From Phyllobates terribilis (Eukaryota): a stretch of 64,000 nucleotides of DNA. Both the position numbers and the translations under genes were made by a program. The DNA lies in contig NW_027362764.1 in the NCBI RefSeq assembly GCF_046119375.1, positions 188,604,001 to 188,668,000 on the forward strand, in the 5' to 3' direction. The notes under the pieces were generated by a model that did not search any database, had not been told where the DNA came from, and saw only the letters and a list, made by a program, of their open reading frames with translations. Within the stretch, counting starts at the first letter, position 1; each line of letters starts with the position of its first letter. This document shows, one piece after another, positions 1 to 64,000 of this stretch.

Positions 1-2330
1 TGGAGGTCCCAGTAGCTTAGCAAGACGGTTTTAATGCCCCTCGGAAGAGACGTGGAGGTCCCAGTAGCTTAACAAGATGGTTTTAATGCCCCTTGGAAGA
101 GACTTGGAGGTTGCAGTAGCTTAACAAGACGGTTTTAATGCTCCTTAGAAAAGTGGTGGAGGTCACAGTAGCATAACAAGACGGTTTTAATGCCCCTTGG
201 AAAAGTGGTGGAGGTCACAATAGCTTAACAAGACGGTTTTAATGGCCTTCGGAAGAGACGTGGAGGTCCCAGTAGCTTAACAAGGCGGTTTTAATGCCCC
301 TCAGAAGAGACGTGGAGGTCACAGTAGCTTAACAAGACGGTTTTAATGCCCCTTGCAAAAGTGGTGGAGTACACAGTAGTTTAACAAGACAGTTTTAATG
401 CCCCTCGGAAGAGACGCGGAGGTCACAGTAGCTTAACAAGATGGCTTTAATGCCCCTTGGAAAAGTGGTGGAGGTCACAATAGCTTAACAAGACAATTTT
501 ATTGGCCCTCGGAAGAGACGTGGAGGTCCCAGTAGCTTAACAAGACGGTTTTAATGCCCCTCGGAAGAGACGTGGAGGTCCCAGTAGCTTAACAAGACGG
601 TTTTAATGCGCCTTGGAAGAGACTTGGAGGTTGCAGTAGCTTGACAAGACAGTATTAATGCCCCTTAGAAAAGTGGTCGAGGTCACAGTAGCATAACAAG
701 ATGGTTTTAATGCCCCTTGGAAAAGTGGTGCAGGTCACAATAGCTTAACAAGACGGTTTTAATGCCCTTCGGAAGAGACGTGGAGGTCCCAGTAGCTTAA
801 CAAGGCGGTTTTAATGCCCCTCAGAAGAGACGTGGAGGTCACAGTAGCTTAGCAAGACGGTTTTAATGCCCCTTGCAAAAGTGGTGGAGTACACAGTAGC
901 TTAACAAGACGGTTTTAATGCCCCTCGGAAGAGACGTGGAGGTCACAGTAGCTTAACAAGATGGCTTTAATGCCCCTTGGAAAAGTGGTGGAGGTCACAA
1001 TAGCTTAACAAGACAATTTTATTGGCCCTCGGAAGAGACGTGGAGGTCCCAGTAGCTTAACAAGACGGTTTTAATGCCCCTCGGAAGAGACGTGGAGGTC
1101 CCAGTAGCTTAACAAGACGGTTTTAATGCGCCTTGGAAGAGACGTGGAGGTTGCAGTAGCTTAACAAGACGGTTTTAATGCCCTTCGGAAGAGACGTGGA
1201 GGTCCCAGTAGCTTAACAAGGCGGTTTTAATGCCCCTCAGAAGAGACGTGGAGGTCACAGTAGCTTAGCAAGACGGTTTTAATGCCCCTTGCAAAAGTGG
1301 TGGAGTACACAGTTGCTTAACAAGACGGTTTTAATGCCCCTCGGAAGAGACGTGGAGGTCACAGTAGCTTAACAAGATGGCTTTAATGCCCCTTGGAAAA
1401 GTGGTGGAGGTCACAATAGCTTAACAAGATAATTTTATTGGCCCTCGGAAGAGACGTGGAGGTCCCAGTAGCTTAACAAGACGGTTTTAATGCCCCTCGG
1501 AAGAGACGTGGAGGTCCCAGTAGCTTAACAAGACGGTTTTAATGCGCCTTGGAAGAGACGTGGAGGTTGCAGTAGCTTAAAAAGACTGTTTTAATGCCCC
1601 TTGGAAAAGTGGTGGAGGTCACAGTAGCTTAACAAGACAGTTTTAATGCCCCTTGGAAAACTGGTGAAGGTCACAGTAGCTTAACAAGACGGTTTTAATG
1701 CCCCTGGGAAGAGACATGGAGGTCCCAGTAGCTTAACAAGGCGGTTTTAATGCCCCTTGGAAGAGACGTGGAGGTCGAAGTAGCTTAACAAGATGGTTTT
1801 AATGCCCCTTGGAATAGTGGTGGAGGTCACAGTAGCTTAACAAGACGGTTTTAATGCACCTCGGAAGAGACGTGGAGGTCACAGTAGCTTAACAAGATCG
1901 GTTTTAATGCCCCTTGGAAGAGACGTGGAGGTCGCAGTAGCTTAACAAGACGGTTTTAATGCCTCTTGGAGAAGTGGTGGAGGTCAAAGTAGCTTAACAA
2001 GACGGTTTTAAAGCCCCTTGTAAAAGTGGTGGAGGTCACAGTAACTTAACAAGACGGTTTTAATGCCCCTTGGAAAAGTGGTCTGGGTCACAGTAGCTTA
2101 GAAAGACGGTTTTAATGCCCCTCGGAAGAGACGTGGAGGTCCCAGTAGCTTAAAAAGACTGTTTTAATGCACCTCGGAATAGACATTGAGGTCGCAGTAG
2201 CTTAACAAGACGGTTTTATTGCCCCTTGGAAAAGTGGTGGAGGTCACAGTAGCTTAAAAGGACGGTTTTAATGCCCCTTCGAAAAGTGGTGGAGGTCACA
2301 TTAGCTTAACAAGTCGGTTTTAATGCCCCT
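1..2330. repeat. 52-bp tandem repeat (satellite) array, ~45 copies, continues off the left edge
   Basis: Unit approx. TGGAGGTCACAGTAGCTTAACAAGACGGTTTTAATGCCCC-TCGGAAGAGACG/TTGGAAAAGTGG recurs every 52 bp (1, 53, ...). Confidence 0.97.
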
Positions 2331-2854
2331 TACAAGAGCCATACAGTACAGCATATTAAAAACATTATTCCCATTATTGGGGAGTGGATCTCCCATAGTC
2401 TTTGCCTATGCTTTCCAAGCAAAAGCTGCCAAAAATTAGGACGGAGGAACTTGCAATGCCCCTTACAAGAGCCATGCAGTGCAGCATATTACAAACATTA
2501 TTCCCATTATTGGGGAGTGGGTCTCCCATAGTCTTTGCTTATGCCTTCCAAGCAAAAGCTGCCAAAATTTAGGATGGAGGATCTTGCAATGCCCTTTACA
2601 AGAGCCATGCAGTACAGCATATTACAAATATTATTCCCATTATTGGGGAGTGGGTCTCCCATAGTCTTTGCTTATGCCTTCCAAGCAAAAGCTGCCAAAG
2701 ATTAGGACAGAGGAACTTGCAATGCCCCTTACAAGAGCCATGCAGTACAGAATATTACAAACATTATTCCCATTATTGGGGAGTGGGTCTCCCATAGTCT
2801 TTGCCTTTGCCTTCCAAGCAAAAGATGACAAAAATAAGGACGGAGGAACTTTCA
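2322..2854. repeat. 133-bp tandem repeat, 4 copies
   Basis: AATGCCC(C/T)TTACAAGAGCCAT starts at 2322, 2455, 2588 and 2721. Confidence 0.95.
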
Positions 2855-3019
2855 ATAATGGCAACACGGACCACGGTCACCCTGGTGGTATAGTGGTGGT
2901 GGAGGCTTAGGATAAGGAGAAGAACATAAAACAGCCGAAATGAGGAAGCGTATACCCATGTGTGGGTGTGAAGCAGTGCATGTGAATACACCTCCCGAAA
3001 TAACACAGTGGATTTGACT

Positions 3020-6000
3020 TTATGTTACTCTGCTGTCATTTGGTGGTGATGAGAAGTCTGGCCCAATCCAGCCCTTGTTCATTTTGATAAGGGTCAGCTT
3101 GTCAGCATTGTCAGTTGACAGGCGAGTGCGCTTATCAGTTATAATTCTCCCAGCGGCACTAAAGACACGCTCCGATAACACGCTAGCGGCAGGGCAGGCC
3201 AGGACCTCCAAGGCGTACAGAGCAAGTTCATTCCAAGTGTCCAGCTTGGATACCCAATAATTAAAAGGCACAGAGGAATCACGGAGGACGCTGGTACGGT
3301 CGGCAAGGTACTCCCTCACCATCTTTGGAAACTTTCCACTCCTTGTGAGAGTACCCCGCGCCTCAGGGTCTGTCCGAAGGGAGGGTCTGAGAAAACTGTC
3401 CCAGAACGTTGACAGTGTTCCCCTGCCTCTGCTGGATTGGAGTTGCATCTCTCTCGCATGTACACCTTGGTTGGTCAACGAACTGTGACCTCTGCCGCTA
3501 GCGTGTTCAGATGGGAATTTTTTTAACAGCTCTGCAGTAAGGGCCTTCTGGTACTGCCCCATTTTTGTAGACCTCTCCACCTCACGAATAAGAGAGTGAA
3601 TGTTCTCCTTGTAGCGGGGTCTAAAAGTGTCACCAACCAGTAATGACTGTCACCCAACATTTTGACAACGCGAGGGTCACTGTTAAGGCAGCGTAACATA
3701 AAGTCAGCCATTCATGCCAGACTGGTAACGGGCAAGACTTCCGTGTCTTCACCAAGATGACGACTGACCATGCTCTCCTCCTCCTCCTCCTCCCTGTCAT
3801 CAGGCCACCCACGCTGAACCGACGGTATGACAGTTGTACAGGTACTACCGTCTACAGTGCATGATACAAGCTCCTGTTCTTCCTCCTCCTCCTCTCCCTC
3901 ATTGTCCGCCAATGCACGTTGGGATGAGATGAGGCTGGGCTGTGTGTAATCGACCGCTACGTCTTCTTGATCCATCTCATCATACTCTGGCTTCAATGCC
4001 TCCTCTTAAATTCTCAGCAGAGAGCGTTGCAAAAGATAGACAAGTGGAATGCTGACGCTAATGATGGCGTCATCGCCACTCACCATCTTGGTGGACTCCT
4101 CAGAGTTTGTCAAGATGGTACATATGTCAGACATCCAGGTCTACTCCTGAGGTCTTATGTGTGGAGTCTGACCTGAATATCGACGGCCTTGTTGCAGCTG
4201 GTACTCCACAACTGCTCTCTTCTGCTCACAAATCCTTTGCAACATGTGGAGGGTAGAGTTCCAACGTGTGGGGACATCACACACCAGTCGGTGTGACGGA
4301 TGCTGCAAACGCTGCTGCAACACAGCAAGGGCAGCGGAAGCTATAGTCGACTTGCGAAAATGAGTTGACAGGTGGCGTACTTTGACGAGCAGATGTGTCG
4401 ATTCGGGGTACGATTTAAGAAACCGCTGAACCACGAGGTTAAGCACATGAGCCAGGCATGGTACGTGTGTGATCTCGCCTCGCCTCAGAGCCGCCACCAG
4501 GTTACGGCCATTGTCACACACCACCATGCCTGGATGTAGGTTCAGCGGTGTCAGCCACAGATCTGCCTGCTCTTTCACAGCTGTCCACAACTCACAAGCA
4601 GTGTGAGGTTTCTCACATAAGCTTATGAGTTTCAGCACAGCCTGTTGCCGCTTGGCGGAGGCAGTACTGCAGTGCTTTCAGCTTGTAACTGATGTGGTGA
4701 TATCTGAGATGGAGGCTGAACGTGAGGAGGAGGAGGATGATGCGCAGGAGCTGTACACTGTGGGGGCAACTCTGACTGACATAGGGCCCGCAATCCTCGG
4801 TGTGGGGAGGATGTGTTCCGTCCCAAGGTCCGACTGGGTCCCGGCTTCCACTATGTTTACCCAGTGTGCCGTCAGGGAGATGTACCGTCCCTGGCCACAA
4901 GCACTTGTCCACGTGTCCATTGTCAGGTGGACTCTCCCAGTAACTGCGTTGTTGAGGGCATGGCAGATGTTTTGGGACACGTGCTTGTGTAGTGCAGGGA
5001 TGGCACACCGGGCAAAATAGTGTGGGCTGGGGACCGAGTACCGAGGGACGGCCACCGCCATAAGGTTGCGGAAGTATTCCGTCTCCACCAGCCTAAAAGG
5101 CAGGATTTCCAAAGCAAGCAGTCGTGAAATGTGCGAATTTAGGACTGTGGCCTGTGGGGCGTTAGCTGCGAATTTCCGCTTTCGTTCAAAGGTCTGGGAT
5201 ATGGACAATTGAACGCAGCGGTGGGACGTGGACGTGGACGTTGATGCTGTTTCTTGAGAAACTGCCATAACAAGTGAAGACTGAGAGGAGGGGGCATTTT
5301 TGATTGCAGTATGGACAGGGGATTGCCTTGCACACACAACAGGGGGTTCTATTGCACGCACAACAGCGGAAGAAGCAGTGGTGACACCCGCTGACACTGG
5401 TCGTGGACCCTGGGGTTCGCCCCACAAAGTCGGGTGCTTTGCTGCCATGTGCCTGATCATGCTGGTGGTGGTCAGGCTGATAGTTTTGTCACCCCTGCTG
5501 ATGCTGGCATGGCAGGTGGTAGATATGGCCTTTTTGGGGTTATCAGCAGAGTCTTTAAAAAAATTCCAGACTCTGGAAGACCTACAGTTTGTACTGGAAA
5601 CGTCCCTCATGTTGGTGTTATGGGGAACTGTTGCCTGCCTTCTGTGTGCGGCCACCACACTGTCTGTTCGGGTACTCTGCCTCCCTCACCCTGTGTGCTG
5701 CTGGCCTCGCTCTGCATGTCCTCCTGCCACGTTGGGTCAGTTACTAGATCATCCACCACCTTCTCCTCTTCCACTTGCGCACCACGATCCTCCTCCTCAC
5801 TTCCTGGCAATTGTGTCTCGTCATCGTCCACCTCTTGTGACAAATTGCCAGCGTCGACTTCCTGTGGCCGTGGCTGTTCAAATATTTGGGCATCGCTACA
5901 TGGGATCTCCTCTTCCACCACTTCAAGCGGAGCAGGCGAGGGGCACAAATCTGGAAATGGACCAGTGAACAGCTCTTCAGAGTGTCGAAGTGTGGGATCA

Positions 6001-6354
6001 GTTGCTGTCTGACGACACTCGGCATGGTGGGAGGAAGGAGCATCAGGGTGAGGAGGAGTATGCGGTCGAGTCTCATGGCTACTAAGATTTGACCCTGTGG
6101 AAGACAGACCGGAGGTGGTGGTGCTCAGGTACCTGGAAGTATTATCTGCTATTAAAATTAATAACCTGTTCACACTGATCAGTTCGCAATACTGGTGTTG
6201 TTCTGTGCTTCCCTAGTAATTCGGTCAAGAAGTGGGAGCGAGAAGATGTGGCTGTTGGTTGTGGCACATTTTCACCTTGGCCACGGCCCCGTCCTCTGCA
6301 CGCACCATCACCAGAACGTCCAGTTCCACGTCCCTTGCCACGCGCCTTGCCCAT
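3020..6354 (-). pseudogene. Decayed hAT transposase (family 1), BED finger + DDE + dimerisation domain, broken by stops and frameshifts
   Basis: Consecutive minus ORFs give VWNFF..HMAAKHP (BED), HLTMDTWTS, VVCDNGRN, CLAHVLNL, CDVPTRWNS and CPAASVLSERVFSAAG..KRTRLS. ATG at 6352-6354 (MGKARGKGRG). Confidence 0.93.
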
Positions 6355-6419
6355 TGTAAAGGAATTAAAATAGCTTACACTCGCACTATCAATGGAAAAA
6401 GGGTAATAAAAAGTAGATT

Positions 6420-9400
6420 AGAACCATGGAAGAGGAAAACCACAGTTCTATTTCTCTGGCCCAGACCCGACTCTTTTAAACAATCTGAACAATCAGGGAG
6501 AAACTATTACTGTTTTTCTTTACGGAAAAAATACCAAAAGCAGGATAATAGAGATTTTTTACTGTGGGACGGCGAAACCACAGTTATAATTTACTGGTGT
6601 ATACCAGACTCTTTTAAACAGATATATTGGTGTCTGAACAATCAGGAGACACTCTTACTGTTTTTCTTTACGGCAAAAAATGCCAAAGGCAGGATAATAC
6701 AAAGATTTGACCCGTGGAACTGCAAAACCACAGTTCTATTTCTCGGGCCTACACCAGACTCTTTCCAATAGATATATTTGTGTCTGAACAATCAGGGAGA
6801 CACTATTACAATTTTTTTTTACGGCAAAAAATGCCAAAAGCAGGATAATAGAGATTTTTTACCATGGAACAGCAAAACCTCAGTTATAATTTACTGGTGT
6901 ATACCATACTTTTTAAAATATATATGTTTGCGGCTGAACAGTGAGCGACACACTCAAACTGTTTTTTTTAGATACAAATGGCCCAAAAGTGGATAATACA
7001 GAGGTTTGAACCGTGGAACTGCAAAACCACACTTCTGTTTCTCTGGCCTACACCAGACTATTTTCAACAGATATATTTGTGTCTGAACAATCAGGGAGAC
7101 ACTATTACAGGTTTTTTTTACGGCAAAAAATGCCAAAAGCAGGATAATATAGATTTTTTACTGTGGAACAGCAAAACCACAGTTATAATTTACTGGTGTA
7201 TACCAGACTTTTATAAATATATATATTTGTGTCTGAACAGTGAGCGACACACTCAAACTGTTGTTTTTTAGCTAACAATTGCCAAAAAGTGGATAATACA
7301 GAGGTTTCAACCGTGGAACTGCAAAACCACACTTCTGTTTCTCTGGCCTACACCAGACTATTTTCAACAGATATATTTGTGTCTGAATAATCAGGGAGAC
7401 ACTATTACATTTTTTTTACGGCAAAAAATGCCAAAAGCAGGATAATAGAGATTTTTTACCGTGGAACAGCAATACCACAGTTATGATTTACTGGTGTATA
7501 CCAGACTTTTTTAAATATATATATTTGCGGCTGAACAGTGAGCGACACACTCAAACTTTTTCTTTTTAGATACAAATGGCCCAAAAGTGGATAATACAGA
7601 GATTTGAACCGTGGAACTGCAAAACCACACTTCTGTTTCTCTGGCCTATACCAGACTATTTTCAACAGATATATTTGTGTCTGAACAATCAGGGAGACAC
7701 TATTAGTTTTTTTTTACAGCAAAACATGCCAAAAGTAGGATAATAGAGATTTTTTTACTGTGGAACAACAAAACCACAGTGATAATTTACTGGTGTATAC
7801 CAGACTTTTTAAAATATATATATTTGCGGCTGAACAGTGAGAGACACACTTAAACTGTTTTTTTTAGATACAAATGGCCCAAAAGTGGATAATACAGAGG
7901 TTTGAACCGTGTAACTGCACAACCACACTTCTGTTTCTCTGGCCTACACTAGACTATTTTCAACAGATATATTTGTGTCTGAACAATCAGGGAGACACTA
8001 GTACACTTTTTTTTTATGGCAAAAAATGCCAAAAGCAGGATAATAGAGATTTTTTACTGTGCAACAGCAAAACCACAGTTATAATTTACTGGTGTATACC
8101 AGACTTTTTTAAATATATATATTTGCGGCTGAACACTGAGCGCCACACTCAAACTGTTTTTTTAGATACAAATGGCCCAAAAGTGGATAATACAGAGGTT
8201 TGAACCATGGAACTGCAAAACCATGCTTCTGTTTCTCCAGCCTACACCAGACTATTTTCAACAGATATATTTGTGTCTGAACAATCAGGGAGACACTATT
8301 ACATTTTTTTTTACGGCAAAAAATGCCAAAAGCAGGATAATAGAGATTTTTTACCGTGGAACTGCAAAACCACAGTTAGAATTTACTGGTGTATACCAGA
8401 CTTTTTTAAATATATATATTTGCGGCTGAACAGTGAGCGACACACTCAAACTGTTTCTTTTTAGATACCAATGGCCCAAAAGTGGATAATACAGAGGTTT
8501 GAACCGTGGAACTGCAAAACCACGCTTCTGTTTCTCCAGCCTAGACCAGACTATTTTCAACAGATATATTTGTGTCTGAACAATCAGGGAGACACTATTA
8601 CAGTTTTTTTATGGCAAAAAATGCCAAAAGCAGGATAATAGAGATTTTTTTACCATGGAACAGCAAAACCACAGTTATAATTTACTGGTGTATACCAGAC
8701 TTTTTTAAATATATATATTTGCGGCTGAACAGCGAGCGACACACTCAAACTTTTTTTTTAGATACAAATGGCCCAAAAGTGGATAATACAGAGGTTTGAA
8801 CCGTGGAACTGCAAAACCACACTTCTGTTTCTCCAGCCTACACCAGACTATTTTCAACAGATATATTTGTGTCTGAACAATCAGGAAGACACTATTACAG
8901 GTTTTGTTTATGGCAAAAAATGCCACAAGCAGGATAATAGAGATTTTTTACCATAGAACAGCAAAACCACAGTTATAATTTACTGGTGTATACCAGACTT
9001 TTTTAAATATATATATTTGCGGCTGAAGGGTGAGCGACACACTGAAACTGTTTTTTTTTAGATACCAATGGCCCAAAAGTGGATAATACAGAGGTTTGAA
9101 CCGTGGAACTGCAAAACCACACTTCTGTTTCTTCAGCCTACACCAGAATATTTTCAACAGATATACTTGTGTCTGAACAATCATGGAGACACTATTAAAA
9201 AATTTTTTACGGCAAAAAATGCCAAAAGCAGGATAAAAGAGATTTTTTACCGTGGAACAGCAAAACCACAGTTATGATTTACTGGTGTATACCAGACTTT
9301 TTTAAATATATATATTTGCTGCTGAACAGCGAGTGACACACTCAAACTTTTTTTTTTTTAGATACAAATGGCCCAAAAGTGGATAATACAGAGGTTTGAA

Positions 9401-12400
9401 CCGTGGAACTGCAAAACCACACTTCTGTTTCTCCAGCCTACACCAGACTATTTTTAACAGATATATTTGTGTCTGAACAATCAGGGAGACACTATTACAT
9501 TTTTTTTTTACGGCAAAAAATGCCCAAAGCAGGATAATAGAGATTTTTACCATGGAACAGCAAAACCACAGTTATAATTTACTGGTGTATACCAGACTTT
9601 TTTAAATATATATATTTGCGGCTGAACAGTGAGCGACACACTCAAACTGTTTTTTTTTAGATACCAATGGCCCAAAAGTGGATAATACTGAGGTTTGAAC
9701 CATTGAACTTCAAAACCACACTTCTGTTTCTCCAGCCTAGACCAGACTATTTTCAACAGATATATTTGTGTCTGAACAATCAGGGAGACACTATTACAGT
9801 TTTTTTTATGGCAAAAAATGCCAAAAGCAGGATAATAGAGATTTTTTTTACCATGGAACAGCAAAACCACAGTTATAATTTACTGGTGTATAGCAGACTT
9901 TTTTAAATATATATATTTGCGGCTGAACAGCGAGCGACACACTCAAACTTTTTTTTTAGATACAAATGGCCCAAAAGTGGATAATACAGAGGTTTGAACC
10001 GTGGAACTGCAAAACCACACTTCTGTTTCTCCAGCCTACACCAGACTATTTTCAACAGATATATTTGTGTCTGAACAATCAGGAAGACACTATTACAGTT
10101 TTTGTTTATGGCAAAAAATGCCACAAGCAGGATAATAGAGATTTTTTACCATAGAACAGGAAAACCACAGTTATAATTTACTGGTGTATACCAGACTTTT
10201 TTAAATATATATATTTGCAGCTGAACAGTGAGCGACACACTGAAATTTTTTTTTTTTAGATACCAATGGCCCAAAAGTGGATAATACAGAGGTTTGAACC
10301 GTGGAACTGCAATACCACACTTCTGTTTCTCTGGCCTACACCAGACTATTTTCAACAGATATATTTGTGTCTAAACAATCAGGGAGACACTAGTACAGTT
10401 TTTTTTATGGCAAAAAATGCCAAAAGCAGGATAATAGAGATTTTTTATTGTGGAACAGCTAAACCACAGTTATGATTTACTGGTGTATACCAGACTTTTT
10501 TAAATATATATATTTGCGGCTGAACAGTGAGCGACACACTCAAACTTTTTTTTTTAGATACAAATGGCCCAAAAGTGGATAATACAGAGGTTTGAAGCAT
10601 GGAACTTCAAAACCACACTTCTGTTTCTCCAGCCTACACCAGACTATTTTCAACACATATATTTGTGTCTGAACAATCAGGGAGACACTATTACAGTTTT
10701 TTTTTAGGGCAAAATATGCCAAAAGCAGGATAATAGAGATTTTTTACCATGGGACAGCAAAACCACAGTTATAATTTACTGGTGTATACCAGACTTTTTT
10801 AAATATATATATTTGCGGCTGAAGGGTGAGCGACACACTGAAACTGTTTTTTTTTAGATACCAATGGCCCAAAAGTGGATAATACAGAGATTTGAACCGT
10901 GGAACTGCAAAACCACTCTTCTGTTTCTCCAGCCTACACCAGACTATTTTCAACAGATATATTTGTGTCTGAACAATCAGGAAGACACTATTACAGGTTT
11001 TTTTTATGGCAAAAAATGCCACAAGCAGGATAATAGAGATTTTGTACCATGGAACAGCAAAACCACAGTTATAATTTACTGGTGTATACCAGACTTTTTT
11101 AAATATATATATTTGCGGCTGAAGGGTGAGCTACACACTGAAACTGTTTTTTTTTAGATACCAATGGCCCAAAAGTGGATAATACAGAGGTTTGAACCGT
11201 GGAACTGCAAAACCACACTTCTGTTTCTCTGGCCTATAACAGACTATTTTCAACAGATATATTTGTGTCTGAACAATCAGGGAGACACTAGAACAGTTTT
11301 TTTATTGCAAAAAGTGCCTAAAGCAGGATAATAGAGATTTTTTACCGTGGAACAGCAAAACCACAGTTATAATTTGCTGGTGTATACCAGACTTTTTTAA
11401 ATATATATATTTGCGGCTGAACAGTGAGCGAAACACTCAAACTGTTTTTTTTTTTTTTTTCAGATACAATTGGCCCAAAAGTGGATAATACAGAGGTTTG
11501 AACCGTGGAACTGCAAAACCACACTTCTGTTTTTCTGGACTACACCAGACTATTTTCAACAGATATATTTGTGTCTGAACAATCAGGGAGACACTATTAC
11601 AGTTTTTTTTACAGCAAAACATGCCAGAAGCAGTATAATAGAGATTTTTTACCATGGAACAACAAAACCACAGTTATAATTTACTGGTGTATACCAGACT
11701 TTTTTAAATATATATATTTGCGGCTGAACAGTGAGCGACACACTCAAACTGTTTTTTTTTAGATACAAATGGCCCAAAAGTGGATAATACTGAGGTTTGA
11801 ACCGTGGAACTGCAAAACACACTTCTGTTTCACTGGCCTCCACAAGACTATTTTCAACAGATATATTTGTGTCTGAACAATCAGGGAGACACTAGTAAAG
11901 TTTTTTTTATGGCTAAAAATGCCAAAAGCAGGATAATAGAGATTTTTTACCGTGGAACAGCAAAACCACAGTTATAATTTACTGGTGTATACCAGACTTT
12001 TTTAAATATATATATTTGCGGCTGAACACTGAGCGCCACACTCAAACTGTTTTTTTTTAGATACAAATTGCCCAAAAGTGGATAATAAAAAGGTTTCAAC
12101 CATGGAACTGCAAAACCACACTTCTGTTTCTCTGGCCTACACCAGATTATTTTCAACAGATATATTTGTGTCTGAACAATCAGGGAGACACTATTACAGT
12201 TTTTTTTTTTACGGCAAAAAATGCCAAAAGCAGGATAATAGAGATTTTTTACTGTGGAACAGCAAAACCACAGTTATAATTTACTGGTGTATACCAGACT
12301 TTTTAAAATATATATATTTGCGGCGGAACACTGAGCGCCACACTCAACCTGTTTTTTTTTAGATGCAAATGGCCCAAAAGTGGATAATACAGAGGTTTGA

Positions 12401-12560
12401 ACCGTGGAACTGCAAAACCACACTTCTGTTTCTCTGGCCTACACCAGATTATTTTCAACAGATATATTTGTGTCTGAACAACCAGGGAGACACTATTACA
12501 GTTTTTTTTACGGCAAAAAATGGCAAAAGCAAAACCACAGTTATAATTTAGTGGTGTATA
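6420..12560. repeat. ~299-bp tandem repeat (~20 copies) built from two related ~150-bp subunits
   Basis: ATGGCCCAAAAGTGGATAATAC at 6978, 7576, 7874, 8172, 8768, 9068, 9368, 9667, 9966, 10266 etc. Each unit has two AAACCACA..TA(C/T)ACCAGACT..TATATTTG..CTGAACA halves. Confidence 0.97.
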
Positions 12561-12571
12561 CCAGACTTTTT

Positions 12572-13806
12572 TAAATAAAGGATTTATTAAAAAAAAATGG
12601 CGTGGGGTTCCCCGTAATTTTAGTCTCTAGCGGAGGTTAAGCAGACGCCGGGGGCAGATGTTTGAAGCCGGGGAAGGGGGTAATACCCACGGAGCTTCCC
12701 AGGCTTCTAATATCAGCCCCCAGCTGAATACCTAGCGTTTACTATTAAAATGGGGGACCGCAAAAAAAAATGACGTGGGGTCCCCCCTATTTTAATAGCT
12801 AGCAAAGGCTAGGCAGACAGCTGGGGGCTGATATTAATAGTAGAATTCTCCTGCTCAAGCGGTGACGTCATTTGCCGGCACCGCATGCGCAGGAGAATTC
12901 TCCCACGTTGTCAGTGATGTGCATGAGGTGAGCTGAGTTTATTGGATATGAACTCGGTTCATCTGGATGCCGTCACAGACAGACACTGAGGAGCTTCACT
13001 GAGGAGCTTCTTAGTGTCTGCGGCATGGCAAGCTGGATGGCAGCGTTCTGCTGCGATCCAGCCTGTCATGTCAATGTAGCAGAGCTGAAGCCGTCCTGGG
13101 AATCATGGAAAGGTAAGGATGAGGTTGGTTTATTATTTTACCTTTATTGCAGGAGATCGTTGGCTTCAGCTGGAATGGGCATGACGGTAAGTAGAGTTTA
13201 ATTTAGAACATTAAAGAATTGTGTCTTTATTTCAATTAAAGGACTTTATTCTGGGTGTTTGTGTTTTTTTTTTAACTTTCACTATGGGGTTAGTAATGGG
13301 GGTGTCTTATAGACGCCTCTCCATTACTAACCTGGGCTTGATGTCAGCTGGCATTATAAGCTTACATCAACCCCAACCCTATTACCCTACTGCCACCGCT
13401 ACAGGGCAGTGGGAAGAGCGAGGCTAAGTGCCAGAATTGGCCATCCTATGGATGCGCCATTTTTGGGGAGGCTGACGGCTGGTGTTTCTAGCCTAGGAGG
13501 GGGCCAATATTCATGGCACCCTTCCTGGGCTATTAATATCAGCCCCCAGCTCTCTGCCTATCCTTTGCTAGCTATTAAAATAGGGGGAACCCCACGTCAT
13601 CTTTTTTTTGGGTCCCCCATTATAATAGTTAGTAAAGGCTAGGTGTTCATCTGGGGGCTGATATTAGTAGCCTGGGAAGCTCCTTGGATATTACCCCCTT
13701 CCCAGGCTTCAAACATCTTTCCCAGCCGTCTGCTTAACCTCCGCTAGAGACTAAAATTATGGGGAATCTCACGCCAATTCTTTTTTTAATCAATCCTTTA
13801 TTTTAA
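12572..13806. mobile_element. Foldback/MITE-like element with ~265-bp inverted arms
   Basis: 12577-12840 (TAAAGGATTTATT...CTGGGGGCTGATATTAATAG) is the imperfect reverse complement of 13529-13800. No TSD or superfamily determined. Confidence 0.7.
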
Positions 13807-13876
13807 CACTAAATGACAAGTACAGTAACCAACACTGTCACTGTACTTATTATATATGTGACTGACATGTTTCTAT

Positions 13877-15011
13877 TAGTGTTGAGCGAGCATGCTCGAC
13901 ACTGCTCGGAACTCGCCCGAGCATCTCACTACTTAGGATGTTTGGCGAGCACCGAGCATTTGCTGGTTACTCGGGCGGGAGCTCGGGTCTCCGCCCTGCA
14001 TGTTTGGCGCTCTTTACAGAGCCAATGAACATGCAGGGATTGCCAGCCAGACACTGTAATGCCGCAGCCATGTTGGTTGTGGGCATTATAGTGATTGACT
14101 GGCCGCACAGCGTCACCTCGAGTATTTAAAACCGGGCGCCGCCATCTTGGACACAGTCGCTCCGGATCAGACAGTGTAGGGAAAGTGCTGCTAAGCTAGG
14201 GAGAGATTTATACTGCGAAATAGGTAGTGTAGGGTCTCTAAAGCCTGCAAAATCAAACAAACAGTCCTTCTGAGGACGTATATCCATCCCAGATAGACAA
14301 GGACTTGCACGGGGATAGTTGCAAGTCTGCATCTTCTGATGCGGCAAGGATCAGTTCTGATGGGCACACTTTTAGGCAGTGACCTGGGTGTCAGAGATGC
14401 TTCCAGGGGTTTTCCCCATGCTGTCCTCATGTCTTTTCAGTACTGTATGCATGTGTCACACAGCACATGGCCAGATAAGGTTGTAAAATGTTAAAATGAC
14501 ATTTCCCGGTGAATGCATTTGCCACGGTTGAAAGCAATACAAAAGTGCAAAAACGCATAAAAAATGTTATTTGCGAACATAGCCCAAGGTGTGGAGGAGT
14601 ATTTTTGTTTTTGGTTATTTATTTTACCTTATACACAAGTCTTTACCCTGGAAAGGATATTCCTTAACATATTTCACAGGAAAACAGTTTCAGTTTAGTT
14701 TTTGAACGTTTTATTGTGAGCCCGTAAAAGTGGCTTAATACCTCTGACCACGTTGTTGACAGCAGTGACCTGGGGGTCAGAAATGCTTCCTGGGGCGATC
14801 CCCATGCTGTCCCCATGTTATTTGAGCACTGTCACTATCATTTTGGGCACTTTTTAGGCTTTCTACAGACTGCCGGGGGTGCCTTCGCAAAAATGCTCTC
14901 GTCTCCCATAGACTAACATTGGGCTCGTTGCTTGGGTCGAGCACCCGAGTATCACGGTGAGCTCGGCCCAAGCTTCGAGCACCCGAGCATTTTAGTGCTC
15001 GCTCAACACTA
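13877..15011 (+). mobile_element. Non-autonomous hAT element (MITE)
   Basis: Perfect 16-bp TIR TAGTGTTGAGCGAGCA / TGCTCGCTCAACACTA, clustered subterminal CCGAGCA/TGCTCG motifs, no transposase. The 8-bp flanks do not match (GTTTCTAT vs GTCACCTC). Confidence 0.8.
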
Positions 15012-16039
15012 GTCACCTCTGCTTCTGAGGATAAGTTTATCCGAGTCACCAGCCTCAGAAATCGCAGGTTAACTGCAGCTCAGATTAGAGACCAGGTCAA
15101 TGCCACACAGAGTTCTAGCAGCAGACACATGTCTTCAACAACTGTTAAGAGGAGACTTTGTGCAGCAGGCCTTCATGGTAAAATAGCTGCTAGGAAACCA
15201 CTGCTAAGGACAGTCAACAAGCAGAAGAGACTTGTTTGGGCTAAAGAACACAAGGAATGGACATTAGACCAGTGGGAATCTGTGCTTTGGTCTGATGAGT
15301 CCAAATTTGAGCTCTTTGGTTCCAACCACCGTGTCTTTGTGCGACGCAGAAAAGGTGTACGGATGGACTCTACATGCCTGGTTCCCATCGTGAAGCATGG
15401 AAGAGGAGGTGTGATGGTGTGGGGGTGCTTTGCTGGTGACACTGTTGGGGATTTATTCAAAATTGAAGGCATACTGAACCAGCATGGCTACCACAGCATC
15501 TTGCAGCGGCATGCTATTCCATCCGGTTTGCGTTTAGTTTGACCATCATTTATTTTTCAACAGGACAATGACCCCAAATACACCTCCAGGCTGTGTAAGG
15601 GCTATTTGACCAAGAAGGAGAGTGATGGGGTGCTACGCCAGATGACCTGGCCTCCACAGTCACCATACCTGAACCCAATCGAGAAGGTTTGGGGTGAGCT
15701 GAACCGCAGAGTGAAGGCAAAAGGGCCAACAAGTGCTAAGCATCTCTGGGAACTCCTTCAAGATTGTTGGAAGACCATTTCCGGTGACTACCTCTTGAAG
15801 CTCATCAAGAGAATGCCAAGAGTGTGCAAAGCAGTCATCAAAGCAAAAGGTGGCTACTTTGAAGAACCTAGAATATAAGACATATTTTCAGTTGTTTCAC
15901 ACTTTTTTCTTAAGTATATAATTCCACATGTGTTAATTCATAGTTTTAATGCCTTCAGTGTGAATGTACAATTTTTATAGTCATGAACATACAGAAAAAT
16001 CTTTAAATGAGAAGGTGTGTCCAAACTTTTGGTCTGTAC

Positions 16040-16041
<2 letters not shown>
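15012..16041 (+). mobile_element. 5'-truncated Tc1 element, DD38E (Intruder-type) transposase pseudogene with right TIR
   Basis: ORFs 15129-15542 and 15606-15878: WSDESKF, QQDNDPK, NPIE with 38 residues between D and E. One nonsense codon near 15540. Right end ...TCCAAACTTTTGGTCTGTACGG is followed by TA. Confidence 0.88.
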
Positions 16042-16087
<46 letters not shown>

Positions 16088-16099
16088 TATATATATATA
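16042..16099. repeat. (TA)n microsatellite
   Basis: Direct reading; one GAA interruption. Confidence 0.98.
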
Positions 16100-16993
16100 C
16101 AGTTGAAACCAGAAGTTTACATACACTATATAAAAAGACACATGTGCATGTTTTTCTCAATATCTGACGTGAAATCAGAATAAACCTTTCCCGTTTTAGG
16201 TCAATTAGGATTACCATTATTTTAAATACAGTTTTTGCCAAATGCCAGAATAATGAATGAGAGAGAATGTTTTAAGGCATTTTTATTACTTATGGCAAAG
16301 TCAAACGTTTACATACATTTCATTAGTATTTGGTACCATTGCCCTTAAACTGCATGACTGGGGTCAAAAGTTTGGGATACACTAAGATTACTATGCCTTT
16401 AAACAATTCTGGACTGCCCATATGATGATTATATGTGCTTAGAAGCTTCTGATAGCTTTTTGGCAACATCTGAGTTAATTAGAGACACACATTTGGATGC
16501 ATTTTAATGCACACTTGAAACACCTTCTTCTTTGTATAGCATCATAGGAAAGTCTAAAGAAATCAGCTAAGATATCAGAAAGAGAATTGTGGACCTTAAC
16601 AAGTCTGGTTCATCCTTGCGTACAATTTAAAGATATCTGAAGGTGCCTTGTTCATCTATACATACAATTATATGCAAGTACAAACAAGATGGGAATGTCC
16701 AGCCATCATACTGCTCAGGAAGGAGACGGGTTCTATGTCCCAGAAATGAACGTGCTTTGGTCCAACATGTGCATATCAACCAAGGACAAAAGCAAAAGAC
16801 CTTGTGAAGATGATGGCGGAAGCTGGTAAGATTGGGTCAATAACCAGAGTGAAACAAGTACTGTATCAACATGGGCTGAAAGGCCACTTTGCCAGGAAGA
16901 AGCCATTACTCCAAAATAAATCATAAATAAGCCAGATTAATGTTTGTCCTGTGGTCTGATGAAACTAAAATTGAACTTTTTGGGCATAATGAC

Positions 16994-18062
16994 TGTGACG
17001 ATACAGCTTCAAATCTTAATCAGCCAGACTTATAGATTTGTTAAGCCAAGAGAAATACCCTATTGTGTTTGTGTTGACTTGTGAATGTATGTGTATTTCT
17101 GTGGTTGGTCAAGAAGGACAGACCAGTATTTATATAACCCTGATTGTTGTCTTCTCTTGGTTCTGAAACAATGATGTTTGTTACTATGCTAATTACATAT
17201 TATACTAAAGCCAGCTAGATGTTGATTTAAAGAGCCCCCCAGCTATGCCGACTGTGTGGGTTGATTGAATGCTCAAACAATGAGACATGAGACCTGTGAA
17301 ATAATGCCCTGTGGATGTGTACTTTAAAAAACAAATGTGAATTATTTAAGGAACATATGCCTCTGTAGCAGAGAGATTTGAAACAGAGAACTGAAGGAGA
17401 CTTTACAGGGAGAATCAAGGATTAGACTCTGTTGAGACCATCAGCTTGGTAGCATGGCTATACCCAAAGAGACAGAGATTTGGATTCTACATGATTCCAG
17501 CCTAAGGGTATATGGCCCTGACTGGAAAGATACGGATCTGCTCCATTTGCCATCAGAGAGCCCATGGATAAATTTGGGGAGACCAGGTTGGGACGATGAA
17601 GTCACCTGACCCCATGGATATGTTGTTTGGGATTGCCAAATGAGACCCTCCGATCACCTGGAACCCATAGAGACATTCGGAAAAGCCAGATTGAGACCAG
17701 ACGGTCATCTGGCCCCATGGAAACTCTCAGAGAGGCCAGGGTGGGACCTTTGGGTCTCCTGGCCTTGTACTTTGATGGACTGCTAGCTTCCTAAGCTTGC
17801 CACTACCTTCTCTCAGTGGGGGCCCACCAAAAGCAAGGGGCCACTGGTTGAGGTAGTTGGTCCTGGAAGTCCCAAAGTCACAGTTGTTCTATCCCAGGCG
17901 AGACTGTGTAATGTTGTACCATCTTGGGTACAGTATATTCTGGGACTGATCTATCTGTTTATTGTCCGCTTTGTGGTTCAATAAAGTATTGCCACACTGT
18001 TTTACCTTCACCCTGTGTTATCTGAGTAGTATTACGCTTACGGAAGACCCTGTGTCTTCACA
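16994..18062 (+). mobile_element. Solo LTR (1069 bp)
   Basis: TGTGA...TCACA termini, 5-bp TSD ATGAC (16989-16993, 18063-18067), AATAAA near 17981. Removing it restores the Tc1 reading CATAATGACCATC. Confidence 0.88.
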
Positions 18063-18720
18063 ATGACCATCATTACGTTTGGAGGAAAAAGGGAGAAGCT
18101 TGGAAACCTAAGAACACCATCCCAATTGTGAAACACGGGGGTGGCAACATCATGTGTTGGGATTGTTTTGCTGCAGGAGGGACAATTGCACTTCACAAAA
18201 TAGATAGCATCTTGAGTAGTGTTGAGCCACCCCCGTAGTGTTCGAGTTCGGTTCGGTTCGTCGAACACCCGTGTGTTCGCCGAACTGTTCGTCGAACTGT
18301 TCGTCGAACACCTTCGAACACCGTTAAAACCAATGGAAGGCAAACAAAAACACATAGAAACACATAGAAAACACCTTCAAAGGTGTCCAAAAGCTGACAA
18401 ACTGCTCTGAAGACACAACTAACACATGGAAAAGTGACAATTACATATAGTCATGCGAAAAGAAAAGAGGTGGAGGAGTAAAAGGAGGGGGAGACACAGA
18501 TATAGGCATGTCATGCCCTTCTAAAATCCAAAAAGTGAGAAGCCGACACGTTCAGTCCGCTCCTGCCCGTGCCACCTCCGTGTCGCCGGGTTTGTGCCAG
18601 AGCCGCGGTGAACCCTGACGGCCAACCCCCTCTCCCAATACTGGTGCCTGTCCGCTGGTGGGTGGAGCGAGCCCCCCTGTGGTGGAGGCAGCTCTAAGCT
18701 TTTTAATTTAAATTGTCTCT

Positions 18721-18986
18721 CTAATTTGAATGAATACACTTTAAATCCATTTACAAGGATCTATTGGAGGGCAAGTCTCATGCCAGCAGCCGCGTAATTC
18801 CAGCTCCAGTAGCGTCCACTAAAGCTGCTGCAGTTAAAAAGCTTTTATAAGGATCGAGCTCGGCTGTCCACCGCAAGGCATCCTACTGCCAGTCCCAGCC
18901 CCTATGCCTTGGGGTGCCTCCTGATGCTCTTCACTGAGTATCCCGTGGTCCCGAAGCATTTCCTTTGAAAAAATTAAGTGTCAAAA
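18721..18986 (+). rRNA. Diverged 18S rRNA fragment (pseudogene) inside hAT copy 1
   Basis: CACTTTAAATCC..AGGATCTATTGGAGGGCAAGTCT..TGCCAGCAGCCGCG-TAATTCCAGCTCC..GCTGCAGTTAAAAAGCT..CCCGAAGC..TTTGAAAAAATTA matches the conserved 18S core (the 'GTGCCAGCMGCCGCGGTAA' region) and the start of V4, recognised from memory. Confidence 0.9.
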
Positions 18987-19094
18987 CTACAGGTGGTGTA
19001 GCTTGCTTAACAGCCGGGATAATCCGCTGACTAGCAGACACTGCTACTAGGCACAAAGTATTTCCTGGGCTAGATGCAGTTAAAAATTTGTAAT

Positions 19095-20915
19095 TAGATA
19101 CTCTCGTTGGATGTTGAGAAAGCATTCCATAGAGTCTCCTGGCACGCCATATATGATTCTCTTAAAAAACTTGGGGTAGGGGTCTAGGGGACCCTTTTAT
19201 AGCCAAAATCACGGCCCTGTATCGCAATACGTCACCTAGGCTGAAGATAAATGGAACTGTATTACCCTGAGGGCTCGGTTGCTACAGAGGAATTGCACCT
19301 CACCCAGAGGTGTGATATCTCACTCTCAGGTAAGGATGGAGTGTGGATCAGGACCCGACACCTGCATGCATTACACCACATTGCCGTGGGGCAGGGCGAC
19401 CAATATGCCCCTGAGATGGGCACGACAGTCCCTGTCCCTGGCTGGAGTGGGGGGAGGGAACACTGAGGAAGGGGAACCCTGTAGTGCAGGAGCAGGGAGG
19501 AAGCAGTTCCTGGGTGCATTGAGAAGGGAGTATAAAAGGTGGGCACCATCTTAGTTCAGTGCAGAGAAGTCTGAGCAGAAGTGGCAGGGAGCAGGGGCTC
19601 TGCATGAGCTCTGCTCCGGAGGCGGGCCTAGTAACAGAGGCCCAGGCCTGGAAGAGGGAGAAGGAAGGAAGAGGAGCGGAGAAGGCTCCAGGAACGAGGA
19701 ACGAAGGGATCCCAGGGGTGCGGACGGGTGAGTCTCCACCACACGCCCGAATCCACCTGCGTGGAGGGGTCAGGCCAAAGGGGGAGACCGGTCCCCGAAA
19801 CTAGTGGAGGCAGGAAACGACCCTCAGCTAGAAACAGGAGGCTGTGACATTTTATGTGGCGCAGCCCCTCGCTACACCCGCTAGGAAGGCACCACATAGG
19901 GTCAGGGAAACTGGCGCCAAGTTTACCAAGAGGAGGCCCGAGGCAGCCGGACAGAAGGGTTGGTAAGTAAGGCCAGACAAAGGACACACAAAGGGGGTCC
20001 TGTGAAGCGCTCCAAAGTTATCTGGGAGTTGTCTGAGCCCCTCACCTGGTGAGCACAGTACGACGTGGGCAGCCGTTACCTGCAGACGTGGTCTGGATAA
20101 TAAGAACTGTGAGTAAAGGCCCTGGACTGCATCACTGACTCCGTGTCGTTACTGCTGCTGCCCTGCACCATCACCCCCATCCTCCGCTTACACTGCCCTG
20201 AGGCTATACTCCTCCCATGGGGAGTTATGCTACGCTCTGCTGCACCCACAACACCAGCCTCAGCGGTCTGCCCCGGAGCGGCGGTTCACTCTGACCGGAA
20301 TCCACGGGTGGCGTAGTCGGACATTTAAACATCAAAACCACATAAATAGTTCCGCCACTGGTTTGACCGCCCTGAGCCACGGAACCGGGTCGCTGCCACG
20401 GAGACTACAACCACCAGCATCCACCAAAAAGGGTCCGGCTCCGGATGTCCCAAGGCCCAGGGGGCGCGTCAGAACATTTTCATCACCTTTCACAATCACC
20501 AATGGGACAAGGCAGGGATGTTCTCTGTCCCCTCTCTTATACATCCTAGTGACGGAGCACCTGCTCTCATCAATTCGCCATAACCCCAATATTAGGTGGA
20601 TTGAGGTGGGAGGCACCGAGTACAAGTGCTCTCTATTTGCTGATGATGTCCTAGTATATATCACTCAATCACATATATCCATCCATGCTGTTATGGCTGA
20701 AATAGATCACTTTGTTACATGGTCAAATTTTAAAATCAATGCAGCGAAGTCTGAGGCCCTCGATGTCTCCCTCCCCAAATCCATATAGGATTCCATCCAG
20801 TCCAACTTTCCCTTTGCCTGGCCCTCACAGGGTATCAAATACGTAGGAATTCCTATTCATAGAGACCTCTCCCATCTATGTTATCTTAATTTTGGGCCCT
20901 TTATTGAACAACTCC
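19095..20915 (+). pseudogene. L1/Tx1-clade RT fragment split by an LTR-like insert (19095-19228 + ~20471-20915)
   Basis: LSLDVEKAFHRVSW..ITALY on the left; FSSPFTITNGTRQGCSLSPLLY..LFADD..FKINAAKSEAL..IKYVGI on the right. Confidence 0.88.
19229..20470 (+). mobile_element. LTR-like segment (~1.24 kb) inserted in the L1 fragment
   Basis: GC-rich non-coding block interrupting the L1 frame, with TATAAAAG (~19531), AGTAAA (~20112) and an end GGGGGCGCGTCA. Left terminus and TSD not recognisable. Confidence 0.5.
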
Positions 20916-20993
20916 ATACAGACCACGGTTGGCAAGTTAGAACTGTAAGATTCACTACGTGAACCACTGGTGTTTTGTGGAAAAGCACATGTA
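20915..20993 (-). pseudogene. Short diverged duplicate of hAT transposase 3' coding sequence
   Basis: CACGGTTGGCAAGTT..GAAAAGCACATGTA is near-identical to 23257-23324. Confidence 0.85.
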
Positions 20994-22369
20994 CACTGTG
21001 TTCCAAATTATTATGCAAAAAGTGTTTAGGAGTGATAAGGGAAGAATTTGTTTGTTTGTCAGTTAAACTCATTGATGGTGATGTGTGTCAGGGCTCTTTA
21101 TATCACTGTAAGCAATTGCAGACACCTGTGCTAATTAGTTTGGCAGGTGTGTCCAATGAAAGGCAAGACTACTTAAGAAGGCTGTCTCACATTACTAAGC
21201 AGCCTACATTTTCTGCCAAAATGGGAAAGAAAAAGGATGTGTCGGCTGCTGAGAAGCAACAAATTGTGGAGTGTTTAGGTCAAGGCATGACTACAGTCAA
21301 CATTGTGCGATGATCAGGATGAAGTGTCTTGGCAATCAAGAAGTATGTAGCTGATTCACAGTACACACGTGTGCGTGCTGATAAGGGCAAATTGAGGACT
21401 CTTTCCTACAGGCAATTACGTCAGGTTAAAAGAGTAGCGGCAAAAAAGCCTTGTCATAGCAGCAGACAAGTTTTTGAAGCTGCTGGTGCCTCCAACGTCC
21501 CCCGAACAACAAGATGCAGGGTCCTTCAGAGGTTTGCAGCTGTGCATACGCCATCCTGTCGACCTCCTCTATCCACTTCACACAAGCAGAAACGGCTCCA
21601 GTGGGCCAAACATTACATGAAGACTGATTTCAAAACTGTTTTGTTCACGGATGAGTGCCGAGCAGCGCTCGATGGTCCAGATGGATGGAGTGGAGGATGG
21701 CTGGTTGATGGACACCCCACGCAAACACGGCTACAGCGCCAACAAGGACGAGGTGGAGTAATGTTTTGGGCTGGAATCATGGGGAGAGAGATTGTCGGCC
21801 CCTTTAGGATCCCTGAAGGCGCTAAAGATGAACTCCATAATGTATGTGGATTTTCTCAAACAGCACTTCCTGCCATGGTTCAAGAAGAAGAACCGTGTAT
21901 TTCACAGCAAGATCATTTTTTTGCATGATAATGCACCATCTCATGCTGCACATTAAACATCTGCATCTCTGGCTGATATGGGCATAAAAGGGTACAAACT
22001 TATGGTGTGACCCCCATGCTCCCCTGACCTCTACCCCATTCAGAACCTCTGGAGCATCATCAAAAGGAGTGTCTATGATGGCGGGAGGCAGTTCACATCT
22101 AAGCAACACCTCTGGGAGGGTATTCTGTCCTCATGCAAAACAATTGAAGCAGAAACCATCCAAAACCTGACAAATTCAATGGACGAGAGAGTTCAGAAGC
22201 TCCTTTCGAACAAGGGGTCCTATGTGAAAATGTAACATCACCTAGAATAAAGTTTTGAGTTGAAAACTGTTTGATTTCAGTTTCTAATAACCTGCTAATG
22301 CTTATAATTTCAAAAATGACCATTTTTTTGGTCTTTATTAAAATGAAAAGGTTGATCGAAAAGTTTGGG
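20994..22369 (+). mobile_element. Tc1 element, DD37E (TRT-type) transposase pseudogene; left TIR present, right TIR lost
   Basis: TA|CACTGTGTTCCAAATTATTATGC. MGKKKDVSAAEKQQI at 21221, FTDECR, HDNAPSH, PDLYPIQ (catalytic E to Q) with 37 spacing. Contains stops and a frameshift. Confidence 0.85.
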
Positions 22370-22492
22370 GGATCTAAGAGTGTGGCAACCCAGTAGTCAT
22401 GATTACTTCGAATTCTGACAATATGAGGGTCATGTTGCAGGTAGTGCAGCAAGAAGGCACTTATGTGTCTTGCGCATCTCGGAGCCCCAAAA
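22370..22492 (-). pseudogene. Second diverged duplicate fragment of hAT transposase
   Basis: SAFLLHYLQHDPHIVRIRSNHDYWVATLLDP versus ..HDPRIVRIRNNPDYWVATLLDP in the main ORF. Confidence 0.85.
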
Positions 22493-22499
22493 TTATTTT

Positions 22500-22760
22500 C
22501 CGGGCTAGATGCAGCTAAAAATTATTATTAATTTTAAATCTGGTGGAGCTTAGTATAGATGGCCTAATAGGATCAGTGCTGCACACTGCTACAAAGCCCA
22601 AATTATTTTCCAGCCAAGATACAGATAAACATGATTAGTAATTTTAAATCTGGTGGAGCTTATTATAGATGGCCTAATAGAATCAGTGCTGCACACTGCT
22701 ACAAAGCCCAAATTATTTTCCAGCCAAGATACAGATAAACATGATTAGTAATTTGAAAGC
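22500..22760. repeat. ~120-bp tandem repeat (2+ copies) 3' of the hAT transposase
   Basis: AAATCTGGTGGAGCTTA..GGCCTAATAG..CAGTGCTGCACACTGCTACAAAGCCC repeated; mirrored at ~39800-40050. Confidence 0.9.
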
Positions 22761-22802
22761 TTAAAACGGTTGGTAGGGTGATTTTAACCAATCATCCATC
22801 TT

Positions 22803-25800
22803 TTACTCTCCCCAGGATGACACAGGGGTAGAAAAGTCGTTTCGGATTCATGATTTGTTCATCTTTATGAACGTGTGTATGTCTACATTATCAGTGGAGA
22901 GCCGCGTGCGCTTATCTGTCAGCACACCACCAGCAGCGCTGAACACACGTTCAGACAGAACGCTGGCTGCGGGGCATGACAAGATGTCCAAGGCGTAAGT
23001 GGCTAGCTCCGGCCATTTATCCAGATTGGAAGCCCAAAAAGAGCAAGGGTCCAGTGACACAGTCATGTCTTCAATGTTTATTTGGAGATACTCCTGTACC
23101 ATCGTCTCTAGGCGTTGACTATGTGTCAGACTTCTTGTCTCCTGTGGCCTTGCAAAGGATGGGCTAAAAAAGTGGTGAAATGATTGCGCAAAATTGATGT
23201 TACCAGCAGATACTGTGGTTCTGTAATGGTTTGAGTGCTGAACACTTGACGGTCCCACGGTTGGCAAGTTGGAACTGTGAGATTCACTACGTGCACCACT
23301 GGTGTTTTGTGGAAAAGCACATGTAAGATTCTACAACAGTCTCTGCTGATACTCCTGCATGCGTGCATCCCTTTCTATGGCAGGAATAATTTCTGCAAAT
23401 TTACTTTTGTACCGGGGATCTAACAGTGTGGCAACCCAGTAGTCAGGATTATTTCTAATTCTCACAATTCGAGGGTCATGTTGCAGGTAGTGCAGCAAGA
23501 AGGCACTCATGTGTGTTGCGCATCCAGGAGCACCAAGTCCCTGTTGTGTTGGTGGTGAGGTAACAATCATGCTTCCTTCCTCTGTCCTCTCCCCCCAACC
23601 TCGCACAACAGAAATGTGATCAAGGTCTCCCGCATCTGATGAGTCTTCCATCAGTTCGTCCTCCACTTCTTCCTGGGCTCCTGCACCTTCCTCACTAGTT
23701 TGGCTGCTACCATGCGCCCTGGTAAAACCATCTCCACCACCCTCACATGCCTGCCACCTTGGTGCTGCCAACCGTCTGGACCTTGCAGATGTTAGCCCTT
23801 CCGCATACAACTCCTCCTCCTCTACTTCCTCCACCTCCTCTTGTGCCACCACCTGACTCCGAATTCTGTTTAACATGTGCTCCAGCATGTAAATCACCGG
23901 AATAGTCATGCTGATAATGGCATCGTCAGCACTAAACATCTTCGTCGCCATTTCAAAACTGTGCAGAAGGGTGCATAGGTCCCTGATCTGAGACCACTCC
24001 TCCAGCGTGATTTGCCCCACGTCTGGATCTCGTTGGCCCAGGCTATACGTCAGAACGTATTGCACCAGGGCTTGTCGGTGCTGCCACAGTCGCTGCAACA
24101 TGTGCAGAGTTGAATTCCACCGGGTAGGCACATCGCATTTTAGCCGGTGAAGTGGCAGGCCCAACTACTTCTGTAGAGATGTAAGTCGCTGAGCTGCGGG
24201 ATGCGAACGGCGGAAGTGAGCACACAGCGACCGTGCCCTCTGCAGAAGGCCATCTAGTCTGGGATAGTGGGCTAAAAATTGCTGGACAACCAGGTTCAAC
24301 ACGTGAGCCATACAAGGCACGTGTGTGACATTGCCCCGGCGAAGTGCTGCACCCAGGTTTGCAGCATTGTCGCACACGGCCTTCCCTGGTTTCAGGTCCA
24401 GTGGAGACAACCATTCATGAAATTGGTTCTCCAGAGCTGACCACAACTCCTCAGCTGTGTGACTCACATTTCCCAGACATTTCAAAGTAAAAACCGCCTG
24501 ATGACGTTGAGCCCTACTGCCAGCATAGTAAGGAGGTGTGCAGGATCCCTTCTGCGCAGTTAGAAAGCTTGTGGCATGACCAGACAGGCTTTGGGTGCAG
24601 GTGGAAGACCGAGAGGAGGTTGAGGAGCCAGAAGCAGTGGAGGAACTTTGACATAAAGAGGATTGACGCACAACTCGTGGGGATGGCAAGACTTGGACAG
24701 AAGCCCCTTGTCCTGCTGTCACCATAGTTACCCAGTGCCCAGTCAGCGACATGTAACGCCCCTGTCCATGCCTACTCGTCCAAGTGTCTGTGGTGAAATG
24801 CACCCTGTCACACACAGAGTTTCTCAAAGAAGCGGTGATGTTGTGTGCGACATGCTGGTGGAGCGCAGGCACACCTTTCTTTGAGAAGTAGTGCCGACTG
24901 GGCATCTGGTACTGGGGCACTGCGACGGACATAAGGTCTCGAAAATCCTCTGTGTCCACCAGGCGGAAAGGCAGCATTTCTGTAGCCAAGAGCTTGCAGA
25001 TGGTGAAATTCAACCTCTTAGCTTTCTCATGGCTAGGAGGAAATGGTCTTTTACTTGTCCACATCTGAGGGACCGAGGGCTGGCTATTGTGCTTAGACGG
25101 GGTTGATAAGGGTGTCCCCGGCAAACTGCCGGTCTGTGAGGAAGATGCAGGCGGACATGTTAGGTTGCCTTGATCCAAAGGTGGTGCTATCGATATCGGA
25201 CAGCGCTCAACACCAGCTGGTGTTATCACCTCCAAAGAAAATGATGACCTGCCAATCACGCTGGCTGTTGCGGGTAAAGAGGTGGCAGGTCTGCGCCCCA
25301 AAACAGGTGTGACTGCTGTCCCCCCAGTCACAGAGAATGAAGAGGCCGCGGATGCACAAGATATGGCAGACGGTGGTTGGCCCGGCCGGCTAGGCCGCAT
25401 TGTAGCACACTGAGCTTCCCACTGCAACTTATGCTTCATGTCCATGTGCCGGTTCATGCATGAAGTACTCAAACTATGTATTTTTTGGCCTCTACTTAGC
25501 TTTTGCTGACAAATGTTACAGATAACACGAGTTGGGTCATCTTTATCGATCTGAAAAAATGCCCAGGCTATGCAAGGCTTAGCACCCATGCGACCTGAAG
25601 AGCCACCACGACTTGTGGTGAGAGGCAGAGTTGTGTTTGAGGATGCAGTTGTTGACGTGCTTCCAGTACTACGTCTCTGTCCAGGAAGGCGCAACCTGAC
25701 CTCGTCGTCACTAGCATCTTCCTCCACCTCCTCTGCTGACCTCATCTCTTGGCTGACTGTGGGTTGACAGTAAGTGGGATCTCCAACCTCATCATCATCA

Positions 25801-26504
25801 CCCTGTGCGTTATCACACCCGTCGTCCTCAGAGCCAACCTGTTCCTGCCCTGACAAAAAACTAAAGTTGTCGCTCCAATCAGGTATTTGAGTCTCATCAT
25901 TGTCTTCCTCATTGTCTCCACCAACAGGAGTTACAGTTTGGGAATGAGGGTCTACATTATGGTCAGAACCTTCTGCGTCTGGTCCTGGATCCGACTCATA
26001 AAGATTCTGGGCATCAGTGCAGATCATTTCCTCGTCTGGATTCACAGAAGCGCTGGAGTCGACCTCTGATTCCCAGGCTATAGTATGAGTAAACAGCTCT
26101 GCAGACTCAACCATCTGTTCTACCTCATACTCAGACGGGCAGCTGGAGATTTGGGAGCTGTGAGGAAGCAAGTGCGATTGGGGTGACACCTTTGAGGACT
26201 GGAGTATTTGTGATGTTGAAGTTGATGTGGAGGAGAGCCCACTTAAAGGAGCACTTGATATCCGTTGAAGCACCTGCTGTTTTTGTGCCTCATCTGGAAT
26301 TTGTAGCGATTGGCGTGGCCGTAAGAAAGGGATCTTATCACATTGTCCGCTAAAAGAAGTAGACATTTTAGTTTGGCTGGAAGATGGTCTTTCTTCTGCA
26401 GATGTTACTGTTGCTTTAACACCTACCCCACGGACACAACCTTTTTTCCCCTTCCCAACACGCCTATTCCCCTTTCCACCAGCAGCAGGCCTTTTTCCAC
26501 TCAT
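22803..26504 (-). pseudogene. hAT family-2 transposase, full length, three nonsense codons
   Basis: Collinear with 36049-39750. Stops TAG 24165-67 (TCG in copy 2), TAG 23331-33 (CAG) and TGA 22848-50 (TGG). Confidence 0.95.
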
Positions 26505-26624
26505 TTTGGTGGTTAACTAATTCACAACTCTGGAGTTGTTTGCACAAAAAAACAATGGATGGTAACCAAGCAGAGCTAAGTGGCCAAACTGTGGTATTAG
26601 GCCAAAACTATTGGCTGGGTTAGA

Positions 26625-27345
26625 TGCAGAAAAAAATTATATTCAATTTGCAACCTGATGGAGGTCAGTATAGATGGAGTAATAGAACAAGTCCCACACA
26701 CAGCTAGAAGCCCAAATATTTTTTCAGAGCTAGATGCAGATAAAAATTATTTTTAATTTGCAACCTGATGGAGGTCAGTATAGATGGACTAATAGAGAAA
26801 GTCCCACACACTGCTAGAAGGCCAAATATTTTTTCAGAGCTAGATGCAGACAAAAAATTATATTCAGTTTGCAACCTGATGGAGGTCTGTATAGATGGAT
26901 TAATAGAACAAGTCCCACACACAGCTAGAAGCCCAATATTTTTTCAGAGCTAGATGCAGAAAAAAATTATATTCAATTTCCAACCTGATGGAGGTCAGTA
27001 TAGATGGTGTAATAGAACAAGTCCCACACACAGCTAGAAGGCCAAATATTTTTTCAGAGGTAGATGCAGAAAAAAATTATATTCAGTTTGCAACCTGATG
27101 GAGGTCTGTATAGATGGATTAATAGAACAAGTCCCACACACAGCTACAAGCCCAATATTTTTTCAGAGGTAGATGCAGAAAAAAATATATTCAGTTTGCA
27201 GCCTGATGGAGGTCAGTATAGATGGACTAATAGAGAAAGTCCCACACACTGCTAGAAGGCCAAATATTTTTTCAGAGCTAGGTGCAGAAAAAAATTATAT
27301 TCAATTTGCAACCTGATGGAGGTCAGTATAGATGGACTATTAGAA
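26625..27345. repeat. ~110-bp tandem repeat (~7 copies) 5' of the hAT transposase, copy 1
   Basis: CAACCTGATGGAGGTC..AAGTCCCACACAC..GCTAGATGCAG every ~110 bp. Confidence 0.93.
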
Positions 27346-28872
27346 TGATGCTATGCCCAAAAGATTTTACTTCACTAGGTGCAGTAAAAAAATTGGTATT
27401 CTATACACAGGTGGTATATCTTGCAACACAGATAGGCTACTCCACTGACTAACACACTCTGCAATAGGCCAAAAAGGATTAGCTTTGCTAGATTCAGCCA
27501 AATGCTGTGAAAAAAACTTGCACAGCACTGGCACAGACCTGCCTGGCAAAAACTGATAGGAACTGATGTAACCTAGTCCTGAAAAGGACTCCAATTACAA
27601 TTAGTCTTTACTCCCACAACCTATCTATTTAAGAGCACAGACCTGCCTGATAAAAGTCGTAGGAAATGCTGTAACCTAGTCCTTAAAAGGACTGCAATCA
27701 CAACTATTCCCTACTCCCAAGCTATCTGTAGATTTGTGCGAAAATTGGCTTGAAATTAACAAGGTATAGCGCACACAGCAACAGCGGTGCCGTCTAACAC
27801 GCAGCTGCAGCAGTGAGAAAATGGTGGCGACGGGGAAAATGGCTTGGTCTTATAGGGCAAGGACATGTGACATACACTGCCAATGACACATGCCCTTGCT
27901 TGTGTGAAAAAAAGCACTTCGCTCCGTGTGTGCGCTGCTGATAGGCTGACAGATTGCACCTCCCCACTGTAAATGCGGGAAAGAGAAAAAAAAATGGAGT
28001 TCTTCATTATTCCTGCAGAGATCCATCCCCTGCCCCTCCCCCCATCCCGCTGTACACTCAAACTGCGTATTAACATTAATTTTCATCATTACTGAGAAAA
28101 AATCCAGTTATGATTTTGGTGCACGAACAGTTATCGAACATAACCTCGAACAGCCGAATTTTTCTCAAATCGTTCGTGTTCGCCGAACGGCTCGAACACC
28201 GCCCAAAACAGCTCGAATTTGAGATTGGCGAACAGTTCGAGTAGAACAACGCTCATCTCTAATCTTGAGAAAAGAAGATTATGTGGCAATACTGAAGCAA
28301 CATCTTCCAAATAGCCAGGAAGTTAAAGCTTGGGCGGGAATGGGTCTTCCAAATGGACAATGAACCGAAGCATACTGCCAAAACGGTAACAAAGTGGCTT
28401 AAGGATAACAAAGTCAATGTTTTGGAGTGGCCATCACAAAGCCCTGATCTCAATCCTATTGAAAATGTATGGGGAAAGCTGAAAAGGCAGGTGCGAGCAA
28501 GGTGACCTACAAACCTGGATCAGTTTCACCAGTTTTGTCAGGAGGAATGAGCCCAAATTCCGACCAACTATTGTGAGAAGTTTGTGGAAGGATATCCCAA
28601 ACTTTTGACCCTAGTCATTCAGTTTAAGGGCAATGGTACCAAATACTAATGAAATGTATGTAAACTTTTGACTTTGCAGTTAGTAATAAAAATGCCTTAA
28701 AACATTCTCTCTCATTATTTTGGCATTTGGCAAATATTAAAAATTATGGCAATCCTTATTGACCTAAAACGGGAAAATGCAAATAAAAATCAAATTTATG
28801 CAATGTGATTTTCTTGATTATTTTTTGGATATTCTACCTCTCAATGTTAAAATTAACCTACCCTTTAATGTG

Positions 28873-28875
<3 letters not shown>

Positions 28876-28926
<51 letters not shown>
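28876..28926. repeat. (TA)n microsatellite
   Basis: Direct reading. Confidence 0.98.
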
Positions 28927-28929
<3 letters not shown>

Positions 28930-29087
28930 TACAGACCAAAAGTTTGGACACACCTTCTCATTTAAAGATTTTTCTGTATTTTCATGACTATGAAAATTGT
29001 TCATTCACACTGAAGGCATCAAAACTATGAATTAACACGTGTGGAATTATATACTTAACAAAAAATTGTGAAACAACTGAAAATATG
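28927..29087 (+). mobile_element. Isolated left TIR of the DD38E Tc1 family
   Basis: TA|CAGTACAGACCAAAAGTTTGGACACACC... is the reverse complement of 15880-16041. Confidence 0.88.
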
Positions 29088-29089
29088 TT

Positions 29090-29134
29090 ACTCACTGAGG
29101 AACCGGACAGGACGTCCGTGAAACGCATATGAAT
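29090..29134 (+). ncRNA. Degenerate type I hammerhead ribozyme (PLE-type remnant)
   Basis: ACTCA-CTGAGGA-(CGGAC..GTCCG)-GAAA-CGCA-TA-TGAAT. The usual CGCG is CGCA and stem I has a mismatch. Confidence 0.55.
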
Positions 29135-29239
29135 GTAGTTTATTAATAAAAAATATTTCCATTAACCCTTTAATCACTGGATCATCTTTTCATACGGAGG
29201 AGCGCGGATATCTATACACCTTTCTTCTGCCATATCCAC

Positions 29240-29594
29240 CTGTTGACGTAACTTTGCTAAACTGTCTCCTCACATCATTTTGGGAGACTATGAAATCAGT
29301 CCATTCATCCCCCAATATCAATATTGCTGATCGTTTCCTAGCTCCATCCCCCATCCCTGTTAGTTCTGCACATGTATTGCTAAATCTGTTGAAAAACTCA
29401 GCCATGTCCAGTCCCCCATCCGTCTCATCTGGCCTCACCTGAAACCCAGTTATAAGTTTCATTCCCGAACACACCTCCCTGGAGTTATTATGTGACATTT
29501 TATTTTCTAGTTTTAATCTAAAAGCCTCCCGGGCATTTTTTATTTTGTTTTTCAAGTCTTGTTGTATCATTTTAATTTTCTCTTTATCCCTCAT
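29240..29594 (-). pseudogene. LINE ORF2 fragment (Rex1/Babar-like EN-RT linker)
   Basis: QQDLKNKIKNAREAFRLKLENKMSHNNSREVCSGMKLITGF..FFNRF..VSQNDVRRQF resembles this linker; recognised from memory. Confidence 0.55.
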
Positions 29595-29639
29595 TTTAAA
29601 TGCTATTTTTTTCCTATTTGGTAAGTGTTTTAATTCTAA

Positions 29640-30010
29640 AATGAAAAATGTCAGAACATCTGCTCATGAGCTGAATCTCAAGAAAATGTGGGTCAAACAG
29701 CAAAACAATGACCCAAAGCACACAAGTCGTTCTTCAAAAGAATGGTTAAAGATAAATAAAGTTAAAGTTTTGGAATGGCCACACCAAAGTCCTGACCTTA
29801 ATCCTATAGAAATGTTGTGGAAGGACCTGAAGCAAGCTGTTTCTGGGGAAAAAACACACCAACATAACAGAGTTGAAGTTGTTTTGTATGGAGGAAATGG
29901 GGTAGTTGATGTTCAGGACTAATCAACAATTATTGGAAATATTTAGATGTAGTTATTTCAGCACAAGGAGGTTATACCAAATGCTGAAAGCAAAGGTTCA
30001 CATACTTTTT
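29640..30010 (+). pseudogene. Tc1 transposase 3' fragment
   Basis: [41 protein letters not shown]. Confidence 0.85.
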
Positions 30011-30360
30011 CCACTTAAAGTCATGTAATATTGCATCATTCAATAAAAAAAGTCATATATTTTTAAAACTGCTTGATTTGGCCCTCATTATCTGATTTTA
30101 GGACTTCTCGAGAGTCCACAAACTTTAAAGCATCACTTTATATGACTGGTTTTAGAAATTTCTGCAACTTAAATCTTAATTGGGTTGTTTCTGCATGTGC
30201 AAGTAATTTTGCAAAACTTATTGAAATGAATGAGGTAGAAGGACAGATTTCTGCATTAATATTGCTAAAGGGTATTTTCACAATTATTTTTTTTAGGAGC
30301 CTTTGGAGCAAAAAGTCTTCACAAACCTTAAGGAGTTCAAAAAAACTGAGAGTGAACAGC

Positions 30361-30706
30361 AAGGGCTCATTCACACGTCCAATTTTTCCGCCTGCGAGAA
30401 AAACGGACCGATTGTTGTGATCAGACTTTGGTCTTAGGGTCATCCATGGAGAAATAAAGCAAAATGTTTCTCCACCTTCTCCATTCTGACAGTCCATGAA
30501 AATGTAGTCAGATTTTTTCACGAACCGATCGACTTGTATTACCAATTTTGATCTGACTCTCGGATCAAAATCGGACTTGTCTTTGCCTGCCCATGAAAAA
30601 TCACGGACATGTGAATGACCCCATAGACTATCACAGGTATGAGTACGATCCTTGAAAATCACAGATAGCACTCATACGTGAAAATCCGTCCTCTGAATGA
30701 GTTCTA
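30361..30706. mobile_element. Small MITE (PIF/Harbinger-like)
   Basis: Imperfect TIR AAGGGCTCATTCACACG / CCTCTGAATGAGTTCT; internally palindromic. Confidence 0.45.
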
Positions 30707-31568
30707 AGGGTGTATTATCCTGAATGATTAGTAATATGGTAGCATATTAGAGATTTACTATTCCTATGTCTTGATATAAAAGTTAAGTTTTACTAAAAGT
30801 GTGCTATAAAGTAGCACAAGTATAGTGCAAAAAAATATATATACAGTATTTTTTAAATATTGGCATCTTAAAGGAGCACAAGGTTTTCATTGCTACCTCA
30901 TTAGTGGTATCACATCATTAGTAATATGTATAATAATTGGTATAAGGTCTTTGTTCTCTGCTTGTTTTGGAGACATTTTGATTGTATTTTGTAACACACA
31001 CAATTTGTTATATACTGCTGAAAAACAAGCCAAACCAAAATAGTTTTTTGCCATCATGTAACACTGCCGATATCTGCAAGCAAAGCTTTTAATCGGCTGA
31101 TTTAACAGCCACAAACTAAAGTATATCGGATATTTTGAGCACATATGTATTTAAGCTGAATGGCGTATTACACACAGACAATATATAAATAAATACTATC
31201 TCTCATTATCAATTACACCAGATGTTTCACCAAGTGCTTTTTATTATCCAACCACATGGAGAAGGCTATACTTTGAAGCAAAATTCATTATCGGTCCCTT
31301 CTGCACATGTATTATGTATGTTAATATGGTAGGCTGAGATAGCATGGTGTACATTTTTACGATATATGGCACAGTCTCAGAAGTTAATTCAACAAATCTA
31401 CCAGATGTAAAATAAAAACTAACATGGATTCCACACTAGAGTGTCAAATGATATATTGGAATATTTTAGTGAAAGTATTTGTGATTTCATGATTTTCTGT
31501 TTTTCATGTTTAAAATGAGTTTCTACTACTATTTTAGGTAAATGTGTATTTCCCCAATGTCTAATTAA

Positions 31569-32260
31569 CCCCTTTGTTACCCTACGATTTTCAGTATTTT
31601 CTTTTTTGTTTATTCCTCCTGTTCTTCCAAGAGCCATAACTTTTTTATTCTTCCATCCACATTGCTGTATGAGGGCTTTTATTGCAATGTTGTGGCAGCC
31701 AAAAAAACTTAATTTTGGCTTTTTGATTTTTTTTGTCTTTACGCTGTTTACTGATCTGATTAATTTATTTTATATTTTGAATTCATGGATACCAAATATG
31801 TGTTAGTTTTTTTTTACTGTTTTATTTTTAAAAGGGGATGAATTGGACTTGTGTTTTTTCTTATTTTTTTTCATATTTTTAAAAACTTTTTTTCTTTTTA
31901 CTGTATTTGTTAGTCCCCTTAGGAGACTTGTGCTATACATAGTGGTTCATCAGTGCATCCGTATAGCTAAAATCATGATCTCCTATGAACGCAAGCCACG
32001 AGTCATAAGCAGATCCTCGCGATCATGTCTTGTGGAATTACGCGACCCGCTGCCGGCATGTGTTAAATGTCACTGTCAGAGATTGACAGTGGGATTTAAC
32101 AGGTTAACAGCCATGGGCGGAGCTCTGCTCCACCAGCTGCTGTTAAAGGCATTAAATCAACCATCATGTGTGGGGAAAAATGAAGGCTCAGTGTGTGAAC
32201 CCGCATCAAAGGCAAGGACACGACTCCTGACGTACAGGTACGTCAAAGGCCGTGAAGGGA
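31569..32260. mobile_element. Non-autonomous TTAA-target (piggyBac-like) element
   Basis: TTAA|CCCCTTTG ... GTGAAGGGA|TTAA. Confidence 0.55.
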
Positions 32261-33302
32261 TTAAAGTGGAATTTGACATTAAAGTTACAAAACTCTGCCA
32301 ATTTAACTGATTATTCACATTTGATGATATAATTTTATTGGCAGTGTTTTGTTTTTAGGGGACAAAAACCGCTGGCGGAGATGTCTGACAGAGACTTTCT
32401 CTTCTCTCCCCTTTGAAAACACATGAACGATAGGCCAAATTGTGCACCCATGTGTATGAGAAGATCAGGAGAGATATTTGACTTCCAAAGAAAAATCTAG
32501 CTGACAGCTGTCTCATGTGTATGGCCATCTATAGAGCACACCTTGATATGCTCAGAGCTAACGACATAAAGCCATTAGGCTTGGAGATTACAGTGCTGGA
32601 GCTATAACATAATAAATGAAGCCCCCTACCTATGTTTACCCACAGGGGCTGTGATCAAAAGTAATCTTTTCATCTAAGGCTTTATGGGGCCACTGAAACG
32701 TTGGTGCAATTATTAATAAACCTATACCATACCTTAACTGACTTTACAAGTTACTAGTCATAAAACGCTACAGTTAAATGTTGACATTTGATACTGCTTT
32801 TCCTAGTAGTAATAATTAACTAATTTCCATGCATTACACAATCATAGTTATTTGCTTTTCCGTTGCCATAGATTCCTTTGTATTTGCATTTAATTATTGC
32901 AATTTGTGTGAATTTAGCTGTGAACAGATTGCTATTAATAATTTTATAGAATCTAAGGTTTCAAATCTGTGACTAAAGTGTACGGAATACTTAAAGAGTT
33001 ACTTCTAGTTCAGTATTATGTATTAATAGTACTGAGCAAATGTGACTGTCATGATTCCACAGACAATGTTTTTTTTTGCTTTTACATGTTCATTCATGCA
33101 GATGTCTGTATGGATAAGCCATATACTGTATATATTAATCTTTCAAAGAAGACCTCTAAAAAAATAGATTTAAATGCCTTGTAAAAATCTCTGCCGCTCT
33201 TTTCCATTTTGCGCTGCATCACTCCATTGCAGAGATATTCACATACATTGCGTCTGGAGCGCAGCATGTGAAATCACTGCTTTGCCATCCAACTAGGTGT
33301 TT

Positions 33303-33447
33303 TTTCAGAGTCTTCTCTGGGGATTTGCACTTTCACCCCTCCCTACCAAATGCTGCCAGTCACTGATTACAAGATCAGCTGCTGAGCTCTGGCAGGGTCT
33401 GGGAGGGAGAGGTGAAAGTGCAAATCCCCAGAGAAGACTCTGTAGAA
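33303..33447. repeat. Inverted repeat (~45-bp arms), probably MITE interior
   Basis: CAGAGTCTTCTCTGGGGATTTGCACTTTCACC / GGTGAAAGTGCAAATCCCCAGAGAAGACTCTG. Confidence 0.8.
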
Positions 33448-35224
33448 ATGCCCAGTTGGATTGCAAGCAGAAATTTCACACACTGTTTAAATTTTGTGCA
33501 ACTCTGTGCAAATAAAGGTGTGGCCTCCTTTTTCTTTAAGCTGGACATTATATTCATGTAGTTCCCCATGTCTGGGTGTCCATTGGCCAGGTCTCAGTCC
33601 TTCTCAGCCCTTACCCACATGTATGTCACATGACAAATGGTAAGGTTTTAATACTAGAGGTTAGGACCGTCCCGAATAAGGTCACCATGACGTGGTGGGA
33701 TAGCTTATACATTTTTTTTTATCAAAATTATGTTAACTAAGCACCCTGTATTATTTTATGCACTATTGCTATTTATTTATATACTGTAGGGTATTTGCTT
33801 ATTATGTTTCATCTGTTTAGTGGCCATTGTGAATATGCGCCTATACCACTGCATGCATACCAATTTATATTCCAGTTAATCTCTTTAGGTTGTTTTTTTC
33901 CTACAAAAAACAACTATGTATATCTCTGCAATGGAGTCATGAAGAGAAGCAGAATCAGGGGAGCTCAGGGATTTTTACCTTCCTTCCCCAGGGAGCATTG
34001 CCTACCCTATATGATTCCATATGCCAGCTCCATGATTATTCACTACTTTGCATACTACAAGGGAAATCTCAATTTCTGTACTCTTCCATCTGGTCCTATT
34101 CTCCCCCTGTAAATGCAAAGCCACAAAAATAGTGTAAGTATATAATTCCAGTGACCCTTTAGTGATCAATTTATTCCATTATTAAGGGCTCAATTAAAGC
34201 CTCAATTGAATGCTCAGTTATTACTATTATTACACCCATGAGTGCTGAATTAATGCAGCCACTTAGTCTTAGTGTACCTTTATTGCTGCCATTCAGAAGT
34301 AGAGATGAGCGTTGTTCTACTCGAACTGTTCGCCAATCTCAAATTCGAGCTGTTTTGGGCGGTGTTCGAGCCGTTCGGCGAACACGAACAATTTGAGAAA
34401 AATTCGGCTGTTCGAGGTTATGTTCGATAACTGTTCGTGCACCAAAATCATAACTGGATTTTTTCTCAGTAATGATGAAAATTAATGTTAATACGCAGTT
34501 TGAGTGTACAGCGGGGTGGGGGGAGGGGCAGGGGATGGATCTCTGCAGGAACAATGAAGATCTCCATTTTTTTTTTCTCTTTCCCGCATTTGCAGTGGGG
34601 AGGTGCAATCTGTCAGCCTATCAGCAGCGCACACACGGAGCGAAGTGCTTTTTTTCACACAAGCAAGGGCATGTGTCATTGGCAGTGTATGTCACATGTC
34701 CTTGCCCTATAAGACCAAGCCATTTTCCCCGTCGCCACCATTTTCTCACTGCTGCAGCTGTGTGTTAGACGGCACCGAGGTTGCTGTGTGCGCTATACCT
34801 TGTTAATTTCAAGCCAATTTTCGCACAAATCTACAGATAGCTTGGGAGTAGGGAATAGTTGTGATTGCAGTCCTTTTAAGGACTAGGTTACAGCATTTCG
34901 TACGACTTTTATCAGGCAGGTCTGTGCTCTTAAATAGATAGATTGTGGGAGTAAAGACTAATTGTAATTGGAGTCCTTTTCAGGACTAGGTTACATCAGT
35001 TCCTATCAGTTTTTGCCAGGCAGGTCTGTGCCAGTGCTGTGCAAGTTTTTTTCACAGCATTTGGCTGAATCTAGCAAAGCTAATCCTTTTTGGCCTATTG
35101 CAGAGTGTGTTAGTCAGTGGAGTAGCCTATCTGTGTTGCAAGATATACCACCTGTGTATAGAATACCAATTTTTTTACTGCACCTAGTGAAGTAAAATCT
35201 TTTGGGCATAGCATCATTCTATTA

Positions 35225-35935
35225 GTCCATCTATACTGACCTCCATCAGGTTGCAAATTGAATATAATTTTTTTCTGCATCTAGCTCTGAAAAAATATTG
35301 GGCTTCTAGCTGTGTGTGGGACTTGTTCTATTAATCCATCTATACAGACCTCCATCAGGTTGCAAACTGAATATATTTTTTTCTGCATCTACCTCTGAAA
35401 AAATATTGGGCTTCTAGCTGTGTGTGGGACTTGTTCTATTAATCTATCTATACAGACCTCCATCAGGTTGCAAACTGAATATATTTTTTTCTGCATCTAC
35501 CTCTGAAAAAATATTGGGCTTCTAGCTGTGTGTGGGACTTGTTGTATTAGTCCATCTATACTGACCTCCATCAGGTTGCAAACTGAATATATTTTTTTCT
35601 GCATCTACCTCTGAAAAAATATTGGGCTTCTAGCTGTGTGTGGGACTTGTTGTATTAGTCCATCTATACTGACCTCCATCAGGTTGCAAACTGAATATAT
35701 TTTTTTCTGCATCTACCTCTGAAAAAATATTGGGCTTCTAGCTGTGTGTGGGACTTGTTCTATTAATCCATCTATACTGACCTCCATCAGGTTGCAAACT
35801 GAATATATTTTTTTCTGCATCTAGCTCTGAAAAAATATTGGGCTTCTAGCTGTGTGTGGGACATGTTCTATTAATCCATATATACAGACCGCCATCAGGT
35901 TGCAAATTGAATATAATTTTTTTCTGCATCTAACC
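35225..35935. repeat. ~110-bp tandem repeat (~7 copies), hAT copy 2
   Basis: CCTCCATCAGGTTGCAAA repeats; reverse complement of 26625-27345. Confidence 0.93.
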
Positions 35936-36048
35936 CAGCCAATAGTTTTGGCCTAATACCACAGTTTGGCCACTCAGCTCTGCTCGGTTCCCATCCATTG
36001 TTTTTTTGTGCAAACAACTCCAGAGTTGTGAATTAGTTAACCACCAAA

Positions 36049-39000
36049 ATGAGTGGAAAAAGGCCTGCTGCTGGTGGAAAGGGGAATAGGCGTGTTGGGA
36101 AGGGGAAAAAAGGTTGTGTCCGTGGGGTAGGTGTTAAAGCAACAGTAACATCTGCAGAAGAAAGACCATCTTCCAGCCAAACTAAAATGTCTACTTCTTT
36201 TAGCGGACAATGTGATAAGATCCCTTTCTTACGGCCACGCCAATCGCTACAAATTCCAGATGAGGCACAAAAACAGCAGGTGCTTCAACGGATATCAAGT
36301 GCTCCTTTAAGTGGGCTCTCCTCCACATCAACTTCAACATCACAAATACTCCAGTCCTCAAAGGTGTCACCCCAATCGCACTTGCTTCCTCACAGCTCCC
36401 AAATCTCCAGCTGCCCGTCTGAGTATGAGGTAGAACAGATGGTTGAGTCTGCAGAGCTGTTTACTCATACTATAGCCTGGGAATCAGAGGTCGACTCCAG
36501 CGCTTCTGTGAATCCAGACGAGGAAATGATCTGCACTGATGCCCAGAATCTTTATGAGTCGGATCCAGGACCAGACGCAGAAGGTTCTGACCATAATGTA
36601 GACCCTCATTCCCAAACTGTAACTCCTGTTGGTGGAGACAATGAGGAAGACGATGATAAGACTCAAATACCTGATTGGAGCGACAACTTTAGTTTTTTGT
36701 CAGGGCAGGAACAGATTGGCTCTGAGGACGACGGGTGTGATAACGCACAGGGTGATGATGATGAGGTTGGAGATCCCACTTACTGTCAACCCACAGTCAG
36801 CCAAGAGATGAGGTCAGCAGAGGAGGTGGAGGAAGATGCTAGTGACGACGAGGTCAGGTTGCGCCTTCCTGGACAGAGACGTAGTACTGGAAGCACGTCA
36901 ACAACTGCATCCTCAAACACAACTCTGCCTCTCACCACAAGTCGTGGTGGCTCTTCAGGTCGCATGGGTGCTAAGCCTTGCATAGCCTGGGCATTTTTTC
37001 AGATCGATAAAGATGACCCAACTCGTGTTATCTGTAACATTTGTCAGCAAAAGCTAAGTAGAGGCCAAAAAATACATAGTTTGAGTACTTCATGCATGAA
37101 CCGGCACATGGACATGAAGCATAAGTTGCAGTGGGAAGCTCAGTGTGCTACAATGCGGCCTAGCCGGCCGGGCCAACCACCGTCTGCCATATCTTGTGCA
37201 TCCGCGGCCTCTTCATCCTCTGTGACTGGGGGGACAGCAGTCACACCTGTTTTGGGGCGCAGACCTGCCACCTCTTTACCCGCAACAGCCAGCGTGATTG
37301 GCAGGTCATCATTTTCTTTGGAGGTGGTAACACCAGCTGGTGTTGAGCGCTGTCCGACATCGATAGCACCACCTTTGGATCAAGGCAACCTAACATGTCC
37401 GCCTGCATCTTCCTCACAGACCGGCAGTTTGCCGGGGACACCCTTATCAACCCCGTCTAAGCACAATAGCCAGCCCTCGGTCCCTCAGATGTGGACAAGT
37501 AAAAGACCATTTCCTCCTAGCCATGAGAAAGCTGAGAGGTTGAATTTCACCATCTGCAAGCTCTTGGCTACAGAAATGCTGCCTTTCCGCCTGGTGGACA
37601 CAGAGGATTTTCGAGACCTTATGTCCGTCGCAGTGCCCCAGTACCAGATGCCCAGTCGGCACTACTTCTCAAAGAAAGGTGTGCCTGCGCTCCACCAGCA
37701 TGTCGCACACAACATCACCGCTTCTTTGAGAAACTCTGTGTGTGACAGGGTGCATTTCACCACAGACACTTGGACGAGTAGGCATGGACAGGGGCGTTAC
37801 ATGTCGCTGACTGGGCACTGGGTAACTATGGTGACAGCAGGACAAGGGGCTGCTGTCCAAGTCTTGCCATCCCCACGAGTTGTGCGTCAATCCTCTTTAT
37901 GTCAAAGTTCCTCCACTGCTTCTGCCTCCTCAACCTCCTCTCGGTCTTCCACCTGCACCCAAAGCCTGTCTGGTCATGCCACAAGCTTTCTAACTGCGCA
38001 GAAGGGATCCTGCACACCTCCTTACTATGCTGGCAGTAGGGCTCAACGTCATCAGGCGGTTTTTACATTGAATTGTCTGGGAAATGTGAGTCACACAGCT
38101 GAGGAGTTGTGGTCAGCTCTGGAGAACCAATTTCATGAATGGTTGTCTCCACTGGACCTGAAACCAGGGAAGGCCGTGTGCGACAATGCTGCAAACCTGG
38201 GTGCGGCCCTTCGCCGGGGCAATGTCACACACGTGCCTTGTATGGCTCACGTGTTGAACCTGGTTGTCCAGCAATTTTTAGCCCACTATCCCAGACTAGA
38301 TGGCCTTCTGCAGAGGGCACGGTTGCTGTGTGCTCACTTCCGCCGTTCGCATCCCGCAGCTCAGCGACTTACATCTCTACAGAAGTCGTTGGGCCTGCCA
38401 CTTCACCGGCTAAAATGCGATGTGCCTACCCGGTGGAATTCAACTCTGCACATGTTGCAGCGACTGTGGCAGCACCGACACGCCCTGGTGCAATACGTTC
38501 TGACGTATAGCCTGGGCCAACGAGATTCAGAGGTGGGGCAAATCACGCTGGAGGAGTGGTCTCAGATCAGGGACCTATGCACCCTTCTGCACAGTTTTGA
38601 AATGGCGACGAAGATGTTTAGTGCTGACGATGCCATTATCAGCATGACTATTCCGGTGATTTACATGCTGGAGCACATGTTAAACAGAATTCGGAGTCAG
38701 GTGGTGGCACAAGAGGAGGTGGAGGAAGTAGAGGAGGAGGAGTTGTATGCGGAAGGGCTAACATCTGCAAGGTCCAGACGGTCGGCAGCACCAAGGCGGC
38801 AGGCATGTGAGGGTGGGGGAGATGGTTTTACCAGGGCGCATGGTAGCAGCCAAACTAGTGAGGAAGGTGCAGGAGCCCAGGAAGAAGTGGAGGACGAACT
38901 GATGGAAGACTCATCAGATGAGGGAGACCTTGATCACATTTCTGTTGTGCGAGGTTGGGGGGAGAGGACAGAGGAAGGAAGCATGATTGTTACCTCGCCA

Positions 39001-39750
39001 CCAACACAACAGGGACTTGGTGCTCCTGGATGCGCAACACACTTGAGTGCCTTCTTGCTGCACTACCTGCAACATGACCCTCGAATTGTGAGAATTAGAA
39101 ATAATCCTGACTACTGGGTTGCCACACTGTTAGATCCCCGGTACAAAAGTAAATTTGCAGAAATTATTCCTGCCATAGAAAGGGATGCACGCATGCAGGA
39201 GTATCAGCAGAGACTGTTGCAGAATCTTACATGTGCTTTTCCACAAAATACCAGTGGTGCACGTAGTGAATCTCACAGTTCCAACTTGCCAACCGTGGGA
39301 CCGTCAAGTGTTCAGCACTCAAACCGTAACAGAACCACAGTATCTGCTGGTAACATCAATTTTGCGGAATCATTTCACCACTTTTTTAGCCCATCCTTTG
39401 CAAGGCCACAGGAGACAAGAAGTCTGACACATAGTCAACGCCTAGAGACGATGGTACAGGAGTATCTCCAAGTAAACATTGAAGCCACGACTGTGTCACT
39501 GGACCCTTGCTCTTTTTGGGCTTCCAATCTGGATAAATGGCCGGAGCTAGCCACTTACGCCTTGGAGATCTTGTCACGCCCCGCAGCCAGCGTTCTGTCT
39601 GAACGTGTGTTCAGCGCTGCTGGTGGTGTGCTGACAGATAAGCGCACGCGGCTCTCCACTGATAATGTAGACAGACTCACGTTCATAAAGATGAACAAAT
39701 CATGGATCCGAAATGACTTTTCTACCCCTGTGTCATCCTGGGGAGAGTAA
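36049..39750 (+). CDS. hAT transposase, 1233 aa, uninterrupted ORF
   Basis: BED finger (AWAFF..CNIC..HMDMKH), FTTDTWTS (D), VCDNAAN (D), CMAH, TRWNS, SERVFS (E), KRTRLS..LTFIKMN. Confidence 0.95.
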   Translation: MSGKRPAAGGKGNRRVGKGKKGCVRGVGVKATVTSAEERPSSSQTKMSTSFSGQCDKIPFLRPRQSLQIPDEAQKQQVLQRISSAPLSGLSSTSTSTSQILQSSKVSPQSHLLPHSSQISSCPSEYEVEQMVESAELFTHTIAWESEVDSSASVNPDEEMICTDAQNLYESDPGPDAEGSDHNVDPHSQTVTPVGGDNEEDDDKTQIPDWSDNFSFLSGQEQIGSEDDGCDNAQGDDDEVGDPTYCQPTVSQEMRSAEEVEEDASDDEVRLRLPGQRRSTGSTSTTASSNTTLPLTTSRGGSSGRMGAKPCIAWAFFQIDKDDPTRVICNICQQKLSRGQKIHSLSTSCMNRHMDMKHKLQWEAQCATMRPSRPGQPPSAISCASAASSSSVTGGTAVTPVLGRRPATSLPATASVIGRSSFSLEVVTPAGVERCPTSIAPPLDQGNLTCPPASSSQTGSLPGTPLSTPSKHNSQPSVPQMWTSKRPFPPSHEKAERLNFTICKLLATEMLPFRLVDTEDFRDLMSVAVPQYQMPSRHYFSKKGVPALHQHVAHNITASLRNSVCDRVHFTTDTWTSRHGQGRYMSLTGHWVTMVTAGQGAAVQVLPSPRVVRQSSLCQSSSTASASSTSSRSSTCTQSLSGHATSFLTAQKGSCTPPYYAGSRAQRHQAVFTLNCLGNVSHTAEELWSALENQFHEWLSPLDLKPGKAVCDNAANLGAALRRGNVTHVPCMAHVLNLVVQQFLAHYPRLDGLLQRARLLCAHFRRSHPAAQRLTSLQKSLGLPLHRLKCDVPTRWNSTLHMLQRLWQHRHALVQYVLTYSLGQRDSEVGQITLEEWSQIRDLCTLLHSFEMATKMFSADDAIISMTIPVIYMLEHMLNRIRSQVVAQEEVEEVEEEELYAEGLTSARSRRSAAPRRQACEGGGDGFTRAHGSSQTSEEGAGAQEEVEDELMEDSSDEGDLDHISVVRGWGERTEEGSMIVTSPPTQQGLGAPGCATHLSAFLLHYLQHDPRIVRIRNNPDYWVATLLDPRYKSKFAEIIPAIERDARMQEYQQRLLQNLTCAFPQNTSGARSESHSSNLPTVGPSSVQHSNRNRTTVSAGNINFAESFHHFFSPSFARPQETRSLTHSQRLETMVQEYLQVNIEATTVSLDPCSFWASNLDKWPELATYALEILSRPAASVLSERVFSAAGGVLTDKRTRLSTDNVDRLTFIKMNKSWIRNDFSTPVSSWGE

Positions 39751-40187
39751 AAGCTTGATGATTGGTTAAAATCACCCTACCAACCGTTTTAAGCTTTCAA
39801 ATTACTAATCATGTTTATCTGTATCTTGGCTGGAAAATAATTTGGGCTTTGTAGCAGTGTGCAGCACTGATTCTATTAGGCCATCTATAATAAGCTCCAC
39901 CAGATTTAAAATTACTAATCATGTTTATCTGTATCTTGACTGGAAAATAATTTGGGCTTTGTAGCAGTGTGCAGCACTGATCCTATTAGGCCATCTATAC
40001 TAAAGCTTCACCAGATTTAAAATTAATAATAATTTTTAGCTGCATCTAGCCCGGAAAATAATTTTGGGGCTCCGAGATGCGCAAGACACATAAGTGCCTT
40101 CTTGCTGCAGTACCTGCAGCATGACCCTCATATTGTCAGAATTCGAAGTAATCATGACTACTGGGTTGCCACACTCTTAGATCCCCC

Positions 40188-41410
40188 AAACTTTTCGATC
40201 AACCTTTTCATTTTAATAAAGACCAAAAAAATAGTCATTTTTGAAATTATAAGCATTAGCAGGTTGTTAGAAACTGAAATCAAACAGTTTTCAACTCAAA
40301 ACTTTATTCTAGGTGATGTTACATTTTCACATAGGACCCCTTGTTCGAAAGGAGCTTCTGAACTCTCTCGTCCATTGAATTTGTCAGGTTTTGGATGGTT
40401 TCTGCTTCAATTGTTTTGCATGAGGACAGAATACCCTCCCAGAGCTGTTGCTTAGATGTGAACTGCCTCCCGCCATCATAGACACTCCTTTTAATGATGC
40501 TCCAAAGGTTCTGAATGGGGTACAGGTCAGGGGAGCATGGGGGTCACACCATAAGTTTGTCCCCTTTTATGCCCATATCAGCCAGAGATGCAGATGTTTT
40601 ATGTGCAGCATGAGATGGTGCATTATCATGCAGAAAAATGATCTTGCTGTGAAATACACGGTTCTTCTTCTTGAACCATGGCAGGAAGTGCTGTTTGAGA
40701 AAATCCACATACATTATGGAGTTCATCTTTAGCGCCTTCAGGGATCCTAAAGGGGCCGACAATCTCTCTCCCCATGATTCCAGCCCAAAACATTACTCCA
40801 CCTCCTCCTTGTTGGCGCTGTAGCCGTGTTTGCGTGGGGTGTCCATCAACCAGCCATCCTCCACTCCATCCATCTGGACCATCGAGCGCTGCACGGCACT
40901 CATCCGTGAACAAAACAGTTTTGAAATCAGTCTTCATGTAATGTTTGGCCCACTGGAGCCGTTTCTGCTTGTGTGAAGTGGATAGAGGAGGTCGACAGGA
41001 TGGCGTATGCACAGCTGCAAACCTCTGAAGGACCCTGCATCTTGTTGTTCGGGGGACGTTGGAGGCACAAGCAGCTTCAAAAACTTGTCTGCTGCTATGA
41101 CAAGGCTTTTTTGCCGCTGCTCTTTCAACCTGACGTAATTGCCTGTAGGAAAGAGTCCTCAATTTGCCCTTATCAGCACGCACACGTGTGTACTGTGAAT
41201 CAGCTACATACTTCTTGATTGCCAAGACACTTCATCCTGATCATCGCACAATGTTGATTGTAGTCATGCCTTGACCTAAACACTCCACAATTTGTTGCTT
41301 CTCAGCAGCCGACACATCCTTTTTCTTTCCCATTTTGGCAGAAAATGTAGGCTGCTTAATAATGTGAGACAACCTTCTTAAGTAGTCTTGCCTTTCATTG
41401 GACACACCTG
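40188..41410 (-). mobile_element. DD37E Tc1 pseudogene in hAT copy 2, left TIR deleted
   Basis: Reverse complement of ~21143-22369. Confidence 0.85.
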
Positions 41411-42880
41411 CAGGTGCTCCGTCACTAGGATGTATAAGAGAGGGGACAGAGGACATCCCTGCCTTGTCCCATTGGTGATTGTGAAAGGTGATGAAAATGT
41501 TCTGATGCACCCCCTGGGCCTTGGGACACCCGGAGTCGGACCCTTTTTGGTGGATGCTGGTGGTTGTAGTCTTCGTGGCGGCGACCCGGTTCCGTGGCTC
41601 AGGGTGGTCAAACCAGTGGCGGAACTATTTATGTGGTTTTGATGTTTAAATGTCCGACTACGCCACCCGTGGATTGCGGTCAGAGTGAACCGCCGCTGCA
41701 GGGGAGACCGCTGAGGCTGGTGTTGTGGGTGCAGCAGAGCGTAGCATAACTCCCCACGGGAGGAGTATAGCCTCAGGGCAGTGTATGCGGAGGATGGGGG
41801 TGATGGTGCAGGGCAGCAGCAGTAACGACACGGAGTCAGTGATGCAGTCCAGGGCCTTTACTCACAGTTCTTATTATCCAGACCACGTCTGCAGGTAACG
41901 GCTGCCCACGTCGTACTGTCCTCACCAGGTGAGGGGCTCAGACAACTCCCAGATAACTTTGGAGCGCTTCACAGGACCCCCTTTGTGTGTCCTTTGTCTG
42001 GCCTTTCTTACCAACCCTTCTGTCCGGCTGCCTCGGGCCTCCTCTTGGTAAACTTGGCGCCAGTTTCCCTGACCCTATGTGGTGCCTTCCTAGCGGGTGT
42101 AGCGAGGGGCTGCGCCACATAAAATGTCACAGCCTCCGGTTTCTAGCTGAGGGTCGTTTCCTGCCTCCACTAGTTTCGGGGACCGGTCTCCCGCTTTGGC
42201 CTGACCCCTCCACGCAGGTGGATTCGGGCGTGCGGTGGCGACTCGCCCGTCTGCACCCCTGGGATCCCTTCATTCCTCGTTCCTGGAGCCTTCTACGCTC
42301 CTCTTCCTTCCTTCTCCCTCTTCCAGGCCTGGGCCTCTGTTACTAGGTCCGCCTCCGGAGCAGAGCTCATGCAGAGCCCCTGCTCCCTGCCACTTCTGCT
42401 CAGACTTCTCTGCACTGAACTAAGATGGTGCCCACCTTTTATACTCCCTTCTCAATGCACCCAGGAACTGCTTCCTCCCTGCTCCTGCACTACAGGGTTC
42501 CCCTTCCTCAGTGTTCCCTCCCCCCACTCCAGCCAGGGACAGGGACTGTCGTGCCCATCTCAGAGGCATATTGGTCGCCCTGCCCCACGGCAATGTGGTG
42601 TAATGCATGCAGGTGTCGGGTCCTGATCCACACTCCATCCTTACCTGAGAGTGAGATATCACACCTCTGGGTGAGGTGCAATACCTCTGTAGCAACCGAG
42701 CCCTCAGGGTGCTACAGTTCCATTTATCTTCAGCCTAGGTGACGTATTGTGATACAGGGCCGTGATTTTGGCTATAAAAGGGTCCCCTAGACCCCTACCC
42801 CAAGCTTTTTAAGAGAATCATATATGGCGTGCCAGGAGACTCTATGGAATGCTTTCTCAGCATCCAACGAGAGTATCTAA
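41411..42880 (-). mobile_element. L1 RT fragment with LTR-like insert (cargo of hAT copy 2)
   Basis: Reverse complement of 19095-20564; NGTRQGCPLSPLLY in ORF 41378-41611. Confidence 0.85.
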
Positions 42881-42987
42881 TTACAAATTTTTAACTGCAT
42901 CTAGCCCAGGAAATACTTTGTGCCTAGTAGCAGTGTCTGCTAGTCAGCGGATTATCCCGGCTGTTAAGCAAGCTACACCACCTGTAG

Positions 42988-43253
42988 TTTAGACACTTAA
43001 TTTTTTCAAAGGAAATGCTTCGGGACCATGGGATACTCAGTGAAGAGCATCAGGAGGCACCCCAAGGCATAGGGGCTGGGACTGGCAGTAGGATGCCTTG
43101 CGGTGGACAGCCGAGCTCGATCCTTATAAAAGCTTTTTAACTGCAGCAGCTTTAGTGGACGCTACTGGAGCTGGAATTACGCGGCTGCTGGCATGAGACT
43201 TGCCCTCCAATAGATCCTTGTAAATGGATTTAAAGTGTATTCATTCAAATTAG
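42988..43253 (-). rRNA. Diverged 18S rRNA fragment (pseudogene) inside hAT copy 2
   Basis: Reverse complement of 18721-18986 (GCTGGAATTACGCGGCTGCTGGCA..TTGCCCTCCAATAGATCC). Confidence 0.9.
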
Positions 43254-43913
43254 AGAGACAATTTAAATTAAAAAGCTTAGAGCTGCCTCCACCACAGGGG
43301 AGCTCGCTCGACCCACCAGCGGACAGGCACCAGTATTGGGAGAGGGGGGCTGGCCATCAGGGTTCACCGCGGCTCTGGCACAAACCCGGCGACACGGAGG
43401 TGGCACGGGCAGTAACGGACTGGCCGTGTCGGCTTCTCACTTTTTGGATTTTAGAAGGGCATGACATGCCTATATCTGTGTCTCCCCCTCCTTTTACTCC
43501 TCCACCTCTTTTATTTTCGCATGACTATATGTACTTGTCACTTTTCCATGTGTTAGTTATGTCTTCTGAGCAGTTTGTCAGCTTTTGGACACCTTTGAAG
43601 GTGTTTTCTATGTGTTTCTATGTGTTTTTGTTTGCCTGCCATTGGTTTTAACGGTGTTCGAAGGTGTTCGACGAACAGTTCGACGAACAGTTCGGCGAAC
43701 ACATGGGTGTTCGACGAACCGAACCGAACTCGAACACTACGGGGGTGGCTCAACACTATTCAGAAGTCAGTTTATTTAGTCATCTAGTTCTGAAATACTG
43801 AACTTTCATTGTTTCATAGCTTTCAAGCTTTTTTATTGAGTCCAACCTATAATCTTAAAAATGTTCATCCAGAGGAAGGGAAAAACTTCATGAGGCAGTA
43901 TTATGTCTCACAT

Positions 43914-44560
43914 GTGAGGTGGAACCGTTTGGTCTGTATGATCAGATGGAATGCAGCACGGACAGATGATGCTGATGCAACAAGGTGAGCTGCCGCTGGA
44001 AACATGGTGGCTTAGAACGGAAGCTGGAGCAATGGCGACTCCGCTTAGGAAGACCAACGAAGCAGAGTTAGGATAATCGCACAGTCGAGTAGTCTTAGAA
44101 ATGTAGCAGAGTTGAGAAGACCAGGTGGAGATATAGCAGAGTTCTTTTGTAGATCTCAGTTGAAAAGCAGAGCTGAGCATATCAGGAGACTAACCTGTGA
44201 TGGTATAACAGAGTCCAGTGATACAGCAGTACTGGGTTTATCAAGAAACTCATTCAGTGAATGCAGAAGAGTCCTTGTAGTAGAGCTGGGTTTGTCAGAA
44301 CAGTTACTTGGTGAATATAGCAGAGTCCAGTGGTTGTAGCAGAGTTGGATTTGTCAGGAGACTCATGTAGTGAATATAGCAGAGTCCAGCCGGCGTAGCA
44401 GAGCCCAGATGTTGTAGCAGAACTAGGAGTCACTTCTGTGGCAGATGGTGGAGCTCAGAGAGATAGCAATCGGGAGGTCGCTAAATACCTGAATACTCAG
44501 GTGGTGTTCCAAAGACTTTGGTCTAGTTGATGGTTTATAAGTCTTAGAGAAGGACATCAG
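43914..44560. mobile_element. Probable LTR-like remnant with short AGCAGAGT repeats
   Basis: Many (T/A)AGCAGAGT(C/T) motifs at 44100-44420. Termini and TSD not resolved. Confidence 0.3.
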
Positions 44561-45068
44561 AGGTGCACCCTTGTTTACAATAGTAATCTAACGTGCACAG
44601 GGAGATGGCTATAGCAGGAGGAGGATGAAGAACCCGACTCAAATCAGGACAAATGAGTAACATACAGTTACTAATTGCCCCAAATTGTGAGAAAAATTCC
44701 TTTACGACTCCAATATGACTATCAAACATGCTGGGAGACACTGTCCCATCTACAGAAATCTATTACTCGTAACCTGTAATATTATGTTTTTCAAGAAAGA
44801 CATGCACACAACATGGTGTGGCAGATTTCCATCAAGGTGCTGCTCTTGAAATAAAGAACGCTTAACTGCAGTGATGGGAAAACCTTCTTGCATCGCAATA
44901 TAGAGATTACCCCTTGTCATTCATGCAAACTGCATCTGCACAGGGGCCCAATAGGTATGAGGGTCCACAGTGACTGTAAAACAGCTTCCTACTGTCTATT
45001 AGATTGCTTATAAATGTATGGCACTATTTAATTTCGTGGCGTAAAAAAAACTAGTGGATTGATAAGTA

Positions 45069-45502
45069 TTGGATGCAAGGTGTGGCGTCCAGGGGGTTAG
45101 TATCATACTCATTGAACTTTCAGCTTATGTCCATTTCCATTTTATGCATTCAACAGGAGTATACTTTGCTGTTTACAGATCTCCTGAGTATTTAGACAGG
45201 GGTGTTATCATTATGGCACTGTGCACTTTATTTGCCCCTATTAAACTATGGTGATCTGTAACTAGTATATATATAATTTTTTCCTGTTGTAGCTGCAGCA
45301 ATTGTTGTGTGGTCATATTGAGCTATTTACCATTGTTATTTACTATTCTCATTGATTCTATTTTTGTACCCCCTATGTATGCCCCCTCTTCTTTTTTGGA
45401 TCCCCCTTTCCCTTTATCTTGTTTTTAAACCTGTGATTTAATATATTGTGATATTTTAGTATCCAATCATGTAGTTGATGTGTCCTTTTCTAGGTTTTGA
45501 TT
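45069..45502. mobile_element. 434-bp insertion flanked by a 15-bp direct repeat (probable truncated retroelement)
   Basis: GTGGATTGATAAGTA at 45054-45068 and 45503-45517; no poly(A). Confidence 0.55.
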
Positions 45503-46507
45503 GTGGATTGATAAGTAGTAGCAGTGTGATTAATAAATTGTGGTGATAGAAGGTAATGATCTAATGGAAAAATTAGGAGCCAAAGAGTTGCCTTTTAGGT
45601 AAACCATACAGAGAATATTCTTTACTAAATGATGAAAGACTACTATAAAGGAAAGCATCATCTGAATTAAAAAATGTTTTGCTCCTGATTGTGTCTAATT
45701 GGGGCTTAAAAGATAATATGTCTCCTTTATTATGTCTATTAAATAAATACAAAAAACAGAGGCATATGATTTGAACCAAAATAAAATACTATTATGTTTG
45801 CACATCTCTACTAGTGTTGACTCCGACAATTAACCACATTTGGCCTACTATTGTGCCTGCTATGCCTTGTAAGAGTGAAATCGCATAGATCCTTCCTGGA
45901 AGAATTTATCAAAAATTCTCCTTATGGGATTGCATACTCTGCATTCCTTCAGTGATGGCTCATAACTGGTGTGACACCTGTAACTTTATCATCTCCCACG
46001 TTCATGTATTGCACAGCAAAGGGTGTCAGATCATTGGTTAGTAAAGAGAGGAGAGAACAAGGCGCAATGGGTGACTCAGTATTGCAATTTGTAGAGGGGT
46101 GTGGGGATGGCTACTAACCTTATGAAGTTGTGCACCTCTGCACAACCCCAGTGTAAAGCTCCACAAGCTCCGCTCTGTTGGTGGCTGTCATCTATTTCCA
46201 GCGGCGTTCACAGATCCTGATCTTTCGGTGGTGGATCACGTGGTCAGGTTAGTAGCATGTAATGCCGAGATAGACGCCCAGCTTCACCAACACCCCCGGC
46301 AGCATTCCGGAGGGGTTTAGGCAGCGCAGCTTGGAAAACCAGGGTGGTAATTTTAATTAAATTGCTCCCACAGGTGAAAAAACAATAGATTAAAGGCAGC
46401 TCTACCGTACCCCAACAGAGGGAAAAGGACAATCAGTGAATATGAATAGCGGTACCAGAGCGCCAATAACAGGGCAAAAATATTAAAAGGACTGATTTAT
46501 TAATACA

Positions 46508-46551
46508 CACACAACGCGTTTCGGTGGACACAGCCACCTTCATCAGGTGTG
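46508..46551 (-). ncRNA. Minimal type I hammerhead ribozyme
   Basis: CACAC-CTGATGA-A-GGTGG(ctgtgt)CCACC-GAAA-CGCG-TT-GTGTG on the minus strand. Confidence 0.9.
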
Positions 46552-46933
46552 ACAAGCAGCAAACAATTGATCCTTATATACATTTGACTAGGTATACAAT
46601 TACTTAAAAGGGGCGGGGCCAGATACAGAGTAATACCTCTATATTAACCCCTTGAGTTCATATATGCTCAATAGAGTAAAAAGGATTGTTATAAAATAAT
46701 GCCTCATGAAGCATATAGGGTTCTTATAAAAAGGATTCGCTGTAAAAAAAACAAAAAACTTGTGAATCCTATAATCTTAATACTTCATAGGATATATTGT
46801 CATCTACCGCCCTATATTTTAGATTATATAAAAAAATAATAATAATAATAATTTTTACATACAACATAAAACAATGCATAAATATAAAGTTATAAAATTA
46901 CAATCAGTTTCTATCATTGTAATTAGGAAAAGT

Positions 46934-47065
46934 NNNNNNNNNNNNNNNNNNNNNNNNNNNNNNNNNNNNNNNNNNNNNNNNNNNNNNNNNNNNNNNNNNN
47001 NNNNNNNNNNNNNNNNNNNNNNNNNNNNNNNNNNNNNNNNNNNNNNNNNNNNNNNNNNNNNNNNA
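46934..47065. other. Assembly gap (N run) in the low-complexity PLE 3' UTR
   Basis: N characters at the position matching the T-rich tract near 55140-55290. Edges approximate. Confidence 0.95.
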
Positions 47066-47215
47066 TTTTTCTTTAAATTTTTTCTCCTTTCTCTCTCTCC
47101 TCCCTCCTCCCCTCCCTCTCTCCTTTCCCCTCTTCCCTCTTTCTCTCTCTCCTCCCCCTCCTCCTCCATATAAAAGATATATATAATAAATTTGCTAAAA
47201 TATGAAAACAATTAT

Positions 47216-49723
47216 TTAAAAAGTTGTCTTCTCTATATTAAGGTTCAAACCTTCAGGAGACAAGGTTCCCATTTTGAAAATCCAATAATTTTCACGTGTA
47301 ATGAGACGATTTAGTCTATCAGGGTGTGTATCAACTATATGATCAATGATAGTTAGTTTTAGGTTATTAGGATTTTTTTGATGTTCTTTTAAGAAATGAT
47401 TAGAAACACTATGTAGGGGAAAGCCGTTTCTAATGTTTTGGCGATGTTTATTTAATCTTGAGTGCATTTCCTGGATAGTGCGGCCAATGTATTGCAGGCC
47501 GCAGGTGCACTGGAGCAGATAGATCACATATGAGGACTGACATGTAAGTCTAAAGCGAATGGGATAGATCTCTCCAGTGACCGCAGAGACGAATGTTTTG
47601 GCTCCGTTATCAATGGATTGACAGCATAAGCATTTAGGGACATTACATTTATAACATCCATTATTGCTAATAGGAGCTGAATGGTTCGGTCTTCTACCAA
47701 TTGTTGTATTGCTAGGGGCTATATAGTTTCCTAGATTTTTACTCCTCCGATATATGACATGAGGAAATTCCGGTAAATGACCAGTTAATATTGGATCATT
47801 ACTTAAAATGAACCAGTATTTTTTTAATAAACTGGATAACACTTGCGTAGGTTTACCATAGGTAGTAATCAGATTTAAACTGAAATCGTTGTTTGGCTCT
47901 TGGCTGGTATTCTTGGATTTGTTGATACACAGGTTCTGTGATAGGGATCTAGTTTTGGAGAAAGCATCCTCTAATAATTTCCGGGGGTATCCCTTAGCTC
48001 TAAAACGTTTTTGTAAAACCTTAGATTCCAGAAAAAAATCCGAATCATGTGTACAATTTTTTCTGACACGCCAATATTGACCATATGGAATATTTCTAAT
48101 CCAGCTGGGTAGATGGCCACTGTCAAATTCAAGATAGCTATTTACATCCACTTCCTTAAAGTGGGTAGATGTGGATATTTTACCCGAATTGTCTATATTT
48201 ATCTGAAGGTCAAGATATTGAATATTACTCTCAGATATGGTAGAGGTAAAGGAAAGACCCCAGTCATTAGAGTTTAATTCATCAATAAATTTGGCAGCCT
48301 CCACAGTATTTCCCCTCCATATGATAAACAGATCATCTATAAAGCGGCGGTACATAACGATGGGTTTATCGGCGCCGAGGGATTGCGCGATGTGGATAGA
48401 CTTGAATGCCCCCATATATAGATTTGCATAACTGGGGGCAAACCTCGTCCCCATCGCGCAGCCCCTCAGCTGCCGATACATCACCCCCTCAAAAGAAAAT
48501 ACATTGTTCTCAAGAATGAAAGTTATACCCCTCAATAAAAAGTTTTTTTGAGGATCTTGTAAGTTAGGGTCCTCATCTAGGAATATTTTAATTGCCTGTA
48601 AACCCAATACATGTGTGATATTGGAATAAAGAGAGCTTATATTGAGTGTAATAAGAAGACAGCCTGGAAGAGGGGGTAATTCTCTCAATATTGTAATTAA
48701 ATGTGTAGAATCCTTTAAATGAGAATCTAGGGATAAAACATACTTCTGTAAAAAAAGATCAATATAGTGGGATAAGTTGGATGTGATAGAATTAATACCA
48801 GAAATAATAGGACGTCCAGGGGGATTAAATTTATCTTTATGAATTTTGAGTAAAAAATAAAAATAAGGGACTTTGAATTTTTTAATGTCTAAAAAGGATT
48901 TTTCTTTTTTATTGAGGAAGCCAGCTGTAGAGGCCCCTGCTACAAGTCCTTTGTACTCCAAAAAAATGGTTACAGATGGGTCTGCTTCGAATTTCACGTA
49001 GTAGTTTGAGTCGTCTAAGATTCTGAGGCCCTCCTTGATGTACCAGCCCCTGTTCATTATCACAGTCCCCCCTCCCTTATCTGCTCTCTTTATAATTATT
49101 TCTTTATTATCCTGAAGGGTTTTTAATGCACATTTCTCCTGGTAGCTCAAGTTGTTCACTTTTTTTGAAATTGGGGGGAATGTCCTAAGGTCCCTCAAAA
49201 TTAACTGTTGGAAAGTTTCAAGGTGTGAACCTTTGTGATGTAATGGATAGAAATTATTTTTCCCCTTCACATTTACATGAGTGAAAGGGTCCAGTGATGG
49301 GGGGCCTGATATATTAGATTCTTGAATGGAGGAGGATACTGTTGAGCATGAACTAATAGGATGTGATTTTCTCTTGTCTTCCAATAGACAATGCCTTTTT
49401 AGTGTCAATTTCCTTATAAATTCATTTAAATCACAGAACAAAGTGAAATTATTAAATGGGACAGCTGGACAGAAAGATAATCCTCGACCTAACAGGGATC
49501 GTTCAGCTTCAGATAGCACATAGCTAGAAATATTAAAAATACCCCCACAACCGATAAGGGTTTCTATCTGCAGGGAATTTGTATTCTGGTTCATTGGCAA
49601 GATTTCATTTTCTTTATATTTGGATTGTGTCTCAATTTCGGCATTTGGACTATTTTTGTTATTGAGGCCTCGGGTTTTTCCACTCCCTCTACATCCCCTA
49701 AATTTCTTTTTCATTTTGGACAA
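47216..49723 (-). CDS. PLE RT + Cys-rich linker + GIY-YIG endonuclease, 835 aa open frame (motif-A Asp changed to Asn)
   Basis: KRADKGG, GRPIISG, TLNISSLY, GCAMGTRFAPSYANLYM, RFIDD, CYKCNVPKCLCC, VIYLLQCTCGLQYIGRT, RENYWI. The listed start is TTG. Confidence 0.93.
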   Translation of the reverse strand: MSKMKKKFRGCRGSGKTRGLNNKNSPNAEIETQSKYKENEILPMNQNTNSLQIETLIGCGGIFNISSYVLSEAERSLLGRGLSFCPAVPFNNFTLFCDLNEFIRKLTLKRHCLLEDKRKSHPISSCSTVSSSIQESNISGPPSLDPFTHVNVKGKNNFYPLHHKGSHLETFQQLILRDLRTFPPISKKVNNLSYQEKCALKTLQDNKEIIIKRADKGGGTVIMNRGWYIKEGLRILDDSNYYVKFEADPSVTIFLEYKGLVAGASTAGFLNKKEKSFLDIKKFKVPYFYFLLKIHKDKFNPPGRPIISGINSITSNLSHYIDLFLQKYVLSLDSHLKDSTHLITILRELPPLPGCLLITLNISSLYSNITHVLGLQAIKIFLDEDPNLQDPQKNFLLRGITFILENNVFSFEGVMYRQLRGCAMGTRFAPSYANLYMGAFKSIHIAQSLGADKPIVMYRRFIDDLFIIWRGNTVEAAKFIDELNSNDWGLSFTSTISESNIQYLDLQINIDNSGKISTSTHFKEVDVNSYLEFDSGHLPSWIRNIPYGQYWRVRKNCTHDSDFFLESKVLQKRFRAKGYPRKLLEDAFSKTRSLSQNLCINKSKNTSQEPNNDFSLNLITTYGKPTQVLSSLLKKYWFILSNDPILTGHLPEFPHVIYRRSKNLGNYIAPSNTTIGRRPNHSAPISNNGCYKCNVPKCLCCQSIDNGAKTFVSAVTGEIYPIRFRLTCQSSYVIYLLQCTCGLQYIGRTIQEMHSRLNKHRQNIRNGFPLHSVSNHFLKEHQKNPNNLKLTIIDHIVDTHPDRLNRLITRENYWIFKMGTLSPEGLNLNIEKTTF

Positions 49724-50539
49724 TGTCCGGGGACCACGTGAAAAAAATGTGTAATTTTCGTTTTATTAGTTTGAGATGCAACTGCATTCTGTGTTTGAGG
49801 ATTTATCAAGATACTATTCTCATTCAAAATCGGAGATAATTCCAAGGATGTCATTCTGTTTATAGGGGGTTTTATGTGGTTTATACCACTTGTTTTATCA
49901 GAGGGTCTCCCTTGATTAAAAATATTCAGTGTATCCGCTAACGGGATCTGTCCAGATAACTCCCCAGCAATAGGAATCTGTATTGCACTTGAAAGCTCTG
50001 AGATATTAGATCCACTATGGGATATCTCCTGTGTGTTAATATGTAATGTGAAGTTCAGTTCATCAATATCTGCTACTTGTGTGGAAATAGTAGGCGGATT
50101 AGCAATAAATTCTACATCTGCTACATCTCTTTTTTTTCTCTTTCCTTTCTTCGTCTACTTTTCCTAATTACAATGATAGAAACTGATTGTAATTTTATAA
50201 CTTTATATTTATGCATTGTTTTATGTTGTATGTAAAAATTATTATTATTATTTATTTTTTTATATAATCTAAAATATAGGGTGGTAGATGACAATATATC
50301 CTATGAAGTATTAAGATTATAGGATTCACAAGTTTTTTGTTTTTTTTACAGCGAATCCTTTTTATAAGAACCCTATATGCTTCATGAGGCATTATTTTAT
50401 AACAATCCTTTTTACTCTATTGAGCATATATGAACTCAAGGGGTTAATATAGAGGTATTACTCTGTATCTGGCCCCGCCCCTTTTAAGTAATTGTATACC
50501 TAGTCAAATGTATATAAGGATCAATTGTTTGCTGCTTGT

Positions 50540-50583
50540 CACACCTGATGAAGGTGGCTGTGTCCACCGAAACGCGTTGTGTG
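50540..50583 (+). ncRNA. Minimal type I hammerhead ribozyme (5' pLTR)
   Basis: CACAC CTGATGA A GGTGG ctgtgt CCACC GAAA CGCG TT GTGTG; predicted cleavage after GUU at 50578. Confidence 0.9.
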
Positions 50584-51210
50584 TGTATTAATAAATCAGT
50601 CCTTTTAATATTTTTGCCCTGTTATTGGCGCTCTGGTACCGCTATTCATATTCACTGATTGTCCTTTTCCCCCTGTTGGGGTGCGGTAGAGCTGCCTTTA
50701 ATCTATTGTTTTTTCACCTGTGGGAGCAATTTAATTAAAATTACTACCCAGGTTTTCCAAGCTGCGCTGCCTTAACCCCTCCGGAACGCTGCCGGGGGTG
50801 TTGGTGAAGCTGGGCGTCTATCTCGGCATTACATGCTACTAACCTGACCACGTGATATACCACCAAGAGATCAGGATCTGTGAACGCCGCTGGAAATAGA
50901 TGACAGCCACCAACAGAGCGGAGCTTGTGGAGCTTTACACTGAGGTTGTGCAGAGGTGCACAACTTCATAAGGTTAGTAGCCATCCCCACACCCCTCTAC
51001 AAATTGCATTACTGAGTCACCCATTGCGCCTTGTTCTCTCCTCTCTTTACATATTGAATCTGCTATTGCTGGGGGCTTAGCCTCAAGACCAGGAGCTGCA
51101 AATTGGGCGACCCAGATTGTTCTACACATCGAGAGACGGAAAAACCTTGCAGAATCATCAACAGATAAGAACTGTGTTTAAGACTTTAAAATCTAAATTG
51201 CTGGATCATT

Positions 51211-52626
51211 ATGGACTTTTATGTGACCAATAGAGAGAAATTTAGATTATCTCTGATCAATACAGCCCTTAGTAAAGACTTTAAAGATGGCGACAGATGC
51301 ATATATAATAATCCAACTATGCTGAATGATATAGATCAAAAAAGGTTACGTGGACTGTTTTTGAACTTAGAAAATAATAGCAAAATAGAAATAACTAATC
51401 ACATAGACACGATGTTTTTAGAACATTACATTAAGGATAACATAATACCCAAGGGATTGAGAATGAATCTCAATTCATCCTTTCCTCAGGATATTGTTTT
51501 TACTGAAAGATGGGACAGGTGTATTTCTGATTGCTCAACAACACTGATCAGATTGTTGATTGATAAAAGGAATACTCTGGCTATGTATGCTTTAGAAACA
51601 ATAGCTAAAATTAAAGGGGATTTGGAGTTCTTTTCTTCATCTACGGAATATTTTGCCACAGATAATGAGTTAAAACTAAGACTGGCTAAGTTTGAAAATG
51701 ATTTAATAAATAAAAAAGCAAAAAAATATGAAAGAGATATAAAAGACTCTAAAAAAGAAAAAATCCAATCACCACTTCAAATTTCACCTGTTCCCATCAT
51801 CTCTATGCAGAGAACAACTAGGGATAATCCATCATCCCCTATTCTAAGCAATGATACTGATAACCATACAAAACAAGTGAATAGTTTTCAAAAACAGTTT
51901 TTTATGAATAAAAAACAACAAGCAATATATGAGACTCATAAAAAGAAGTTATCCATCAACAATAATTACAAGAAAAATACTGCATTTAATTCTAATTTGG
52001 AAAAAAATAATGACCTTATAATAGAGGGAATGTGTATGGAAATTACTCCTCCCTCCATACTGATTACTGATCCACCTATTTTATCCACACAAGTAGCAGA
52101 TGTAGAATTTATTGCTAATCCACCCACTATTTCCACACAAGTAGCAGATATTGATGAACTGAACTTCACATTACATATTAACACACAGGAGATATCCCAT
52201 AGTGGATCTAATATCTCAGAGCTTTCTAGTGCAATACAGATTCCTATTGCTGGGGAGTTATCTGGACAGATCCTGTTAGCGGATACACTGAATATTTTTA
52301 ATCAAGGGAGACCCTCTGATAAAACAAGTGGTATAAACCACCTAAAACCCCCTATAAACAGAATGACATCCTTGGAATTATCTCCGATTTTGAATGAGAA
52401 TAGTATCTTGATAAATCCTCAAACACAGAATGCAGTTGCATCTCAAACTAATAAAACGAAAATTACATATTTTTTTCACGTGGTCCCCGGACATTGTCCA
52501 AAACGAAAAAGAAATTTAGGGGATGTAGAGGGAGTGGAAAAACCCGAGGCCTCAACAACAAAAATAGTCCAAATGCCGAAATTGAGACACAATCCAAATA
52601 TAAAGAAAATGAAATCTTGCCAATGA
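51211..52626 (+). CDS. PLE upstream ORF1, 471 aa, function unknown
   Basis: ATG-initiated and open. FLEHYIKDNIIPKGLR motif, coiled-coil-like DNELKLRLAKFENDLINKKAKKYERD, low-complexity C half. Its 3' part is also present in the minus arm (49591-50124). Confidence 0.8.
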   Translation: MDFYVTNREKFRLSLINTALSKDFKDGDRCIYNNPTMLNDIDQKRLRGLFLNLENNSKIEITNHIDTMFLEHYIKDNIIPKGLRMNLNSSFPQDIVFTERWDRCISDCSTTLIRLLIDKRNTLAMYALETIAKIKGDLEFFSSSTEYFATDNELKLRLAKFENDLINKKAKKYERDIKDSKKEKIQSPLQISPVPIISMQRTTRDNPSSPILSNDTDNHTKQVNSFQKQFFMNKKQQAIYETHKKKLSINNNYKKNTAFNSNLEKNNDLIIEGMCMEITPPSILITDPPILSTQVADVEFIANPPTISTQVADIDELNFTLHINTQEISHSGSNISELSSAIQIPIAGELSGQILLADTLNIFNQGRPSDKTSGINHLKPPINRMTSLELSPILNENSILINPQTQNAVASQTNKTKITYFFHVVPGHCPKRKRNLGDVEGVEKPEASTTKIVQMPKLRHNPNIKKMKSCQ

Positions 52627-55000
52627 ACCAGAATACAAATTCCCTGCAGATAGAAACCCTTATCGGTTGTGGGGGTATTTTTAATATTTCTAGCTATGTG
52701 CTATCTGAAGCTGAACGATCCCTGTTAGGTCGAGGATTATCTTTCTGTCCAGCTGTCCCATTTAATAATTTCACTTTGTTCTGTGATTTAAATGAATTTA
52801 TAAGGAAATTGACACTAAAAAGGCATTTTCTATTGGAAGACAAGAGAAAATCACATCCTATTAGTTCATGCTCAACAGTATCCTCCTCCATTCAAGAATC
52901 TAATATACCAGGCCCCCCATTACTGGACCCTTTCACTCATGTAAATGTGAAGGGGAAAAATAATTTCTATCCATTACATCACAAAGGTTCACACCTTGAA
53001 ACTTTCCAACAATTAATTTTGAGGGACCTTAGGACATTCCCCCCAATTTCAAAAAAAGTGAACAACTTGAGCTACCAGGAGAAATGTGCATTAAAAACCC
53101 TTCAGGATAATAAAGAAATAATTATAAAGAGAGCAGATAAGGGAGGGGGGACTGTGATAATGAACAGGGGCTGGTACATCAAGGAGGGCGTCAGAATCTT
53201 AGACGACTCAAACTACTACGTGAAATTAGAAGCAGACCCATCTGTAACCATTTTTTTGGAGTACAAAGGACTTGTAGCAGGGGCCTCTACAGCTGGCTTC
53301 CTCAATAAAAAAGAAAAATCCTTTTTAGACATTAAAAAATTCAAAGTCCCTTATTTTTATTTTTTACCCAAAATTCATAAAGATAAATTTAATCCCCCTG
53401 GACGTCCTATTATTTCTGGTATTAATTCTATCACATCCAACTTATCCCACTATATTGATCTTTTTTTACAGAAGTACGTTTTATCCCTAGATTCTCATTT
53501 CAAGGATTCTACACATTTAATTACAATATTGAGAGAATTACCCCCTCTTCCAGGCTGTCTTTTTATTACACTCGATATAAGCTCTCTTTTTCCAATATCA
53601 CACATGTATTGGGTTTACAGGCAATTAAAATATTCCTAGATGAGGACCCTAACTTACAAGATCCTCAAAAAAACTTTTTATTGAGGGGTATAACTTTCAT
53701 TCTTGAGAACAATGTATTTTCTTTTGAGGGGGTGATGTATCGGCAGCTGAGGGGCTGCGCGATGGGGACGAGGTTTGCCCCCAGTTATGCAAATCTATAT
53801 ATGGGGGCATTCAAGTCTATCCACATCGCGCAATCCCTCGGCACCGATAAACCCATCGTTATGTACCGCCGCTTTATAGATGATCTGTTTATCATATGGA
53901 GGGGAAATACTGTGGAGGCTGCCAAATTTATTGATGAATTAAACTCTAACGACTGGGGTCTTTCCTTTACCTCTACCATATCTGAGAGTAATATTCAATA
54001 TCTTGACCTTCAGATAAATATAGACAATTCGGGTAAAATATCCACATCTACCCACTTTAAGGAAGTGGATGTAAATAGCTATCTTGAATTTGACAGTGGC
54101 CATCTACCCAGCTGGATTAGAAATATTCCATATGGTCAATATTGGCGTGTCAGAAAAAATTGTACACATGATTCGGATTTTTTTCTGGAATCTAAGGTTT
54201 TACAAAAACGTTTTAGAGCTAAGGGATACCCCCGGAAATTATTAGAGGATGCTTTCTCCAAAACTAGATCCCTATCACAGAACCTGTGTATCAACAAATC
54301 CAAGAATACCAGCCAAGAGCCAAACAACGATTTCAGTTTAAATCTGATTACTACTTATGGTAAACCTACGCAAGTGTTATCCAGTTTATTAAAAAAATAC
54401 TGGTTCATTTTAAGTAATGATCCAATATTAACTGGTCATTTACCGGAATTTCCTCATGTCATATATCGGAGGAGTAAAAATCTAGGAAACTATATAGCCC
54501 CTAGCAATACAACAATTGGTAGAAGACCAAACCATTCAGCTCCTATTAGCAATAATGGATGTTATAAATGTAATGTCCCTAAATGCTTATGCTGTCAATC
54601 CATTGATAACGGAGCCAAAACATTCGTCTCTGCGGTCACTGGAGAGATCTATCCCATTCGCTTTAGACTTACATGTCAGTCCTCATATGTGATCTATCTG
54701 CTCCAGTGCACCTGCGGCCTGCAATACATTGGCCGCACTATCCAGGAAATGCACTCAAGATTAAATAAACATCGCCAAAACATTAGAAACGGCTTTCCCC
54801 TACATAGTGTTTCTAATCATTTCTTAAAAGAACATCAAAAAAATCCTAATAACCTAAAACTAACTATCATTGATCATATAGTTGATACACACCCTGATAG
54901 ACTAAATCGTCTCATTACACGTGAAAATTATTGGATTTTCAAAATGGGAACCTTGTCTCCTGAAGGTTTGAACCTTAATATAGAGAAGACAACTTTTTAA
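52455..55000 (+). pseudogene. PLE RT + GIY-YIG ORF2 with a 1-nt deletion near 53590
   Basis: ORFs 52494-53639 and 53609-55000 match the minus-arm ORF; CTCTTTTTCC here versus CTCTTTATTCC in the other arm. Confidence 0.93.
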
Positions 55001-55665
55001 ATAATTGTTTTCATATTTTAGCAAATTTATTATATATATCTTTTATATGGAGGAGAAGGGGGGAGAAGAGAGAGAAAGAGGGAAGAGGGGAAAGGAGAGA
55101 GGGAGGGGAGGAGGGAGGAGAGAGAGAAAGGAGAAAAAATTTAAAGAAAAATTTTTTATTTTTTTTATTTTTTTTTTTTTTTGGGGGAGGGATTTTTTTT
55201 TGGAATTTTTTTTTTTTGATTTTTTTTTTTAAATTTTTTGGAATTTTTTTTTTTTCTCTTTTTTTTCTCTTTCCTTTCTTCGTCTACTTTTCCTAATTAC
55301 AATGATAGAAACTGATTGTAATTTTATAACTTTATATTTATGCATTGTTTTATGTTGTATGTAAAAATTATTATTATTATTATTTTTTTATATAATCTAA
55401 AATATAGGGTGGTAGATGACAATATATCCTATGAAGTATTAAGATTATAGGATTCACAAGTTTTTTGTTTTTTACAGCGAATCCTTTTTATAAGAACCCT
55501 ATATGCTTCATTAGGCATTATTTTATAACAATCCTTTTTACTCTATTGAGCATATATGAACTCAAGGGGTTAATATAGAGGTATTACTCTGTATCTGGCC
55601 CCGCCCCTTTTAAGTAATTGTATACCTAGTCAAATGTATATAAGGATCATTTGTTTGCTGCTTGT

Positions 55666-55709
55666 CACACCTGATGAAGGTGGCTGTGTCCACCGAAACG
55701 CGTTGTGTG
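55666..55709 (+). ncRNA. Minimal type I hammerhead ribozyme (3' pLTR)
   Basis: Identical to 50540-50583. Confidence 0.9.
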
Positions 55710-58029
55710 TGTATTAATAAATCAGTCCTTTTAATATTTTTGCCCTGTTATTGGCGCTCTGGTACCGCTATTCATATTCACAGATCATTGGTTAGGACAG
55801 CCGTGAAGGAGTTATTGGCAAATAGGAAGTGTGTGCTCAGAGTTGTTCCTGGAAGTTCCTGTGTGTGTTGCGATTATGTTTGCCAATCAGTAAGAACCAA
55901 AGTCCAGAAATCCAAAAAGTTATAGTGTTTAACTGGATCCTTGAGAAGAGGCATTACAACCTTTTGGGCATGGTGCAGAGCATCGGCAGCAGAAGTCACA
56001 AATAACCATTGTTGCCGCTATCACAGAGTTGGTGTAAATTAATATTCATATTCATGACAGCCCTCTCCCAGCACAAGAATCCTCACAGTGAGCAGTGCGC
56101 GTGATGTGAGTATTCACAAGTCTGCAGTCACATAGAGTGACTGGAGACTTGTAAAGACGAGACAACCTCTGTATGAAGGTAATAATAATCTAGAAAAATC
56201 AATTATGCAACAACGGGCTCCTAGGCCTGGCTTCTTTACCAGTTTATTATTCCATGCTCCTGACTGTATTATTTGTCACTTGGCCTGCTTGAAGGTAAGC
56301 ACTTATGACAATTTGGCTACTTGATATTGATTATGTGGATCTGGTGACTAGGACAGCCTTCTAATAAAAAGCTTTGTTCAAAGTGGACACCCCAAGATAT
56401 ATTTCTACAGATCACTGAAAACATAAACTCGCAGAGCGTTTACTGCCATATTGTAACCATATGACTTCATCAATTTCTTTTTCTCTGCTATGAACTCTTG
56501 AACTGTTTTATAAACTCTTTCAAGTTCACTTTTCTTTGGTCTGAAAATAGTTTGTGGTGTATTTATCAAACTTTTCTGGACTTTTTCCTAATTTTTAAAA
56601 TGGGCCTGTTTTTGGATATGGTTCCATTTACTCTTAACAGAACAAGTAAACAGACTATTAATAAAGCCAATGCATATCTAGTCACATAGCAAACATCATA
56701 GTAAATATGTATTTTCAGTCTTTATTAAGTTCACCAAACATGTTACTCATAGCTTTCCCAGCAGCTGATTGATTTAAAGAGGAAATAATTTGGAATATTT
56801 CCAATTGGTTAATTTTTCAGGCCTGGACATCTGGCAAAGATGGAAGTAGAATCTATTTATTTCCGACAATACTGTCTAGCTCAGCATGATAACCAGCTTA
56901 CGACATAATAAAGTGAGCGATCTAGCCTTAAACTAGTCTAGCCAAAAGATAGTGGAGTTACCCATGTCAACCAAGCATATTACTGCTTTCACTATTTGTC
57001 GGGATTTTTCTAATCATCATGATTCATTAATAGAATGCCAAATCTTCAGAATAATCAGACATCGATTGGGCACTCATTGGTTTTGACAATATGGTATCCC
57101 TTGGCTTCTAAATACCTTTTACATTGCCTATTCCTTGGTATAAAAATGTATGGGCATTTTGAAATTCAAACTATCAACTCCTTGTTTTCCCCAAAGTAAA
57201 GGATGGGAAATACCATCTTAATGGGAATCTGTCAGCAGGATTTCCCCCCAAACTATTTATACGCACATGTAGCTCTTTCAAAGACAAGTTCATCAATTAC
57301 TTTAGATGGCCAGTCCATTCCTCTGTTACTGAGAAATCAGCTTTTGAGTTTATATGCAGACAAAGCTGTAGATCTCAAACACTCTGACACTCCAGCTCTA
57401 TTCCCAGCCCAGTGCCACCTTCTCATGCTTGACTGACAACCTGTATATTGTTTGACTTTAGGCAATGGAGCCATCAGTCAAGCACGAGGAGACTGCACTC
57501 TATGCTGTGACGCTGAGTCACTTGTCATGGACAAGCCAAGGAGTCCGAGGTCAAAATCCAGAAGGGTACGTCAAAAACAAAGGGATAAGACAAAAGAATA
57601 GTAAGAGGCAAAATCCGGGGTCAGGTAACTAAGGTCAGAGTGCATCAAAGGCAAAAGGGGTAATACAAATGAGTAGTCAAAAGAAAAATGCAAGGTCCGA
57701 CAACAAAGATCAGAAAATCAGAACGCAGAGCAAACACACCATAGAGCAAGGCTCCAACGGGCAATGTTCTGATCATTGCCAGCCAGCTAAATAGCCAGGT
57801 AATCACCCTGAATGGATGACACCTGGAAGAAACTCCACAGGACTGGCCAGATTGCATGACTGCGTTGTCATTCACAATACTGACAGCCCAGCACACCCAA
57901 TTAAAATAAAGTAGCACTCTGTAACGCTAAGTATGCAAACATGAAATATATGAAATTTGCATTGCATTACTGCTCAAGAAAATATAAATAATTGAGAAAT
58001 CTTAGCGCATAAATTGGCCAATTCATATA

Positions 58030-58126
58030 CAGGTGCTTCTCACTAAATTAGAATATCATCAAAAAGTTAATTTATTTCAGTTCTTCAATACAAAAAGTGA
58101 AACTCATATATTATATAGAGTCATTA
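58030..58126 (+). mobile_element. Tc1-type TIR fragment
   Basis: TA|CAGGTGCTTCTCACTAAATTAGAATATCATCAAAAAG resembles vertebrate Tc1 termini; recognised from memory. Confidence 0.5.
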
Positions 58127-59925
58127 ACAGCCCAGCTCATCCTTGATCCTATGGCTGAGCTGTCACTCACAGCGTCCTTAGGACACTGTGAGTGGTGGAA
58201 ACGTGACAGATGGGGAATAGAGCTGGCGTGACAGAGACTTCAGATCTACATCCTCATTTTCATATCAATTTAACATTTGATAAAATTTCATTATTGTTTG
58301 TAATCAAGCATTTGTTATTTGTAAAGAAGAACATAGTAATCTATTAATCTAAAAAATGTTGAGTATTTATTTAAAAGAATATTTAATATTAGCAATATTT
58401 TAACCCCTTTAACCCCGAATGTGGTTTGCACGTTAATGACCAGGCTAATTTTTACAATTCTGACCACTGTCACTTATGAGTTAATAGCTCTGGAACGCTT
58501 CAACATATCTCCCTGATTCTGAGATTTTTTTTTTGACATACTGTACTTCATGATACTTGGTAGTGATAAAATTTCTTTGATATGACTTGCCTTACTTTGT
58601 GAAAACATTGGAAATTTGGTGAAATTTTTGAAAATCTTGCAATTTTTAAACTTTGAATTTTCATGCCCTTAAATCAGAGAGATATGTCACACAAAATAGC
58701 TAATAAACAACATTTTCCACATGTCTACTTTACATCAGCACAATTTTGGAACCAAATTTTCTTTTGTTAGGAAGCTATAAGGGTTAAAAGTTAACCCTTG
58801 ATTTCTCATTTTTCCAAGAAAATTTACAAAACCATTTTTTTAGGGACCACATCACATTTGAAGTCACTTTGAGGGGCCTTTATGACAAAAAATACCCAAA
58901 AGTGACACCATTCTAAAAACTGCACCCCTCAAGGTGCTCAAAACCACATTCAGGTAGTTTAGTAATCCTTCAGGTGCTTGACAGGAATTTTTGGAATGTG
59001 GAAGAAAACAATGAACATTTAACATTTTTTTCCAAAAATGTTACTTTAGACTCAATTTTTTTTATTTTCACAAGGGTAGCAGGAAAAAATGGACCTCAAA
59101 ATTTGTTGTGCAATTTCTCCTGAGCACGCCAATACCCCATATGTGGGGGAAAACCACTGTTTGGGCACATGGCAGGGCTCGGAAGGGAAGGAGCGCCATT
59201 TGACCTTTTGAATGTAAAATTTGCTTGAATAATTAGCGGACTCCATGTCACCTTTGAAGAGCCCCTGATGTGCCTAAACAGTGGAAACCCCCACAACCCC
59301 CATTCTGGAAACTAGACCCCTCAGGGAACTTATCTTGATGTGTGGTGAGCACCCTGAACCCCCAGGTGCTTCACAGAAATTTATAACGTAGAGCCGTGAA
59401 AATAAAAAAATCGAACTTTTTCCACAATACAAGTTGATGTATTTATTGGTACCATTTTCGGGAAAAATGTAGGATTTGGACTACCAACCATATCAGTGTA
59501 AATCTAGCATGGTAGAAGGTATACTAAAATATAACTTTTAATGATTATATGATAAAAATGGCCAATGGCTCTGTAAAAATAGACAATAGACACGATAGAC
59601 CAACAAATGACACACATAGACATTTAGTCACAAACCCACGGGGGCGAGGGTGGAATTACCCAATATTACAACCCCCCAGCAATAAGGCAGTGACATGTAA
59701 ATAAATGAGAAAGGAACAATGTCACCGATAGTTGGAGTATAGCCTTACTCAAAGCACAAGAGGATCCCCACTTGGCTGGTTACTTCATCCAGAGAGGTAC
59801 AATCCACAGAAGAGATGCAAATAAATGGGGGGGGGAGACTACCCACACATTACCCATAAAGCGATATCTCATGTATAAATAGGTGCGCCGGGGATCTATT
59901 GCACATCTCCCAAAAAATTTCCCAT

Positions 59926-59959
59926 TCCCTACGCGTTTCGTTAGTCACTCATCAGGGGA
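59926..59959 (-). ncRNA. Minimal type I hammerhead ribozyme (PLE family 2)
   Basis: TCCC-CTGATGA-GT(gacta)AC-GAAA-CGCG-TA-GGGA on the minus strand. Confidence 0.75.
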
Positions 59960-61138
59960 TAGTGAGGAAATAGGGGACCGCTATATAAGCACAGCATGAT
60001 AGGATTCCCAAAAACAAAATACAAAAGGGAATTACATGTGCTGCATGCTCAGATAATGGGTGGCATTTTAAATATGCTCACTTTTAGCGCCAATTACAAA
60101 CAAACAAACATCACTTCCGGTGCGCTATGTGACGCACCACAGTGTTCATGTGACCAGACTGAAGGCGCAGGTAATGACAAGGTAAAGCGTTCCACGCTGG
60201 AACGCATCGTCGATCAGGGAGGAACCGGAAGGGGCGGGACAAACATGTAACATCCGGTCCACTGCGCTCCAGCGTGGAACGCATAGGTCAGGTATCGCGC
60301 GGCAGTGACAGCACTGCGTCACTTCCGGTGCACTATATGGCGCGCCACAGTGCTAATGTGACCAGACTATACACGAGGGCACCAACAAAGCGATGCGTTC
60401 CACGGTGGAACGCATCGCCAAACCATGAAAACCGGCTCACTGCGCTCCAGTGTGGGGACGCACCTGCAAAGTCCCACACAACATGTCACCCCAATATTGA
60501 TGAGGGGAAGCGCAACTAACATATACCTGTGCTCAATAAAGAACACCCAACCATGTATACACTCAAATGAGGTGCCATTACCATGACAACCACCACTATA
60601 AGGGGGTGAAAGAAGAAAGAGAGCATCACATAGATATAGTAGAGGTATAAATTCATGTCTATAAATATGGCTATTATAGCAATCTATAAAATAAGCCATA
60701 ACGCCTAATCAAAAATGGAAAGACAGATAATCTCAAAAATTCAAAGAAATCCAAGGGTAGAAATAGCAATGCTATATAATTACAAAAACACCCTAATAAT
60801 TTAGATAAAAGGAATCCTACAACCCAGGATATAACGCAACCGGGGGAGGACAGAATATTTTTTAACATTTTTTAACGTGGTAGTTGAGGCGGGCCAATTG
60901 GCCAAGGGTCATGAATAATCATGAAAAAATCCTAAAATTGGCAGGCACCCAGATGGACAACCGAATTGGAGAAAAAGAAAGAAGAAAGGAAGGCCCTAAT
61001 GTACCCTAGTTCAACTATTCTGGCAACCTACCTGACAGCGGAGGTTGGCACCCTAAGGGAAAACGAGAATGGCGCCCCCGCTCCACGACGGCTCTCCCTA
61101 AATATCCCTAATGGGCCCTAAGGTTAAGGGAGATAGAT

Positions 61139-62342
61139 TTAAAGGAAACAACCAAAGGTTAAAGTCTCATTGAGGCCAAGTGGGGATTGGGTTTTGAGAC
61201 AGAAAATCCACCTGGTCTCACATTGAAGGATTTGTTTGTCCCAATTAGCACCCCGTAAGGGGACGTCAACCTTATCAATTCCCATAAAGGTCAACAGTGA
61301 GTCGTCTCCCCCATGTACTGTATTGATATGTCTCGCAAGGGGGGTGTCCCTTTTATTGGCAATGTCCCTCAAATGTTCCCCAATTCTTCTTCGTAATTCG
61401 CGAGTGGTCTTTCCTATATATTCTAAACCGCATTCACAGGTGGCTTTGTAGATGACTCCCTTCGTGCGACAATTGATAAGGGAACGAATGGTGTACTCCT
61501 TTACTGTGACATTGCTTAAGAATTTCTTTCCTGTTTTCAGGACTCGGCAAGCGATGCAACCACTGCATCTATAACAACCCTTAATGTTATTAGATGTAAG
61601 CCAACTGGAATGGCGAGGGGGGACAAAATGACTATGCACCAATCAATCACCAATGGAACGGCCTCTATTAAAGGTGATAAGGGAGTGCGAGCCAATCAAT
61701 TCACCAATATCGGTGTCCATCTTTAGTACCTGCCAATGTCTCCGTAGGATAGAACGAACCTCCTGCGAGCTATTGTCATAAGTGGTAATGTAGCGAATCG
61801 ACGTCTGCTCTGTTTCTTTTGGTTTAGGAACCAATAATGATGCTCTGTCCCTAGATTTGGAGTTATTGTACGCTTTCTTAAGTATACCATCTGGGTACCC
61901 CCTATCGTGAAAGCGCCGTCTAAGATCCTTTGCCTGTCTTTCAAAGGATTCGGGCAGGGAACAGTTTCGCCGGGCTCGAAGGTATTGTCCCTTAGGAATG
62001 CCCTTTTTCTGGGAAGCAGGGTGATTGCTATCCCATCGCAACAGGGCATTCGAGGAAGTAGATTTTCTATATATTTCTGTTGATAAATGTCCTTCTGTTG
62101 TTTTTTGGATCATAATGTCCAAAAATGCTAACTCCCTCTCGTGACATTCATGTGTGAAGTATAGTCCCAGAGGATTGTTGTTCAAAAGTGCCACAAAATG
62201 AGAAAAATTGGCTTGGTCTCCTTTCCAGATGACCAGAATATCATCGATATATCTTGTCCAAAGGACAATATGATGGGTGCCCTCCATTTCTGTTTCTCCG
62301 AAAATGATTGTTTGTTCCCACCAGCCCAGGAGCAGATTAGGA
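61139..62342 (-). pseudogene. PLE RT C-terminal part + GIY-YIG, truncated and frameshifted
   Basis: NLLLGWWE, WTRYIDDI, FLDIMI, IPKGQYLRARRNCS, CYRCSGCIAC, GVIYKATCECGLEYIGKT, ETRWIFCL. Confidence 0.9.
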
Positions 62343-63503
62343 TACCATTTTCGGGCATGTGGCATTTTTTGATCACTTTCTATTTTTGGGAGGCAGATTA
62401 AACAAAAACCAACAATTCAGGAATTGTTGATAGAGCTGTGTAGCAGCTTGTTTTTTGCGGGACAAGATGACGTTTTCAGCGGTACCATTTTTATTTACAT
62501 TCGTCTTTTTGATCGCGTTTTATTCAATTTTTTGTTTGGCGGTATGATGATAAAGCATCGTTTTTTGCTTAGTTTTTTATTTTTATTTTTTAAAAAGCCA
62601 CTAAAGGGGTTAACTAGTGGGACAGTTTTATAGGACTGTTTTTTTTTCATAATAATATTTATTTATGGGTACAGTATATTTAAATTTTTTTTGGATTATT
62701 TTTTCATTTTTGTTTTTCTATTTTTACAATTTTTTTTTACTTTCTGACACTGTTTTTACTTTTACACTTTGTCCCACTATGGGACTTTCATTTTTTACAG
62801 GCTGGTCGCTAGCATAGCATAGGGATGCAGCAGTATCCCTTGTGCTATGCAGGCTGTCAGCCCTGCAGACACAAGTTAGATAGATCGTGCACTGTGCACG
62901 ATCTGTCTAACTTCCTGATGCCTGGTGACCCGGATGTTGTCATAATTACATTGGGTCACCATGGCAACGATCGCAACAGCGCGGGGTCTTCAATCCAAGG
63001 TAAGAGGTGCTCTTACCTCTGCTTGCCCTGGAAATGCTGCGATCGACTTCGATCATTTCGGGGGTTAATGTGCCGAGAGCGGTGCGGGACCGCTCCTGAC
63101 ATATAGTACCGGGTGTCAGCTGTTAGAATCAGCTGACACCTGGAGGCGATCGTGCCCGCACAGCCTCTGTGCAGGCGCGATCGCCAGGGCGTAGTAATCC
63201 ATACCTAGTCATTAAGGCCCAGGGCACTGGTGCGTATTATTATGCCCTGCGTCAGAATGGGGTTAAAAGGTTATTATCAGATTAAAATTAATAATATTAT
63301 CTTAATTTAAAATATCAGCCCTTCTAAACCATTTATATGGGCATAAAAGTCATAGATAGTTGAATAAAATAATAGCTTTAATATCTGCGGTCCAATGTCT
63401 TATCCTAGAGAAAGCCACCTTTTCTTAATATGTAAATGAGCTGTTAAGATCTATTGGCAGGGCATAGATCTCCGCAACAATCTTCCTCCACAGCTTTTTT
63501 TAA

Positions 63504-63997
63504 ATCTTAGACCTCAGTTCACATTGCCTGGTTTTTTGTCTTGTTTGCATTCTGTGCAATTTAAGGGTGTGGCATCCCCTTTGTTGAGCTGACTGGTATA
63601 TATGTAGCTTACCACGGGCCTGGGTGGTCTGGAGTTGGGACCCGGTCCTATTTGTCTACCCTTTTATATGCATTGCTTCAACTTTGATATACAGTAAGGT
63701 TTTTAATATAGGCAGTATAGGTACCGTCCCAATTTAGGGTCACCTTGCCGCTGGTGGGACGGCTTGTATACTTTTTTTGATCAAAAATAGTTCACTAAGT
63801 ACCCTATATTTATTATGCAACTTTGCTTTACATTTATATATAATGATGGTAGGGTATGAGATATATTTTTGTCTTTTGTCTTTTGTAGGTTTTGTTTATT
63901 TTTTGCTAGTGTGAACATGCTCCTATTTCTTGCATGTCTACCATCTTAGACCTCAGTTCACATTGCCTGGTTTTTTGTCTTGTTTGCATTCTGTGCA
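63504..63997. repeat. 55-bp direct repeat flanking a 384-bp dispersed repeat related to ~33570-33880
   Basis: ATCTTAGACCTCAGTTCACATTGCCTGG...TCTGTGCA at 63504-63558 and 63943-63997. The insert shares GTAAGGTTTTTAATA..ACCGTCCC..GGTCACC..GGTGGGA with the 33.6-kb copy. Confidence 0.75.
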
Positions 63998-64000
63998 GTT

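Follow-up and report, generated by a model that had tools for sequence, protein, structure and literature searches.

The text of Novick et al. (PMC3014272) describes hobo_AC of Anolis carolinensis as an autonomous hAT transposon of 9-15 kb, with cargo that contains transposable elements (TEs) and with 290 copies. The hAT element described here, from the frog Phyllobates terribilis, resembles it as an apparently autonomous vertebrate hAT swollen by TE fragments, with gain and loss of cargo among lineages, recombination between elements, and divergence of ~1%. The two differ in abundance, non-autonomous copies being the commoner ones in hobo_AC whereas the frog genome holds at least 40,000 gene-bearing copies, and in the origin of the cargo, for which the hobo_AC authors preferred capture of genomic DNA whereas in the frog hAT insertion is shown for an LTR and indicated for a Tc1. 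As far as the text of PMC3014272 goes, rDNA cargo and a targeted LINE belong to the frog hAT only. The earlier note on this DNA had held large capturing hATs to be best known from plants; hobo_AC is a vertebrate precedent. Pack-TYPE elements (Pack-MULE, Pack-CACTA, Pack-hAT), defined in PMC8903248 as non-autonomous and carrying coding-gene fragments, likewise have terminal inverted repeats (TIRs) and transport foreign DNA between their ends, whereas the frog hAT encodes a transposase under selection and carries TE, self and rDNA fragments. By that definition the term 'Pack-type', used in the earlier note, does not fit an element that appears to be neither non-autonomous nor a carrier of host coding-gene fragments, and whose assigned cargo is all TE, self or rDNA.

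Elements of the R2 lineage, R2, R8 and R9 among them, use a restriction-like endonuclease. These three occupy fixed rRNA-gene sites in the orientation of the rRNA, R8 within 18S (PMC5035012), as does the LINE that we find in frog 18S, whereas the latter has an APE domain; the authors of PMC5035012 detected no R2 in amphibians. Xenopus Tx1L in Tx1D and crocodilian Tx1-Mar in Mariner-N4 are likewise sequence-specific non-LTR elements with a target inside a DNA transposon (PMC4494074), although what they recognise is sequence native to the transposon, whereas the target of the frog LINE is captured host 18S, and real rDNA is also occupied. An 18S target finds no match in the main text of PMC4494074. 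The Tc1 in the cargo has the D-37-E spacing of the TRT (DD37E) group, and its free frog relatives of ~1.57 kb compare with XtTRT (1,573 bp, 202-bp TIR; PMC5630946), whereas the copy in the cargo is no longer functional, having a Q in place of the E, stop codons and only one of its TIRs.

Two copies of the hAT element

The window, a 64,000-nucleotide stretch of P. terribilis (GCF_046119375.1 NW_027362764.1:188604001-188668000), contains two copies of the element, whose coordinates, strands and distinct 8-bp target site duplications (TSDs), as first reported in the earlier note, proved exact on rechecking.

34300-43758, plus strand: hAT copy B, 9,459 bp, intact transposase; TSD TTCAGAAG at 34292-34299 and 43759-43766
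18217-28261, minus strand: hAT copy A, 10,045 bp, fuller cargo, three premature transposase stops; TSD ATCTTGAG at 18209-18216 and 28262-28269
35217-35932, plus strand: copy B 5' array of 108-110-bp units (copy A equivalent 26599-27345)
39795-40064, plus strand: copy B 3' array of 110-bp units, which match those of the 5' array in family and orientation (copy A 22487-22761)
43440-43758, plus strand: copy B 3' subterminal region, GTTCG-rich motifs and TIR

The copies are near-identical, as had been judged by eye, although the measured difference (158 differences in 9,470 aligned columns, 1.7%) is slightly above the ~1% then given. The pieces of the cargo block said to be common to both are confirmed, except that ~580 bp of copy A (20564-21143: the Tc1 5' end, the second transposase piece and part of L1) are absent from copy B. 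The flanks of the two copies, compared over 1 kb per side, have a single 16-bp match and nothing else in common. The earlier note had proposed that the whole block is spread as one unit by a hAT that encodes a transposase, naming as contrary outcomes a segmental duplication with shared flanks and the lack of any other cargo-bearing copy with its own TSD. The flanks are unshared and 10 of 20 further copies have their own perfect 8-bp TSDs, every one different, and the proposal stands.

Family size, termini and target sites

Among the follow-ups the earlier note had suggested was a genome search with the cargo junctions. In the 10.6-Gb genome the LTR/L1 junction has 40,642 exact matches; at 10.1 kb each this is 3.9%, or ~4% of the genome, a scale that could not be seen from the window, and the earlier account likewise lacked the LINE targeting the 18S piece of the cargo. 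The other patterns gave 50,234 exact matches for the hAT 5' end, 59,024 for a transposase motif, 6,243 for its older-type form, 4,124 for the site empty of the LTR, and 29,715 for the Tc1 cargo junction, which is present in exact form in only 16 of 40 sampled copies and is still commoner than free Tc1 TIR ends (6,052). These are counts of exact patterns rather than BLAST-type searches, and they are far above chance, reversed-pattern controls giving 0 matches in every case. In the first 26.4 Mb of C1, 65 of 83 junctions have the exact transposase motif less than 12 kb upstream, 56 of these 65 at 4.5-5.4 kb.

Individual copies were sampled non-randomly, L001-L020 being the best matches to the copy B 3' end and the others the first matches on C1. 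Loci with an empty LTR site have perfect TSDs in 5 of 11 cases, with one more carrying a single mismatch. TSD base preferences (T2 19/22, A4 16/22, A7 18/22) agree with nTnnnnAn. This is the target consensus of the hAT Ac family. The 11-bp, imperfect TIRs (TAGAGATGAGC / TAGTGTTGAGC; form TAG(A/T)G(A/T)TGAGC) conform to the YARNG motif given in PMC3014272. Within the type found in the window (lineage I), divergence is 0.96% in the transposase, 1.02% in Tc1, 0.89% in L1, 1.65% in the LTR and 1.48% in 18S, gene and cargo being equally diverged within this last wave; within lineage II it is 2.5-5.3%. Steps of 110 bp account for part of the length variation among copies.

Of 24 sequencing runs, 4 were compared. 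Neither an unoccupied allele nor a fresh insertion came to light: in the single further DNA run from this organism that was aligned to the copy B 3' flank, the element is in place. No RNA run was listed among those containing the composite. A DNA run of organism C contains the LTR-bearing composite (~99%) in only 87 contigs at a depth of ~60, with 6 partial reads in RNA of the same sample; we read this as trace DNA and left it uncounted.

Transposase gene

36049-39750, plus strand: copy B transposase ORF, 1,233 aa; zf-BED at 313-359, dimerisation domain at 1140-1214
Copy B protein, plus strand: motifs TTDTWT 571, CDNAAN 711, CMAH 731, RWNS 795, SERVFS 1184
22803-26504, minus strand: copy A transposase, stops at codons 780, 1058 and 1219

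The features by which membership of the hAT superfamily was judged are present: 8-bp TSDs, short TIRs, a BED finger (PF02892), DDE, CxxH and RW motifs, whose catalytic roles we take to be those of other hATs, and a C-terminal dimerisation domain (PF05699). Hermes is the sole PDB relative of the copy B protein (E 1e-17), and the nearest long named match is fish ZBED4, at 21%.

Frames of at least 1,227 codons occur in 11 of 26 lineage I copies (2 of 7 among those less biased in sampling) and in 1 of 14 lineage II copies, and the majority sequences of lineages I, II and III have no stop and no gap. Between lineage majorities pN/pS is 0.33-0.39, whereas changes private to single copies give 0.76-0.88. 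By Fisher's test this difference has p 0.024 when I-II is taken by itself and 0.003 when it is pooled with II-III, the pooling not being fully independent; for lineages IV and V pN/pS is only 0.5-0.6. These patterns indicate that the transposase is kept under purifying selection between amplification waves and that the family is, as judged from sequence, an autonomous hAT.

Composition of the cargo

40064-40186, plus strand: copy B transposase duplicate 1, 123 bp, 88-90% to its own gene (copy A 22368-22490)
20923-20993, minus strand: copy A transposase duplicate 2, 71 bp, 96% to its own gene; missing from copy B
20994-22355, plus strand: copy A Tc1, TRT-type (D-37-E spacing), antisense to the hAT, dead
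40199-41411, minus strand: copy B Tc1, as in A, its 5' end gone with the 580-bp deletion
20472-20922, plus strand: copy A L1 RT fragment, 3' part (copy B retains only 41410-41502)
42717-42876, minus strand: copy B L1 RT fragment, 5' part (copy A 19098-19257); no poly-A tail, no TSD
19258-20471, plus strand: copy A solo LTR, 1,214 bp, TG...CA ends, 4-bp TSD GTTC/GAAC
41503-42716, minus strand: copy B solo LTR, TSD at 41499-41502 and 42717-42720
42989-43257, minus strand: copy B 18S rRNA piece, ~270 bp, containing the target base of an 18S-specific LINE (copy A 18717-18985, plus strand)
43275-43436, minus strand: copy B rDNA 5'ETS piece (copy A 18539-18699, plus strand)

The duplicate transposase fragments, DD37E Tc1, LTR-split L1 RT fragment and 18S piece listed in the earlier note are all borne out, and the Tc1 has stops and frameshifts. 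The 5' TIR of this Tc1 adjoins a TA in transposase duplicate 2, and ~224 bp of its 3' end, including the other TIR, are missing. It is 93-95% identical to free relatives, its second D to E spacing is 37 with a Q at the E position in both A and B, and its likeness to TRT in length and in a GRKK-like region was judged only by eye. The L1 fragment (RVT_1, E 1.4e-14) is interrupted by the solo LTR, a candidate Ty3/Gypsy-like element by its ends and 4-bp TSD; a single relative with two LTRs came to light (L067, 68-74%), and between them it has a motif resembling a primer site and one ORF with a cold-shock domain, but no pol.

The 18S piece matches Rfam RF01960 and, compared with uninterrupted host 18S (host rDNA having been located through 5.8S), is 84-86% identical at most rDNA loci and 79% at two with a deletion. 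Host rDNA aligns through its second half, ruling out a pure-chance match there. What had been described as a GC-rich tract is present and can now be named as host rDNA 5'ETS (76-81%), collinear with the 18S piece across a ~1-kb internal deletion; the two are therefore a single trimmed rDNA piece.

Order of cargo gain

Copies fall into four nested cargo states: rDNA only (lineage IV), with L1 added (III), with transposase duplicates and Tc1 added (II), and with the solo LTR added (I, 40,000-50,000 copies). In a further lineage, V, the transposase is inverted and lacks its N-terminal part, and a DIRS-like piece is present; these elements move with perfect TSDs. Since forms without the LTR, without LTR and Tc1, and without LTR, Tc1 and L1 all exist as transposed elements, the cargo was built stepwise, in successive layers, and not assembled once as the earlier note supposed. 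The LTR inserted into an L1 piece already resident in the hAT: LTR-free copies have a clean single GTTC site with no deletion scar, which is the 4-bp TSD of the LTR. The L1 and ETS pieces are longer in older lineages. In the tree lineage I is one clade (100/97) nested in I+II (93/100); at the root III, IV+V and I+II are not separated (bootstrap not settled, 0.891), so the missing L1 of IV could be a loss. Lineage III is represented by 2 full copies and IV by 1 full and 1 deleted copy. Among sampled copies we saw no lineage with the transposase duplicates and no Tc1, and none without rDNA. A cargo-free relative, which the earlier note had suggested seeking, did not turn up either: no 3' end known to lack all cargo was seen among 20 transposase matches without the exact junction, of which 6 have no LTR, 8 have one and 6 are interrupted short of the site, or among 20 older-type matches.

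We consider it very probable that an autonomous hAT amplified in waves, successive masters each gaining a passenger. An autonomous BED-finger hAT with Ac-like ends would move by cut-and-paste through its own transposase, each wave coming from a master copy that had acquired a further passenger in the non-coding stretch beyond the 3' end of the gene. The Tc1 would have jumped into the TA of the duplicated transposase piece and then lost its other end, while the L1, rDNA and self pieces may be filler from template switching in gap repair, or insertions later trimmed by deletion. The cargo would be neutral and hitchhiking and, from general knowledge, copy number may grow by replication-coupled jumps and sister-chromatid repair.

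An APE-type LINE at one base of 18S

Of 20 rDNA loci covering the relevant part of 18S, 7 have an APE-type LINE, always at the same base (two others, L095 and L123, do not cover it and were left out), and the LINE inserts at that base in the hAT-borne 18S piece too. Its junctions number 714. Among 129 matches to the 3' end of one LINE subfamily, all 100 of those listed are flanked by 18S target, compared with the >20% of same-kind flanks that PMC4494074 takes to mark a target-specific non-LTR element, and 95 of the 100 lie outside the C10 array. All 20 dispersed copies checked are in 18S of the hAT type, and the host elements include lineages that have the LTR or L1 as well as lineages that do not. 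Most copies of this subfamily in the assembly thus lie in hAT cargo, a share that may be inflated because rDNA arrays may be collapsed. The insertions are independent, since LINE copies in different hATs are only 76-78% alike. The LINE has ORF1, then ORF2 with APE, RT and a zinc finger, a layout common to Tx1 and L1 and not diagnostic. Among the matches listed for its RT (best 120 of 191), the closest named relatives are frog proteins (46-75%) and there is no named Tx1 reference.

Alternative explanations

Lineage I outnumbers II about tenfold, and the cargo or its latest layer could be aiding the element, through an LTR promoter or terminator, a chromatin or nucleolar signal in the rDNA, or a degraded LINE target. 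The rDNA piece has been retained in I-IV though trimmed, and a 1-bp deletion lies a few bases from the LINE site in 25 of 25 sampled lineage I copies covering it and 6 of 14 lineage II copies, with only 3 of 20 sampled LINE-hit copies coming from lineage I. However, lineage I is younger and has had a shorter exposure to the LINE, and one of its three LINE-hit copies has the upstream 18S variant of the deletion-bearing sub-lineage. Between I and II, moreover, the cargo diverges as fast as or faster than the gene (transposase 3.0%, L1 2.9%, Tc1 4.3%, 18S 6.9%), copy B lost its 580 bp of cargo, and 24 amino-acid-changing substitutions between I and II could equally explain the success of I. We regard such help as unlikely, and it is just as doubtful that the dominant lineage rose partly through shielding by the deletion.

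We give very little credence to a single capture, in which the hAT engulfed a prejoined stretch of Tc1, L1, LTR and rDNA and the shorter lineages are deletions; this is how the earlier note read the element and how Novick et al. read hobo_AC. In its favor, neither the L1 nor the rDNA piece is bounded by a TSD or ends in poly-A, which fits captured DNA, deletions are frequent in the family, and the tree root is not separated. Against this stand the clean GTTC site, the roughly threefold greater divergence of LTR-free copies, and the nesting of I within I+II. Contigs of organism F (an RNA origin for them is a guess) also contain the LTR-free joint with no LTR depth, which bears neither on absence of the LTR form nor on transcription. 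As the Tc1 end lies in a TA within duplicated transposase sequence of the hAT itself, its insertion cannot predate the hAT. A single capture is refuted for the LTR and Tc1, and is possible only for the L1 and rDNA pieces.

Lineage V shows that mobilisation in trans occurs in the family, and 15 of 26 sampled lineage I copies have no full frame; that another hAT was the main mover of the composite, with its own ORF a passenger, is nevertheless scarcely credible given the stop-free, gap-free majorities of I, II and III, their pN/pS, and the lack of a cargo-free sister among the 20 junction-lacking matches. Segmental duplication or an assembly artefact has next to no chance of being correct: copies A and B are 6 kb apart, and at mean density a 64-kb stretch would hold at least two with a probability of ~3%, but their TSDs differ, their flanks are unrelated, the tree does not pair them as sisters, and they belong to tens of thousands of copies with best matches across many large contigs. 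In an independent run, moreover, summed depth reaches ~2,000,000 over the element, compared with 10-54 in three of four flank bins.

Implications

Relative to open-licence papers, the novelty lies in the scale, in layering that can still be read, and in the LINE niche having been relocated, although repeat libraries in the supplements of PMC12208295, PMC11152451 and PMC12822217 may already include these families. In their text, PMC12822217 credits recent anuran expansion mainly to Ty3 activity, and the surveys PMC12208295 and PMC11152451 report hATs only as class totals. Here ~4% of a 10.6-Gb vertebrate genome comes from one cut-and-paste family of full-length, gene-bearing 10-kb copies, which at ~0.5% from their ancestor would be roughly 1.5-5 Myr old at the anuran rates quoted in PMC12822217. 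Sequence that would be annotated as 'recent LTR' (~50 Mb) or 'recent Tc1' (~55 Mb), together with L1 and 18S matches in the tens of thousands, consists of hitchhikers of one hAT; repeat landscapes will misread them, and 18S probes, primers and rRNA-read filters possibly will too. A hAT that hauls ~4 kb of cargo at such a rate is, speculatively, a candidate gene-transfer tool.

Because the lineages record the order of cargo gain, capture and nested insertion can be told apart. On balance we favor the view that a single autonomous DNA transposon lineage added ~0.4-0.5 Gb within a few Myr, and that its rDNA piece is now the main habitat of an undescribed 18S-specific APE LINE. If so, this would be an amphibian rDNA-targeting retrotransposon whose niche has been shifted outside the rDNA array by the cargo of another transposon, the captured target sequence letting a site-specific LINE spread genome-wide with its specificity intact.

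The two hAT copies and their cargo

The positions and TSDs claimed in the earlier note for the two hAT elements of the window, copy A (18217-28261, minus strand) and copy B (34300-43758, plus strand), are both exact. The copies are near-identical as it had stated, but their divergence, put there at ~1%, was measured at 1.7%, and B also carries a ~580-bp deletion. A segmental duplication would have left shared flanks, and the 1 kb on either side of A and B is unrelated. A 1,233-amino acid hAT transposase is intact in copy B, and that of copy A contains three stops. Over short stretches, the closest named proteins are from poison frogs.

Order of the cargo 3' of the transposase gene
First: 110-bp units
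Second: transposase duplicate 1
Third: Tc1, antisense, with D-37-E spacing, the E reading Q
Fourth: transposase duplicate 2
Fifth: L1 RT piece, antisense, interrupted by a solo LTR of 1,214 bp (TSD GTTC)
Sixth: partial 110-bp unit
Seventh: 18S piece
Eighth: GC-rich tract

Other elements in the window
3020-5685 (minus), with 1-2856 and 6484-12531, and locus L061: older hAT relative, 65-70% DNA identity
46041-55785: inverted duplication (47065-50124 versus 52093-55152, 99%) of a long RT-like ORF
61139-62416: GIY-YIG-bearing Penelope-like piece

Large tandem arrays (52-, 133- and 299-bp units) flank the older hAT relative too, and an inverted copy of it, 90% identical, lies directly upstream of the window. 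The RT-like ORF at 47216-49762 resembles Penelope, with no Pfam match. Among the features at 13877-15011, 14961-15878, 29122-29922 and 12570-13806 are a 1.1-kb element with TAGTGTTGAGCG ends, a short inverted-repeat element and two further Tc1 fragments (15880-16379 inverted relative to 28593-29088).

Abundance in the genome

Exact genome-wide patterns, each with a control count of 0, returned 40,642 LTR/L1 junctions, 59,024 transposase motifs, 50,234 hAT 5' ends and 29,715 Tc1 junctions in the 10.57-Gb assembly, the last an underestimate because the Tc1 junction motif was exact in just 16 of 40 sampled copies. Over the first 26.4 Mb of contig C1, 65 of 83 junctions are preceded on their own strand, at most 12 kb upstream, by an exact match to the transposase motif; most junctions therefore belong to whole elements. 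Taken at 10.1 kb apiece, the 40,642 copies amount to 3.9% of the assembly, and 3.5-5% is a fair range for the share of the family.

TSDs were examined in the 20 best matches to the 3' end of copy B. Ten have both ends and perfect TSDs, all different, and two more hold a TSD-bounded copy nested inside another element; for six no 5' end was located within the stretch examined, one has a flank too short for a TSD call, and one has non-matching flanks. One insertion flank was checked in another sequencing run, and the insertion was present. Family members are nested in each other at loci L006, L092, L013 and L047, with an identical TSD at an identical transposase position in L006 and L092. At L057, 2.3 kb are deleted from the transposase to its duplicate 2, the outcome expected of recombination between these two.

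Nested cargo states

The family falls into lineages with nested cargo, lineage I being the window type with the solo LTR. Lineage II was reached through 20 transposase matches lacking the exact LTR/L1 junction, six of which have Tc1, L1 and rDNA and a clean single GTTC at the LTR position; TSD-bounded copies were found, and the genome holds 4,124 LTR-empty sites. Lineage III, which has L1 and rDNA without Tc1, plus other passengers, comprises one empty-site match (L067) and three of 20 matches to its transposase motif; L083 was placed here by its upstream block only. Two of these 20 have rDNA as sole cargo (lineage IV), one (L078) is of mixed type, and 14 constitute lineage V (L074-L077, L080, L081, L084-L091). 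In lineage V, which is non-autonomous, an N-truncated transposase is inverted between the hAT ends beside a DIRS-like tyrosine-recombinase/RNase H piece. All three extended copies have perfect TSDs, and in eight of the 14 the gene contains a second solo LTR, different from the first and common to all eight. The 5' ends of several lineage V copies are 94-97% like lineage I, which suggests that hAT lineages have exchanged ends.

A tree built on the last 1.2 kb (3' end) of the transposase gene (50 rows, including 10 of 26 lineage I copies) places lineage I as a single clade inside I+II, with a bootstrap that had not settled; nor was the branching order among III, IV+V and I+II settled at the root. 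Mean pairwise divergence within lineage I is ~1%, alike for gene, Tc1 and L1 (0.9% and 1.1% for eight less biased copies), and within lineage II it is 2.5-5.3%. Dated with the anuran rates given in PMC12822217, lineage I is roughly 1.5-5 Myr old and lineage II roughly 5-15 Myr. Sequencing-run contigs of another organism, organism F, contain the LTR-free joint and the transposase at ~95-97%, with no LTR depth; this fits the proposed order of layers, as evidence of presence only.

Coding capacity and selection

The majority transposase sequences of lineages I, II and III are free of stops and gaps. Between them pN/pS is 0.33-0.39, whereas changes confined to one copy give 0.76-0.88 (Fisher p 0.024, lineages I-II). 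The full frame is kept in 11 of 26 lineage I copies and one of 14 lineage II copies. This is the pattern expected if master copies were mobilised by the protein that they encode. Judged on its sequence, the family is a real, autonomous hAT.

Origin of the cargo

The solo LTR inserted into the hAT element itself. Its only two-LTR relative seen (L067, 3509-8261) is a non-autonomous element with 1,176-bp LTRs 99% alike, a 4-bp TSD, one cold-shock-domain ORF and no pol; sequence related to this LTR recurs in or beside hAT copies at L047, L050, L057 and L090. The surviving end of the Tc1 adjoins the TA in the duplicated piece of the transposase; the other end is gone (~224 bp including the TIR). 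Free relatives are 93-95% identical, and five of six fetched are palindromic non-autonomous forms, built of two inverted 3' halves (L097-L101).

Most uninterrupted host units match the 18S piece at 84-86% identity, and the GC tract is collinear with the host 5'ETS at 76-81% identity (81-85% over ~380 bp in lineage IV); the two are therefore one trimmed rDNA piece. Neither it nor the L1 piece has a TSD or tail. Both may be insertions that were later trimmed; we infer instead that they would have been taken up as filler during gap repair.

A LINE in the 18S cargo

The same 18S base breaks into a LINE 3' end in four hAT loci and one real rDNA unit. In two complete copies, of 7.7 and 9.1 kb, the 18S sequence picks up again at the far end; ORF2 has APE, RT and zf-RVT, with relatives in frogs. 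At least three subfamilies, 76-78% alike and with no clear TSD, occupy this base, which is filled in seven of 20 rDNA loci covering it, and exact LINE/18S junctions number 714. In one subfamily with 129 3' ends, all 100 among the matches listed are flanked by the 18S target, 95 of them outside the C10 array. Twenty dispersed ends picked at intervals down these 100 all lie in hAT-type 18S (three in LTR-bearing copies, six with L1 and no LTR, and 11 in which the 0.9 kb examined contains neither). Identity between LINE copies from different hATs is 76-78%, and these are therefore independent insertions. Collapsed rDNA arrays in the assembly could have inflated the share of the LINE that lies in hATs.

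Loci of the LINE and of dispersed rDNA
L079/L102, L082/L103, L062, L078, L094, L113-L125, L137-L156: APE-type LINE at the 18S base, in real rDNA and hAT cargo
Genome G000, C2:601.49 Mb, C3:819.58, C5:334.24, C7:167.8 and 168.5, C10:2.45, C12:320.73, C15:27.08: dispersed rDNA units, identical 5.8S score

The two dispersed units fetched have an 18S variant in common, and their identity over ~10 kb is 97-98%.

Comparison with known systems

Cargo carriage by hATs is already known in vertebrates. Large capturing hATs had been described to us as best known from plants, a view countered by hobo_AC of Anolis, which the accessible text of PMC3014272 presents as a long, cargo-laden, autonomous element with 290 copies. 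The suggested Pack-type likeness does not hold, as the hAT lacks two of the defining Pack-TYPE features in the portion of PMC8903248 available. Precedents for a LINE targeting a DNA transposon are Tx1L/Tx1D and Tx1-Mar (PMC4494074, in part), and for an 18S target R8; R2 is given as not found in amphibians (PMC5035012, in part). The parts of two poison-frog genome reports available give hAT as a total only, 5.1% of reads (PMC12208295) and 3.9% of an assembly (PMC11152451). The literature searched, excluding Repbase, Dfam and supplements, held no account of this hAT family, nor of a frog LINE specific to 18S. A specialist would be surprised by the number of copies, by a stepwise record that can still be read and by an rDNA LINE that has been relocated, and all three are directly testable.

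Follow-up and report, generated by a model that had tools for sequence, protein, structure and literature searches.

A near-complete unit of an amphibian Neptune-type PLE and a shortened, flipped copy of it lie back to back within one target-site duplication (TSD), a reading of identity and layout together that we hold to be practically certain. Both nicked strands of the target probably primed reverse transcription in a single event. Features are listed by position in the window (the whole 64-kb stretch of DNA analysed). pLTR, pseudo-LTR; RT, reverse transcriptase; EN, endonuclease.

46027-46041, plus strand, left TSD copy; 13-bp core at 46028-46040, last G common to the 3' end of the left arm.
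46041-50124, minus strand, left arm, inverted 5'-truncated PLE copy of 4.08 kb; starts within ORF1 at the equivalent of 52093 and ends at the equivalent of 51050.
46041-46435, minus strand, left arm, outer 395 nt; lacking at the right arm's 3' end, 12 substitutions (3.0%) relative to 50656-51049.
46508-46551, minus strand, left copy of the minimal hammerhead-type motif; all three copies are identical.
46934-47064, no strand, assembly gap of 131 N; counterpart in the right arm is a 133-nt T-rich tract, 55153-55285.
47216-49762, minus strand, left arm, open frame for RT - zinc-finger linker - GIY-YIG; 848 codons stop to stop.
50115-50135, no strand, head-to-head joint; 4-nt templated stutter and 3-nt microhomology, no TSD copy, no palindrome.
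50126-51050, plus strand, 5' pLTR of the right arm, made up of a 3'UTR part, a hammerhead motif, and a 5'UTR part.
50540-50583, plus strand, minimal hammerhead-type motif, middle copy; predicted cut after 50578.
51214-52626, plus strand, ORF1, 470 aa counted from its first ATG; the stop codon and the following ATG overlap (ATGA, 52623-52626).
52623-55000, plus strand, right arm, frame for RT - zinc-finger linker - GIY-YIG; a 1-nt frameshift interrupts it near 53590.
55255-55781, plus strand, 3' pLTR of the right arm; ends at the equivalent of 50655, 77 nt beyond the expected hammerhead cut; hammerhead motif at 55666-55709.
55781-55795, plus strand, right TSD copy; first C common to the 3' end of the right arm.

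Exactly two copies of AGATCATTGGTTA are found in the window, at 46028 and 55782. A flanking C and G are common to both copies, giving a TSD of 13-15 bp, and each of these extra bases doubles as the final base of the adjoining arm; a 13-mer match by chance at two fixed ends has a probability of about 4e-8. The single TSD around the block that the preliminary description had claimed is thereby confirmed, and the separate TSD for each arm that it had named as refuting its reading was looked for and rejected, none being found. The right TSD copy is spanned without a difference by contigs from two samples (X1 record 7, X5 record 13), in which right end, TSD and flank are unbroken. This contig comparison skipped 55133-55397 as repeat and left out the left flank, which places the inner and left joints outside its reach; no empty allele was seen among the contig matches listed.

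The arm alignments bear out that both 3' ends point outward and that the 5' ends meet head-to-head at about 50125. Arm ends first placed at the equivalents of about 51048 (left) and 50665 (right) are corrected to 51050 and 50655, and the inverted repeat put at about 4 kb is indeed inverted, with a main stem measured at 3.7 kb and a spacer of 1.97 kb. The right arm, on the plus strand (50126-55781, 5.66 kb), is a pLTR-ORF1-RT/GIY-YIG-pLTR unit in which 50126-50659 recurs at 55255-55785 (98.9%). The left arm matches it from 50124 to 47065 against 52093 to 55152 (99.1%), and from 46933 to 46041 against 50157 to 51050 (98.4%). The sequence around either 3' end does not fold into a significant structure (z -1.7 and +0.9). 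The RT frame of the left arm carries P247L and, in motif A, D316N, at residues invariant in 19/19 aligned relatives; neither arm would now encode a working enzyme.

At the head-to-head joint the left arm ends in CTGCTAC, followed by ATCT re-copied from 9 nt upstream and then by the right arm, with TCT shared; the loosely described microhomology or stutter is thus a 4-nt stutter with 3-nt microhomology. No copy of the target motif is present at the inner joint, and no palindrome, the longest perfect stem around 50085-50165 being 3 bp.

The PLE-type RT has 118 relatives at E<=1e-3 (best 1e-208), the best of them amphibian PLE proteins with 40-48% identity. Pfam RVT_1 is matched by 16 of the 20 aligned members and the conserved RT columns are present in the window's protein; that protein itself is without RVT_1 at E 0.01, and the four PLE frames of the window match no Pfam family. 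The C-terminal GIY-YIG endonuclease VIYLLQCTCGLQYIGRT, with its CCHH residues, has the invariant residues Y690, C694, C696, Y700, G702, R711, H715, and E766; Pfam GIY-YIG is matched by 6 of the 20 aligned members, the window's own protein not among them. Between RT and EN lies a zinc-finger-like CX4CxxC linker (C648, C653, C656; invariant in 20/20 aligned sequences), which fits the Neptune pattern CX2-5CxxC. Such a linker is also found in Nematis (PMC8557442); PLE clades reported in vertebrates are Neptune and Poseidon. The element is assigned to the Neptune type provisionally, on RT, linker, and GIY-YIG features. ORF1 residues 41-188 resemble the N-terminal part of a PLE protein from an amphibian (34%, E 1e-24). 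No sequence relative of the aligned PLE family proteins was found in PDB.

A hammerhead-type motif with CTGATGA and GAAA cores and stems I and II is present in three identical copies, one per pLTR. The cores follow the hammerhead consensus; the ribozyme is a candidate one and its cut site putative. In the middle copy stems I and II fold with z -1.2, not significant alone, and Rfam gave no hammerhead match at E<=5 (8 matches, all far below gathering score).

An unusual character of the layout is not supported. It has been published as the 'typical Penelope structure' (PMC3846280, PMC8557442), and the present locus agrees with it: an inverted 5'-truncated copy adjoins the upstream pLTR head-to-head within one TSD. 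The layout is ordinary for the class; the unusual point is the long flipped arm. Pen2a_Av of Adineta vaga (PMC3846280) and the elements of Craig et al. 2021, Fig. 2 (PMC8557442) likewise combine pLTR-ORF-pLTR with an inverted 5'-truncated copy, and one TSD surrounds the whole (8, 9, and 10 bp in the rotifer cases; here 13-15 bp). Their 3' end is longer on one side only, and here too one end is the longer. The inverted arm is 181 bp in Pen2a_Av, whereas here it is 4.08 kb and includes the whole RT-EN frame. The ends are offset by 395 nt here and by 30-40 in published inverted PLEs, in which the tail is optional; unlike those, the present locus has no palindrome at the joint and has a separate upstream ORF1. 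A C-terminal GIY-YIG and the CX2-5CxxC linker are common to Neptune/Nematis-type PLEs and this element, but canonical PLEs are described as single-ORF, in contrast to the two frames with ATGA overlap here.

Two-ended priming is favoured because there is a single TSD, no inner copy of the target, and 3.7 kb of the element present twice; the priming of both nicked strands in one event, as first suggested, remains the best reading. In the proposed course, the GIY-YIG nuclease would nick the two strands at an offset of 13-15 nt, and reverse transcription would be primed from each 3' end. Top-strand synthesis would begin at the outer site of the pLTR (equivalent of 51050) and stop after 4.08 kb inside ORF1; bottom-strand synthesis would begin 395 nt further upstream (equivalent of 50655) and continue for 5.66 kb, across a whole unit and on into the 3'UTR that precedes it. 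Microhomology-mediated end joining, leaving a short templated stutter, would then link the two cDNA ends. The templates would come from one sub-lineage, and each arm would afterwards decay separately. The 3' ends of both arms fall within the pLTR, downstream of the hammerhead motif. Each has AC as its last letters and agrees with the target in one base; at the right end 4/6 bases match (CTGATT vs CAGATC), as expected for priming sites. Counting against two-ended priming is the 395-nt end offset, ten times the published 30-40-nt tail.

Two known systems resemble this course. The PLE protein of Anolis carolinensis (Poseidon, PAc), a predicted dimer, cleaves and extends both strands in vitro (PMC11167929) and, as is proposed here, begins reverse transcription inside the pLTR, at sites downstream of the hammerhead, without homology between start and target; unlike here, it belongs to a different clade and its start sites lie 30-40 nt apart. 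The main text of PMC11167929 draws no link between both-strand extension and inverted insertions. In L1 twin priming and two-transcript insertions (PMC11702581) both strands are primed, as is proposed here; as observed here, the 5' part is inverted and inner microhomology is found, with an intact TSD of 12-18 bp (here 13-15 bp); opposite-orientation L1 insertions from two RNAs arise through joining of two extended ends. Classical twin priming on one monomer RNA does not give the present layout: in L1 the parts usually overlap by 1-10 bp (PMC11702581), whereas here 3.7 kb is present in both arms and both ends lie in the pLTR.

Within two-ended priming, templates in the form of two RNA molecules are plausible, at somewhat less than an even chance. 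A rather doubtful variant, akin to twin priming in L1, has a single tandem read-through RNA, 11.2 kb or longer, as its template: the first primer would start at the outer pLTR site belonging to the last unit and the second would anneal a unit further upstream, with loss of 1.44 kb (equivalents 50656-52092) in between. Set end to end, the right arm, a gap of 1437 nt, and the left arm are collinear with such a tandem array; the family shows the tandem joint 55777 to 50658 in abundance (depth 1500 in X1, 875 in X6), a multi-copy mRNA has been proposed (PMC11167929), and the second priming site matches the target at 4/6 bases. A source with two near-full tandem units would be required, however, the 11-kb transcript would have to survive three hammerhead sites, and inner breakpoints of L1 lie mostly within 1-10 bp, not 1.4 kb (PMC11702581). 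Separate RNAs and separate units of one concatemer both fit the sequence of this locus.

In the published account of head-to-head PLE repeats, favoured by Arkhipova et al. for inverted PLE structures, a single end is primed, and the strand then primes itself or switches to an antisense template, either the nascent cDNA or an antisense RNA; the left arm would on this account carry on the strand of the right arm. It is unlikely here: although the joint stutter is also compatible with a template switch and both arms are of one sub-lineage, the joint has no stem above 3 bp, the inverted arm begins 2 kb from the joint, and the left arm runs 395 nt past the right 3' end with an extra part 3% off the only other local copy. 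An assembly artefact, a collapsed or mis-oriented repeat beside the scaffold gap, is very unlikely. Such loci are known to trouble assemblies (PMC8557442), the family is high-copy, an N gap lies inside the left arm, arm divergence is uneven, and the right end is the one backed by contigs; but an artefact would yield neither a 13-15-bp duplication at both outer ends nor arm-specific mutations, nor a 131-N gap fitting the missing 133 nt, and the contigs of two samples run unbroken through the right end. Hardly probable at all are two independent insertions at or beside one site, or a later rearrangement. The abundance of the family (ORF1 contig depths 874-1603 vs flank 7.5, X1) and the ability of the Anolis element to cut its own pLTR (PMC11167929) would suit such insertions, against which stand the lack of an arm-specific TSD and of the target motif at the joint, and the letters rare in the family that both arms carry; two large hAT-type copies in the window do show that pattern, each with its own 8-bp TSD.

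Differences between the arms had been taken as a sign of two templates. Among the listed letters of the overlap that differ from the family majority, 21 of 29 are common to both arms, with 10/17 silent in the RT frame. Shared letters from post-insertion mutation plus conversion were rejected on this silent bias (binomial p 0.001-0.013), as was, on the 21 common letters, the use of arm differences as proof of two unrelated source elements. Of the changes between the arms in RT, 5 are silent and 10 alter an amino acid; both arms carry inactivating changes. The arms would thus be of one sub-lineage, most of their mutual differences being consistent with decay after insertion and the coding ones looking like neutral decay, so that most lose their value as evidence for two templates. 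Along the ORFs the differences are uneven, the inner half holding 20/24 of them (KS p 0.008; scan permutation p 0.02), beyond plain decay; conversion, mosaic templates, or partial assembly collapse could be the source.

The two-template claim draws support from the outer 395-nt segment of the left arm. Relative to the middle pLTR 12/394 sites differ there, and elsewhere 26/3559 (3% vs 0.7%; Fisher p 2e-4), the segment being singled out post hoc and GC-richer (49%, 12 CpG), with 0/12 sites polarised; it was therefore probably not copied from the right arm. It is the sole arm difference that points to a separate template segment. The clustered substitutions of the preliminary description are real (4 in 11 nt, 50857-50867) but lie between the left pLTR and the right 5' pLTR, not the 3' end.

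To account for inverted PLE insertions, priming of both strands, self-priming on antisense RNA, and resolution by a nuclease have been raised. Tentatively, the inverted layout of PLEs may generally be made by a dimeric RNP priming both nicked strands on two separate RNAs, here with start sites 395 nt apart in a long pLTR; such a general origin was not found stated in the literature searched, mostly papers available without subscription. If true, it would replace the antisense self-priming model, and the locus would be a large natural record linking both-strand extension in vitro to a genomic structure. A single locus changes little, because the layout is ordinary for the class. With arms of this length, the variable sites suffice for tracing each to its template, and a tally across the high-copy amphibian family could separate the models of inverted PLE formation.

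In contigs of the family the tandem pLTR joint is common. The exact pLTR pattern was found in 0 metagenome contigs; the protein search gave 78 short PLE contigs, 21 with direct and 2 with inverted repeats, and none with both flanks, which makes the set useless for a layout tally. In sample X9 (guessed to be RNA) the ORFs are covered and 4 unique-flank bins are not, a pattern equally expected of low-coverage DNA and therefore silent on expression. siRNA from Penelope inverted repeats has been reported in Drosophila (PMC3681739). Transcription outward from the centre would not give siRNA here, because both arms yield the same sense; a host transcript crossing the 3.7-kb inverted repeat could give siRNA against the family.

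The block is a genuine insertion of a Penelope-like element (PLE) with an ordinary layout. Its parts, arms delimited by self-comparison of the window, are:

46041-50124, minus strand: left arm, an inverted 5'-truncated PLE copy
50126-55781, plus strand: right arm, a near-complete PLE unit
51214-52626, plus strand: ORF1, 470 aa, upstream of the reverse transcriptase (RT)

The left arm matches 52093-55152 at 99.1% identity and, beyond a gap, 50157-51050 at 98.4%; the gap is 131 N long, where the right arm has 133 T-rich bases. A 925-nt pseudo-LTR (pLTR) opens the right arm, and its first 530 nt are repeated at that arm's 3' end. Each outer end of the block carries a copy of the 13-mer AGATCATTGGTTA, preceded by C and followed by G, and the 64-kb window has no third one (chance of a 13-mer match at two fixed ends, ~4e-8); no copy lies at the inner joint (~50125). 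There the left arm terminates in CTGCTAC, followed by ATCT re-copied from 9 nt upstream, with TCT common to this stutter and the right arm; no palindrome lies near the joint, the longest perfect stem being 3 bp. The single target-site duplication (TSD), outward arms and head-to-head joint of the preliminary description are borne out by self-comparison and motif count; the outward 3' ends also stand, with their equivalents in right-arm coordinates corrected to 51050 (left) and 50655 (right), and the inverted repeat is present with a stem of 3.7 kb, not ~4 kb, and a spacer of 1.97 kb. Small interfering RNAs match long inverted repeats according to the available text of a Penelope review (PMC3681739); here dsRNA would plausibly arise only with a read-through host transcript.

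Scoring of 8000 candidates gave 118 relatives of the long frame at E<=1e-3, the best at 40-48% identity and the named ones mostly amphibian proteins. Alignment with 19 relatives displays RT motifs, a CX4CxxC linker and a GIY-YIG domain; Pfam RVT_1 matches 16 and Pfam GIY-YIG 6 of the 20 aligned members, the window's own protein having neither match. Such a linker marks Neptune or Nematis (PMC8557442, available text), of which Neptune is the clade reported in vertebrates (bioRxiv 2026.07.22.740005, likewise); the element is accordingly classed as a putative amphibian Neptune-type PLE, by linker and vertebrate host range rather than by tree. The stop of ORF1 and the start codon of RT overlap (ATGA; RT frame, 52623-55000), which could permit translational re-initiation. 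The N-terminal part of ORF1 matches an amphibian PLE protein (E 1e-24), and one relative (P0009, 1197 aa) carries the ORF1 N-terminal domain and RT within one predicted protein; canonical PLEs are described as single-ORF, whereas ORF1 is separate here. A minimal hammerhead-type motif, identical in every pLTR, was recognised by the hammerhead core consensus; an Rfam search found no hammerhead.

The arms were compared with the family majority at the best-supported 40 of 154 rows, not a random sample; three rows close behind a frameshift and one in the flank were excluded and two pLTR rows handled apart, leaving 34. Within these best 40, 29 of the 34 fall in the arm overlap, where both arms share the off-majority letter at 21 and the right arm alone departs at 8; both pLTR rows have a letter common to the left and middle copies (the middle pLTR being the right arm's 5' pLTR). 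In the RT frame 10 of 17 arm-shared letters from these rows are silent (binomial p 0.001-0.013), a bias typical of a lineage under selection, and the arms differ from each other by 5 silent and 10 amino-acid changes (p 0.2-0.5), which fits neutral change. Two residues invariant across 19 of 19 relatives are substituted in the left arm, whose ORF1 remnant also contains a stop; a frameshift interrupts the right arm. Shared letters, neutral-like differences and separate lesions thus assign both arms to one sub-lineage, with mostly separate decay since (~0.4% each), and the insertion is predicted to be inactive now in both.

Divergence is uneven: the left arm's outer 395 nt and the middle pLTR disagree at 12 of 394 sites, compared with 26 of 3559 in the rest (Fisher p 2e-4; region picked out post hoc, GC-richer, its 12 sites without polarity), which suggests derivation of this segment from a different unit. 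The substitution excess (50656-51050 vs 46041-46435) is threefold to fourfold. The switch from near-identical to divergent lies between 50282 and 50672; this interval includes the position where the hammerhead would be expected to cut (50578), so the template may have changed from one cleaved RNA to another. Arm differences had been read as a sign of two templates; mostly separate decay weakens this, and the outer 395 nt remain suggestive. Of 24 ORF differences between the arms (52093-55055 vs 47162-50124), 20 lie in the inner half (KS test, p 0.008; permutation of a scan statistic, p 0.02), with arm-to-arm gene conversion, mosaic templates or partial assembly collapse as candidates.

Each outer end is a PLE 3' end that lies downstream of the hammerhead motif and terminates in AC, one base matching the target; at the right outer end 4 of 6 bases match. 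The simplest reading, which we consider probable, is that both nicked target strands would prime reverse transcription and the two cDNAs would be joined by microhomology with templated stutter. The earlier proposal allowed a separate RNA or a separate concatemer unit for each strand. Within the two-strand reading, two RNA molecules fit the data and are a serious possibility, short of even chances; a single tandem RNA, at least 11.2 kb long and losing 1.44 kb between the primers, fits too and is rather unlikely. L1-style twin priming of a monomer RNA is ruled out by the 3.7-kb overlap between the arms, L1 inner breakpoints being 1-10 bp in the available text of a preprint (PMC11702581), which also reports opposite-orientation L1 insertions from two transcripts. 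Self-priming on an antisense template, proposed for inverted Penelope structures by Arkhipova et al. 2013 (PMC3846280), is improbable: the expected palindrome is absent and the extra, divergent 395 nt are hard to supply. An assembly artefact is very improbable. Independent insertions are likewise very improbable: the arms lack TSDs of their own, unlike the window's two hAT-type copies, where that pattern is clear:

18213-28261: composite hAT-type copy, transposase frame split
34300-43762: composite hAT-type copy, zf-BED/hAT transposase frame 36037-39750 open (1237 codons)

Each has its own 8-bp TSD (ATCTTGAG; CTTCTGAA), hence independent insertions carrying cargo. The copies, 9.5-10 kb each, are ~98% alike, in opposite orientation and 6 kb apart, possibly a local hop; the composite element has imperfect terminal inverted repeats and contains one fragment each of RT and Tc1.

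In the available text of Arkhipova et al. 2013 (PMC3846280), the typical Penelope structure is pLTR-ORF-pLTR with an adjoining inverted pLTR within one TSD, most commonly head-to-head, the same overall layout as here and one likewise given as typical in Craig et al. 2021 (PMC8557442). Frangieh et al. 2024 (PMC11167929), as far as available, show that a PLE protein cuts and extends both strands and starts internally, and predict that it dimerises. No statement of two-RNA priming for PLEs was found in the available passages of the literature; supplements, figures and two reviews (one of 2005 by Evgen'ev with Arkhipova, one of 2006 by Arkhipova) may cover long inverted arms or two-strand priming. 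The 4-kb inverted arm, 395-nt end offset and divergent outer segment are of mild interest, and make the family suited to testing how inverted PLE insertions form.

Of 24 sequencing runs listed, 20 contain part of the stretch; four (X1, X5, X6, X9; contigs only; one possibly the window's own source) were compared on 50657-57600, with the left flank outside and 55133-55397 skipped as repeat. From the element 3' end, one contig each of X1 (55756-56128) and X5 (55753-56124) crosses the TSD and enters the flank with zero differences and flank-like depth, which suggests that the right end is real (element letters 26 and 29, below the 31-letter bridging threshold); neither shows an empty allele there. 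High family abundance shows in X1: contig depth is 874-1603 over ORF1 vs 7.5 in the flank (depth, not copy number), and the tandem joint of 3'UTR with 5'UTR is frequent (depth 1500 in X1). Summed X1 depth reaches 37,000-78,000 in pLTR bins (50657-51120, 55529-55760) vs 1,100-3,000 in ORF1 bins, which suggests a genome rich in hammerhead-bearing copies that are short or non-autonomous. Further repeats are:

56105-56153 and ~57218-57400: short pieces of interspersed repeats with very high copy number, right flank (run contigs)
1-~2400, 6391-~12550 and 35159-35998: arrays with tandem units of 52 bp, ~150/300 bp and 108 bp
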